Source: a bacterium
GTDB lineage: Bacteria > Patescibacteriota > Minisyncoccia > Portnoybacterales > UBA2143
Reading direction: 5' to 3'
NCBI GenBank assembly: GCA_043818835.1
Contig: JBDRFK010000008.1
Location: forward strand, 1 to 42,257
DNA length: 42,257 nucleotides
Shown: positions 1-42,257 of the stretch, piece by piece
How the letters are laid out: each line of letters opens with the position of its first letter
How positions within the stretch are numbered: position 1 is the stretch's first letter
Position numbers and translations under genes: made by a program
The notes under the pieces: model-generated
The model's input: only the letters and a program-made list of their open reading frames with translations
Databases searched by the model: none
What the model was told of the DNA's origin: nothing

Positions 1-1
1 T

Positions 2-189
2 AATGTGCTCGGGTTATCTGACGTTTTTACAAGACAAAAGTTTTACTTTTGGATTGTAAAAATGTAGCGAAGCGACAGATAACCCGTGTTTGGCGAAGTT
101 GTGGAGCGGAGCGGAACAAATTCACCAAACACGGGGCACCCGAGCACATTTGGCATAATTGCGGAGCGTAGCGGAGCAATTTTGCCAAA
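2..189. repeat. Cluster of three nested hairpins, each carrying an AGCGNAGCG motif
   Basis: Stems: 10-20/76-86 (inner stems 23-32/54-63 and 35-41/45-51), 83-135 and 149-189. Motif at 66-74, 105-113 and 165-173. Outer inverted repeat 2-14/138-150. Confidence 0.8.
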
Positions 190-370
190 CAAGTTATATC
201 CGAACTGGTTGACTTTGCTTTGTGTTTGGGCTAAAATTTGGGTGAATATTTTAAATCATAAATGGATTATGAATCAAAATTATTTTATTGTTATACATTT
301 TCATTATACTGCTTTTTTATATAATTTACAATCTTGCTTAATCATGTCCATCTATATTTTTAATTAAAAT

Positions 371-410
371 ACGAGATTGCCACGCTCCCTGCTAGTCGCT
401 CGCAATGACA
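371..410. repeat. REP-like half element, GTCATTGCGAG...GGCAATCTC subfamily
   Basis: acgagattgccacg...ctcgcaatgaca. Same terminal ATGACA tag as the other GTCA repeats in the window. Confidence 0.7.
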
Positions 411-420
411 AAAAAAACTC

Positions 421-471
421 AAAACCGCATATTTAAGCGAAAATAAACGGCTCATATGAGCCGTTTATTTT
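421..471. terminator. Bidirectional terminator hairpin, near-identical copy at 31272-31325
   Basis: aaaataaacggctca-ta-tgagccgtttatttt, preceded by gcatatttaagc. Confidence 0.75.
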
Positions 472-491
472 GATTGCTTTTTTAATAATCA

Positions 492-761
492 TTAAAAAGG
501 CAAATCTTCAATTTTTAATTCTTTACTATCTTCTTCAATCACTTCTTCAATATCGTCTTCTTCCAAAGCCTTTAGCTCATCAATATCACGATTTACTTTC
601 TCAATATTTTCATTGGATGCAGATACATCTTCTCTCTGTGTTGCATTTGCGCTATTAACTTTTCTCAATTCCACCACCAAGTAACTATCTTTGTCTTCAT
701 CCATTAAAATACACTTCCCTCCTTCTTTTTTTAATATCGCTTTTATATTATCTAATGTCAT
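492..761 (-). CDS. Small hypothetical protein with acidic C-terminal tail ending IEDLPF
   Basis: 89-aa ORF downstream of fusA, followed by a terminator hairpin. Confidence 0.8.
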   Translation of the reverse strand: MTLDNIKAILKKEGGKCILMDEDKDSYLVVELRKVNSANATQREDVSASNENIEKVNRDIDELKALEEDDIEEVIEEDSKELKIEDLPF

Positions 762-803
762 ATTTATGCTTTCTTATGAATATTAAAACTGCTTATGTGT
801 ATT

Positions 804-831
804 TGTCATTCCCGTGAAAACAGGAATGACA
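804..831. repeat. REP-like palindrome, GTCATTCCCG subfamily (short form)
   Basis: tgtcattcccgtgaaaacaggaatgaca. Confidence 0.8.
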
Positions 832-856
832 CTGAGAATAGTTCTAATATTCACCT

Positions 857-2980
857 TTATGATTTTTTATTTATAATTTCTTCTGCTAAATTCTTGGTTA
901 ATTCTTCGTAGTTAGAAAATTCCATACTGAAGTTTCCTCTGCCTTGCGTCATAGATCTCAATTGAGTTGCATAACCAAACATATTTGCTAAAGGAACCTT
1001 AGCGTTAATAACCTTAACCTTGCTTGGACCTTCTCCTCTATCATCCATACTTTCAATCCGACCACGTTTAGCATTAAGGTCACCGATAACATCACCCATA
1101 TATTGTTCTGGAACAACAGTTTCCATTTTCATTGTTGGTTCTAACAAAACCAATCCAGCGCGTTTAGCCGCTTCTTGGAAAGCAATAGAGCCAGCAATTT
1201 TGAAGGCTGCTTCAGAAGAGTCAACATCATGGAAAGAACCATCATAAAGAGTTACTTTAACATCAACCAAAGGATAACCAGCTAAGACACCTCTATCTGT
1301 TGCCTCGCGAACACCCTTTCCAATAGCAGGAATATATTCATTAGGAATGACTCCACCCTTAATTTCATTGACAAATTCAAAACCAGCGCCAGATTCTTGA
1401 GGTTCAACCCTCAACCAAACGTGCCCATATTGACCACGACCGCCAGTCTGACGAACATATTTACCTTCAGCCTCGGCAGTATTTTTTATAGTTTCTTTAT
1501 AAGCTACTTGTGGTTGACCAATATTAGCTCCCACCTTAAACTCTCTTAACATTCTATCAACAATAACTTCCAAATGTAGTTCACCCATACCAGCAATAAT
1601 AGTCTGTCCTGTTTCTTCATCACCACTCACTCTGAAGGTTGGGTCTTCTTCAGCCAACCTATGCAAAGCGATGCCCATCTTTTCTTGGTCTGCTTTTGTT
1701 TTTGGCTCAATAGCAATAGAAATAACCGGTTCTGGAAAAGAAATCTTTTCTAAAATAACCGGATTGGTAACATCGGCAATAGTGTCACCGGTAGTAGTTG
1801 CTTTTAAACCGATCACTGCGGCGATATCACCAGCATAAACTTCTTTTACTTCTTCGCGTTGGTTAGAATGCATTCTTAGTAAACGACCAATTCTCTCTTT
1901 ATTGCCCGTACTCGCATTCAACACATAAGAACCACTTTCTAAAACACCAGAATATACACGCGCATAAGCCAGCTGCCCAACGAATGGATCTGTGGCTAAT
2001 TTGAAAACCAAAGCAGATAATGGCTCAGCATCGTCACTTTGTCGTGTAATTTTCTTAGACTCATCTTTAACATCAAAACCTTCAATTGCCGGTAAATCAA
2101 CTGGTGAAGGTAGGTAATCAACAACCGCATCAAGCATAAGCTGAACACCCTTATTTTTTAGCGCTGACCCACAAAAAACTGGAATAATTTTGTATCCAAT
2201 AGTAGCTACGCGAATAACTTTTTTCAATTCTTCTTCTGTAATTTCATCGCCACTTAAATATTTTTCCATTAAAACATCATCTTGCTCAACAACTTTTTCA
2301 ATCATTTTGCCACGATATTCTTCGCTTATCTTTTTCATATCATCTGGAATATCCTCAACAATAATTTGCTCACCGAATTTACCATCAAACTTGCAAGCCT
2401 TCATAGTTAATAGATCAACGACACCAGCAAGATTTTCTTCAGAACCAATTGGTAATTGCATCGCCACTGCATGAGGCGTCAATCTTTCCCAAATAGAACG
2501 CAAACTTTTTTCAAAATTAGCGCCCATTCTGTCTAATTTATTTATAAAACAAATACGCGGAACATTATATTTATCCGCCTGTCGCCAAACCGTTTCTGAC
2601 TGAGATTCAACACCAGCCACACCATCAAAAACAACAACAGCTCCATCTAAGACACGCAAAGAACGTTGCACTTCAACAGTAAAATCAATATGACCAGGTG
2701 TATCAATAATATTGATTCTATGATTATCTTCCTTGGAGTCAGTAGATAAATATTGTCGCGGAGTCCAAAAACAAGTTGTTGCTGCAGAAGTGATAGTAAT
2801 ACCACGTTCTCTTTCTTGCTCCATCCAGTCCATTACTGCCTCGCCTTCATGAACTTCTCCAATCTTATGAGAAATACCAGTATAAAAAAGCACTCGTTCG
2901 CTAACGGTTGTTTTCCCGGCATCAATATGAGCAATGATACCTATATCTCTAACCTTATCAATTGAAAATTGTCTTGGCAT
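857..2980 (-). CDS. fusA: Elongation factor G
   Basis: [19 protein letters not shown] and NKLD GTPase motifs; 707 aa; follows rpsL-rpsG. Confidence 0.99.
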
Positions 2981-3042
2981 ATATAAATTTTAGCAGTTAA
3001 AAAAACCTAATCCCGATATTTATCTAAATTCGGAACAAATTC

Positions 3043-3513
3043 TTATCTCGCAAAATGAGCAAAGGCCTTATTGGCTTCTGCCATTCGGTGTGTATCTTCT
3101 TTTTTCTTAATCGCCGCGCCCTCGTTTTTGGAAGCTTCAATAAATTCAATTGCTAATTTTTCAGCCATAGATTTACCCTTTCTCTTGCGCGCTGATTGTA
3201 TAAGCCATCTACTAGCCAATGTAAAACGTCTTTCTCCACGAACTTCTTGAGGCACCTGATAATGCGCTCCGCCAATCCGACGAGATTTAACTTCCACCGC
3301 AGGAGATACATTTCTTATAGCTTGATCAAAAATATCCAAAGCATCTGATCCTTTAGCAGTTTTGTTAATAACATCAAAAGATCCGTAAAGCGCCTGCTGC
3401 GCTACGGTTTTTTTGCCATCATACATTAAATAGTTTGTAAATTTGGCAATAATAGTACTGTTGTACTTATAATCTGGTTTTATATCTTTTTTATATTTTC
3501 TTTTTCTACGCAT
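3043..3513 (-). CDS. rpsG: 30S ribosomal protein S7
   Basis: EVKSRRIGGAHYQVP and HRMAEANKAFAHF motifs. Confidence 0.99.
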   Translation of the reverse strand: MRRKRKYKKDIKPDYKYNSTIIAKFTNYLMYDGKKTVAQQALYGSFDVINKTAKGSDALDIFDQAIRNVSPAVEVKSRRIGGAHYQVPQEVRGERRFTLASRWLIQSARKRKGKSMAEKLAIEFIEASKNEGAAIKKKEDTHRMAEANKAFAHFAR

Positions 3514-3524
3514 ATTAATTAAAA

Positions 3525-3968
3525 TTAAGCAGTTGCTTCAGCAGAAGGATTGCTTTCATTTTTTATTTTTTTAGCGCCATATAAGCTGCGTCCTTTTTTG
3601 CGACCATCAACGCCACTGGCATCTAAGACTCCTCTAATAATATGATAACGCACACCAGGCAAGTCCTTAACTCGTCCTCCACGAATTACGACCACTGAAT
3701 GCTCTTGTAGATTATGACCAATTCCTGGAATATATGCTGTTACTTCCATACCATTAGTTAAACGAACACGAGCAACCTTACGTAAAGCAGAGTTAGGTTT
3801 TTTAGGTGTAATAGTATAAATTTTAGTACACACTCCCCGCTTGAAGGGAGAAAATGTTCTAATTGGCTTATTTTTAAGCGAATTAAAACTACGCCACATT
3901 GCTGGAGCTTTTGATTTCTTTTTTGCGATTTTTCTATTATTCTTTACTAGTTGTTGAATTGTCGGCAT
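3525..3968 (-). CDS. rpsL: 30S ribosomal protein S12
   Basis: [11 protein letters not shown] and [12 protein letters not shown] motifs. Start placed at MPTIQQLV (3968) rather than 3983. Confidence 0.99.
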
Positions 3969-4203
3969 ATACAAATTTATCATCCCGAAATAGTTCTTGA
4001 AAAAAAATATATTCGGAATCGGAATAAAATATCTACCTAAGTAAATTAGCAGATAAGAAAATAAAAGTCAATAAATAAAAATTGAAGAGACGAGATTTTA
4101 CATCCTATCTCTAAACAAAGAAATTAAGATACGCTTCTTTACTTCAAAAGAAATGACTTGCATACATATTAACACCTTTGCGCATAAAATCAATAGAAAA
4201 GCC

Positions 4204-4234
4204 ATAACCCTCAAGCATTCTGCTTGAGGGTTAT
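4204..4234. terminator. Hairpin terminator after the 230-aa gene
   Basis: ataaccctcaagca-ttc-tgcttgagggttat, 14-bp stem. Confidence 0.75.
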
Positions 4235-4255
4235 TTATTAAAATCAACTTTTCTT

Positions 4256-4948
4256 TTAGGGAAACAACATTACAATACCGGCACCAAAGACCTCGTCTTC
4301 TATATAATAAACCGGAGTCAATGTTCCCCATATAGTTTCTAAATCAAAACTTAATTGGATCTTTTCAATTTCATCGGTATTGTGAGCAATTTCTAGCTTG
4401 ACATTCCCTAGGATTAGATCTACTCCAAAATCCCACAAGCCATCCGTCTCGTAAGACACAAAAGAAGTGATTATATCACACCACTTGTGTCTAGTCGCAA
4501 TAGTCACATTATTGTCTTGAAATGATCTACTCATCCCTAAGCCGAATTTATCCGTATGGAAATCAATACTCAACTCGTGCGTTGTGATATCATTAGTAAT
4601 AATCTCCCCAGCAGGAGAAACGCCAATATCATTTTCTTCCCTGACAAGAAAGCTGACATCAACAATCGGACCGATTGATTTAGATCCAGTTAATCCAAAA
4701 CTCCCCAATTTATCAGTTTCATTAGTTTCATCAATCTCTTCACTGTAAAAAGACAATGAAGTTCCGTGGTTAAGAGATATATTCACAAAAAAAGATTTAA
4801 CTTTCTCTTCGTCATAATCCATTCTTAATAGATTTTTCTCAATCAGACGCGGTACCGCATCTACCCTATTTTTAGCGTAAGTCTTGACTGTCATAAATAA
4901 AGACATAATAACCACTAATAATAATACCAAATTATCTCTTTTCTGCAT
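4256..4948 (-). CDS. Secreted, beta-strand-rich hypothetical protein (beta-barrel-like)
   Basis: Signal peptide ending TYA, short alternating hydrophobic strands, SD AAGGAG upstream. Confidence 0.8.
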   Translation of the reverse strand: MQKRDNLVLLLVVIMSLFMTVKTYAKNRVDAVPRLIEKNLLRMDYDEEKVKSFFVNISLNHGTSLSFYSEEIDETNETDKLGSFGLTGSKSIGPIVDVSFLVREENDIGVSPAGEIITNDITTHELSIDFHTDKFGLGMSRSFQDNNVTIATRHKWCDIITSFVSYETDGLWDFGVDLILGNVKLEIAHNTDEIEKIQLSFDLETIWGTLTPVYYIEDEVFGAGIVMLFP

Positions 4949-5061
4949 CTTTGGTCTCCTTTCACAGAATTAAGATGTTAATAAAAAGAACTTCTCCTTA
5001 ACTTCTTCCTCTCCCTATTTAATTAGCCAATTCTTACATATTAAACATTAAATGTCAACGT

Positions 5062-5095
5062 AAAGAGGGTGACCGTCTTAGGCGATCACCCCTTT
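5062..5095. terminator. Hairpin terminator after yjbQ
   Basis: aaagagggtgaccgtct...ggcgatcacccctt, imperfect stem directly after the stop. Confidence 0.65.
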
Positions 5096-5097
5096 GT

Positions 5098-5523
5098 TTA
5101 CCTGCTTGTAATTCTTATGTCCACTTTCCTTATTCGAGGACCATCAAACTCCATTAAAAATATTTGCTGATATCTACCAAGTTTAAGTTCATGATTATCA
5201 AGAGGGACTATAACACTATTGCCTATAATCATCGCTTTAATATGCGCAGAAGAATTCGTCGTGCCATCAGGATGTTGATGATGATAAAAAGTTGGTCCGT
5301 CCTTACTAATACCAGAATGCACCTTGCTATCTAACCAATTCTTAACATCTTTTTTTAACCCTTTCTCGTCTTCCATAATCGCTATAGCACAAGTAGTATG
5401 TTCAACGTAAACCGTCACAGCACCTTGCATAAAACCCTTTTTTCTAATTATTTTTTTAATTCTTTCCGTTATATTCCTAAATTCAACTTTTCCCTTAGTT
5501 CTAAATCCAGTCTGCACAACCAA
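5098..5523 (-). CDS. yjbQ: YjbQ/UPF0047 family protein
   Basis: HTTCAI..E, NSSAHIKA and LGRYQQIFLMEFDGPR motifs. By SD spacing the real start may be GTG at 5517. Confidence 0.92.
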   Translation of the reverse strand: MVVQTGFRTKGKVEFRNITERIKKIIRKKGFMQGAVTVYVEHTTCAIAIMEDEKGLKKDVKNWLDSKVHSGISKDGPTFYHHQHPDGTTNSSAHIKAMIIGNSVIVPLDNHELKLGRYQQIFLMEFDGPRIRKVDIRITSR

Positions 5524-5691
5524 TCCTCCTTATTTTTTAGGTTCCCAATCATTAATTGTTATCCTACCAGTTTTTTGACTGGCAGTAACTGTTAATTTTT
5601 GCCCCTCCTTCCATTTTATATTTTTTATCATTTATGTCAATCTCTGCATAGTCTATGTATAGATTAGATGTTGTTTTAAGTTTTTATTTTG

Positions 5692-5763
5692 GGTGGCTAA
5701 AGGGAATCGGACCCTTGTAACTGCCTCCACAGGGCAGCGCTCTGCCATTGAGCTATAGCCACC
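5692..5763 (-). tRNA. tRNA-His (GUG) with encoded G-1
   Basis: Cloverleaf GTGGCTA/TAGCCAC, anticodon loop CT-GTG-GA, G-1:C73 pair, T loop TCCGATT. Confidence 0.93.
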
Positions 5764-5832
5764 ATAATGACGCCCCGTTATTCAACGGGACATAGTTTTT
5801 ATTACTAAATTAAAATTTGGATAAAAACTATG

Positions 5833-5905
5833 TGCGCCTGGTTGGAATCGAACCAACGACCTAATGCTTAGAAGGCATCCGCTCTATCCCCTGAGCTACA
5901 GGCGC
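5833..5905 (-). tRNA. tRNA-Arg (UCU)
   Basis: GCGCCTG/CAGGCGC acceptor stem, loop CT-TCT-AA, GGTTCGATTCC. Confidence 0.96.
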
Positions 5906-5953
5906 ATATATATTTTATACTATATTAATAGTAAAAAATCAATTATAATTGTT

Positions 5954-5982
5954 AAGGCCTCGGATATTTTGTCCGAGGCCTT
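5954..5982. terminator. Hairpin terminator after the activase gene
   Basis: aaggcctcggata-ttt-tgtccgaggcctt. Confidence 0.75.
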
Positions 5983-5997
5983 TTATTAATTAACTCC

Positions 5998-8900
5998 CTA
6001 ATTTGAATGTACTTGATACGCAAAAGCATCAAGCACGTCTAAATCCAGAGGACCGCCATCAACATAAATTGACAATCCGGGAATATCACAGCCAGATAAC
6101 TGACATTCAGAAGCTCTTCCAGGCATACAACCAACAGGCGCTAAAGAGATATAAGGCCTCTTGTGTAACAGAACAGAACCAACCGTCAAAATAGCTTCTC
6201 CATGAGGAGTCTCCCCTATATAGGGAAGTCCTGCTTGAACAATATGTTTAATAGGATATTCTGGATGCCAACCAAATTGAGTAGCACAGACTTTATGTAA
6301 ACTGTTACTAATTATATTTCGTGCGAATTTTGCTACTCGAGATTCCTTAGCAACATACGAGGTATAATTCATCCATTCGCTTACATAAGCAAGATTCGCC
6401 CGCAAGCCACGTTGTTCCATCTCACGAATAATATATCCATTCAACCATGGTTCGCTACGAACATAAATCTCACCAACAACAGAAACATCAATAATCGCTT
6501 TCTTTTTGTCTGGATTAATAGTGAATGACTTAAACCCATTAACAGCGTTCTTTAGAAACAATAAAAGTCCCCACGATCCCAAGATATTCCATATATTATC
6601 GCCATGATTCCCTTGAGCCAAAAGTTGCTCAGCAGCGGTTAAGCATTTTTGATACCATTCATCAACCGCATTATGATCATCTACAATCGGGCGAATATAA
6701 TGCAACATCCGAGTCAATAAATCATTTACACAAATTGCTGACCATAATTTCAACCTCAAAAGCTTATCTAATCCATTTTGATAACCAGAAGAAGAGTTCA
6801 GAGAATAAATACCAACATTGTTGTAGCCTTCTTTATTTAAAACTATTTGCATCAACTGTTGATAAGCACCAAATCGACATGGTCCATTTGTTCCTGGAAG
6901 AAAAACGTTTACAGCCACATCTTCAGACTGATCTTGTAAATATTTCAACACACTTCCAATCACCGCCATACAAGGCGCGCATTCTTTGCCTGTGCAATGT
7001 TGTCTTCCTAAAGCAAAAGTCCCAGCATCAATCAGTGGTAAAGCTTCAGCGCTAATACCACGTGAATTAAAAACTGCTGCTAATAATCTATTTCCCTCAC
7101 TCATTGGAGATAAAATAAGATGCGCTCTTTGAAACGAACTGCTTTTCCGAACAAGAAAATTAACATCAGGATTTATAAACTTATTTCCATAATATTCCCT
7201 AATCATTATCGCTGTTGCCTCTACTCTCGTTTTATATCCCGCGCTACCAACCAGACCGTCAACTTGATAATTAGAGAACAAATAACCTGTCATTAACTTT
7301 TGTAAGAAATGCTCAACAAAAGAATCAGGACCGCACGCGAAACAGGAAAGCCAAACAGGATAAATTGATAAATCAGATTTACTTACAGCTACTGCTGCAC
7401 GTAAATTTAATTGTGCTTCACCCCAATATAAATCGAGGAGTGGAGCTTTGTCTAAAATATCTTTCGGTAAACAATCTATCGGCAAAGCGATAGTACCAGC
7501 CCGCTGAAATTCTTCAGAAATACCACTATTCATAATAGGTTCATACAAGATGTATGATCTACCCAACAAAAGTGCTATTGGCACCTTATGTAAGATACTA
7601 TAAGCAATAGCGTTCTTGCCAATTTCCTGACATTGCTCTTCAAATTCATTTTGAGCTGTACACGCTACAGTTAAAGCCGATTCAATCTGAGCTTTATCTA
7701 ACCCGGGTATAATTTGGCGTAAAGATTTTAATAGTTCGCCAATATTGCCCGGATTATCAAGACCCTTATCAAACTGTAGAATTGGATTAAGAACCGGACC
7801 ATTATTAACATTGCTAATCATATTTGGCAATGTTTGCGCCATTGGACATGTAACTTTGTCTCCGAGAGCATCAACAAATAATGATCCAATCTTAGGCAGA
7901 AAAACAGCATCAAGATTTGAATAATCCAACCCATGCACCAATTTAATTGGCGCACATAATTCCGAAGATCTGCATAAATTATTCCCTTTTTCCAAAGTTG
8001 TTTGATTAGGTTTTAATAAAATCACATCAAAACCTAAATATCCCAACAATTTTACAAAGAAAATTGCATATCTTGTCATTGATAAAGAATAAGGCACACC
8101 AATCATCTTAAAACCGAGACTATATGAATTAGAAATAAATTTAGAAAAAACTTTCTCTCTTTCCTTATATGGATTAGGCGCATCAATCGGCAACTTGTTA
8201 CCTTGCGAACTACCTTCATACTTCGGACACAACCCATTACTAACAACAGTAATTTTTTTACCTTTTGCTTCTATAATCGTTTTTTCTAAATTGCATTTAC
8301 CACCACACTTAGCGTCTTGACACAAAGTTGATTTTTTGGAAATAATTCCTGCATCAAGAAAATACTTAATGTCGAAAAAATCTTTAGCTTCTAATAATTT
8401 ACTTTTATGAGCATTAATTATTCTAATTGCTGCTCCACGTGCCCCGGCCATCCCGGGATTTACTGGAACAATAACATCTCTACCAGTAACTGCGGCAAAA
8501 GCAGTAGGTAATGCTTCAAGAACAGCCGGCGTTCCTTGTAAAACAATATCTCCAACAATCTCTCGTCCAGCCACAACAGCACGCACAAAATTTTGTACTA
8601 CTGCATAATATGCGCCAGCGAATATATCTGCTAATTCGGCTCCATTTTTATGCGCCAACAAGGCGTTGCCAAGAAAAAATACCGTACATCTCTCTCCGAA
8701 ATCTAATGGATTCGTAGCGGTTAAGGCCATTTTCCCAAATTCATCTAAGTCAATATCTTTTTTACTAAATTGTCTTAACAACTCTTCTAAAAAAGAACCT
8801 GTACCGGCCGAACAAACCAAATTCAATGCTTGATCAACTAATATACCGCCAACAACCTTACCATATTTACTATCCTGCCCTCCGAGGTCAAACATAGTAA

Positions 8901-10170
8901 AAATTTCTCTACCCATAGCAGAATAAGCAGCAGTTATATGCGCGATGACTTCATTTTCCACAAATATATTATTTTTTAAATGTGGAAAAATTGCGCGCGC
9001 CACCCGCTCTGCAGAATATCTCCCAGAGCCAGTAAAAACTAATGCCACAATGCTATTGCTAATAGATTTGCTTATGATATCTCTAACTATCTTTTTTACA
9101 GCACCAATTGGATCGCCACCCGTATTCTCATATCGTGAATATGTTATAGATCCTGTTTTGATATCCTGAAGAATAGCTTTTGTCCCCGTAGATCCTAAAT
9201 CAATAGATAAAATAATATCTGCAACATGCAAACAATCACTAATTTGACTTCCTTGACAATAAGTAATCTTATCTAAATAGCAAGACAAGGGTCTCAATTT
9301 AGGCTTATCTATTTCCTGGATTTGTCGATTTGATCGAAATACAGATAAATAATGACTATCTACGTTTTTTGCAGCTACCAATGCTGCGCCACAAGCTTCA
9401 AATAAGAATCCGCCATTCACTATTTCAGCATGCTCTATATTCATACATGACAAAATAGAATTACGAATGATATCAATATGAGCTACACCCCCACCGAACA
9501 AAAATAACCCATTAACTATATTCTTTTTTGTCCAACCGCCGATATAACAACCAACACATCGTAGAAAAGCTAAGATGACTTCTTCTTTTGGCATCCCTTC
9601 ATTACTCAAATGAACTCTATCGCTTTTAGACATTACTGGACAACGAGTATTAATTACTACATCAGTTTGAACGTTTTTTACCAATTCCCCGACATTTATC
9701 ATATCCAAACCATAAGGCGACAAAAACATTTCTATCCCCTGTCCTGTTCCACTGGAACAACGAGTATTACGATAAAAAGAAAATTTACCATCTTTTCTTG
9801 TGGCCAACATATAACTGCTCATACCTAAATTTAGATAATTCAGATCACCCTCAGGATATTTGTCGTTCAACGCTTCAACACAAGCATTATTTAAAACAAT
9901 ATCCATTAATTTACTTGATGAACAAATCTTATTCCTACACAGCAAACTAATTAATTTTTGACGCATTACCCCAGTCACAACAATCTTATCGCTCCCTGTA
10001 ACATCAGCATGTTGTTTGATAAAATCCAACGCTATTTGTATATTACCATCATAAAATAGCTTATCGCACGATATTATAAATAAAGATTTAAGAATATCGC
10101 CCGCCAATATTACAAACGCAACCTTCTTTACCCCAATATCAATACCTAAAAATTTCTTTATTTTTTCCAC
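5998..10170 (-). CDS. Acyl-CoA dehydratase activase fusion (two BadF/BadG/BcrA/BcrD ATPase domains plus DUF2229/HgdAB-like domains)
   Basis: GIDIG, RCSSGTG, TRCPV; IDLGSTGTK, TGSGR, DLGGQDSK, VCSAGTGSFLEE, ERCTVF; ELCAPIK, CFACGPDS, GPCRFGAY, VGEIYVR, GCMP. GTG start with SD AAGGAG. Confidence 0.92.
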   Translation of the reverse strand: MEKIKKFLGIDIGVKKVAFVILAGDILKSLFIISCDKLFYDGNIQIALDFIKQHADVTGSDKIVVTGVMRQKLISLLCRNKICSSSKLMDIVLNNACVEALNDKYPEGDLNYLNLGMSSYMLATRKDGKFSFYRNTRCSSGTGQGIEMFLSPYGLDMINVGELVKNVQTDVVINTRCPVMSKSDRVHLSNEGMPKEEVILAFLRCVGCYIGGWTKKNIVNGLFLFGGGVAHIDIIRNSILSCMNIEHAEIVNGGFLFEACGAALVAAKNVDSHYLSVFRSNRQIQEIDKPKLRPLSCYLDKITYCQGSQISDCLHVADIILSIDLGSTGTKAILQDIKTGSITYSRYENTGGDPIGAVKKIVRDIISKSISNSIVALVFTGSGRYSAERVARAIFPHLKNNIFVENEVIAHITAAYSAMGREIFTMFDLGGQDSKYGKVVGGILVDQALNLVCSAGTGSFLEELLRQFSKKDIDLDEFGKMALTATNPLDFGERCTVFFLGNALLAHKNGAELADIFAGAYYAVVQNFVRAVVAGREIVGDIVLQGTPAVLEALPTAFAAVTGRDVIVPVNPGMAGARGAAIRIINAHKSKLLEAKDFFDIKYFLDAGIISKKSTLCQDAKCGGKCNLEKTIIEAKGKKITVVSNGLCPKYEGSSQGNKLPIDAPNPYKEREKVFSKFISNSYSLGFKMIGVPYSLSMTRYAIFFVKLLGYLGFDVILLKPNQTTLEKGNNLCRSSELCAPIKLVHGLDYSNLDAVFLPKIGSLFVDALGDKVTCPMAQTLPNMISNVNNGPVLNPILQFDKGLDNPGNIGELLKSLRQIIPGLDKAQIESALTVACTAQNEFEEQCQEIGKNAIAYSILHKVPIALLLGRSYILYEPIMNSGISEEFQRAGTIALPIDCLPKDILDKAPLLDLYWGEAQLNLRAAVAVSKSDLSIYPVWLSCFACGPDSFVEHFLQKLMTGYLFSNYQVDGLVGSAGYKTRVEATAIMIREYYGNKFINPDVNFLVRKSSSFQRAHLILSPMSEGNRLLAAVFNSRGISAEALPLIDAGTFALGRQHCTGKECAPCMAVIGSVLKYLQDQSEDVAVNVFLPGTNGPCRFGAYQQLMQIVLNKEGYNNVGIYSLNSSSGYQNGLDKLLRLKLWSAICVNDLLTRMLHYIRPIVDDHNAVDEWYQKCLTAAEQLLAQGNHGDNIWNILGSWGLLLFLKNAVNGFKSFTINPDKKKAIIDVSVVGEIYVRSEPWLNGYIIREMEQRGLRANLAYVSEWMNYTSYVAKESRVAKFARNIISNSLHKVCATQFGWHPEYPIKHIVQAGLPYIGETPHGEAILTVGSVLLHKRPYISLAPVGCMPGRASECQLSGCDIPGLSIYVDGGPLDLDVLDAFAYQVHSN

Positions 10171-10268
10171 TTCTTCTCCTTCTCTTTTCTTTATATTGTT
10201 TTTTCAATCATAATCTTAATACAAATTGTTAAAAAACATTCCTCTCCTATGACTGTATTAGATAAAAA

Positions 10269-10300
10269 AAATCTCAAACTGTCAACCCAGTTTGAGATTT
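10269..10300. terminator. Hairpin terminator of the pil operon, overlapping a minus-strand TTGACA
   Basis: aaatctcaaactg-tcaacc-cagtttgagattt, followed by a U-tract on the minus strand. Confidence 0.7.
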
Positions 10301-10322
10301 AATCAAAACTGATACAATTATA

Positions 10323-10604
10323 TCAATTAAAAGGATCTGGATAATTATTTTGTTTTGTTTCCAATAAAATATTTTTCCTATGCTCTATATTCTCCAATAT
10401 TTTATTAATCTTTTCTATGTCAACATTTTCTACTGTCACATCAATTACTGTTTCTGCATTAACAATCTTATAAACACATTCGTAATAACAAAAAATACTC
10501 AAAAACAAAAGCCCTGTAACTATAAATACCAAAACAGGAACATACAACGTCTTCAAAATTTTATTAACCCTTTCAATTGATATGTCTTTTATATTAAATT
10601 TCAT
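10323..10604 (-). CDS. Single-pass membrane protein at the end of the pilMNO operon (PilP position)
   Basis: One TM helix, C-terminal DPF motif, 3 nt after pilO. Confidence 0.75.
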   Translation of the reverse strand: MKFNIKDISIERVNKILKTLYVPVLVFIVTGLLFLSIFCYYECVYKIVNAETVIDVTVENVDIEKINKILENIEHRKNILLETKQNNYPDPFN

Positions 10605-10607
10605 AAA

Positions 10608-11195
10608 TTACTGTGTGTAAACTTTTATATGCAAAGTCGTTTCTAAGTCACCTTCTTTTAGGCTAGATATATTTGTCAAAACCCTACCAGTTAGTTGTTT
10701 ACTATCCAATCTTTTGATATTAATATTTTCTATTTCAGTTAAACGATATGGTGGATAAGGGCTGTCTTCCAAATTAGACAAAAATGAAATTAAATTATTA
10801 AAATCGCCCCAAAGAGTTATCTGAAATCCCAAAAACGGATTAGTAATATCTTGTTTTGAAGGATCAAAAGAGCTGACTGATTTAACTTCAAAAATATTAT
10901 TAGTTTCTTGCGCCACCTTCTCTAAATCAGTAATAAATTCTACTGTATTGTCTGTATTCAAAAAAGCATTTCCTAAATCTGCCAAATTACTTTCTATTCC
11001 TTCATACCCCATCTGTAAATCATTGGATATTTCTTCTTTTTGATAAAACTGTTCCAATCTTATCTGATTATTCAAATATTCCTGAGAGATAAATCTGATT
11101 TTAGACACCAAGAAACAGTCAACAGAAATAATAACTAAAATAATAAGCAAAGACGCCCCAATAGACCACATTAATTTTTCTTTGACTGAGATCAT
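10608..11195 (-). CDS. pilO: Type IV pilus assembly protein PilO-like
   Basis: N-terminal TM and coiled coil, GDFNNLISFLSNLE ferredoxin-like motif, follows pilN. Confidence 0.8.
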   Translation of the reverse strand: MISVKEKLMWSIGASLLIILVIISVDCFLVSKIRFISQEYLNNQIRLEQFYQKEEISNDLQMGYEGIESNLADLGNAFLNTDNTVEFITDLEKVAQETNNIFEVKSVSSFDPSKQDITNPFLGFQITLWGDFNNLISFLSNLEDSPYPPYRLTEIENINIKRLDSKQLTGRVLTNISSLKEGDLETTLHIKVYTQ

Positions 11196-11756
11196 TTATT
11201 TATTATTACCTAATACTGTTTGATCAGGTTTTAACGAAATATTAAAATTAATATTTTCCCGCTTTAATAAATTTGCTATCGGAGATTTAACATCAGTGAA
11301 AAAATCATTAGATTCTAATATTTCTTGAAATGATAATAAATCATCACGCGTATTAGACCAACCTACTATATTTATCTCGTTACTCTCCGATCTGTAATCA
11401 AAACTAGTTAAATAGATACTGTTTGGTGTTATCAATGATATTTCTTTCATAGATAAAGTCCAATTCAAGAAATGAGCTTGCTTATCATAAACCAGATTAA
11501 TTAATCTATTGGCATTGATAATATTTTTTTCTGTCTCTATTAACTGCTGCACTCTTACATCATCTTGTTTGGTATCTATCAATCGGTTTTGCGACCTTAA
11601 TAATATATTTAGATAAATAAAAATAGTTGCCAATATCAATGAAAAAGACACCAGAAAAATAATAATCCATGTTGCTAAGGATATTATCAAATCTTTTGAG
11701 TTGAGAACTTCCAATTCTTTTTTATTTTGCGGAGGTAAAAGATTTATCTTAATCAT
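11196..11756 (-). CDS. pilN: Type IV pilus assembly protein PilN
   Basis: N-terminal INLLP PilM-binding motif followed by a TM helix. Confidence 0.9.
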   Translation of the reverse strand: MIKINLLPPQNKKELEVLNSKDLIISLATWIIIFLVSFSLILATIFIYLNILLRSQNRLIDTKQDDVRVQQLIETEKNIINANRLINLVYDKQAHFLNWTLSMKEISLITPNSIYLTSFDYRSESNEINIVGWSNTRDDLLSFQEILESNDFFTDVKSPIANLLKRENINFNISLKPDQTVLGNNK

Positions 11757-11760
11757 TTTT

Positions 11761-12894
11761 TTATTCTATACTTGATGATTTTAAATCAAAATTTCTAAGA
11801 GCCAAACCAAAAACAACTGCGCATGGACCAAACTTATCTTCGCATTTATTTTTAAACTTATTCTTTATCTTAATACTGGGGACAATATTTTTAGCGCAGT
11901 CACATAAAGAAGTTTGTATTTTCACTTTTTGAGTAATATATTCTGACAAATGTGCCACAGATATATCGCCACAGAAAATAATCTGCTCAATTTCTTTATC
12001 AGGTTTATGAATATGACCAACATGATCATGATAAAAAGTAATATACTCAATAATTTGTTCCACAAACTTATCAGCTACTGGTGACAATGCGTTATAAATT
12101 GACTCCCGATTCGCAAGATCTATTGATTCTATTACTTTTGATTTATCAATACACAATCCAACTTCTCTCTTTAATAATTCTGCTTTTTTCTCATCAATAT
12201 CAAATTCTTTTAATAGCGATTCCGTAAATAACCAATCCGACAAAGGAGTATGAGCAGTAAAACAAATAACCCCCTCCGAGATAATCACAAAATTAGCCCC
12301 CGTTGAGCTTATATCTACAATAATTGTCGGTTTATTATTATCCGGACTTATCAATAATCTAGCTACAGCTACTGATTCCGGTTCTAATGCAACAGGATAC
12401 AATTCACTTTTATGTAACAAACTTAGATAACTTTCTACCAGTGTCTTTGGCGCCGCTGCAATTAAAATATCTATATGATTCTCTTTTTTATCGCCAACGG
12501 GATTGATAACCGACCAATCTAAATAAACTTCATCTATACCCAATGGTATATGAGCTTCGGCTTCCCACTTGACTGCTTGATCCAATTCTTCACGCTTCAT
12601 AGCTGGCAACTGAATAATCCTAACAAACACTTTTTCTTCTGGTAAATTGCAAACCACCTCATTGCCTTGAAAAGCGTCACCTATAGAATTTAATAAAGCG
12701 TCTTTAATAAGACCTGATAGTTTATCTTCTTGTTCTATCTCTCCATCTTTAATAAGTCCTTCTGGGATTGTTTTTTCGATAAAACCAGAAACCATAAACT
12801 TGCCAGCTTGTTTTTTAAACTGAGCCATCCTTAACGACAAATCACCCAAGTCCAACCCAATGGCCGATTTTTTAGAAAACGAAAAATTTATCAT
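11761..12894 (-). CDS. pilM: Type IV pilus assembly protein PilM
   Basis: IGLDLG actin-like fold, WEAEAHIP...EVYLDW and AVVFGLALR motifs. Confidence 0.93.
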   Translation of the reverse strand: MINFSFSKKSAIGLDLGDLSLRMAQFKKQAGKFMVSGFIEKTIPEGLIKDGEIEQEDKLSGLIKDALLNSIGDAFQGNEVVCNLPEEKVFVRIIQLPAMKREELDQAVKWEAEAHIPLGIDEVYLDWSVINPVGDKKENHIDILIAAAPKTLVESYLSLLHKSELYPVALEPESVAVARLLISPDNNKPTIIVDISSTGANFVIISEGVICFTAHTPLSDWLFTESLLKEFDIDEKKAELLKREVGLCIDKSKVIESIDLANRESIYNALSPVADKFVEQIIEYITFYHDHVGHIHKPDKEIEQIIFCGDISVAHLSEYITQKVKIQTSLCDCAKNIVPSIKIKNKFKNKCEDKFGPCAVVFGLALRNFDLKSSSIE

Positions 12895-12898
12895 AACC

Positions 12899-13270
12899 TT
12901 ACTTCAATTTTATCATTTTTATTTTACCCAGCCAAGTTGATAACAAAATCCCGATACTGTCAATCATCACATCCATAATCGCCCCCTGCCGACCAACAAT
13001 AAACGTCTGATGATATTCATCAGACGTAGCATATAAAAACGCTAATACCAAAGCGATAATTAATATTTTTTTCTTAGACAAATTATATTCCGCCAAAGCG
13101 CGAATTAACAAAAAAGTTAAAATGAAATATTCAGTGATATGCGCCAATTTTCGTAAAACAAAATCATAATAATGAGGAAAACCAGATTGCAAACTCGGCT
13201 GATGTGATAAAAAGAAAATAATCCCCACCCATACAACCACTAAAAACCAATTTTTGAGTTTTGCGTTCAT
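12899..13270 (-). CDS. vanZ: VanZ-like membrane protein
   Basis: RKLAHITEY and YATSDEYHQTFIVGR...DVMID motifs. Confidence 0.92.
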   Translation of the reverse strand: MNAKLKNWFLVVVWVGIIFFLSHQPSLQSGFPHYYDFVLRKLAHITEYFILTFLLIRALAEYNLSKKKILIIALVLAFLYATSDEYHQTFIVGRQGAIMDVMIDSIGILLSTWLGKIKMIKLK

Positions 13271-13276
13271 ATTTTG

Positions 13277-13316
13277 AAATAGAGTCCTCGTAGAGTACTC
13301 TACGAGGACTCTATTT
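13277..13316. repeat. Perfect 40-bp palindrome with no spacer
   Basis: aaatagagtcctcgtagagt|actctacgaggactctattt. Confidence 0.9.
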
Positions 13317-13340
13317 TATTACAGTTGTTATTTACAATTA

Positions 13341-15068
13341 TTATCTCTCCAACCACTCTAAAAATTTGTCTAACGGCCTTGTATTCAAAATATCTTTCTT
13401 TTCTGCCCAACCGCGTCGGGCTGTGCCAATACCGTACTCCATCATACTTAATCCAACCGCGCTGTGCGCGTCGGTATCAATCATTAGTTTTACACCATGT
13501 CCTATCGCCTGCCTCACATCTGTATCTTTTAAATCTAATCTTTTTGGATGGGCGTCAATTTCTAAAATAGTTTTTGTTTCTTTCGCTGCTTTAAAAATTT
13601 TATCGTAATCAAAAATGAATGGTTCACGCCGCATAATAATTCTGCCAGTCGGGTGAAAAATTGCGTCCACGTTTGGATTTTCTATTGCTCGCAATAAACG
13701 CCCAGTCATATCTTCTTTGTTCATTTTAAAATTCGAATGTATCGCCGCGCCAACGAAATCTAATTTTGATAGAATTTCATCATCCAACGCCAAACTGCCA
13801 TCTTTTTTAATATCCACCTCGCATCCTTTCAATATTTTAATACCAGATAATTTTTTATTAATTTCATCAATTTCTTTCATTTGTTTTAAAATTTCATTGC
13901 GTCCCATAGCATTAGCAATTTTTAAAAATCCAGCGTGATCAGTAATAGTAATATATTCATAGCCCATGTTCTTGGCGGTTTTTACCATCTCTTCTATTGT
14001 ATTAACGCCATCACTCCAAGTAGTATGCATTTGGCAATCACCTTTGATATCATTATAGCCAATCAGTTTTGGCAATTTATTTTCAAGCGCTACTTCAATT
14101 TCGCCAGTATTGGTTCGGAGTTCTGGTTCAATGTATCGCAAACCGATAGATTCATAAACTTTCTTTTCTGTTTTGCCTGCAATTCTTTTCTCTCTTCCGC
14201 TTCTGACAGAATACACTCCATATTCGTTTAATTTAAGTCTCTTTTTAATAGCGATACGACGCGTCATAATATTATGATCTTTACTACCGGTAAAATATTG
14301 CAAAGCCGCGCCAAAACTTTCTTTTTTAACCACACGCAAATCACAGTCAAAACCACCCTTTAATCGCGCCGAAGATTTAGTCGGTCCTTTTGCCCACAAT
14401 CTTACCACTTCTTTCATTGACGTGAAATATTCCATCACCTTTTCCGGCTCTGACGAAACAACCAAAATATCCCCATCGCCAATTGTTTCTTTCATTCGCC
14501 TTGTTGAACCAGCAATAGTAATTTTTTCTACTTCTGATAATTTTTTTAAATCCACCACTATACCGCGCAAAATAGGTAAAATGTCACCTAATAGAAAACG
14601 ACCCTTATTTGCTTTGGCTAATTCTATTCCTTGTAAGATATTTTCTTCGCTCTTTTCTCCAAAACCCTCAAGCTCTCTTATTTTATTTTTCTTAGCCGCT
14701 TTTTCTAAGTCCTTTAAATTTTTAATATTTAATTTCTTATAAAAAACCTTAATCTTTCGTGAACCCAATCCTTCTATTTTTAAAAGTTCTTCAATTTTAA
14801 CCGGACATTCTTTTTTAAGTTTATTATATCCTTTAATTTCTCCTGTCTTAATATATTCCTCAATTTGTAAAGCAATGCTTTTCCCGACACTTGGAATTTC
14901 CTCTAATGCCTTCAATCCCCCTTCCTTATATATATCATGCGCATCACGCTCCATAGTTTCTAAAACACGCGCTACTTTTTCATAAGCGCGCGGTTTAAAT
15001 TGCACTTCTTTTAGTTCTAAGAAATCAGCAATGCGATAAAATATTTCTGATAATTCCAAGTTGATCAT
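13341..15068 (-). CDS. polX: DNA polymerase X with PHP domain
   Basis: HhH motifs, GSTRR, GDGD, YFTGSKDHN; PHP motifs ITDH, HPTGR and DTDAH. Confidence 0.96.
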   Translation of the reverse strand: MINLELSEIFYRIADFLELKEVQFKPRAYEKVARVLETMERDAHDIYKEGGLKALEEIPSVGKSIALQIEEYIKTGEIKGYNKLKKECPVKIEELLKIEGLGSRKIKVFYKKLNIKNLKDLEKAAKKNKIRELEGFGEKSEENILQGIELAKANKGRFLLGDILPILRGIVVDLKKLSEVEKITIAGSTRRMKETIGDGDILVVSSEPEKVMEYFTSMKEVVRLWAKGPTKSSARLKGGFDCDLRVVKKESFGAALQYFTGSKDHNIMTRRIAIKKRLKLNEYGVYSVRSGREKRIAGKTEKKVYESIGLRYIEPELRTNTGEIEVALENKLPKLIGYNDIKGDCQMHTTWSDGVNTIEEMVKTAKNMGYEYITITDHAGFLKIANAMGRNEILKQMKEIDEINKKLSGIKILKGCEVDIKKDGSLALDDEILSKLDFVGAAIHSNFKMNKEDMTGRLLRAIENPNVDAIFHPTGRIIMRREPFIFDYDKIFKAAKETKTILEIDAHPKRLDLKDTDVRQAIGHGVKLMIDTDAHSAVGLSMMEYGIGTARRGWAEKKDILNTRPLDKFLEWLER

Positions 15069-15712
15069 TATTTTGGCACTGAAGGATTAACGCTTTTGGC
15101 TTGTGGAGCGCGAGGCACTTTTTTATTCTCCAATAATACTTCATTTTTCAAAAATATCAGCGGAATAAAAGCGCTAATCGCAATCACAATACCCACAATT
15201 ATAAATAGAATATTAAATCCAAATTTATACGCAATAACTCCACCAAACGCGCCGGTCACACCTGTGCCAAGCCCAATAAAAGCGCTATGGAAACTCCAAT
15301 CAGATGCCTCTCTGCCTTTATCAATATGACGAGTAAAAATAGCACTGTATGCTGGGATGTTCATACCAATACCAATCGCATACAAAGATTGTAATAAATA
15401 AATATGCCATACTGTTCGAGCGATTATAAAACCGAAAGTTGCTATGGCTGTCAACAATGATCCCATAAAAATAAATAGCAGATCGTCTTTTTCGCCATGA
15501 TTTCTGTCTAAAAAATTACCAAAAGGAATAGTGACTGCTGATTTAACTATCCAGTAAACAGCAGCAGCATAACCAACAATTTCTATCGTTCCACCCGCGA
15601 TACGATTAATTATAAAAATCGCAAACACAGGCGCCACAAAACCCAAACCGCTAGTCAACGTAAAATCGGTAATTAGTAAAATTTTGATTACCTTATTAAA
15701 GAGTTTTTTCAT
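15068..15712 (-). CDS. Half-size (6 TM) MFS transporter-like protein
   Basis: Six hydrophobic segments, GNFLDRNHG motif-A-like loop, 1-nt overlap with the polX start. Confidence 0.85.
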   Translation of the reverse strand: MKKLFNKVIKILLITDFTLTSGLGFVAPVFAIFIINRIAGGTIEIVGYAAAVYWIVKSAVTIPFGNFLDRNHGEKDDLLFIFMGSLLTAIATFGFIIARTVWHIYLLQSLYAIGIGMNIPAYSAIFTRHIDKGREASDWSFHSAFIGLGTGVTGAFGGVIAYKFGFNILFIIVGIVIAISAFIPLIFLKNEVLLENKKVPRAPQAKSVNPSVPK

Positions 15713-15727
15713 TATTTATATTATAAC

Positions 15728-15940
15728 CTATTTCCCCCACGGATGACAGGTTGATATTTGTTTTAAGCCCAACCATAATCCCCTAAACGTTCCGTGCTTC
15801 TTAACAGATTGATAAGTATATTCCGAACAACTCGGATAATGACGACAACGTCCCAAAACCCTTAAAATCGGGAAATAACCACGATCGGGCGATATGGTTC
15901 TTTGATAGATTCTTATTAAAAAAAGAATAACTTTTCTCAT
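15728..15940 (-). CDS. yidD: Membrane protein insertion efficiency factor YidD
   Basis: YQRTISP, CRHYPSCSEY and CHPWG motifs. Confidence 0.95.
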   Translation of the reverse strand: MRKVILFLIRIYQRTISPDRGYFPILRVLGRCRHYPSCSEYTYQSVKKHGTFRGLWLGLKQISTCHPWGK

Positions 15941-15998
15941 ATTATTATTGCTATTATAGCACCCCTGTCATTCCTGTAAAAACTAATTTCTATATTAA

Positions 15999-16025
15999 AG
16001 CACCCGCTACTTTGTAGCGGGTGCT
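15999..16025. terminator. Hairpin terminator after MutS-like gene 1
   Basis: agcacccgctac-ttt-gtagcgggtgct. Confidence 0.75.
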
Positions 16026-16038
16026 CGTTATATTCTAA

Positions 16039-17961
16039 TTAATGATTTACAAGAAGTTTGTCTATCCCCTTCTCGCGAACCAATTCTTCAAATTGCCCTG
16101 TCCCAATCCCGACACTTATTATATGTCGTCGATTGATTTTAAAACATTGAACTCCTTTGTTTTCTAATTCTTCAAATAAACTAGTTATCTGAGAATTAAA
16201 AATCGTAGAAATTTTATACTTCCGTAGAGTTTGTACAAAACTCAACGAAAATTCCTTTCCAGAAATTTCTTGTGTTCCACCCCCCAATTCATCAATAAAC
16301 AAGAAAATTTTCTTGCTTTTATATTTTTTTACCTCCTTAAGTAAAATTTTTATCTGGTCTAAAACCATATTACACTTAGAGCCATCAGCCCCAGAAGGAA
16401 TAAATATCATCGCTAAAACATCTTTGATATTTATTTTCACCTCCCGTCCAAACGACAACAGGCCACTCTGAGCTTCAAAAATCAACTCAGGAAAAGATAA
16501 TCCAGTCACCGTTTTACCACCGTTATTCGCCCCACTAACACCTATAACTGTTCCATTGATAGCAGGTAAATTAATAATCGGCCGTATTTGTTTACCGTTA
16601 GTATTGTGGTTATGGAGTAGGTAAACAGGATAAGCCATTCTGGCACTAACCACGTTTTCTTTAGAGTCAATTTGCGGTTTGCATAACGGCCAACCATATT
16701 CATCCGATAAATTACAATAAGCACTAGCTATTTCGCTAACGGCTTTAAGACAATTAATGTGCTCATCAACAAATTTTCTATGCTCCTTAATTATCTTAAC
16801 CACTTTAGAAAACTCATTTTTATATAAGCCTTCTAAATCTACCCAAGCATACCTCTTATCCATCTTCGGCGCCGAAACAGTATGAAGTCGTTTAAAGAAA
16901 CCAGCATCTACAGTTTTAATATTTTTAATCACTTCGGCAACGTGTAAGGAGCGACAATAGTCATTATATGTCTCTCGATACAAGATTCTCGCTTCTTTAA
17001 TCTGCGCTTCCATTTTTTGCGAATAACCCGCGAAATGAGCAAAATTAAAATCATCTACACCATAATTTATCCGACTATTAGCTCCATAGATACGTATTTC
17101 TAACTTCTTGCCATTGTAGGAAAAATATACTTGAAAAGTTATATTATGCAACATAATAGCATCTTCAAATCCTTTTACAGCAGACACTATTGAATTCAAA
17201 CCTTTAGTGATATCATTAATGATATCACTATTCCAATCGTTGATTACCATTTCACGCATTATTTGATTCTGTTTACGACCGACGACATAAATGTTGCAGA
17301 TACCCTCTATCCACCTCCATAATTTTCTGGGTAAGATATTTCTCCAACGATTCAATTTTGAAGAAAAAGCGCAATGCCCATAAATACGATTTATATCTTG
17401 ATTACAATTATAGTGAGAAAAACCATAATTATAACCAAACGTCAGTATCCCCTCAAGAAATGCTGTTTTCTCGATCCTTTGAAACAAATCCCTACTCATT
17501 TGATTTTCAGTTTCTTCCAACGCCAAAGAATTTTTCAAACAATTAGTTAATTGTTTAATTCTCTTCGGCGCTTCTGGCGCATCAAACAAACTAATAAAAT
17601 TATGGACTTGTTGCCAATACGGATTGTGATCTTTCTCAGGATTGAAAAAAAACAGAAAATCATCTTGCTGAGTTGGTAAATTAGTATCTACATAAACATT
17701 TTTAATCCACTCTCTTAACTTTGGTTTTTGTGATAAAAACCAAAGCAAGTCCTGTCGCGCCTTGATTTCCGCTTCATCCGTAATCCCAAAGCTATTTACT
17801 AACAGATTATTATTCAACCCTCTACTCCTGATGATTGAGTCTCTATGAGGAAAATCGCCAATAATCTGTAATCTCTTGCTCTCCGGGATATCAGTCTCCC
17901 AAATAGTAAAATCTTTTGGATAGTTAATTTCTGGAATACTTTTCTTTACATCTTTACTCAT
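16039..17961 (-). CDS. Divergent MutS-related ATPase (domain V at C-terminus), paralog 1
   Basis: Walker A GANNGGKT, AQSG, Walker B FIDELGGGT; N-terminal TD..EI..RQ. ATG at 17961 lies 7 nt after AGGAGG (the ORF track starts at 17967). Confidence 0.82.
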   Translation of the reverse strand: MSKDVKKSIPEINYPKDFTIWETDIPESKRLQIIGDFPHRDSIIRSRGLNNNLLVNSFGITDEAEIKARQDLLWFLSQKPKLREWIKNVYVDTNLPTQQDDFLFFFNPEKDHNPYWQQVHNFISLFDAPEAPKRIKQLTNCLKNSLALEETENQMSRDLFQRIEKTAFLEGILTFGYNYGFSHYNCNQDINRIYGHCAFSSKLNRWRNILPRKLWRWIEGICNIYVVGRKQNQIMREMVINDWNSDIINDITKGLNSIVSAVKGFEDAIMLHNITFQVYFSYNGKKLEIRIYGANSRINYGVDDFNFAHFAGYSQKMEAQIKEARILYRETYNDYCRSLHVAEVIKNIKTVDAGFFKRLHTVSAPKMDKRYAWVDLEGLYKNEFSKVVKIIKEHRKFVDEHINCLKAVSEIASAYCNLSDEYGWPLCKPQIDSKENVVSARMAYPVYLLHNHNTNGKQIRPIINLPAINGTVIGVSGANNGGKTVTGLSFPELIFEAQSGLLSFGREVKINIKDVLAMIFIPSGADGSKCNMVLDQIKILLKEVKKYKSKKIFLFIDELGGGTQEISGKEFSLSFVQTLRKYKISTIFNSQITSLFEELENKGVQCFKINRRHIISVGIGTGQFEELVREKGIDKLLVNH

Positions 17962-17963
17962 AC

Positions 17964-18416
17964 TCAATCCTCCTTATGTTTAAGCAACAAATTCGTCATT
18001 AAATTATGTAATGCTTCTAATTCTAATTCCCCAGCTGTTCTGCCTTTACGATCATCTGGTAAATGTTCACCTAAACCACAAATTCCAAGTTTTAGAAAAT
18101 ATAATATTCTTCTAAACCTGCCTTCCCTATTTTCATAAGCCACAGAAATATGTTCTTGCAAAATAAATAGAGAAAATCCTACTCCCTCACCAACTTGTTT
18201 CTGTGTCTTACAAACCAAACAACAAAATTCAGAAGACTTTGATAACGGATCATAAAGACGATCGTATCGACACTCTCGGCAAACCAAGCAATAATGACAC
18301 GCCATAACAAAATCTTTTTCATGGTCATGAATCCATTCATCGGGCGGATGTTCTATAAGAATCATTCCAATCCGTCTTACTAAAAATTTCTTCCAAAAAC
18401 TTATCTTTTTAGACAA
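17964..18416 (-). CDS. Cys-rich putative Zn-binding hypothetical protein, coupled to MutS-like gene 1
   Basis: CHYCLVCREC...CCLVC; TTG start after AAGGAGG; stop abuts the next start. Confidence 0.75.
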   Translation of the reverse strand: MSKKISFWKKFLVRRIGMILIEHPPDEWIHDHEKDFVMACHYCLVCRECRYDRLYDPLSKSSEFCCLVCKTQKQVGEGVGFSLFILQEHISVAYENREGRFRRILYFLKLGICGLGEHLPDDRKGRTAGELELEALHNLMTNLLLKHKED

Positions 18417-18512
18417 AACAATCCTCCTTTGTATATGATGTTTTAAGTGTGCTCACTTTTAGATATTAAATAATAATTTTTTGGATAAGTCAACATCTGC
18501 TATAATAGACCT

Positions 18513-20510
18513 ATGCAATTTATAAAGAAAAATTGGTTTAAAATTTTGGTTGTATTTCTACTGCTTTTTATTTATAGCATTTCCTTAACTCATAAAATAA
18601 ATTTAACAACCGATGATCTGGGTCGCCATATCACCAATGGACAAATAATTTGGCAGACAAAAAGCATTCCTAAGATCAATTTCTATTCTTATACTGAACC
18701 AGATTTCCCTTTCTTGAACCACCACTGGCTGAGTGGCTTATTATTTTATTTCATATTTTTAATTGCCGGTTTCAATGGGTTAATTGCTTTCAAAATACTT
18801 GTTCTATTGGCAACTTTCTCAATTATATTCTATATTGCCACCAAAAAAAGTAATTTTTGGTTATCAGCCATTTTTGCGCTTCCTATTATAGTACTTTTAA
18901 ATGAACGTACCGATGTTCGCCCAGAGATTATTAGTTTTCTTTTTATCGCCATCTTCTTATATATATTAGTTTTTTATGGCAATAAAAACAGCAAAAAGAT
19001 ATTTTGGCTTGTTCCATTGCAACTAATTTGGGTTAATTGTCATATTTATTGGCCTATCGGCATTTTGATGGTTGGCGGTTTTTTATTCTCTAGAATTATT
19101 AGTTATTTTAATTTGTCATTCCCGCGAAAGTGGGAATCCAGAAATTATCGATTAGTACTGGATTCCCGCTTTCGCGGGAATGACAAGAAAATAATCAAAA
19201 AAATTGCTATTTTGCTACTATTGTTAATCTTGGTCACTTTCATCAACCCTGTTGGTTTGCGTGGCGTCACTTATCCATTAAGTATATTCAATAATTATGG
19301 TTACCAAATTGTAGAGAATAAATCTCCATTTTTCTTGGAGAATTTGATGCAGAACCCAATCATTCCATTTTTCAAAATCATTTCTTTTCTGCTTATTATC
19401 AGTTTTCTTTTCAATTTAGATAATTTTTCTTTATTCTATTTTCTCGCCTCTGTCGCCGTGGTCATTGGTAGTGGTAAAATGATACGCAATTTCCCTTTAT
19501 TGGCATTAATGTCCTTACCAATATTATCAATTAATTTTTCGCCTCCCTTCAATCATCTTCAAAAAAAATACTCTGGATATGCGAAATATATTAAAAAAAC
19601 ATTTCCCTATTTATATACTGTCCTTCTTATAATATTCATCGTTCTGCTTTTAAATAAAACTATAAAACTCAATAAAAAAGATTTGGGATTAGGTTTAGAA
19701 TTTCAGGCTAATAGTTCAGCGGAGTTTTTCAAAGAAAATAATTTGTCTGGACCATTATTTAATAACTACGATATCGGCAGTTACCTGATTTTTCATCTAT
19801 ATAATAGAGAGAACGTTTTTGTTGATAACCGCCCCGAAGCATATTCTAAAAATTTCTTTGAAAATATTTATAAACCAATGCAACAGAACGAAGAACAGTG
19901 GCAAAAACAACTTGAGAAATATAATTTTAATACTGTGTTTTTCACCCATCAAGAAGGAACACCATGGGGAAATCAATTTGTAGCCAGAACATTTAATGAT
20001 CCTGAGTGGATTTTAATTCATGCTGATACTCAAGCTGTTATATTTATAAAAAATATCCCGCAGAATGTAGGTATTATTGATAGATTCAGAATTACTCCTG
20101 ACAATATCGTCATAAAGATAACACCAGTTATAAATTCTTCCAATGTTAAAACACAATTATCAGCAGTTAATCTATTATCGTTAATCGGTAGAAATGATAT
20201 TGCACAAGATATTTGCCAAGAAATTATTGAGAAAAATCCCAAAGAAGTTAATGCTTATTTAGAATTATCATCAATTGAACTGCAATCTGGAACCAAAACA
20301 GGCTTACTATCGGCAAAAAGATACCTTGAAAAAGCAATACAAATTAAAAAACCGCTACCGTCAATCTATAATCAATTAGGGTTAATCAACTTTAATCTCG
20401 GTGAATACGAAGCAGCAAAAAAAGCCTGGCAAGGGGCTTTAAAAATAAACAAAAAGGACGACACAGCAAAGTATTATTTAGAACAATATAATAATCTTAA
20501 TCTGCCTTAA
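18513..20510 (+). CDS. Multi-pass membrane protein, GT-C glycosyltransferase-like, with C-terminal TPR
   Basis: DDLGRH..NG..I, NHHWL, RPE and DNRPEAY motifs; many TM helices; TPR-like end. TGcTATAAT 6 nt before the ATG suggests a leaderless mRNA. Confidence 0.8.
   Translation: MQFIKKNWFKILVVFLLLFIYSISLTHKINLTTDDLGRHITNGQIIWQTKSIPKINFYSYTEPDFPFLNHHWLSGLLFYFIFLIAGFNGLIAFKILVLLATFSIIFYIATKKSNFWLSAIFALPIIVLLNERTDVRPEIISFLFIAIFLYILVFYGNKNSKKIFWLVPLQLIWVNCHIYWPIGILMVGGFLFSRIISYFNLSFPRKWESRNYRLVLDSRFRGNDKKIIKKIAILLLLLILVTFINPVGLRGVTYPLSIFNNYGYQIVENKSPFFLENLMQNPIIPFFKIISFLLIISFLFNLDNFSLFYFLASVAVVIGSGKMIRNFPLLALMSLPILSINFSPPFNHLQKKYSGYAKYIKKTFPYLYTVLLIIFIVLLLNKTIKLNKKDLGLGLEFQANSSAEFFKENNLSGPLFNNYDIGSYLIFHLYNRENVFVDNRPEAYSKNFFENIYKPMQQNEEQWQKQLEKYNFNTVFFTHQEGTPWGNQFVARTFNDPEWILIHADTQAVIFIKNIPQNVGIIDRFRITPDNIVIKITPVINSSNVKTQLSAVNLLSLIGRNDIAQDICQEIIEKNPKEVNAYLELSSIELQSGTKTGLLSAKRYLEKAIQIKKPLPSIYNQLGLINFNLGEYEAAKKAWQGALKINKKDDTAKYYLEQYNNLNLP
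19113..19186. repeat. Full REP-like palindromic doublet inserted in frame in the GT-C gene
   Basis: 29-bp arms (one mismatch) with a 16-nt spacer; encodes LSFPRKWESRNYRLVLDSRFRGNDK. Confidence 0.92.
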
Positions 20511-21207
20511 ATCTTTCACGTATAATCGTCTTTACTGCCAACAGACCATCTTTAAATTTAATTTTCTTACCTTGATTATATCCGCGCCGATTATATTTTA
20601 TCGGCCGTTCAATTATTACCACTCCTTTTTTGAGGAGCTTAATAGTTAACTCTGGTTCTATTTCAAATTTTTCTGATTCCAAATTTAATGATTTTAAAAT
20701 GTCTGTCGGACACAATTTTAAACACGTCTCCATATCGGTTAAATTTGCATTAAAACATAAATTAGTTAAAGACGTTAAGAATCTATTAGCAATGTAGTGA
20801 AGCGTAAACCTGTTATTATATTTTTCTAAAAATCTTGACCCATAAACACTAATTTCTTTTTTCTCTGGCCAATTATTTTCAATGTCTTCTATTTCACTAA
20901 ATAAAAAAGAGATGTCTTCTGGAGCATATTCCAAATCAGCATCGTAAATAATAGAATACAAGCCAGTCACCCAACACAAACCAGTACGAATTGCTGCGCC
21001 CTTACCCCTATTTTGACTATGTCCAACTAATTCAAATTTATACTTTTTTTTAAGTTCTGATAATTTTTCAAATGTCCCGTCTTTAGAACAATCATCAACA
21101 AAGATAATCTCTTTATTAATTTTTAAATCTGTAACAGACCGAACAACATCACCTATCAAATCAATCTCATTAAAAACTGGGATAATTATAGATATTTTTG
21201 ACTGCAT
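20497..21207 (-). CDS. GT2 family glycosyltransferase (polyprenol-phosphate sugar synthase-like)
   Basis: IIIPVFNE, VDDCSKDGT, NRGKGAA, DADLEY and TDMET motifs. Confidence 0.93.
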   Translation of the reverse strand: MQSKISIIIPVFNEIDLIGDVVRSVTDLKINKEIIFVDDCSKDGTFEKLSELKKKYKFELVGHSQNRGKGAAIRTGLCWVTGLYSIIYDADLEYAPEDISFLFSEIEDIENNWPEKKEISVYGSRFLEKYNNRFTLHYIANRFLTSLTNLCFNANLTDMETCLKLCPTDILKSLNLESEKFEIEPELTIKLLKKGVVIIERPIKYNRRGYNQGKKIKFKDGLLAVKTIIRERFKAD

Positions 21208-21227
21208 AATTTATATTTATTTACTAC

Positions 21228-21488
21228 AAAAAAAACGCGGCACAAATACCAACGTATTTAATAATACCACTCTTTGTTAAACACAACAAACAAAATAAAA
21301 AAAACACCGAAGCCGGGGGTTGCCATATTGATTGTTTTTATAAATCAAATTAAGAAAGGAGGAATCCCGCAGCTTCGGATAATTTATTTGATGATATTTT
21401 TGGACGCGATGAGGCAATCTGAGAAGCATATATTTACTGTACGCCTCACCGCACTTAATTAATCTTAAACAAAGAACCAATAATGAAT
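21228..21488 (-). ncRNA. Candidate structured RNA or leader: three hairpins, two ending in U8 tracts
   Basis: Stems at 21406-21452, 21307-21378 and 21237-21270, with G-U pairs valid only on the minus strand; promoter directly upstream. Confidence 0.55.
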
Positions 21489-21494
21489 AAAACA

Positions 21495-21523
21495 ATACTA
21501 ACAAATTTATTTTTGTATGTCAA
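21495..21523 (-). promoter_or_regulatory. Sigma70-like promoter TTGACA-17-TAGTAT with extended TG
   Basis: -35 at 21523-21518, -10 at 21500-21495. Confidence 0.65.
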
Positions 21524-22886
21524 TAGTATAATAAGTCGCCACTAAACCCAGAAATAACCACAGAATTAATTGACCCTGCTGTAGGGTCCATAGAAAATGA
21601 TCCATCAAGCCAATAGATAGCAAAGAAAATATTATAAAAAATAGAGTTAATATTATAAAATAGTCATTCTTTTGTTTTTTTACAAAGACAATCATATTCC
21701 TAACGAGTGAAAATATAAAGAATAAGAATACAGACAGACCAAACAAACCAACTTCACTGGCAATAAGCAAATAGATATTATGAACTGGTTGGTGCGTCCA
21801 ATCAGCCAACAAACTTAAAAAACTTCGCATATTCCAAACAAAATTGCCCAATCCCAGACCAATAAATGGATAATCGGCAATATTTATCAATGCTGTTTCA
21901 TTATAAAAATTTCTCAGAGTTATTGATTCTTCCGTAGAAGATATTTTAAATCTGGAAAAAATTTCAGGTTTCGCTAAATTTACAAACACTGAACACAGAA
22001 TTATCAATACAAATAAAATAAATATTGTTCTTTTCATCAAGCTAATATCTTTATTTTTTTTGGCTTTAACAAATGAAAAGATAAAGTAAATTATACTTAC
22101 TATTAATGTAATCGCGATAATTGTGCGCGAAAAAGTTAATAACAAAGAAAAAAGAAAAACAAAATACGCAATCATTAGTAAGCAATTCTTAGTAAATGTA
22201 TGTTTTTTTGTAGTCCAAATATAATATAAGAATAAAATATTAACTAATAAAAAAGCCGCTAAAATATTCGGATGCGGAAATACACCATAGACGCGGAGCA
22301 TTTTAACCCCACCGACTACAATCTTGGCCACCCCGCCTATTTCTGTATTTAATGGACTTTCAGCTAAGTATTTCAATCCCAGACTGTGCTGTTTGGCATA
22401 TTGCAATATAGCAATACATGCTTGAACCAAACCACTTGCTAAAAAAATATGAACTAATTTCCTAAACTTAATTTTAGAAATATTGTCGTCATCTTCTTCT
22501 ATGTCCTTAAGGGTCAGATTGCTTCTAATGTAGAAAAATAAAATAATAAATTCCATCAACTTAGATATTTGATAAAAACCCAAACCGACATTATCTGCGA
22601 AGGATATAGACACAAAACTAATAATGAAAAATAAAATAAGCCAAAAAACAGGACTTTTAATAAGTCCCTCTGTTTTAATTTCTAAATTTTTAAAAAATCT
22701 CTTAGATTTATAGCGCCAAAACCATAAGAGAAAAATTAAAACAAGCAAAATATCCGTCCCATATAGAAAAGCCGACGTCCATTCATTAAACCCAGTATTA
22801 GACCATTGATATAAAATAACTCTCGTTTGGAGAGGTATTAGGAAAATGAAAATAAAAAATAAAAATCTCTCTATCTTTTTAAACAT
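21507..22886 (-). CDS. O-antigen ligase / Wzy_C family membrane protein (possible pilin oligosaccharyltransferase)
   Basis: RVYGVFPHPN, TFSR, GLGLGNF and PVHNIYL motifs; many TM helices. Confidence 0.9.
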   Translation of the reverse strand: MFKKIERFLFFIFIFLIPLQTRVILYQWSNTGFNEWTSAFLYGTDILLVLIFLLWFWRYKSKRFFKNLEIKTEGLIKSPVFWLILFFIISFVSISFADNVGLGFYQISKLMEFIILFFYIRSNLTLKDIEEDDDNISKIKFRKLVHIFLASGLVQACIAILQYAKQHSLGLKYLAESPLNTEIGGVAKIVVGGVKMLRVYGVFPHPNILAAFLLVNILFLYYIWTTKKHTFTKNCLLMIAYFVFLFSLLLTFSRTIIAITLIVSIIYFIFSFVKAKKNKDISLMKRTIFILFVLIILCSVFVNLAKPEIFSRFKISSTEESITLRNFYNETALINIADYPFIGLGLGNFVWNMRSFLSLLADWTHQPVHNIYLLIASEVGLFGLSVFLFFIFSLVRNMIVFVKKQKNDYFIILTLFFIIFSLLSIGLMDHFLWTLQQGQLILWLFLGLVATYYTIDIQK

Positions 22887-22908
22887 TATTGTGTAATATC
22901 AAATAAAG

Positions 22909-24159
22909 TCACAACCTACTAAACTCTTCTTTGATAATTTCTCTATCATCCCACTTAATTTTTTCTCCTCTATCAACACACATCCACGGTTCACATCCTT
23001 TTCCTGTAATAATCACTATATCCCCTTCTTTAGCCAATTGCAATGCCTTTTTAATCGCCTCGCGACGATCAATAATTTTTTCTATTTTCTTATCTATAAC
23101 CCCACTTGCCACTTCATCAACGATCGTTTGCGGATTCTCATCATACGGATCTTCATTAGTAATGATAATCTCATCACAATACTTTTCCGCTATTTTCCCC
23201 ATCTCTGGCCTTTTCCATTTATCCCTGCCACCACCAGCTGAACCCAAAACACTAATTAATCGCCCATCAAAAACTTTTCTAAGGGTTTGATATACTTTCT
23301 CCAATGCATCTGGAGTATGCGCATAATCAGCGATTACTGTAAACGACTCTCTAATAACAATTTCTAACCTTCCAGGAATACCTAAAATTTCCGTTAAAGC
23401 CGATTTTATTTTTGTTAAAGATATGTCTTCGGACACACCAACGGTTATTGCTGCTAAAGTATTATAAATATTAAATTTGCCTAATAAATTTGTATTAATT
23501 TCTACATTATCCAACATAAAACTTGTACCCTTATTATCTAATTGAATATCTTTAGCCCTGATAACAGCCTTTGAATCAATCCCATAACTCCATTGTTTTG
23601 GCTTGTCAAAACCCAAAAAATATTCAGCATTAACATCATCAATATTAATAATAGATTTTCCCTTAAAACCAAGTGTTTTAAACAATTTTCCTTTGGCTTC
23701 TTTGTATTTTTCAAAACTTCCATGAGATTCAATATGTTCTGGCGTGATATTAGTCAGAACTGCTGTATTAAACTTAATAAATTTATGACGATATTGCTTA
23801 ATTCCTTCTGATGTAACCTCTAAGACTAAATATTTGCAATCCTCGTCAACCGCCTGACGTATAAACTGCTGTATTTTTAAACGACCAGGCATAGTCATTT
23901 TTAAATCGTTATCCCAAATATTATCACCTACTTTAAATTGAATAGAAGAAACTGCTGCTGTTTTATATCCAGCGCTTTCTAAAATACGACTTACCAAATA
24001 AACAACTGTTGATTTGCCATTAGTTCCCGTCACGCCAATTATTTTTAATTCTTTAGACGGAAAACTATAAACAACAGCGCCTAAAAACGCCAACATCCAA
24101 TGATACCAGCTAAAAATAAATTTAGGTATTATCTTTTTGAGTATTTTTTTCATTATCAT
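22909..24159 (-). CDS. murE: UDP-N-acetylmuramoyl-tripeptide synthetase MurE
   Basis: GVTGTNGKST, EVTS, PGRLE, DYAHTPD, GGGRD and EDPYDE motifs. Confidence 0.93.
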   Translation of the reverse strand: MIMKKILKKIIPKFIFSWYHWMLAFLGAVVYSFPSKELKIIGVTGTNGKSTVVYLVSRILESAGYKTAAVSSIQFKVGDNIWDNDLKMTMPGRLKIQQFIRQAVDEDCKYLVLEVTSEGIKQYRHKFIKFNTAVLTNITPEHIESHGSFEKYKEAKGKLFKTLGFKGKSIINIDDVNAEYFLGFDKPKQWSYGIDSKAVIRAKDIQLDNKGTSFMLDNVEINTNLLGKFNIYNTLAAITVGVSEDISLTKIKSALTEILGIPGRLEIVIRESFTVIADYAHTPDALEKVYQTLRKVFDGRLISVLGSAGGGRDKWKRPEMGKIAEKYCDEIIITNEDPYDENPQTIVDEVASGVIDKKIEKIIDRREAIKKALQLAKEGDIVIITGKGCEPWMCVDRGEKIKWDDREIIKEEFSRL

Positions 24160-24887
24160 ATTTTTATAAAATTACCTACAAGATACATCTTAAGCCAATC
24201 AAGGAACTTATTATCAATTATTTGTTCTATATGAATAGCTGGTCGTGCTAATATCTTACAAAAAGCAATATATTCTGGGTTACCAACTCTAATCAATTCT
24301 TTAATCTCAAAATTATTACTATGAGCCAAACTTAATAATTTAGTATATGTATTTGCCCTATAAAAAGCATTGTGCGCCTGTTTCTGTTTCTTGAGTATAT
24401 TTTTTATTAAAAAATTATGCAACCTAAGTGGAGTTATCTTACTCAACATCATAATTGGGTTTAAAACATTAGGCGTTAAAAAAATTAAAACACCTCCTTT
24501 TTTTAATACACGATTAAACTCATTAAATACTAATTCTGGCTTACGTAGATGTTCTACCACAAAATCACACGTAATAACGTCTATTGAATTATCGCTTAGT
24601 GGAATATTTTCTAAATCAGCTAAAATTTTTCTATTAACAATCTTGTTTTCATATAAAGCACTGTGATTATTATCAATACCAACAATTTCTTTTGCAATTG
24701 GCTTAACTATTTCAACCACCCCTCCGCCACCGCACCCAGCATCCAAAACAATTGTCTGACAATTAACATATTCTTTTAGATATTCTATATAATAACAACC
24801 CGCTTTTTTAAACTTAGGATAAACATTTTTCAATTCATCCGAGACAAACATCTTTTGTTCGCTATTATCCTTAAATAAAATATTCAT
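24156..24887 (-). CDS. Class I SAM-dependent methyltransferase
   Basis: VLDAGCGGG, VVEHL and RVLKKGG motifs. Confidence 0.92.
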   Translation of the reverse strand: MNILFKDNSEQKMFVSDELKNVYPKFKKAGCYYIEYLKEYVNCQTIVLDAGCGGGGVVEIVKPIAKEIVGIDNNHSALYENKIVNRKILADLENIPLSDNSIDVITCDFVVEHLRKPELVFNEFNRVLKKGGVLIFLTPNVLNPIMMLSKITPLRLHNFLIKNILKKQKQAHNAFYRANTYTKLLSLAHSNNFEIKELIRVGNPEYIAFCKILARPAIHIEQIIDNKFLDWLKMYLVGNFIKI

Positions 24888-24940
24888 TGATTTGCTAATT
24901 TACCCATTACCTTCATCATACTATTTTTAGACGACAATTT

Positions 24941-24973
24941 AAAGAGGCTTGCGATATTATCGCAAGCCTCTTT
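24941..24973. terminator. Hairpin terminator after MutS-like gene 2
   Basis: aaagaggcttgcgata-t-tatcgcaagcctcttt. Confidence 0.78.
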
Positions 24974-24986
24974 TGTTATTAAGACT

Positions 24987-27002
24987 TTAATTTCTATTTC
25001 TGGACAGAAATTTATTTATTCCCACTTCTTTCATCAAATCATCTAAACCTCCGGTACCACCAATACCCTCGTTTATTTGGTAATCTCTATCTAAATGGAG
25101 ACATTGAACACCTAACTCTTTATTTGAACGTTCAGCTAACTCGTATAGTTGTGTATTACCAACCACGCTACAAGCCTCTAATTCAAATAATATATCTAAC
25201 CCAGCCTCTACTCCATCTTTAATTTCTTCACCAATAACAATTTGGTTTCCGGTGCCTACTTCATCCATAACAATAAAGATATCTTCTCTAGGCACTTCAC
25301 GAATACCTTCCATAACTTTCATGGTTTTATACATGAAAAGCTCAGTTAAAGAACCTTCTCCCTGCCCTTCAATAAAAACTAATCCCAATATTTTCTTAAT
25401 ATTCAATCTAAGTTTTTCGCCAAAATTCGGCAACCCAGATTGCGCCAAAAGAATAGTATACGGAAATAAAACATTTAATACTGTCTTGCCGCTTTTATTA
25501 GGACCAACAATTATAACCCTATCTCCATTTAAAGGCGGAAAGTTGCGGACAGGACGTATCTCTCTAGGTTTAATACCTTTCTGATTAACAACTTTTTTGC
25601 GACCAATTAAATGGAATGGATAAAGTTGATTAAAAGTAAAAACATGTTCACCATTCTCAGTAATTTCTGGGAAATTTAACGGCATATTCCATCTTTTTAC
25701 CTTACACAACAACATTTCCGCAATTTCGGCAACATCTTTCAAAATTAACAAATGTTCTCTAACCCAACTTCTATAATCATCTACCCCTCTGTAAAAATCT
25801 TCAAGAGCAGGTCCAGTCAACAATTCTTTCACAGCATACCAGCCACATTCCATTTCCATGTCATAAGTCATTGGTAAAATAATTGAACCATCGCACGAAC
25901 CAGGAACATTCTTTTCAAACAAATTCATCAATTTTAAATCATAATTTCTCCTATATCTTTCTATAAGTTTATTGTGTAAATTAACATTCGCAACCGCAAT
26001 TTTTGTTTTTGTGAATGGACTATAGCCTTCGAAATCGTAATCAAAACCATAAAATACCCGACAATTTTCTCTTTCAACATCTACTTGAACCGAGACTACT
26101 TGTGCATGTAATCCATCTCTTTCGTAATAAAAATGAATATCAACAAAAAAGTCCGATGGCAAATTTAAATCATAGGTTCCCAGTAGTAATTTAGCGACAA
26201 ACTTTTTTAAACTCCCTTCTACTGCTATTGGCAACTCAGTTATTACCAAAGGAGCGTAAAAAAACATCCCCCTTATCCAATTATAGAACCAGATTACTAA
26301 TCGCAAAAAATAGCCAATGCCAAAGCACCATTCAGCAACTTTCTTTTTGGTCCACTTAGGCACATTAATTTTCGGCAAAATACCAGTCAAACCAAAAGAA
26401 TATTTCTTATAGCCTATTACTTTTTCTTTTACTAACCTACTATTACTACCATTACCATTAACCCTGAAAGTAACCATACCATTGAATTGGACTGATCGAC
26501 TTAACTTATTAGCCACCGACCCTGACAAAGACTTTTCTCTCTCTTCTGCCTTATCCGCTGTTGTTTCAATAAAATCCAATATTTCATTGAATTCCTTTGA
26601 AACATTCTTCCCTTTTTGCTTATCTTTCCTGAAATCCATTTTTTCAATCAACGAGTGTAACAATTGCCAAAACGGGTTATGTTTTTTTGAGGGATTAAAA
26701 TGATCCAAAAATTCTTGACTTCCGAAAGGAATCCGTAGCTTGTTGAATAATGGATTTTTAAGAAAAAATTTACGGATATCAGGTCGCTCAATAAAAAGCC
26801 TCAAGATATTTTGTCGCCGAATAATTTCTTCTCGATCGGTTATTCCAAACGAGTCCACAAGCCTACTATTATTAATACCCAGCAATTTTAATACTTTTTC
26901 AAGATTAAAATCTTCTTCGTTGATTATCCTGATTTTATCCTCTTCTTTTATATCCGCGTTCCAGCACTTTACTTTTGGATATTCAAACTTTACCACTGCC
27001 AA
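24987..27002 (-). CDS. Divergent MutS-related ATPase, paralog 2
   Basis: Walker A GPNKSGKT, AQSG, Walker B VMDEVGTG; aligns by eye along paralog 1. Start is TTG 27002 or GTG 26996. Confidence 0.82.
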   Translation of the reverse strand: MAVVKFEYPKVKCWNADIKEEDKIRIINEEDFNLEKVLKLLGINNSRLVDSFGITDREEIIRRQNILRLFIERPDIRKFFLKNPLFNKLRIPFGSQEFLDHFNPSKKHNPFWQLLHSLIEKMDFRKDKQKGKNVSKEFNEILDFIETTADKAEEREKSLSGSVANKLSRSVQFNGMVTFRVNGNGSNSRLVKEKVIGYKKYSFGLTGILPKINVPKWTKKKVAEWCFGIGYFLRLVIWFYNWIRGMFFYAPLVITELPIAVEGSLKKFVAKLLLGTYDLNLPSDFFVDIHFYYERDGLHAQVVSVQVDVERENCRVFYGFDYDFEGYSPFTKTKIAVANVNLHNKLIERYRRNYDLKLMNLFEKNVPGSCDGSIILPMTYDMEMECGWYAVKELLTGPALEDFYRGVDDYRSWVREHLLILKDVAEIAEMLLCKVKRWNMPLNFPEITENGEHVFTFNQLYPFHLIGRKKVVNQKGIKPREIRPVRNFPPLNGDRVIIVGPNKSGKTVLNVLFPYTILLAQSGLPNFGEKLRLNIKKILGLVFIEGQGEGSLTELFMYKTMKVMEGIREVPREDIFIVMDEVGTGNQIVIGEEIKDGVEAGLDILFELEACSVVGNTQLYELAERSNKELGVQCLHLDRDYQINEGIGGTGGLDDLMKEVGINKFLSRNRN

Positions 27003-27082
27003 TCCTCCTTATTTAATATGTTGTTGTTAAGTTGCTTTATTACGCCCATTCCGTTCTCAATTAGGACACTCAATGTTATATA

Positions 27083-28051
27083 TTATTTAACCAAATTTGT
27101 CAATTTTATTTTAAATTTTCTCGCCACATTATATGCTTTATACCAGCTTTTTTTAAATACCAAATCGTAAGCGCCAGAATATATTACCTCTTTGCCTCCA
27201 AAACCACGCTTGAAGCGTGTTACTCCCGGCCATTTATTTTCATCAATACCCCAGAAATTATAATATTTATATCCACGCTCTTTGGCTCTCAATATTGTCT
27301 GCCATTGCAAAAGCGATGGCGCCATTACTTGGCGATATTCATGATCCGAAGCACCATGCAAATATGTTGCCGTATCACCAAAGTAAATTACTAAATTTGT
27401 AGTTATCGCTTTTTCCTTACAGATAGTCACATATATTTTTAACATGTCATTATCGTCTAAAACATCAACCATCTTTTTGTAATAATCTTTGGAGTGTGTA
27501 TAAAAATTATCTCTTTTTGAAGTTTTTTCAAGCAGTTTAAGAAATATACCGATAAATTCATGATCTTTAGTTTCCTCAAAAGTAACACCTTTTCGTTTGG
27601 CTAATTTAATATTATATCTCGTCTTCTGATGCATTTGGCTTAATAACTCCCTTTCTGTTTTGCTTAAATCTAAAATAAGTGTTTTTGACGGCTGAAGTTC
27701 TTTCTGAGATTTATTAAAACCAAATTCTGAATAATCAACATTATCCTTTGGTTCAACTTTAAAGAAAATACTTTTTTCTTCTCTGGCGATGATTTTTACT
27801 TTATTGACAAACTTTTCTATTTCTACGAGATTCTTCGCTTCACTCAGAATGACAGGTCTTGGACAATACAAATAGTTTCTACCCAACGGCAAATTATGCC
27901 TTATAATCAACGCCTTCAATCCATCAATTTCTATTCGCCAAATTTTTCTACCTAAGGATTTCTGAAACTCGCCCCACTCATAAGACTGCAAAAAAGAACC
28001 GTTGTTTTTAACAACAAATTCATTCCACTTGGTTTTGTTTTCATTGATCAT
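27083..28051 (-). CDS. FemABX-family peptidoglycan bridge aminoacyltransferase
   Basis: FLQSYEWG, KTRYNI, YLHGAS and GVTRFKRGFGG motifs. Confidence 0.93.
   Translation of the reverse strand: MINENKTKWNEFVVKNNGSFLQSYEWGEFQKSLGRKIWRIEIDGLKALIIRHNLPLGRNYLYCPRPVILSEAKNLVEIEKFVNKVKIIAREEKSIFFKVEPKDNVDYSEFGFNKSQKELQPSKTLILDLSKTERELLSQMHQKTRYNIKLAKRKGVTFEETKDHEFIGIFLKLLEKTSKRDNFYTHSKDYYKKMVDVLDDNDMLKIYVTICKEKAITTNLVIYFGDTATYLHGASDHEYRQVMAPSLLQWQTILRAKERGYKYYNFWGIDENKWPGVTRFKRGFGGKEVIYSGAYDLVFKKSWYKAYNVARKFKIKLTNLVK
27825..27854. repeat. REP-like half element (GTCATTCTGAG subfamily) in frame within the FemAB gene
   Basis: acgagattcttcg-cttca-ctcagaatgaca matches both ends of the intergenic arm 32993-33029; encodes VILSEAKNL. 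Confidence 0.85.
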
Positions 28052-28057
28052 AAAAAA

Positions 28058-28627
28058 TCACTTTCCCAAAAACTTTAACGCCTCTTTAACTCTGTTTTCT
28101 ATGTCTTCAATATTGTCTGGCACTTCTTTCAATGCGTCTTGAGCTTGACGACGAGTATAGCCCAAACTTTCTAAAGCATCAATCGCTTCACTATCTGCGC
28201 TTAATTGCTGAATATCAGAAACTGAAGCTGTAACTTTATTCTTAAGTTCCAAGATTACTCGCTCAGCCGTTTTTTGCCCAATACCTGACACCTTAGTCAA
28301 TAAAGATTTTTGTCCACTAGCGACTGCTTGCTTTAATTTATCAACTGACGCTAAACTTAAAATTGACAACGCCGCTTTTGGACCGATGCCACTGATAGAA
28401 ATTAGTAATTCAAAAAAGTCTAATTCTTCACAAGATAAAAAACCATACAAATCCATTATATTTTCTCTTATATACTGATGAGTAAATAATTTAGCTTCTG
28501 AACCATATGTGCCAATCTTATCCAAGACTACTGGAGGACAATAAACACGATACCCCACCCCGCCAATATCCAGTACAACAAACTTATTATTCTTTAATTC
28601 AATTTTTCCTTTGAGTATAAAAATCAT
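28058..28627 (-). CDS. ruvA: Holliday junction branch migration protein RuvA
   Basis: GGVGY, LYGF, ISGIGPKAA, GIGQKTAERVILELK and ALESLGY motifs. Confidence 0.97.
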   Translation of the reverse strand: MIFILKGKIELKNNKFVVLDIGGVGYRVYCPPVVLDKIGTYGSEAKLFTHQYIRENIMDLYGFLSCEELDFFELLISISGIGPKAALSILSLASVDKLKQAVASGQKSLLTKVSGIGQKTAERVILELKNKVTASVSDIQQLSADSEAIDALESLGYTRRQAQDALKEVPDNIEDIENRVKEALKFLGK

Positions 28628-28700
28628 ATCTAAATCGTAACATACCCTTGAAAAAAATTAAAGATAATGCTATGATACTTTGAATTACGAAATACATTTT

Positions 28701-28730
28701 TTGTCATTCCCGCTTTCGCAGGAATGACAA
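28701..28730. repeat. REP-like palindrome, GTCATTCCCG subfamily (short form)
   Basis: ttgtcattcccgctttcgcaggaatgacaa, upstream of rpsT. Confidence 0.8.
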
Positions 28731-28786
28731 AAAGAAAAATAAATTCGAAATTGATTCAAAATTAGAAATTATAAAATTAACTTATT

Positions 28787-29074
28787 ATGCCAATTACAAA
28801 ATCAGCAAAAAAAGCACTACGACAAAACCGCACAAAACGGAGTTTTAATCTTAAGCGAAAAAATGAAATGAAATCAATGATAAAGGAATTCCGGACATTA
28901 GTTTCAAACAGCAAAAAAGCTGAAGCTGAAGCTATTTTGTCAAAAGTATACAAAACCATTGATAAAGCTGCTAAGCGCGGTATCATTAAAGATAATACTG
29001 CCAGTCGCAAGAAATCTCGCTTAACCAAGTCATTAAATAAAATTGATCAAGTAGCTGCTAAAAACTTACGATAA
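28787..29074 (+). CDS. rpsT: 30S ribosomal protein S20
   Basis: MPITKSAKKALRQ and IDKAAKRGIIKDNTASRKKSRL motifs. Confidence 0.98.
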   Translation: MPITKSAKKALRQNRTKRSFNLKRKNEMKSMIKEFRTLVSNSKKAEAEAILSKVYKTIDKAAKRGIIKDNTASRKKSRLTKSLNKIDQVAAKNLR

Positions 29075-29098
29075 CAAAACATTACAAAGTCAACATTG

Positions 29099-29136
29099 AC
29101 CCAGTACTACAAGTTTGAAAACTTGTAGTACTGGGT
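29099..29136. terminator. 18-bp-arm hairpin after rpsT, abutting the TTGACA-17-TAACCT promoter of the next gene
   Basis: acccagtactacaagttt-ga-aaacttgtagtactgggt. Confidence 0.65.
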
Positions 29137-29177
29137 TGACAGCTGTGATTGAAATTGATAACCTGTTATTGTACCTT

Positions 29178-30293
29178 ATGTGTACAAGGATAAAACGTCT
29201 TGTTACAGCCGTTAAAGACAAATGTAGCAAGATTGACATAAGAAATCACAAAAAACTGCTCTGGGCGGCAGTTATTTTATTTTGCTCATTTATAGCAATT
29301 TTTTCACCATTAAAGGGTATTGAACACTTAATATTTCTTAAAAAGAGTAATAATAACAATAATCAAGAAAGTTTTGTTGCTAAAAAGCCTCAAATAGTTC
29401 AAAGTGCTTTTTCGGCTAATGGGCTATATTTAACTGCTAATTCTTTAGCCTGTATTACTAATCCAGTAGATAATGATTCTGACAATCAAGTAAATGGATA
29501 CATAAACGAAGAATCTTCATTAATAGTTGTCCAAAAAAGCGCTCTTGTGAATCGCTTAAATCCTGTAACTTTTGTATCTCAACAACCACGCGAGGAAATT
29601 ACCACCTATGTTGTTCAAGAAGGCGACACAATTATTGGCATTGCCGCTATTCATGGCATCACCACTAATACACTATTGTGGGCTAATGAATTAACTGGTT
29701 ATAGCATTATTCGTCCCGGTGATGAATTAACGATACCCCCTATCAGCGGTGTTATCCATCGTGTTAAGGATGGTGATACTATTGGCGCCATCGCTAGTAA
29801 ATACAACGCAAAATCTGATACAATCATTACCTTTAATGATTTACCGGCCGATGGGAGTATTTCTATTGGCGAAAAGTTAATTATTCCTGATGGACAAATG
29901 CCCGCCGCGCCAAAACCAAAATCAACCTACAGCGAATACAGTTATGCCAGCGTTAGCGGACCGGGCACTGGCAAAAGTCACGCATTCCCGTGGGGTCAAT
30001 GCACGTGGTATGCTGCTCAAAAAAGATATGTTCCATGGTCAGGACACGCTAAATATTGGTTAGACAATGCCAGAGCGTATGGGTATCAAACTGGCACAGC
30101 CCCACAAGCGGGCGCTATTGTTGTCTTATCTGAAGGCGGATGGATGGGTCGTTTATATGGACACGTCGCTTATGTTGAATCTGTCAAAAACGGTTGGGTA
30201 ACAATTTCAGAAATGAATTATCGCTGTTTAGGATGTCGTAGTGTTCGCACCTTAAGCATGCACGACAAGAGTATCCGCGGATATATTTACTAA
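29178..30293 (+). CDS. LysM-LysM-CHAP peptidoglycan hydrolase
   Basis: YVVQEGDT and HRVKDGDT LysM repeats; GQCTWY, GHVAYV and SEMN CHAP motifs. ATG at 29178 preferred because the ORF-track start lies in the hairpin. Confidence 0.92.
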   Translation: MCTRIKRLVTAVKDKCSKIDIRNHKKLLWAAVILFCSFIAIFSPLKGIEHLIFLKKSNNNNNQESFVAKKPQIVQSAFSANGLYLTANSLACITNPVDNDSDNQVNGYINEESSLIVVQKSALVNRLNPVTFVSQQPREEITTYVVQEGDTIIGIAAIHGITTNTLLWANELTGYSIIRPGDELTIPPISGVIHRVKDGDTIGAIASKYNAKSDTIITFNDLPADGSISIGEKLIIPDGQMPAAPKPKSTYSEYSYASVSGPGTGKSHAFPWGQCTWYAAQKRYVPWSGHAKYWLDNARAYGYQTGTAPQAGAIVVLSEGGWMGRLYGHVAYVESVKNGWVTISEMNYRCLGCRSVRTLSMHDKSIRGYIY

Positions 30294-30300
30294 TATTCGC

Positions 30301-30352
30301 TATCGTTCCCGTGAAAACGGGAATCCAATTATGAACGGGTTATTCCCGTTTT
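30301..30352. repeat. Degenerate REP-like element, GTCATTCCCG subfamily
   Basis: atcgttcccgtgaaaacgggaatcca followed by a partial attcccgtttt arm. Confidence 0.65.
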
Positions 30353-30418
30353 TTTGTTTTTATAATTATTATTTTGTTCACCGTTCACTGTTCAGTGTTT
30401 TTTTGTTATATTATTAAT

Positions 30419-31273
30419 ATGACTTCATCAATGAAAAACAAATTTTTAATAATCATAATATTTTTAGAACTCGCCGTTATTGGCTTTTTTGTTATTTATC
30501 CGCAAATATTCAAATTAGAAAGTCAGATTAATATTTCAGTTGATCCTTATCAAATAGTTTTCCAATTTAACCAACCAGTCGTCAAAAGCACTTTTGAGAA
30601 AACATTTACAATAGAACCTAACACAAAAGGCCAATTCACTTGGTCTGATCATAACCGACAAGTCATTTTTAAGCCACGCTATTTATTTTATGGTTCAGAT
30701 TATCTTGTTTCTATAAAAAATGTACGCAGCTGGATATTAACAAAATTAATTAAAAAAGATATAAAATTCCGTTTAGAACCACCTTCTTCCGTTAATTTAG
30801 CCAGTTTGGAAAGAATTTTTCCTGTTAAATTACCGATATCAGAAAAAAACGTTTTTACTAAACCAAGCGGCAAAACAGTTGAAATTGCGCCAACCACAAC
30901 CGCTGAAGGGAAATATATTGATATAGATATCAGTGATCAAATTATGACTACTTATGATAATGGAAATATCATCGGTGTTTATGAAATCTCTACGGGTAGA
31001 TACAATATGCCCACACCAACTGGGAAATTTAGCATTTTAAGTAAAGAAGAGAATCACTGGTCTACTCAGTATAACTTATGGATGCCCTTTTCAATGCGAT
31101 TTTATTCAGGCTTTTTTATCCACGAACTGCCCTATTGGCCCAGTGGCTACCGCGAAGGCGAAGATCATTTAGGCACCCGCGTTTCTCACGGATGCATTCG
31201 CCTCGGCATCGGCCCCGCCGAAGAAGTTTTTAACTTTTCTGATATGGGTACATCTGTGGTTATACATGAGTAA
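30419..31273 (+). CDS. L,D-transpeptidase (YkuD) with N-terminal TM and Ig-like domain
   Basis: ISTG..PTPTG, IHELP and SHGCIRL motifs. ATG at 30419 or 30431. Confidence 0.92.
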   Translation: MTSSMKNKFLIIIIFLELAVIGFFVIYPQIFKLESQINISVDPYQIVFQFNQPVVKSTFEKTFTIEPNTKGQFTWSDHNRQVIFKPRYLFYGSDYLVSIKNVRSWILTKLIKKDIKFRLEPPSSVNLASLERIFPVKLPISEKNVFTKPSGKTVEIAPTTTAEGKYIDIDISDQIMTTYDNGNIIGVYEISTGRYNMPTPTGKFSILSKEENHWSTQYNLWMPFSMRFYSGFFIHELPYWPSGYREGEDHLGTRVSHGCIRLGIGPAEEVFNFSDMGTSVVIHE

Positions 31274-31325
31274 AACAGCATATTTAAGCCAAAATAAACG
31301 GCTCATACCCTGAGCCGTTTATTTT
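31272..31325. terminator. Bidirectional terminator, second copy of the 421-471 element
   Basis: gcatatttaagc-c-aaaataaacggctca-taccc-tgagccgtttatttt between convergent genes. Confidence 0.78.
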
Positions 31326-32864
31326 TTAGTACTCTTCACTCTTTGGTCTGTATTGTAATGCTTCAGCAATATGAATTTGGGTGATATTTTCCTCATCTGC
31401 CAAATCAGCGATAGTCCTAGCAAGTTTCAGCAATCTATAATACGATCTCGCCGATAAATGTAACTGGTTAACTGCTGTTTTTAATAAATTTTGACTTTGT
31501 TGATCAATTTTGCAAAATTTTCTAATATGTTGGTTACCCATCTCACTATTGGTTAAAACATTTTTATCATCCTTAAATCTTATCTGTTGTATTTTTCTAG
31601 TTTTTTCAATTCTTTTACGAATAGATTTTGACGACTCCCCTGATTTGTCATCAGAAAGTTTATCATATGCCACTCGTGGCACTTCAATATGCAGATCTAT
31701 TCTATCCAACAAAGGACCTGATATTTTTCTCTGGTATTTTGATACCTGTGATGGAGAACAAATACATTGTTGATCGGAATCACCTGCTTTACCACACGGA
31801 CAAGGGTTCATTGAGCCAACAAGAATAAACTTTGCCGGAAAATTACAACTACCGCTTACTCGCGACACCATTATTTCTCCGTCTTCCAACGGCTGACGTA
31901 AACTTTCCAAAAAACTTCTGGTAAATTCTGGAAATTCATCTAAAAACAAAACTCCACGATGAGCCAGAGTTACCTCGCCCGGACGAGGATGTGTCCCTCC
32001 GCCTACCAAAGATATCGTTGAAGCAGTATGATGGGGCGCGCGAAAGGGCCTCTCTGTTATTAAAGATATATCACTCGGCAATTGCCCAGAAACACTGAAG
32101 ATCTGAGTTACCTCTAATGCTTCGTCAACATCTAAAGCTGGCAGAATAGAAGCAAAACTACGAGCTAACATTGTTTTTCCAGAACCGGGTGGCCCGCTCA
32201 TCAATATATTATGACCACCAGCCGCAGCAATTTCTAAGGCTCTTTTAACTTGCTCCTGCCCTCGGATGTAAGCCATATCTATCAAATTATCCGTATCTTT
32301 ATAGAATCTTTCTATCTTTGTTGTTTCTTTAGGTAAAATCAACTCATTATTTCTAAAATGATTTATCAATTGCCCTAAAGATTCTACTGGAATAATTTCT
32401 AATCCCTCTATCAATGCCGCTTCTTCAGCATTTTGTTTAGGTACGAATAATGTTTGGAATTTTTCCTCCCTCGCCATTAATGCAATAGATAGAATCCCAT
32501 TTACTTGTCGCAATTTTCCTTCTAAAGATAATTCACCGATAAATAATTTTTCATCTGGTCTATCAATATGTAATTGACCAGAGGCTGACAAGAAAGACAT
32601 AGCTATCGGCAAATCATAAGCTGGCCCAACCTTTTTTAAATCTGCTGGAGCTAAATTAACTATCAATCGCTTTCTTTTTTGTTGAGGAGATTCTGCTCCG
32701 CTATTTTTTATCGCCGAAGAGACTCTTTCTTTGGCTTCATTTATCGCTGCATCTGGCAAACCAACAATACTAAATTGAAATAAACCCGGCAACAAATCAA
32801 CTTCAACCTCAACTGGCAAAGCGCTTAAACCATTCAATGCTGCAGAATATACTTTAGCAATCAT
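31326..32864 (-). CDS. comM: ComM/YifB Mg-chelatase-like AAA+ ATPase (competence helicase)
   Basis: IVGLPD, NLAPADL, GPPGSGKT, RPFRAPHH, LFLDE and NPCPCG motifs. Start at MIAKV (32864). Confidence 0.95.
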   Translation of the reverse strand: MIAKVYSAALNGLSALPVEVEVDLLPGLFQFSIVGLPDAAINEAKERVSSAIKNSGAESPQQKRKRLIVNLAPADLKKVGPAYDLPIAMSFLSASGQLHIDRPDEKLFIGELSLEGKLRQVNGILSIALMAREEKFQTLFVPKQNAEEAALIEGLEIIPVESLGQLINHFRNNELILPKETTKIERFYKDTDNLIDMAYIRGQEQVKRALEIAAAGGHNILMSGPPGSGKTMLARSFASILPALDVDEALEVTQIFSVSGQLPSDISLITERPFRAPHHTASTISLVGGGTHPRPGEVTLAHRGVLFLDEFPEFTRSFLESLRQPLEDGEIMVSRVSGSCNFPAKFILVGSMNPCPCGKAGDSDQQCICSPSQVSKYQRKISGPLLDRIDLHIEVPRVAYDKLSDDKSGESSKSIRKRIEKTRKIQQIRFKDDKNVLTNSEMGNQHIRKFCKIDQQSQNLLKTAVNQLHLSARSYYRLLKLARTIADLADEENITQIHIAEALQYRPKSEEY

Positions 32865-32881
32865 AGATTTATTTTTGATTA

Positions 32882-33056
32882 ACATGAATCCAAGAACTCT
32901 CTTCTGTTATTATTCTAAAGTGATTTCTACTAAGTCATCCTGAGACAGTAGCCGAAGGATCTCGCAGAAAAAACCATGTTCGTTGTTTGTCCACGAGATT
33001 CTTCGGTCGCTTTCTCCCTCAGAATGACAAAAGAAATAGAATTCTTGGATTCATGT
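32882..33056. mobile_element. MITE-like composite: 19-bp terminal inverted repeats enclosing a GTCATCCTGAG REP doublet
   Basis: acatgaatccaagaactct / agaattcttggattcatgt (18/19 match); inner doublet at 32934-33028. Confidence 0.7.
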
Positions 33057-33127
33057 ATGATAATTGTTCAATTAAAAAATAACCTACCAATATTTTAGCA
33101 GATTATTTTATATATTCAAAAAAATTA

Positions 33128-33490
33128 CTATTTGCTACATTTTATACAAATATTCGCTTCTGGGTTTACTAACATTCTCTCTATTTTTATATCTTCACCA
33201 CAATTCTCGCATTTACCATACTTGCCTTGCTTTATTTTTTCCAAAGCGCTATCTATATCTTTTAATCTTGTTTCTAAGGTATGTTCAATTGGCAAGAGTT
33301 TTGCGTATTCCTCAACCTCTTCCGAAGCAGAATCTTCCAAAGAACGACTAACCCCAAGTGAAGGAAATTTTGTACGCCAATTACCTTTAATTTTTGGATC
33401 TTTCTTAGCAAAAAACTTAAGATCTTTAGTCAATCTCTTTTTTTCTTGTTCTAATTTATCTTTTAATCTTTTTTCAATATCTTTTTCCAT
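33128..33490 (-). CDS. DksA/TraR family C4 zinc-finger protein
   Basis: Coiled coil plus YGKCENCG...I..ER...PEA..CIKC. Confidence 0.92.
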   Translation of the reverse strand: MEKDIEKRLKDKLEQEKKRLTKDLKFFAKKDPKIKGNWRTKFPSLGVSRSLEDSASEEVEEYAKLLPIEHTLETRLKDIDSALEKIKQGKYGKCENCGEDIKIERMLVNPEANICIKCSK

Positions 33491-33517
33491 ATTATTTCAA
33501 TCATAACTCCTACATTA

Positions 33518-33594
33518 ATAATATTAAAACCATACCCAACTGTCAATACAAAAAGACCAGAACTATTGACTTGATTTCGTTTTTGTGGTATATT
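33518..33594. promoter_or_regulatory. Divergent sigma70-like promoters
   Basis: Minus strand TTGACA-17-TATTAT (33546-33518) toward the DksA-family gene. Plus strand TTGACT-17-TATATT with TG (33566-33594). Confidence 0.65.
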
Positions 33595-33888
33595 AAAAGG
33601 GCCTTGATAAACCCCTATGTTGTTGTTATATGGGTTCAAGACCCTTTTAGCTCTCCTAAAATAAATAAGGTATTACCTTGTATCGCAGCATACAGAAACT
33701 GAATTTCTGCTTCTTAAATTTATTCGGCAATTTTACAAAATATGCTACAAATAAACAAGACGTTACCATTATCTCTTTTATGATTATTCTAAGAAAGCTA
33801 GACCTTTAGTTTTTACCAATTACCCTCCCCAGAAGTTAAAAAGAACTATTTTATATAATTAAGTTAATCAGTAAAAACTCTTATTTAT

Positions 33889-33944
33889 ATTTTACCAATT
33901 ATAAATATACTGTCAATCCCCTTTTTATCCACAACCTATCCACA
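33889..33944. promoter_or_regulatory. Minus-strand promoter TTGACA-16-TAAAAT next to two DnaA-box-like 9-mers
   Basis: Promoter 33916-33889; TTATCCACA at 33925-33933 and CTATCCACA at 33936-33944. Confidence 0.55.
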
Positions 33945-33965
33945 GTTTTTTGTTTCATCGACCCA

Positions 33966-34925
33966 TTATGGGTCTTTTATTTTAGAAAAATACTCTTTTT
34001 CTAATTCTAAATTTTTAGAAATAGGATAATGAAAGACTAATGCTTCATCGCTCAAACATAAATGCGCCCACCTGTTATTACGCATTTCGCTTAACGTAGA
34101 TGATAAATATGCAGGATTAACCTTACGACTAATCTTATTTTTCTGCAATATAGATAACCAATCCTCAATACAATCACCCAATATAGAATCTAAAAAAAAC
34201 TCTACAGTCTCGGCAACAGCTCTTAAAAACTTGTTTTTATTGATTTTTTTTAAATGTTCATTACTATCAAATATACCAAAAAATGGCAAATAATCACCTA
34301 CCCACTGGTTATTATTTGCAAAGATATCAAACGCATCTCCCCAAAGAGGCGTTAACTGCGCGCAAAAATGCGCTCGGGATAAGTTTTTAAGCTGTAATTC
34401 CAATGATTTATCAGTTACAAACCAATTAAGACAAATTCTATCCTTTATCTTCTGTCCATGCCGACGACATCCTATAATTTGTAAAATAATATTTAGCAAC
34501 GCCCTAACCGTCCAGATACGACCATTTTTAGACACTACCATCAAATCCAAATCACTCGCAGAACCAGCATTATTGATCGCTAAAGAACCACTAACGGCAA
34601 TACCACGCGTATATGGTATAATTTGCAATATTTTTACTATCCTTATTGTTTTTTTCCATTTTTTATCGGCTATTTTTTGCCTTTCTATACGATCTTTAAC
34701 GCAATTGCTATTCTTTTTATAAAAATAAAAGCCATGATATTGGCTTATTGTTTTATTTGAATCTAATATTGATAATATTTCGTTAAAATCAGGTTTTTCA
34801 ATAAATTCTTTTTTTAAAAAATTTAAATATTTATAAATTTCAAAAGCGGTTAAAGGATAACCGCCTAAAACATCATAGTAAACAAGCGTATAAATAATAC
34901 TTTTTTCTAAATCTACTCTATCCAT
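33966..34925 (-). CDS. Pol-beta-superfamily nucleotidyltransferase-like protein
   Basis: SGSLA......SDLDL signature; N-terminal YPLT..EI helical domain. Confidence 0.75.
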   Translation of the reverse strand: MDRVDLEKSIIYTLVYYDVLGGYPLTAFEIYKYLNFLKKEFIEKPDFNEILSILDSNKTISQYHGFYFYKKNSNCVKDRIERQKIADKKWKKTIRIVKILQIIPYTRGIAVSGSLAINNAGSASDLDLMVVSKNGRIWTVRALLNIILQIIGCRRHGQKIKDRICLNWFVTDKSLELQLKNLSRAHFCAQLTPLWGDAFDIFANNNQWVGDYLPFFGIFDSNEHLKKINKNKFLRAVAETVEFFLDSILGDCIEDWLSILQKNKISRKVNPAYLSSTLSEMRNNRWAHLCLSDEALVFHYPISKNLELEKEYFSKIKDP

Positions 34926-34940
34926 TTAGTATTCTGCCGA

Positions 34941-36581
34941 TTATTCCTCCAACGCATCCAAAACTCGGCGAGTAGTATTTTTCGACGTACCGATTATCAG
35001 CAAATCATCTTTAATAGCGTAATCTACTGTTATTGTTGTAATCGGCAAATTAATATAACGCAGTAATTCAGCTCCTTTATAGTTAGACATTGAAGAATCT
35101 TGAAACTCAATACCTTCAATTTTGCTTATTGGTGATAAAATAATATTTTCTAAATCATCAACTATCGTTTCTTCCCAATTTAAAAGACTACTCTTGAGCA
35201 AATTTGTATCAGACATTTTTATTACCAATACTAATCTTGGGCCATAACAAGATTCGTCAAGAATATTGTTCTCTTCGCAAATATCTTTTTCTGCATCACT
35301 CGGATTGTATGCCAATAAAGTATAATCATTCGATTTATTTAATAAATTTACGGGAAAACCAGTTACACCCTTGTTAAACAGCATCATTATTTCGGCAAGA
35401 GAGGCATACTGACTTTGATTGTTTGATAATTTAACCAATATTCTAGTTAGATTGTCCTTCTCGCTATCCTTAATCTTATCTACTAATTTATTCAAGCCCA
35501 ATTCAAAAGAGAACAAATGATCTTGTGTTACAAAAACAGACAGATTGTCCTCGTCACCGATACTCACCTCGATGGTTTCGGTATTTTCTATTACAACTAA
35601 AGATTCTGGTTCTTGTGTCTCTACAGAAACACAATCAGCGCTAACCTGACATTCATCAACGCCTTCGCCGTCAACACTAATACATTGAAATTCTTGACAC
35701 TCAAAATGAGTTACAGGCAATGACGCTTCACGCGCATAATTCCACCAAAAAACAAATCCACCAACTAAAGCCAAAATTATAACCACAACCCCCAAAATAA
35801 CAAAAATCATTTTTTTACTTTTGGGCTTTGAAGTGATTATTGCCTCTTTCTTTTCTTCGCTGAACTCTTCTTTTTTAATTTCGTCTTTACTTATTTTCTG
35901 CTCTGGCTCTATTTTTTTTATAGGCGTTGGGGTCACCGGAGGTATTGGCATTTTAAATGGTACAGATGGTACAGACATCTTTTCTTTTTCATAATCCTCA
36001 CTTACGCGCCCCATCTCTGTAATAACATCTTTATATACTTGTCGTGTGGCTTCTTTACTCGCAATAGCTTTTAATTCGTCTTGTGGCTTATCTATTTCTT
36101 GCTCTCTTTTCAACTCAACTATAGGTAAATTTTTTGGAGGCACTGCCACTTTTGAAGGATTTTCTCCTTTTTTAAGCATTTCTATATCACCATACATAGT
36201 TCTTATTTTGGGTTCAACATCAACACCATCCTCTCGAGTAATATATGATTCAACACTCTGTGCTTTGGAATTTAGCGTTTCGTTATTCTTGATATCTTGA
36301 TTATTTTCTTTTTTAGGTATTACAACTTTAGGTATCGCAGATATATCATTTTTTGATACAGGAGGCACAGGAGGCACAAAAATTTTTGGAGAAATTGGCG
36401 ATTTTGAAATTATATCTTTTTCTTTATCAACCATTTCTGATTTTGGCACATTTGGAAATTTAATATCACTAACACCGTTAGATTCGTGTCTTTCATTTAA
36501 CTCGTTTGTTTGCTTAGACGTAATACCGCCTACTAATGGTGGATCAGTTTTAATCTGATGGTCGTTATAATTATTATCCAT
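34941..36581 (-). CDS. Single-pass membrane protein with long Pro/Lys/Glu-rich disordered N-terminus
   Basis: IRTM..D motif, one TM helix, Cys-rich CQEFQC...DECQVSADC segment, then a globular domain. Confidence 0.85.
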   Translation of the reverse strand: MDNNYNDHQIKTDPPLVGGITSKQTNELNERHESNGVSDIKFPNVPKSEMVDKEKDIISKSPISPKIFVPPVPPVSKNDISAIPKVVIPKKENNQDIKNNETLNSKAQSVESYITREDGVDVEPKIRTMYGDIEMLKKGENPSKVAVPPKNLPIVELKREQEIDKPQDELKAIASKEATRQVYKDVITEMGRVSEDYEKEKMSVPSVPFKMPIPPVTPTPIKKIEPEQKISKDEIKKEEFSEEKKEAIITSKPKSKKMIFVILGVVVIILALVGGFVFWWNYAREASLPVTHFECQEFQCISVDGEGVDECQVSADCVSVETQEPESLVVIENTETIEVSIGDEDNLSVFVTQDHLFSFELGLNKLVDKIKDSEKDNLTRILVKLSNNQSQYASLAEIMMLFNKGVTGFPVNLLNKSNDYTLLAYNPSDAEKDICEENNILDESCYGPRLVLVIKMSDTNLLKSSLLNWEETIVDDLENIILSPISKIEGIEFQDSSMSNYKGAELLRYINLPITTITVDYAIKDDLLIIGTSKNTTRRVLDALEE

Positions 36582-36586
36582 GCTAT

Positions 36587-36680
36587 AACAAATCCGCTGA
36601 AGAACAGCGGATTGCTCCTCCTATAAATTGTATCACAAAATAACTTATCTTAGAAATAAACCTGTGGAGAATATTTATTT
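36587..36680. repeat. 94-bp perfect direct repeat, copy 1
   Basis: Identical to 37892-37985. Confidence 0.95.
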
Positions 36681-36702
36681 TGCAAATTCAATTCTTTTCT
36701 TA

Positions 36703-37839
36703 TTATTGACTCATTAATTCATCAAGATTTCTCACTGCATCATAGAGAAGCCCCGTGCAATTTTCCGATGTAGCAACTTTTTCAATAGTTCTTTCAAAAT
36801 CACTATATTTACAAGTCATTTCTTTATTTAAAAGACTAACTGAAACAATATTTTCTGCCTCTAAAAAACTAAAATTTACTACACATAAACCATTTTTTAC
36901 TCCTATAATCTCGTATTCTCTAAAAATACCTATTGCAGGCTCAAAACCAATAACCGTAGTTCCCTTTGATGGTTTACATGATTGAAGATTTTTTTTGAAT
37001 ATATCCAAAAAATCCAAAGTACAATAAGGATCTTTCTCAATATCACAATCTAATACTGTTTTTTCTACAGACTCTCTCTGTACATCTAAAACATCTGGTA
37101 TAAATATAATTTCTTTAGAAATATCCTCTTCTATTGCTATTACGGTAATAGTTTTTGATATAGAATTAAAAGGTTGAAATTTTAAAACAAATTCATTTGA
37201 AATATCTGCTAAGCATTCTTCATCTTGTAATCCAATATCTGAACATTTAAAGACAGACATCGTAAACATATAATTACCAGCTTCTTGAAAAAAATCTTTA
37301 CCATTGATCATAATCCCAGTATTTTCAAAACCTGTTTTGTCCATCCTGAAAGCAGTTAATTGTTGAAGTTTAGAATCACCTGTTTCTATGGTTTTAACAG
37401 ATTTATCATAAGCAATTTTATTTTCAAATCCTTCTCTATACTTACCATACAGGATAATTCCTTTGAATTTATCTCCCTTATATTGCATTCTATACTCTCC
37501 GCCAATAAATTTTTCACCGACCTCATAAGTATCTTTGGATACTATTATATCTAAATCTAATTGAACTTCTTCAGATAGTTCTGTTGGTTTTATTATCTTT
37601 TGACTAACAAAATATATTCCTCCGATAATTATTGCAATTCCAATAATTATTATGATAGATAAAATCCATTTCCGTGAATATAATTTTGGCATTTCAAGAA
37701 CCTCAGGAGTTAATGGCGCCAAAACCTGATTAATATCATATTCTAACCAACCAGCTTTTAGTAATTCTTGTTTGATTTTCTCATCTGACATTCCTTGCTC
37801 TTTTGATTGTTTAATATAGTTTTGTAAATCTTGATTCAT
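36703..37839 (-). CDS. Single-pass membrane protein with small N-terminal helical domain and Cys-containing ectodomain
   Basis: MNQDLQNYIKQ...IKQELLKAGW, one TM helix, several Cys. Confidence 0.85.
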   Translation of the reverse strand: MNQDLQNYIKQSKEQGMSDEKIKQELLKAGWLEYDINQVLAPLTPEVLEMPKLYSRKWILSIIIIIGIAIIIGGIYFVSQKIIKPTELSEEVQLDLDIIVSKDTYEVGEKFIGGEYRMQYKGDKFKGIILYGKYREGFENKIAYDKSVKTIETGDSKLQQLTAFRMDKTGFENTGIMINGKDFFQEAGNYMFTMSVFKCSDIGLQDEECLADISNEFVLKFQPFNSISKTITVIAIEEDISKEIIFIPDVLDVQRESVEKTVLDCDIEKDPYCTLDFLDIFKKNLQSCKPSKGTTVIGFEPAIGIFREYEIIGVKNGLCVVNFSFLEAENIVSVSLLNKEMTCKYSDFERTIEKVATSENCTGLLYDAVRNLDELMSQ

Positions 37840-37891
37840 ATTTTTTTACTTTCTTTATTTTGTATTTTACTATTTTAACTGTTTTAAAAAC

Positions 37892-37985
37892 AACAAATCC
37901 GCTGAAGAACAGCGGATTGCTCCTCCTATAAATTGTATCACAAAATAACTTATCTTAGAAATAAACCTGTGGAGAATATTTATTT
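37892..37985. repeat. 94-bp perfect direct repeat, copy 2 (includes the last codon and stop of pnp)
   Basis: Identical to 36587-36680. Confidence 0.95.
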
Positions 37986-40073
37986 CACCCCTCTGATAGT
38001 TAAACTAATCTTTCCTTGATTATCAACATTTTTAACTTTTACAGTTATGTCTTGCCCAAGTTTAAGGACATCATCTACTTTTTGCACATGCCCATCAGAT
38101 AATTCAGAAATATGAACTAATCCATCTTGTCCCGGCAAAATAGTGACAAAAGCTCCAAAATCCATAATCTTAACAACTTTTCCTTGAAATATTTCACCAA
38201 CCTTAATTTCTCGCACTAAATCCTTTATCCAATCAAGAGCTTTTTGTCCGCCTTCACCATCTATCGCAGTAATACTAACTAACCCATCATCCTCAATATC
38301 AATTTTTGCGCCAGTCTTATCAATAATTTCATTTATAACTTTACCGCCCGGACCAATAACAGTACCAATTTTTTCAGGATTAATACGCAAAGTCAAAATA
38401 CGTGGCGCCAAAGGCGACAACTCTGCTCTTGGATTAGCAATTGTCGCATTCATCGTTTCTAATATTGTTAAGCGCGCTTTTTTAGCGTCATCGAATGTCT
38501 TTTTCAAAATTTCTAAAGTCACTCCATTAACTTTAACATCCATCTGACAAGCAGTAATACCATTCTTGGTACCAGCAACTTTACAATCCATATCACCATG
38601 ATGATCTTCTGGACCCTGAATATCCGTCAAAACCTTATATTCCTTATCTGACTTCATCATTAACCCCATAGCAATACCTGTAACATTTTCTTTAATTGGC
38701 ACGCCAGCATCCATTAAGGCCAAGCTTGATCCACTAACTGATGCCATTGAAGATGAACCATTAGACGATAATATTTCCGAAACAACACGAATTGTATATG
38801 GAAAATCTTCTTTTGATGGAAGAAGCGAAATTAAAGCTCGTTCTGCTAAAGCCCCATGACCAATTTCTCTACGTCCAGGACCTCTCATTGGCCCCGTTTC
38901 TCCAACTGAAAATGGCGGGAAATTATAATGATGGAAAAAGCGTCTTTTTTCATCAGACTCCATGCCATCCAATGTTTGCTCGTCACCAGGAGAACCAAGC
39001 GTAGTTATAGAAAGCGCCTGCGTGGCTCCACGCTGAAACAGCCCAGAACCATGCGTCTGAGCAAGTATACCTACTTCACTAGTGATTTTACGTACTTCGT
39101 CTAAATTCCTCCCATCGGGTCTTCTATCGCTTTCTAGAACGTTTCTGTGAACAATATCGTCTGTTTCTTTATCAAAAAACTCGGGAGCAAATTTTTTAGC
39201 AGCTTCTAACTCGTCAGATTCAAAACTATCTTCAATAAATTGCATCAATTCTTTACGCAATTCATATAAAGCTGTTTCGCGAGCTGGTTTATCATCAACA
39301 TAAATAGCCTTCTCTAATTTATCGCCAATAAAATTCCTAATCTTATCAGTTATATTGGAATTAATCTCATTTAATTCCACAACAGATTTCTCTACACCAA
39401 TTTCTTTTCTTATTTCTTCTTGAAAATCATTTATTTGTTGAATATATTGCTGGCTAAATTCTATCGCGCCCAACAAATCAGCTTCAGACACCTCATTAGT
39501 CCCCGCTTCAATCATATTAATTCTGTTATCTTTGCCAGTTACAACCAAATCAATATCTGCAACGTTTCTTTCTTCATAAGTTGGATTTAAAACAAATTTA
39601 CCATCAACACGACCAATACGAACACCAGATACAGGACCATCCCATGGAACATTAGACGTTAAAATCGCCGCCGAAGCCGCGATCAATGCAGGAATATCAG
39701 GATCATTAACTTTATCAAATGACAAAACAGTTAAAATTATCTGGATGTCATTACGAATTCTATAATCAAATAAAGGCCTTAAACAACGATCAATCAAACG
39801 CCCAGTCAAAATAGCTTCATCAGTTGCCCTACCTTCTCTTTTAATAAAACGACTGCCTTTAATTTTACCAGCCGCATAAAGTTTTTCTTCGTAATTTACA
39901 GTCAAGGGCATATAACCAATATCTTTAGCTTCTCTGCCCATAACGCAAGTAGCCAAAACAGTGGTTCCACCATAAGTAGCCACAATAGAACCGCTTGCTT
40001 GCTGAGCCAATCGCCCAGACTCTATTTTTAATTCTTCCCCCTCTAAATTCAGCTTAAATTGTTTAAGCGACAT
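37980..40073 (-). CDS. pnp: Polyribonucleotide nucleotidyltransferase
   Basis: Two RNase PH domains (RREIGHG, SNGSSSMAS, DHHGDMD), KH (IGPGGK) and S1 (GLVHISE). Confidence 0.98.
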   Translation of the reverse strand: MSLKQFKLNLEGEELKIESGRLAQQASGSIVATYGGTTVLATCVMGREAKDIGYMPLTVNYEEKLYAAGKIKGSRFIKREGRATDEAILTGRLIDRCLRPLFDYRIRNDIQIILTVLSFDKVNDPDIPALIAASAAILTSNVPWDGPVSGVRIGRVDGKFVLNPTYEERNVADIDLVVTGKDNRINMIEAGTNEVSEADLLGAIEFSQQYIQQINDFQEEIRKEIGVEKSVVELNEINSNITDKIRNFIGDKLEKAIYVDDKPARETALYELRKELMQFIEDSFESDELEAAKKFAPEFFDKETDDIVHRNVLESDRRPDGRNLDEVRKITSEVGILAQTHGSGLFQRGATQALSITTLGSPGDEQTLDGMESDEKRRFFHHYNFPPFSVGETGPMRGPGRREIGHGALAERALISLLPSKEDFPYTIRVVSEILSSNGSSSMASVSGSSLALMDAGVPIKENVTGIAMGLMMKSDKEYKVLTDIQGPEDHHGDMDCKVAGTKNGITACQMDVKVNGVTLEILKKTFDDAKKARLTILETMNATIANPRAELSPLAPRILTLRINPEKIGTVIGPGGKVINEIIDKTGAKIDIEDDGLVSITAIDGEGGQKALDWIKDLVREIKVGEIFQGKVVKIMDFGAFVTILPGQDGLVHISELSDGHVQKVDDVLKLGQDITVKVKNVDNQGKISLTIRGVK

Positions 40074-40106
40074 GTATTTCGCTTGATCTTCAAACTTTAG
40101 ACTATT

Positions 40107-40177
40107 TACCCCGCACCATAAATAGTTAGCGAGACCCCTAACACCAAACCAAAATCTTATTTTTATGGTGCCGGGTA
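40107..40177. repeat. Inverted repeat ACCCCGCACCA...TGGTGCCGGGT between the NYN gene and pnp
   Basis: taccccgcaccataaa (40107-40122) / tttatggtgccgggta (40162-40177). Confidence 0.7.
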
Positions 40178-40220
40178 TTCAGTTAGCCTACCTGTCTGAA
40201 GACCAAGTAATTTATTTTTT

Positions 40221-40790
40221 TTATTTTACGCTACGCCTGCTTGTTGTTCTAGTAGTAGATGTTCTCCTGATTGTTTTACCCCCGGCCTTCAATAAATACC
40301 TGTCAACATCTTCGCTCAAATCAATAAAGTCATCAGCAACTTCTCTCAATTTTGCTGAAGCGCTTTTACTAAAAGCAATTACTTCTGTCTGACATCCTTT
40401 ATTTAGTTTCAAATAATCAACAAGTGGCACAAAATCACCATCGCCAGTTACCAGAATAATAGCATCAGTTAAATTAGAAAATTTAATTGCATCAATAGAT
40501 ATACCGACATCCCAATCCCCTTTTTTCATTCCACCAGGGAAAATCTGCAAATCTTTCATTCTAACTTCCAAACCTAATTTACTTAAAGCATCAAAAAAAG
40601 TCTTTTCCTCTTTTGTTTCTGTACTAACAACATAAGCCACAGCCCGAATTAATTTACGTGGACCCACAGCAGTCTTAATAACTTCCTTGAAATTCACCCG
40701 CGCGCCATAAAGGTTTTTAGCGGAGTGATACATATTGGAAACGTCTATCAGAACAGCAACACGCTGTTCTTTATGTTTTATAATAGCCAT
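40221..40790 (-). CDS. NYN domain (LabA/DUF88) PIN-like protein
   Basis: IDVSN, KGDWDV and TGDGDF motifs. Confidence 0.93.
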   Translation of the reverse strand: MAIIKHKEQRVAVLIDVSNMYHSAKNLYGARVNFKEVIKTAVGPRKLIRAVAYVVSTETKEEKTFFDALSKLGLEVRMKDLQIFPGGMKKGDWDVGISIDAIKFSNLTDAIILVTGDGDFVPLVDYLKLNKGCQTEVIAFSKSASAKLREVADDFIDLSEDVDRYLLKAGGKTIRRTSTTRTTSRRSVK

Positions 40791-40869
40791 AATATTAAAA
40801 TGTTAGAATTGTTAAAGATGATAGTTATAAAATGATATTAAAAAACTGCAAAAAAACAATTCTGAATAA

Positions 40870-41139
40870 TTATTTAGCCTTAAGACCCAATTTCTTAATA
40901 ACTTTATTGTACCTCTTGTTATCCTCTTTCTTTAAATAGTCTAAAAGAGTCTTTCGTTTAGAAACCATCTTTAAAAGACCACGACGAGAATGGTTGTCTT
41001 TTGGATGTTTTTTAAGATGCTTAACCAACTGATTAATTTCTTCGGTAAACAAAGCAATCTGCACTTCAGACGAACCAGTATCTTGCTCATGTAATTTGTA
41101 ATCAGTAATTATTTTTGTTTTCTTTTTAGTTTTTAGCAT
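40870..41139 (-). CDS. rpsO: 30S ribosomal protein S15
   Basis: [10 protein letters not shown] and [15 protein letters not shown] motifs. Confidence 0.98.
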
Positions 41140-41205
41140 ATTGCTTGCATTGTATCAGAAAAAAATAAATTTGGCAAGGGATTTATTATGTATATCAATT
41201 ATAAT

Positions 41206-41235
41206 TCCTGCGCCATGTTATCCTGCGCCATGTTA
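41206..41235. repeat. 15-bp tandem duplication at the pilin stop codon
   Basis: tcctgcgccatgtta twice. Confidence 0.85.
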
Positions 41236-41715
41236 ATTCCTCTTGTTGATACAAAAATTTCCACCAGTTTCCAAAACAGCACACAAATCATAAGCCTGAC
41301 ATGCTTTAACATATCCCCCATCCCCAGCATTCCATGGCTCATATTTATAATTATATGTTGAATTATTAATTGGATCTTTGGGTAATACACTTACAAAACC
41401 GTCTGTAATTAAATCTCTCAAATCACTATTTGCATCCCAATCACCCGTACCGCCAGCAGCGCCACAACCCCCTAAACCGCCATAACTCGTATCACTGCAC
41501 ATATTTTCAGGTAGAGTATATGCTCCATGTTTATCATAATTTAATTCTAAAGCCACTTCTAATTGCCTTAAATCTTGCTTTCTCTTAGCATCCCTCGCCT
41601 TTTTACGCACACTATTTACACTTACCAAAACAATAGACGCTAAAAGACCGATTATAGCAATAACCACTAAAAGTTCAATTAAAGTAAATCCTTTATTTTT
41701 TATTCTATTGCTCAT
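41233..41715 (-). CDS. Type IV pilin / GspG-like prepilin
   Basis: KG|FTLIELLVVIAIIGLLA class III signal; ARDAKR and LPKDP motifs. Confidence 0.93.
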   Translation of the reverse strand: MSNRIKNKGFTLIELLVVIAIIGLLASIVLVSVNSVRKKARDAKRKQDLRQLEVALELNYDKHGAYTLPENMCSDTSYGGLGGCGAAGGTGDWDANSDLRDLITDGFVSVLPKDPINNSTYNYKYEPWNAGDGGYVKACQAYDLCAVLETGGNFCINKRN

Positions 41716-41789
41716 TGTCTATATAATACCACAAAAAATAATTATGATAGATGTTAATAAATATCAAGAAGATATTTTAGATTTTCTAG

Positions 41790-41862
41790 TGCGCCGTGAG
41801 GGAATCGAACCCCCAACCTTCGGCTTAAGAGGCCTCTGCTCTGCCGATTGAGCTAACGGCGC
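41790..41862 (-). tRNA. tRNA-Lys (CUU)
   Basis: GCGCCGT/ACGGCGC acceptor stem, loop CT-CTT-AA, GGTTCGATTCC. Confidence 0.92.
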
Positions 41863-41867
41863 AAATT

Positions 41868-41915
41868 TGTCATTCCTGACTTCTTCTCTGTCATTCCTGC
41901 GAAGGCGGGAATCTA
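41868..41915. repeat. REP-like GTCATTCC half elements (truncated plus complete)
   Basis: tgtcattcctg at 41868 and tgtcattcctgcgaaggcgggaatcta at 41889. Confidence 0.75.
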
Positions 41916-42050
41916 AAATTATCTCAAATTATACCAAAATCAAAATTATACCAATTCAATTTCAAAGCTCAAATTATTTTTTTTTAGATTTTGGATTTTA
42001 GGTTTGATTTGGTGTAATTTGGTACAATTTGAGATAATTTGGAATAATTT
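41916..42050. repeat. Inverted array of degenerate 10-nt units
   Basis: aaattatctcaaattataccaaa (41916-41938) vs tttggtacaatttgagataattt (42018-42040), 22/23 match; five G.....ATTT units at 42001-42050. Confidence 0.75.
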
Positions 42051-42121
42051 TTAAATTACTTAGTTAGTAATGATGCGGTATTGAAATATTATTTAGAGTT
42101 TTATTAATGTTCTACTCCCTG

Positions 42122-42193
42122 TGCCCTCGGGAGGATTCGAACCTCCAACTGCGGTTCCGAAGACCGACATGATATCCATTTCACTACGAGGGC
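42122..42193 (-). tRNA. tRNA-Arg (UCG)
   Basis: GCCCTCG/CGAGGGC acceptor stem, loop CT-TCG-GA, GGTTCGAATCC. Confidence 0.94.
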
Positions 42194-42257
42194 GTAGTAA
42201 ATACGCCACTTTCACTATACATCGCTTGATAAAAATAATCAATAAAAGTATAATCAA

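Follow-up and report, generated by a model that had tools for sequence, protein, structure and literature searches.

Several described protein families carry the ABC ATPase domain (domain V) of MutS. The MutS1/MSH proteins combine this domain, with its Walker A and B motifs, AQ.G, signature serine and dimerising C-terminal helices, with a mismatch-binding domain I and a connector domain II. MutS2 (endonuclease MutS2/RqcU; TIGR01069; PDB 9kce, 7vuf, 7qv3 and 8qpp) is without MutS domains I and II, and in the account given in PMC10897456 the ABC ATPase of the B. subtilis protein splits collided ribosomes, with KOW and SMR recruiting it to the collision and a subsequent handover to RqcH. As Lin, Nei and Ma (2007; PMC2190696) describe them, MutS4A and MutS4B are stand-alone domain-V proteins, two diverged paralogs per genome encoded by adjacent genes with overlapping stop and start, and MutS3A and MutS3B are unlinked pairs with a near-C-terminal ATPase, sparse in distant bacteria and suspected of horizontal transfer. 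A further relative, KamC (lysine 5,6-aminomutase reactivase ATPase, NF052383), is by its model name a MutS-type ATPase with a task other than nucleic-acid repair.

Here we describe two genes, gene A and gene B, both on the minus strand and 7 kb from each other in a 42,257-nucleotide stretch of DNA (the window) from a 0.45-Mb, 81%-complete genome. The raw open reading frames span 16,039–17,967 (642 aa) and 24,987–27,002 (671 aa). The likely true starts are, however, ATG 17,961 for gene A and GTG 26,996 for gene B, each preceded by AAGGAGGA at a distance of 6–7 nt, a strong Shine-Dalgarno site at both genes. Gene A thus occupies 16,039–17,961 (stop 16,039–16,041) and encodes a protein (P0001) of 640 aa, and gene B occupies 24,987–26,996 (stop 24,987–24,989) and encodes one (P0002) of 669 aa. 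A stored cluster representative (P0004) is identical to the gene B protein, with the same length and the N-terminus MVKFEYP. BLASTP aligned the two proteins along their whole lengths (678 columns, 26% identity, E 1e-60), a similarity far above chance. An earlier note, made by reading the DNA, had proposed two paralogs of about 650 aa that align throughout, and this held, the peptides it quoted being present in the translations.

The C-terminal part of each protein is a predicted MutS domain-V ATPase, at 16,042–16,629 in gene A (about residues 447–642) and at 24,990–25,607 in gene B, where it is supported by Pfam MutS_V, PDB MutS2 and the alignment to gene A. As the note had read them, both translations keep Walker A (GANNGGKT at 16,510–16,533 in gene A, GPNKSGKT at 25,482–25,505 in gene B), AQSG and Walker B (FIDELG, D-E at 16,288–16,293, and VMDEVG, D-E at 25,260–25,265), and the histidine of the 'TH' switch is replaced by glutamine, giving NSQ in gene A (Gln593, 16,189–16,191) and NTQ in gene B (Gln618, 25,149–25,151). 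The glutamine is a trait of the whole family, with Q593 conserved in 99% of members; 16 of 16 MutS1/MutS2 outgroup sequences have histidine. Residues G197, G479, K485, S530, D559 and E560 are invariant in 130 aligned members. The signature motif, which the note took to be degenerate, is not so: its serine is S530 (P0001 numbering), within the consensus G-S-T. The proposed shortened C-terminus stood only in part; nothing follows domain V, but an alignment to MutS2 chains shows the domain complete to its last helix. Every catalytic residue is kept in both proteins, and 56 (gene A) and 62 (gene B) of 70 conserved columns are retained against a family median of 65, which makes gene A the eighth lowest of 130.

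Standard models recognise these ATPases poorly. The gene B protein matched Pfam MutS_V with E 1e-3 and 19.6 bits against a cut-off of 30.2, and P0001 gave no match. The gene B protein reached PDB MutS2 chain 9kce_B at E 3e-4. A family profile matched MutS2 chains (E 5e-16) and, less strongly, MutS1 (about 2e-8), in both cases over the ATPase part only; hhalign against a MutS2 alignment gave 99.4% over 199 columns. Among solved structures MutS2 gives the ATPase domain its best score, and the cores have a similar overall length, but against the 400-bit cut-off of TIGR01069 P0001 scored 16 bits, and among 43 members the highest-scoring reached E 4.6e-17; real MutS2 proteins score 425–854 bits. 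Neither MutS_I, MutS_II nor Smr matched either protein, in agreement with the note's reading that no mismatch-binding or Smr domain is present, and the family differs from MutS2 in having no KOW or Smr domain and from MutS1/MSH in having neither domain I nor domain II. The best NCBIfam match of P0001 was KamC (E 1e-10, 41 bits), far below the cut-off of 300 bits. We rejected this assignment: since genuine MutS2 proteins score 138–215 bits against the same model, the match reflects no more than kinship within a wider MutS2-like lineage. No aminomutase genes were found near gene A or gene B.

A phmmer search with P0001 against 1.84 billion cluster representatives returned 258 with E<=1e-3, among them 163 with E<=1e-30, the majority 620–720 aa long and aligned over their full length. 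These matches point to a real, unnamed branch of the MutS superfamily of at least 163 clusters at the stricter threshold, each of about 650 aa. In a tree of the ATPase domain (98 rows) the family (55 rows) was split off by a branch with an SH-aLRT of 100, and MutS2 (19 rows), MutS1 (9), tandem pairs of about 490 aa (9) and short domain-V-only proteins (6) were each separate. Against these four reference groups the family is monophyletic; it may yet nest within MutS3 or MutS5. The tandem pairs (L106, L107 and L124), labelled MutS4-like from gene organisation alone, had no fluoride riboswitch found beside them, and the six short V-only proteins, possibly but not necessarily MutS3, have a histidine switch. 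Our literature search found no description of the subfamily, so that the note's suggestion of an atypical and possibly undescribed MutS subfamily, to be placed against MutS1 and MutS2, is borne out. Within the family, gene A lies in the larger of two deep clades, its nearest relatives being P0009 (46%) and P0010 (42%) in a starred three-row clade, and gene B in the smaller. An AU test, with the grouping chosen after sight of the first tree, rejected gene A and gene B as sisters (lnL difference 108, p 0.0026).

The N-terminal region of about 445 aa (16,636–17,961 in gene A, from a conservation map) is specific to the family, with conserved motifs YP..W, SFGI.D..EI..R, HNP.W, E..E, G..YS and F.GYS. 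It could not be aligned to MutS2: hhalign with the N-terminal parts of MutS2 and MutS1 gave only 0.2% and 5%, and an N-terminal profile (A7) found no PDB match at E<=10. In a low-confidence Atlas model (pLDDT 0.49), residues 10–633 aligned to short MutS/MutS2-type clusters with a TM of 0.53, and a feature comparison scored 0.90 to a MutS_III-bearing cluster; we take both as leads only. Each protein also has a basic, Trp-containing insert, at 17,122–17,379 in gene A (residues 197–282; 11 K+R, 7 D+E, 4 W) and at 26,130–26,414 in gene B (residues 197–291; 12 K+R, 6 D+E, 4 W), the latter also hydrophobic. Maximum hydropathy is 0.91 and 1.42, respectively, both below the membrane threshold of 1.6, which is exceeded on the Kyte-Doolittle scale in only 4 of 130 members. 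The Trp-rich amphipathic segment of the note is there as far as tryptophan goes, but with family medians of net charge +5.5 and three Trp it is a basic segment and no membrane helix.

Related genomes share the conserved block RuvA-FemAB-MurLigase-Wzy_C ... YidD-MFS-PolX, with other genes or none at the positions of gene B and gene A, which thus occupy two different variable slots. Another carrier (G075) showed the same slot pattern against five of five congeners. In relatives the equivalent slots contain genes of metabolism (PurL-like, OTCase, Memo/AMMECR1). Together with a class-I SAM methyltransferase gene (24,156–24,887, minus strand; Pfam Methyltransf_11 and synteny), gene B takes up the FemAB-Mur ligase slot, which in relatives is empty or has other content. 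A scan for terminator-like sequences found a 15-bp inverted repeat at 24,941–24,973, 14 nt past the gene B stop, dividing gene B from the methyltransferase gene, and a perfect 12-bp inverted repeat with eight G-C pairs at 15,999–16,025, 14 nt past the gene A stop. The latter was scored on the plus strand, but its palindromic sequence should let the hairpin arise in the minus-strand transcript too. Upstream of gene A, a 150-aa Cys-rich ORF (P0007; 17,964–18,416, minus strand) ends 2 nt before the gene A start and is probably co-transcribed with it. It had no Pfam or PDB match, and we rejected it as a partner of the family: it has a homologue (41%, E 3e-33) in relative G020, out of shared synteny and in a genome in which no MutS-like gene was found, and no counterpart adjoins other family members.

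Family loci have neighbours concerned with DNA (UvrA/C, RuvA, PolX, RmuC, Pif1, RNR) and with translation or secretion (L10, YchF, BipA, HPF, trigger factor, NusA, SecA), a mix compatible with a DNA, RNA or ribosome target. We regard these genes as uninformative on function because comparisons with empty sites indicate that adjacency follows the insertion site. Clustering of neighbours across 18 genome loci found no conserved partner gene, and the surroundings showed no link to defence, MutL, Smr or RqcH, with nothing defence-like in about 30 loci.

The family is so far limited to Patescibacteria (CPR) and one phage, and within the former it is sporadic. All 17 genome-contig loci came from Patescibacteria-type MAGs, two of them labelled Gammaproteobacteria. 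Two of 400 other genomes carried a member in a sample of the phylum and two of 400 in a sample of the class (prevalence about 0.5%), none of 35 genomes in the taxonomic family to which the window belongs did, and in the families of two carriers the counts were one of six and one of 61 genomes, with one of seven in one carrier's genus. The phage member is a 728-aa ORF with an STQ switch, aligned by hhalign at 100% across 621 columns. It lies on a tailed-phage contig of 53 kb from IMG/VR that also encodes baseplate, helicase, dUTPase and amidase PHROGs, and it falls in the clade of gene B. Three IMG/VR scans yielded just this one viral contig, and searches of INPHARED phages and PLSDB plasmids yielded none. 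Gene A and gene B have ordinary codon use and a fully host-like composition, and pieces of the contig recur in metagenome runs of four studies (2016–2024) with 0–2 differences. Such extreme patchiness and a phage copy suit a role in conflict or defence as well as a housekeeping clamp.

That the two genes form a pair or system, perhaps a heterodimer, was the part of the earlier note that found no support. An obligate A/B heterodimer would be one asymmetric clamp like MSH2-MSH6 or MutS4A/MutS4B, and diverged paralogs 7 kb apart on one strand of so small a genome, the known unlinked (MutS3A/B) and adjacent (MutS4A/B) pairs of PMC2190696, and the greater departure of gene A from the consensus all agree with it. 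When copies were counted per genome, however, 14 of 14 other carriers had a single full-length copy, from either clade, so the family evidently works without a partner, and six long metagenome loci had one family gene each. Neither site is degenerate, since both copies retain every catalytic residue. The genes are separate transcription units at separate insertion sites, each with its own strong hairpin behind, and local duplication is rejected by the AU test. Their spacing, their separate insertion sites and their greater length set them apart from the MutS4-type pairs, and the rule of one copy per genome sets the family apart from MutS3A/B as published. Gene A and gene B seem to have been acquired independently and do not look like a working pair; we consider an obligate heterodimer very improbable. 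That either gene is a decaying relic is more improbable still: the low column retention of gene A and a metagenome member (L076) split into two ORFs would fit decay, but both genes stay open for their full 640 and 669 codons and retain the six invariant residues, the Shine-Dalgarno sites are strong and near-identical copies were sampled in four studies.

The note's suggested roles in defence, host interaction or ribosome sensing are guesses. Two other readings give the family a different task. It could be a conflict system, either an anti-phage defence made up of one horizontally mobile gene or a gene of phage origin for counter-defence or superinfection exclusion, with the MutS-like ATPase as the sensor of foreign DNA and the N-terminal region as the effector; two diverged copies would widen specificity. 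Sporadic presence, location in variable slots (three independent sites), the full-length phage-borne member, accessory-type neighbours elsewhere (Fic, Pif1 helicase with S24 peptidase) and weak PADLOC mad8 matches (E 3.5e-4 and 0.027) are consistent with this. However, the mad8 matches are partial and marginal, no effector domain (nuclease, TIR, Sir2 or similar) was found in 43 members or in eight long members, the annotated neighbours at the 18 genome loci include neither defence genes nor a shared partner, relatives' slots hold metabolic genes, viral occurrence is confined to one contig and composition is host-like; we judge the reading rather unlikely. Alternatively, the proteins could be a CPR substitute for MutS2/RqcU that clamps and splits stalled or collided ribosomes, the N-terminal module replacing KOW and Smr. 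MutS2 is indeed the closest solved relative of the ATPase, the 401-genome phylum sample had no match of MutS2 length, most of the ATPase-only matches listed there were ORFs of 835–918 aa (MutS1 length), and translation factors (L10, YchF, BipA, HPF, trigger factor) are among the neighbours. Yet the neighbourhood is uninformative, the family has neither of the domains by which MutS2 is described as being recruited to collisions, searches of this genome (81% complete) yielded neither Smr nor NFACT_N genes, and a core translation factor would not be expected in about 0.5% of genomes or in one of seven species of a genus. An RNA- or ribosome-directed ATPase accordingly seems improbable to us.

We are highly confident of the identity of the family and of its evolutionary history. 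For the fuller statement, history and mechanism together, that it is a homodimeric nucleic-acid clamp gated by ATP and spread by horizontal transfer, we hold the balance to be even, and the action of such a clamp on DNA is offered somewhat more tentatively. The mechanism is drawn from homology of the ATPase, with the low-confidence Atlas model as backing for its arms and clamp. Since domain I is lacking and searches of the 81%-complete genome carrying both genes turned up no MutL, Smr, NFACT_N or RqcH, the two proteins almost certainly act outside mismatch repair, as the note had supposed. Under the clamp reading, each copy would have been gained separately and long ago by horizontal transfer and would act alone. 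It would form a homodimer in the manner of MutS and serve as a clamp or switch gated by ATP, the two ATPase heads closing upon the nucleotide. The glutamine H-loop would still touch the gamma-phosphate, perhaps with slower hydrolysis, and the N-terminal arms and basic insert would grip nucleic acid, most likely DNA recombination intermediates or incoming DNA, in a role that would be neither mismatch repair nor MutS2-type ribosome rescue.

Translation of the two ORFs returned the peptides quoted earlier for both paralogs. Gene A is the ORF at 16039–17967 (− strand), with a likely start at ATG 17961 giving 640 aa (P0001, whose residue numbers are used below), and gene B is the ORF at 24987–27002 (−), with a likely start at GTG 26996 giving 669 aa; both starts directly follow AAGGAGGA. 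The earlier note held that the two paralogs align throughout and keep Walker A, AQSG and Walker B with NSQ or NTQ at the switch, and all of this was borne out. The alignment spans the whole length of the proteins at 26% identity (E 1e-60), and each protein has Walker A (GxxxxGK[ST]), the AQ.G motif (AQSG), the signature Ser, Walker B (hhhhDE) and the C-terminal helices of domain V, with which both proteins end. At the switch (H-loop) position they read NSQ and NTQ, whereas MutS proteins have S/T-T-H. A strong inverted repeat lies 3′ of gene A and another 3′ of gene B, and a promoter-like scan of the window found no excess of sites (74 vs 66 ± 8 in shuffles). The window, contig 8, comes from a low-GC host genome of 0.45 Mb that is 81% complete, and the host-like GC content and codon use of both genes rule out a recent foreign island by composition. 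Both genes recur near-identically, with 0–2 differences per piece, on metagenome contigs from groundwater and biofilm runs of four studies. Genes A and B appear to be old, stable acquisitions.

With gene A as the query, a phmmer search of 1.84 billion cluster representatives returned 258 proteins at E≤1e-3, 223 at ≤1e-10 and 163 at ≤1e-30, most of them 620–720 aa long and matching end to end. Residues G197, G479, K485, S530, D559 and E560 are invariant in 130 aligned full-length members, and the switch Gln, Q593, is 99% conserved across the family; the same position is His in 16/16 MutS1 and MutS2 outgroups. Both window proteins belong to this family (family HMM E 3e-194 and 2e-189): they share its full-length alignment of ~650 aa, the SFGI.D..EI..R and HNP.W motifs, the TQ switch and monophyly. 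They have all of the invariant residues and retain 56 (gene A) and 62 (gene B) of 70 conserved columns, against a family median of 65. Word-index searches gave 3 and 17 related proteins and, as weak evidence, no longer fused forms; a metagenome scan with the gene A subclade gave no match. One metagenome member (L076:5091-7088) is split into consecutive ORFs of 269 and 373 aa, which may reflect a frameshift, a pseudogene or an assembly error.

Kinship with known MutS proteins runs through the ATPase part. The family profile matched MutS2 chains in the PDB at 5e-16 to 3e-14 and MutS/MSH chains at ~2e-8, in both cases via that part, and the two window proteins by themselves found MutS2 in a PDB sequence search at E 3e-4 and 0.04. 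Alignment of the family to MutS2 with hhalign reached 99.4% over 199 columns and extended to the last helix of domain V. Pfam MutS_V (gathering cut-off 30.2 bits) gave 19.6 bits for gene B and no match for gene A. Within a 43-member sub-alignment MutS_V matched 34 members at E≤1e-3 and MutS_III one; a few family members pass the MutS_V cut-off (P0059 at 34.5 bits and the protein of metagenome locus L047 at 33.9 bits). Set against the MutS superfamily as a whole, both window proteins thus have the domain V motifs, whereas neither has the His of the TH switch or reaches the MutS_V gathering score.

In ATPase-domain trees of 63, 82 and 98 rows, which held no MutS3 or MutS5 references, the family was separated from the rest every time by a branch with SH-aLRT 100. 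The 98-row tree further resolved as separate groups MutS2 (19 rows, support 99), MutS1 (9 rows, 99), tandem overlapping pairs of ~490 aa (9 rows, 94) and short V-only proteins (6 rows, 99). The proposal of an atypical MutS subfamily, with phylogeny against MutS1 and MutS2 as its check, therefore stands, the family being a clade of its own. That the subfamily is undescribed is likewise supported, since our literature search found no description or published name; it also found nothing on MutS-like reactivases and, for jumbo phages, no more than generic references to MutS.

The family differs from MutS1 in lacking the mismatch-binding domain I and connector domain II (no MutS_I or MutS_II match in the two proteins and the 43 members) and from MutS2/RqcU in lacking a C-terminal Smr or KOW domain, KOW having been sought through Pfam only. 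Smr matched neither window protein, none of the 43 members and none of eight long members, so that the reported lack of a recognisable mismatch-binding or Smr domain is confirmed. MutS2 and the family are two separate starred clades in the 98-row tree. On the MutS2 model TIGR01069 (cut-off 400 bits), which 33/51 metagenome outgroups reach, P0001 scores 16 bits and the best of the 43 members has E 4.6e-17. The best NCBIfam scores of the window proteins were 41 bits for the KamC reactivase model (NF052383, cut-off 300 bits; 16.5 bits for the other protein) and 16 bits for mutS2, and all 43 sub-alignment members match both models weakly (best 4.6e-17 for mutS2 and 3e-16 for KamC). Genuine metagenome MutS2 proteins score 425–854 bits on TIGR01069 and 138–215 bits on the KamC model. 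Because of the latter range the KamC match indicates general kinship only, and together with the sub-cut-off scores it rules out KamC membership; no aminomutase genes were found in the window.

Excerpts of Lin, Nei and Ma (PMC2190696) describe MutS4A and MutS4B as two neighbouring genes whose stop and start overlap. Genes A and B, by contrast, are 7 kb apart and separated by five genes, and the family is apart from the tandem ~490-aa clade. MutS3A/B and archaeal MutS5 enter the comparison by description only, from the same excerpts (PMC2190696). We observed tandem ~490-aa domain V genes with overlapping stop and start at three metagenome loci (L106:1926-4867, L107:7661-10626 and L124:155-3080); as far as the excerpts go, they fit MutS4A/B by gene organisation only (PMC2190696). 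The second tandem gene of L107 showed no Walker B in a simple motif search. None of the tandem genes had an NCBIfam match at 1e-20, and no fluoride riboswitch lay beside them at the Rfam gathering score.

The evidence speaks against genes A and B being a pair. The paralog count per genome, suggested as a check, gave a single full-length copy in all 14 other carrier genomes, one of which also has an unrelated weak ATPase-only match, and each of six metagenome loci with long flanks contained one family gene. The family tree has two opposite main clades, one of 96 rows and one of 50 (support 98 each), with a window gene in each: gene A clusters with its nearest relatives P0009 and P0010 (support 100), and gene B lies with the phage copy described below in a single starred set of 22 rows. 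Placing A and B as sisters was rejected by an AU test (lnL difference 108, p 0.0026; the group was chosen after the first tree), which rules out a recent local duplication. The idea of a pair, heterodimer or two-gene system is thus unsupported.

The N-terminal 445 aa are the distinctive part of the family. Their conserved motifs are YP..W, SFGI.D..EI..R, HNP.W, E..E, G..YS and F.GYS. Comparison by hhalign with the N-terminal parts of MutS2 and MutS1 gave 0.2% and 5%, and a PDB search with a profile of this region alone gave no match at E≤10. The sole hints, both weak, that the region may form a MutS-like lever or clamp come from a low-confidence ESM Atlas model (pLDDT 0.49), in which residues 10–633 align to short MutS and MutS2 clusters at TM ~0.5, and from a language-model look-alike cluster (score 0.90) with MutS_III in 44% of its members. 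The Trp-rich amphipathic segment noted earlier is present but is a basic insert, with a median net charge of +5.5, and not a membrane helix: hydropathy exceeds 1.6 in 4/130 members, which rules out a membrane anchor.

Scanning one genome of each prokaryote species with a degenerate pattern, which can detect only members that carry the LAQSGLP[VI]F motif, confirmed 17 loci, all in Patescibacteria-type MAGs (Nomura-, Nealson- and Falkowbacteria, Paceibacterota and Saccharibacteria, with two labelled Gammaproteobacteria). Using the family HMM, full-length members were found in 2/400 other genomes sampled phylum-wide and 2/400 sampled class-wide; the other 32 phylum matches covered the ATPase part alone, most of those listed being in ORFs of 835–918 aa, the length of MutS1. 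A recognisable MutS was present in 32/401 sampled CPR genomes. Carriers are isolated among their kin, being 1/6 and 1/61 in the families of two carriers and 1/7 in one genus, and a search with gene B found none in 35 genomes of the window's own family, 12 of which were searched again with a profile. INPHARED phages and PLSDB plasmids gave no family match. An IMG/VR contig (L071/G471; 53,425 bases, CheckV 30%) carries an ORF at 3003–5189 encoding a divergent full-length member of 728 aa with an STQ switch (hhalign 100%, 621 columns), whose start overlaps the end of an upstream phrog_12005 ORF. This is a tailed-phage contig, with PHROGs for baseplate wedge, helicase, dUTPase, tRNA-nucleotidyltransferase and amidase. 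Two further IMG/VR scans gave no additional phage members.

Four same-family relatives allowed the insertion sites to be located, G025 and G018 showing the whole conserved block, ribosomal protein S20/RuvA-FemAB-Mur ligase-Wzy_C ... YidD-MFS-PolX, and G002 and G028 showing it up to Wzy_C. The slot between FemAB and the Mur ligase holds gene B and a SAM methyltransferase in the window; in the relatives it is empty (G018), holds one small ORF (G002 and G025) or holds two PurL-like (FGAR amidotransferase) genes on the opposite strand (G028; L070:2691-7722). The latter pair makes this junction a recurrent gene-gain site. The slot between Wzy_C and YidD holds OTCase, Memo/AMMECR1 and a PHP-like protein in the relatives and a glycosyltransferase, a TPR membrane protein, P0007 and gene A in the window. 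In a further carrier, G075, the copy lies between UvrA and a thioredoxin-like gene, which in 5/5 congeners are adjacent or parted by unrelated small ORFs. Repair genes therefore adjoin family copies because of the insertion site, and their adjacency is not evidence for what the protein does. Among genomes of the same family, about half of the FemAB matches contain one in-frame stop (TGA, TAA or TAG), probably because the match extends beyond the gene end. Elsewhere in the window, 5998–10170 (−) encodes a protein of 1390 aa that carries BcrAD_BadFG ATPase and DUF2229 domains (CoA-enzyme activase type), a large size in a genome of 0.45 Mb.

No neighbour is conserved across 18 genome loci, where the annotated neighbours are varied ordinary housekeeping genes; those beside the window copies and elsewhere are cell-wall, repair and metabolic genes. 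On these annotations a defence-island context was rejected, and PADLOC returned only partial mad8 matches for the two proteins (E 3.5e-4 and 0.027). P0007 (17964–18416, −), 5′ of gene A, encodes a Cys-rich protein of 150 aa with CxxC-type clusters that has no Pfam or PDB match; its homologue (41% identity) stands in a different context in one relative, a genome in which no MutS-like gene was found. P0007, orf111 of G075 and the ORFs before the copy in carrier G104 are unrelated, ruling out a conserved small partner gene.

The window also holds five copies, vs zero expected, of a 23-nt palindromic element of the type GTCATTCCCGCGAAAG[CT]GGGAAT, at 19115–19137 (+), 19162–19184 (−), 805–827, 28706–28728 and 41890–41912. 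The first two, in inverted orientation, lie inside the ORF 18513–20510 and are translated in frame (…SFPRKWESRNYRLVLDSRFRGNDKK…). In four metagenome runs contig depth over 19061–19611 was 41–1876 vs ~0–9 in neighbouring bins of the same ORF, and the element must therefore be extremely abundant in those communities.

Judged from sequence, our best reading is that the family protein would act as an ATP-gated homodimer that clamps nucleic acid, probably DNA, and that its gene would be a mobile accessory one. Because the catalytic Glu is invariant, its ATPase is likely to be active. TAP1 has a natural Gln at the H-loop position. In ABC exporters, according to excerpts of PMC7756269, the H-loop contacts the gamma-phosphate, and mutants in which Gln or Asn replaces the His of the ABCC1 consensus site show wild-type-like transport; by analogy with these mutants, the Gln of the family may tune the cycle and not abolish hydrolysis. 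A role outside mismatch repair, as the earlier note had supposed, is supported by the lack of domains I and II and of any PF01119 (MutL) match in the 81%-complete host genome, and a mismatch repair role is excluded as far as sequence tells. B. subtilis MutS2 is described in excerpts of PMC10897456 as recruited through its KOW and SMR domains and handing over to RqcH. For a MutS2-type role in ribosome rescue these known parts appear to be absent here, no Smr or NFACT_N gene having been found in the host genome.

A role in conflict or defence would suit the patchy distribution and the phage-borne copy, but we saw neither an effector domain nor a partner or defence context and regard it as unlikely. 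Less likely still is an elaborated form, a phage-exchanged single-gene CPR conflict module in which a 445-aa N-terminal domain of new fold would act on or recognise foreign DNA, coupled to a MutS-derived ATP switch whose Gln H-loop would give a long-lived ATP-bound state. In the cell such a module would be defensive, and in the phage it would act in counter-defence or exclusion; the present genome would have stacked two specificities, one per ancient clade. If this holds, no MutS-type immune sensor would have preceded it, and it would be specific to CPR.

The value lies in the family and not in the pair, since the claim of a two-gene system in the window fails. MutS-type ATPases are textbook machines of DNA repair and, in more recent work, of ribosome rescue. 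Here the MutS engine is joined to a large unfamiliar front half and a changed catalytic switch, in a family that is confined to ultra-small CPR bacteria, appears to behave as a mobile accessory gene and occurs once in a phage. The family also offers a test of how far a His-to-Gln change of the switch alters the cycle of an ABC ATPase. Knowing what it grips, be it DNA junctions, incoming DNA, ribosomes or something else, would inform on how minimal, DNA-scavenging cells handle nucleic acids.
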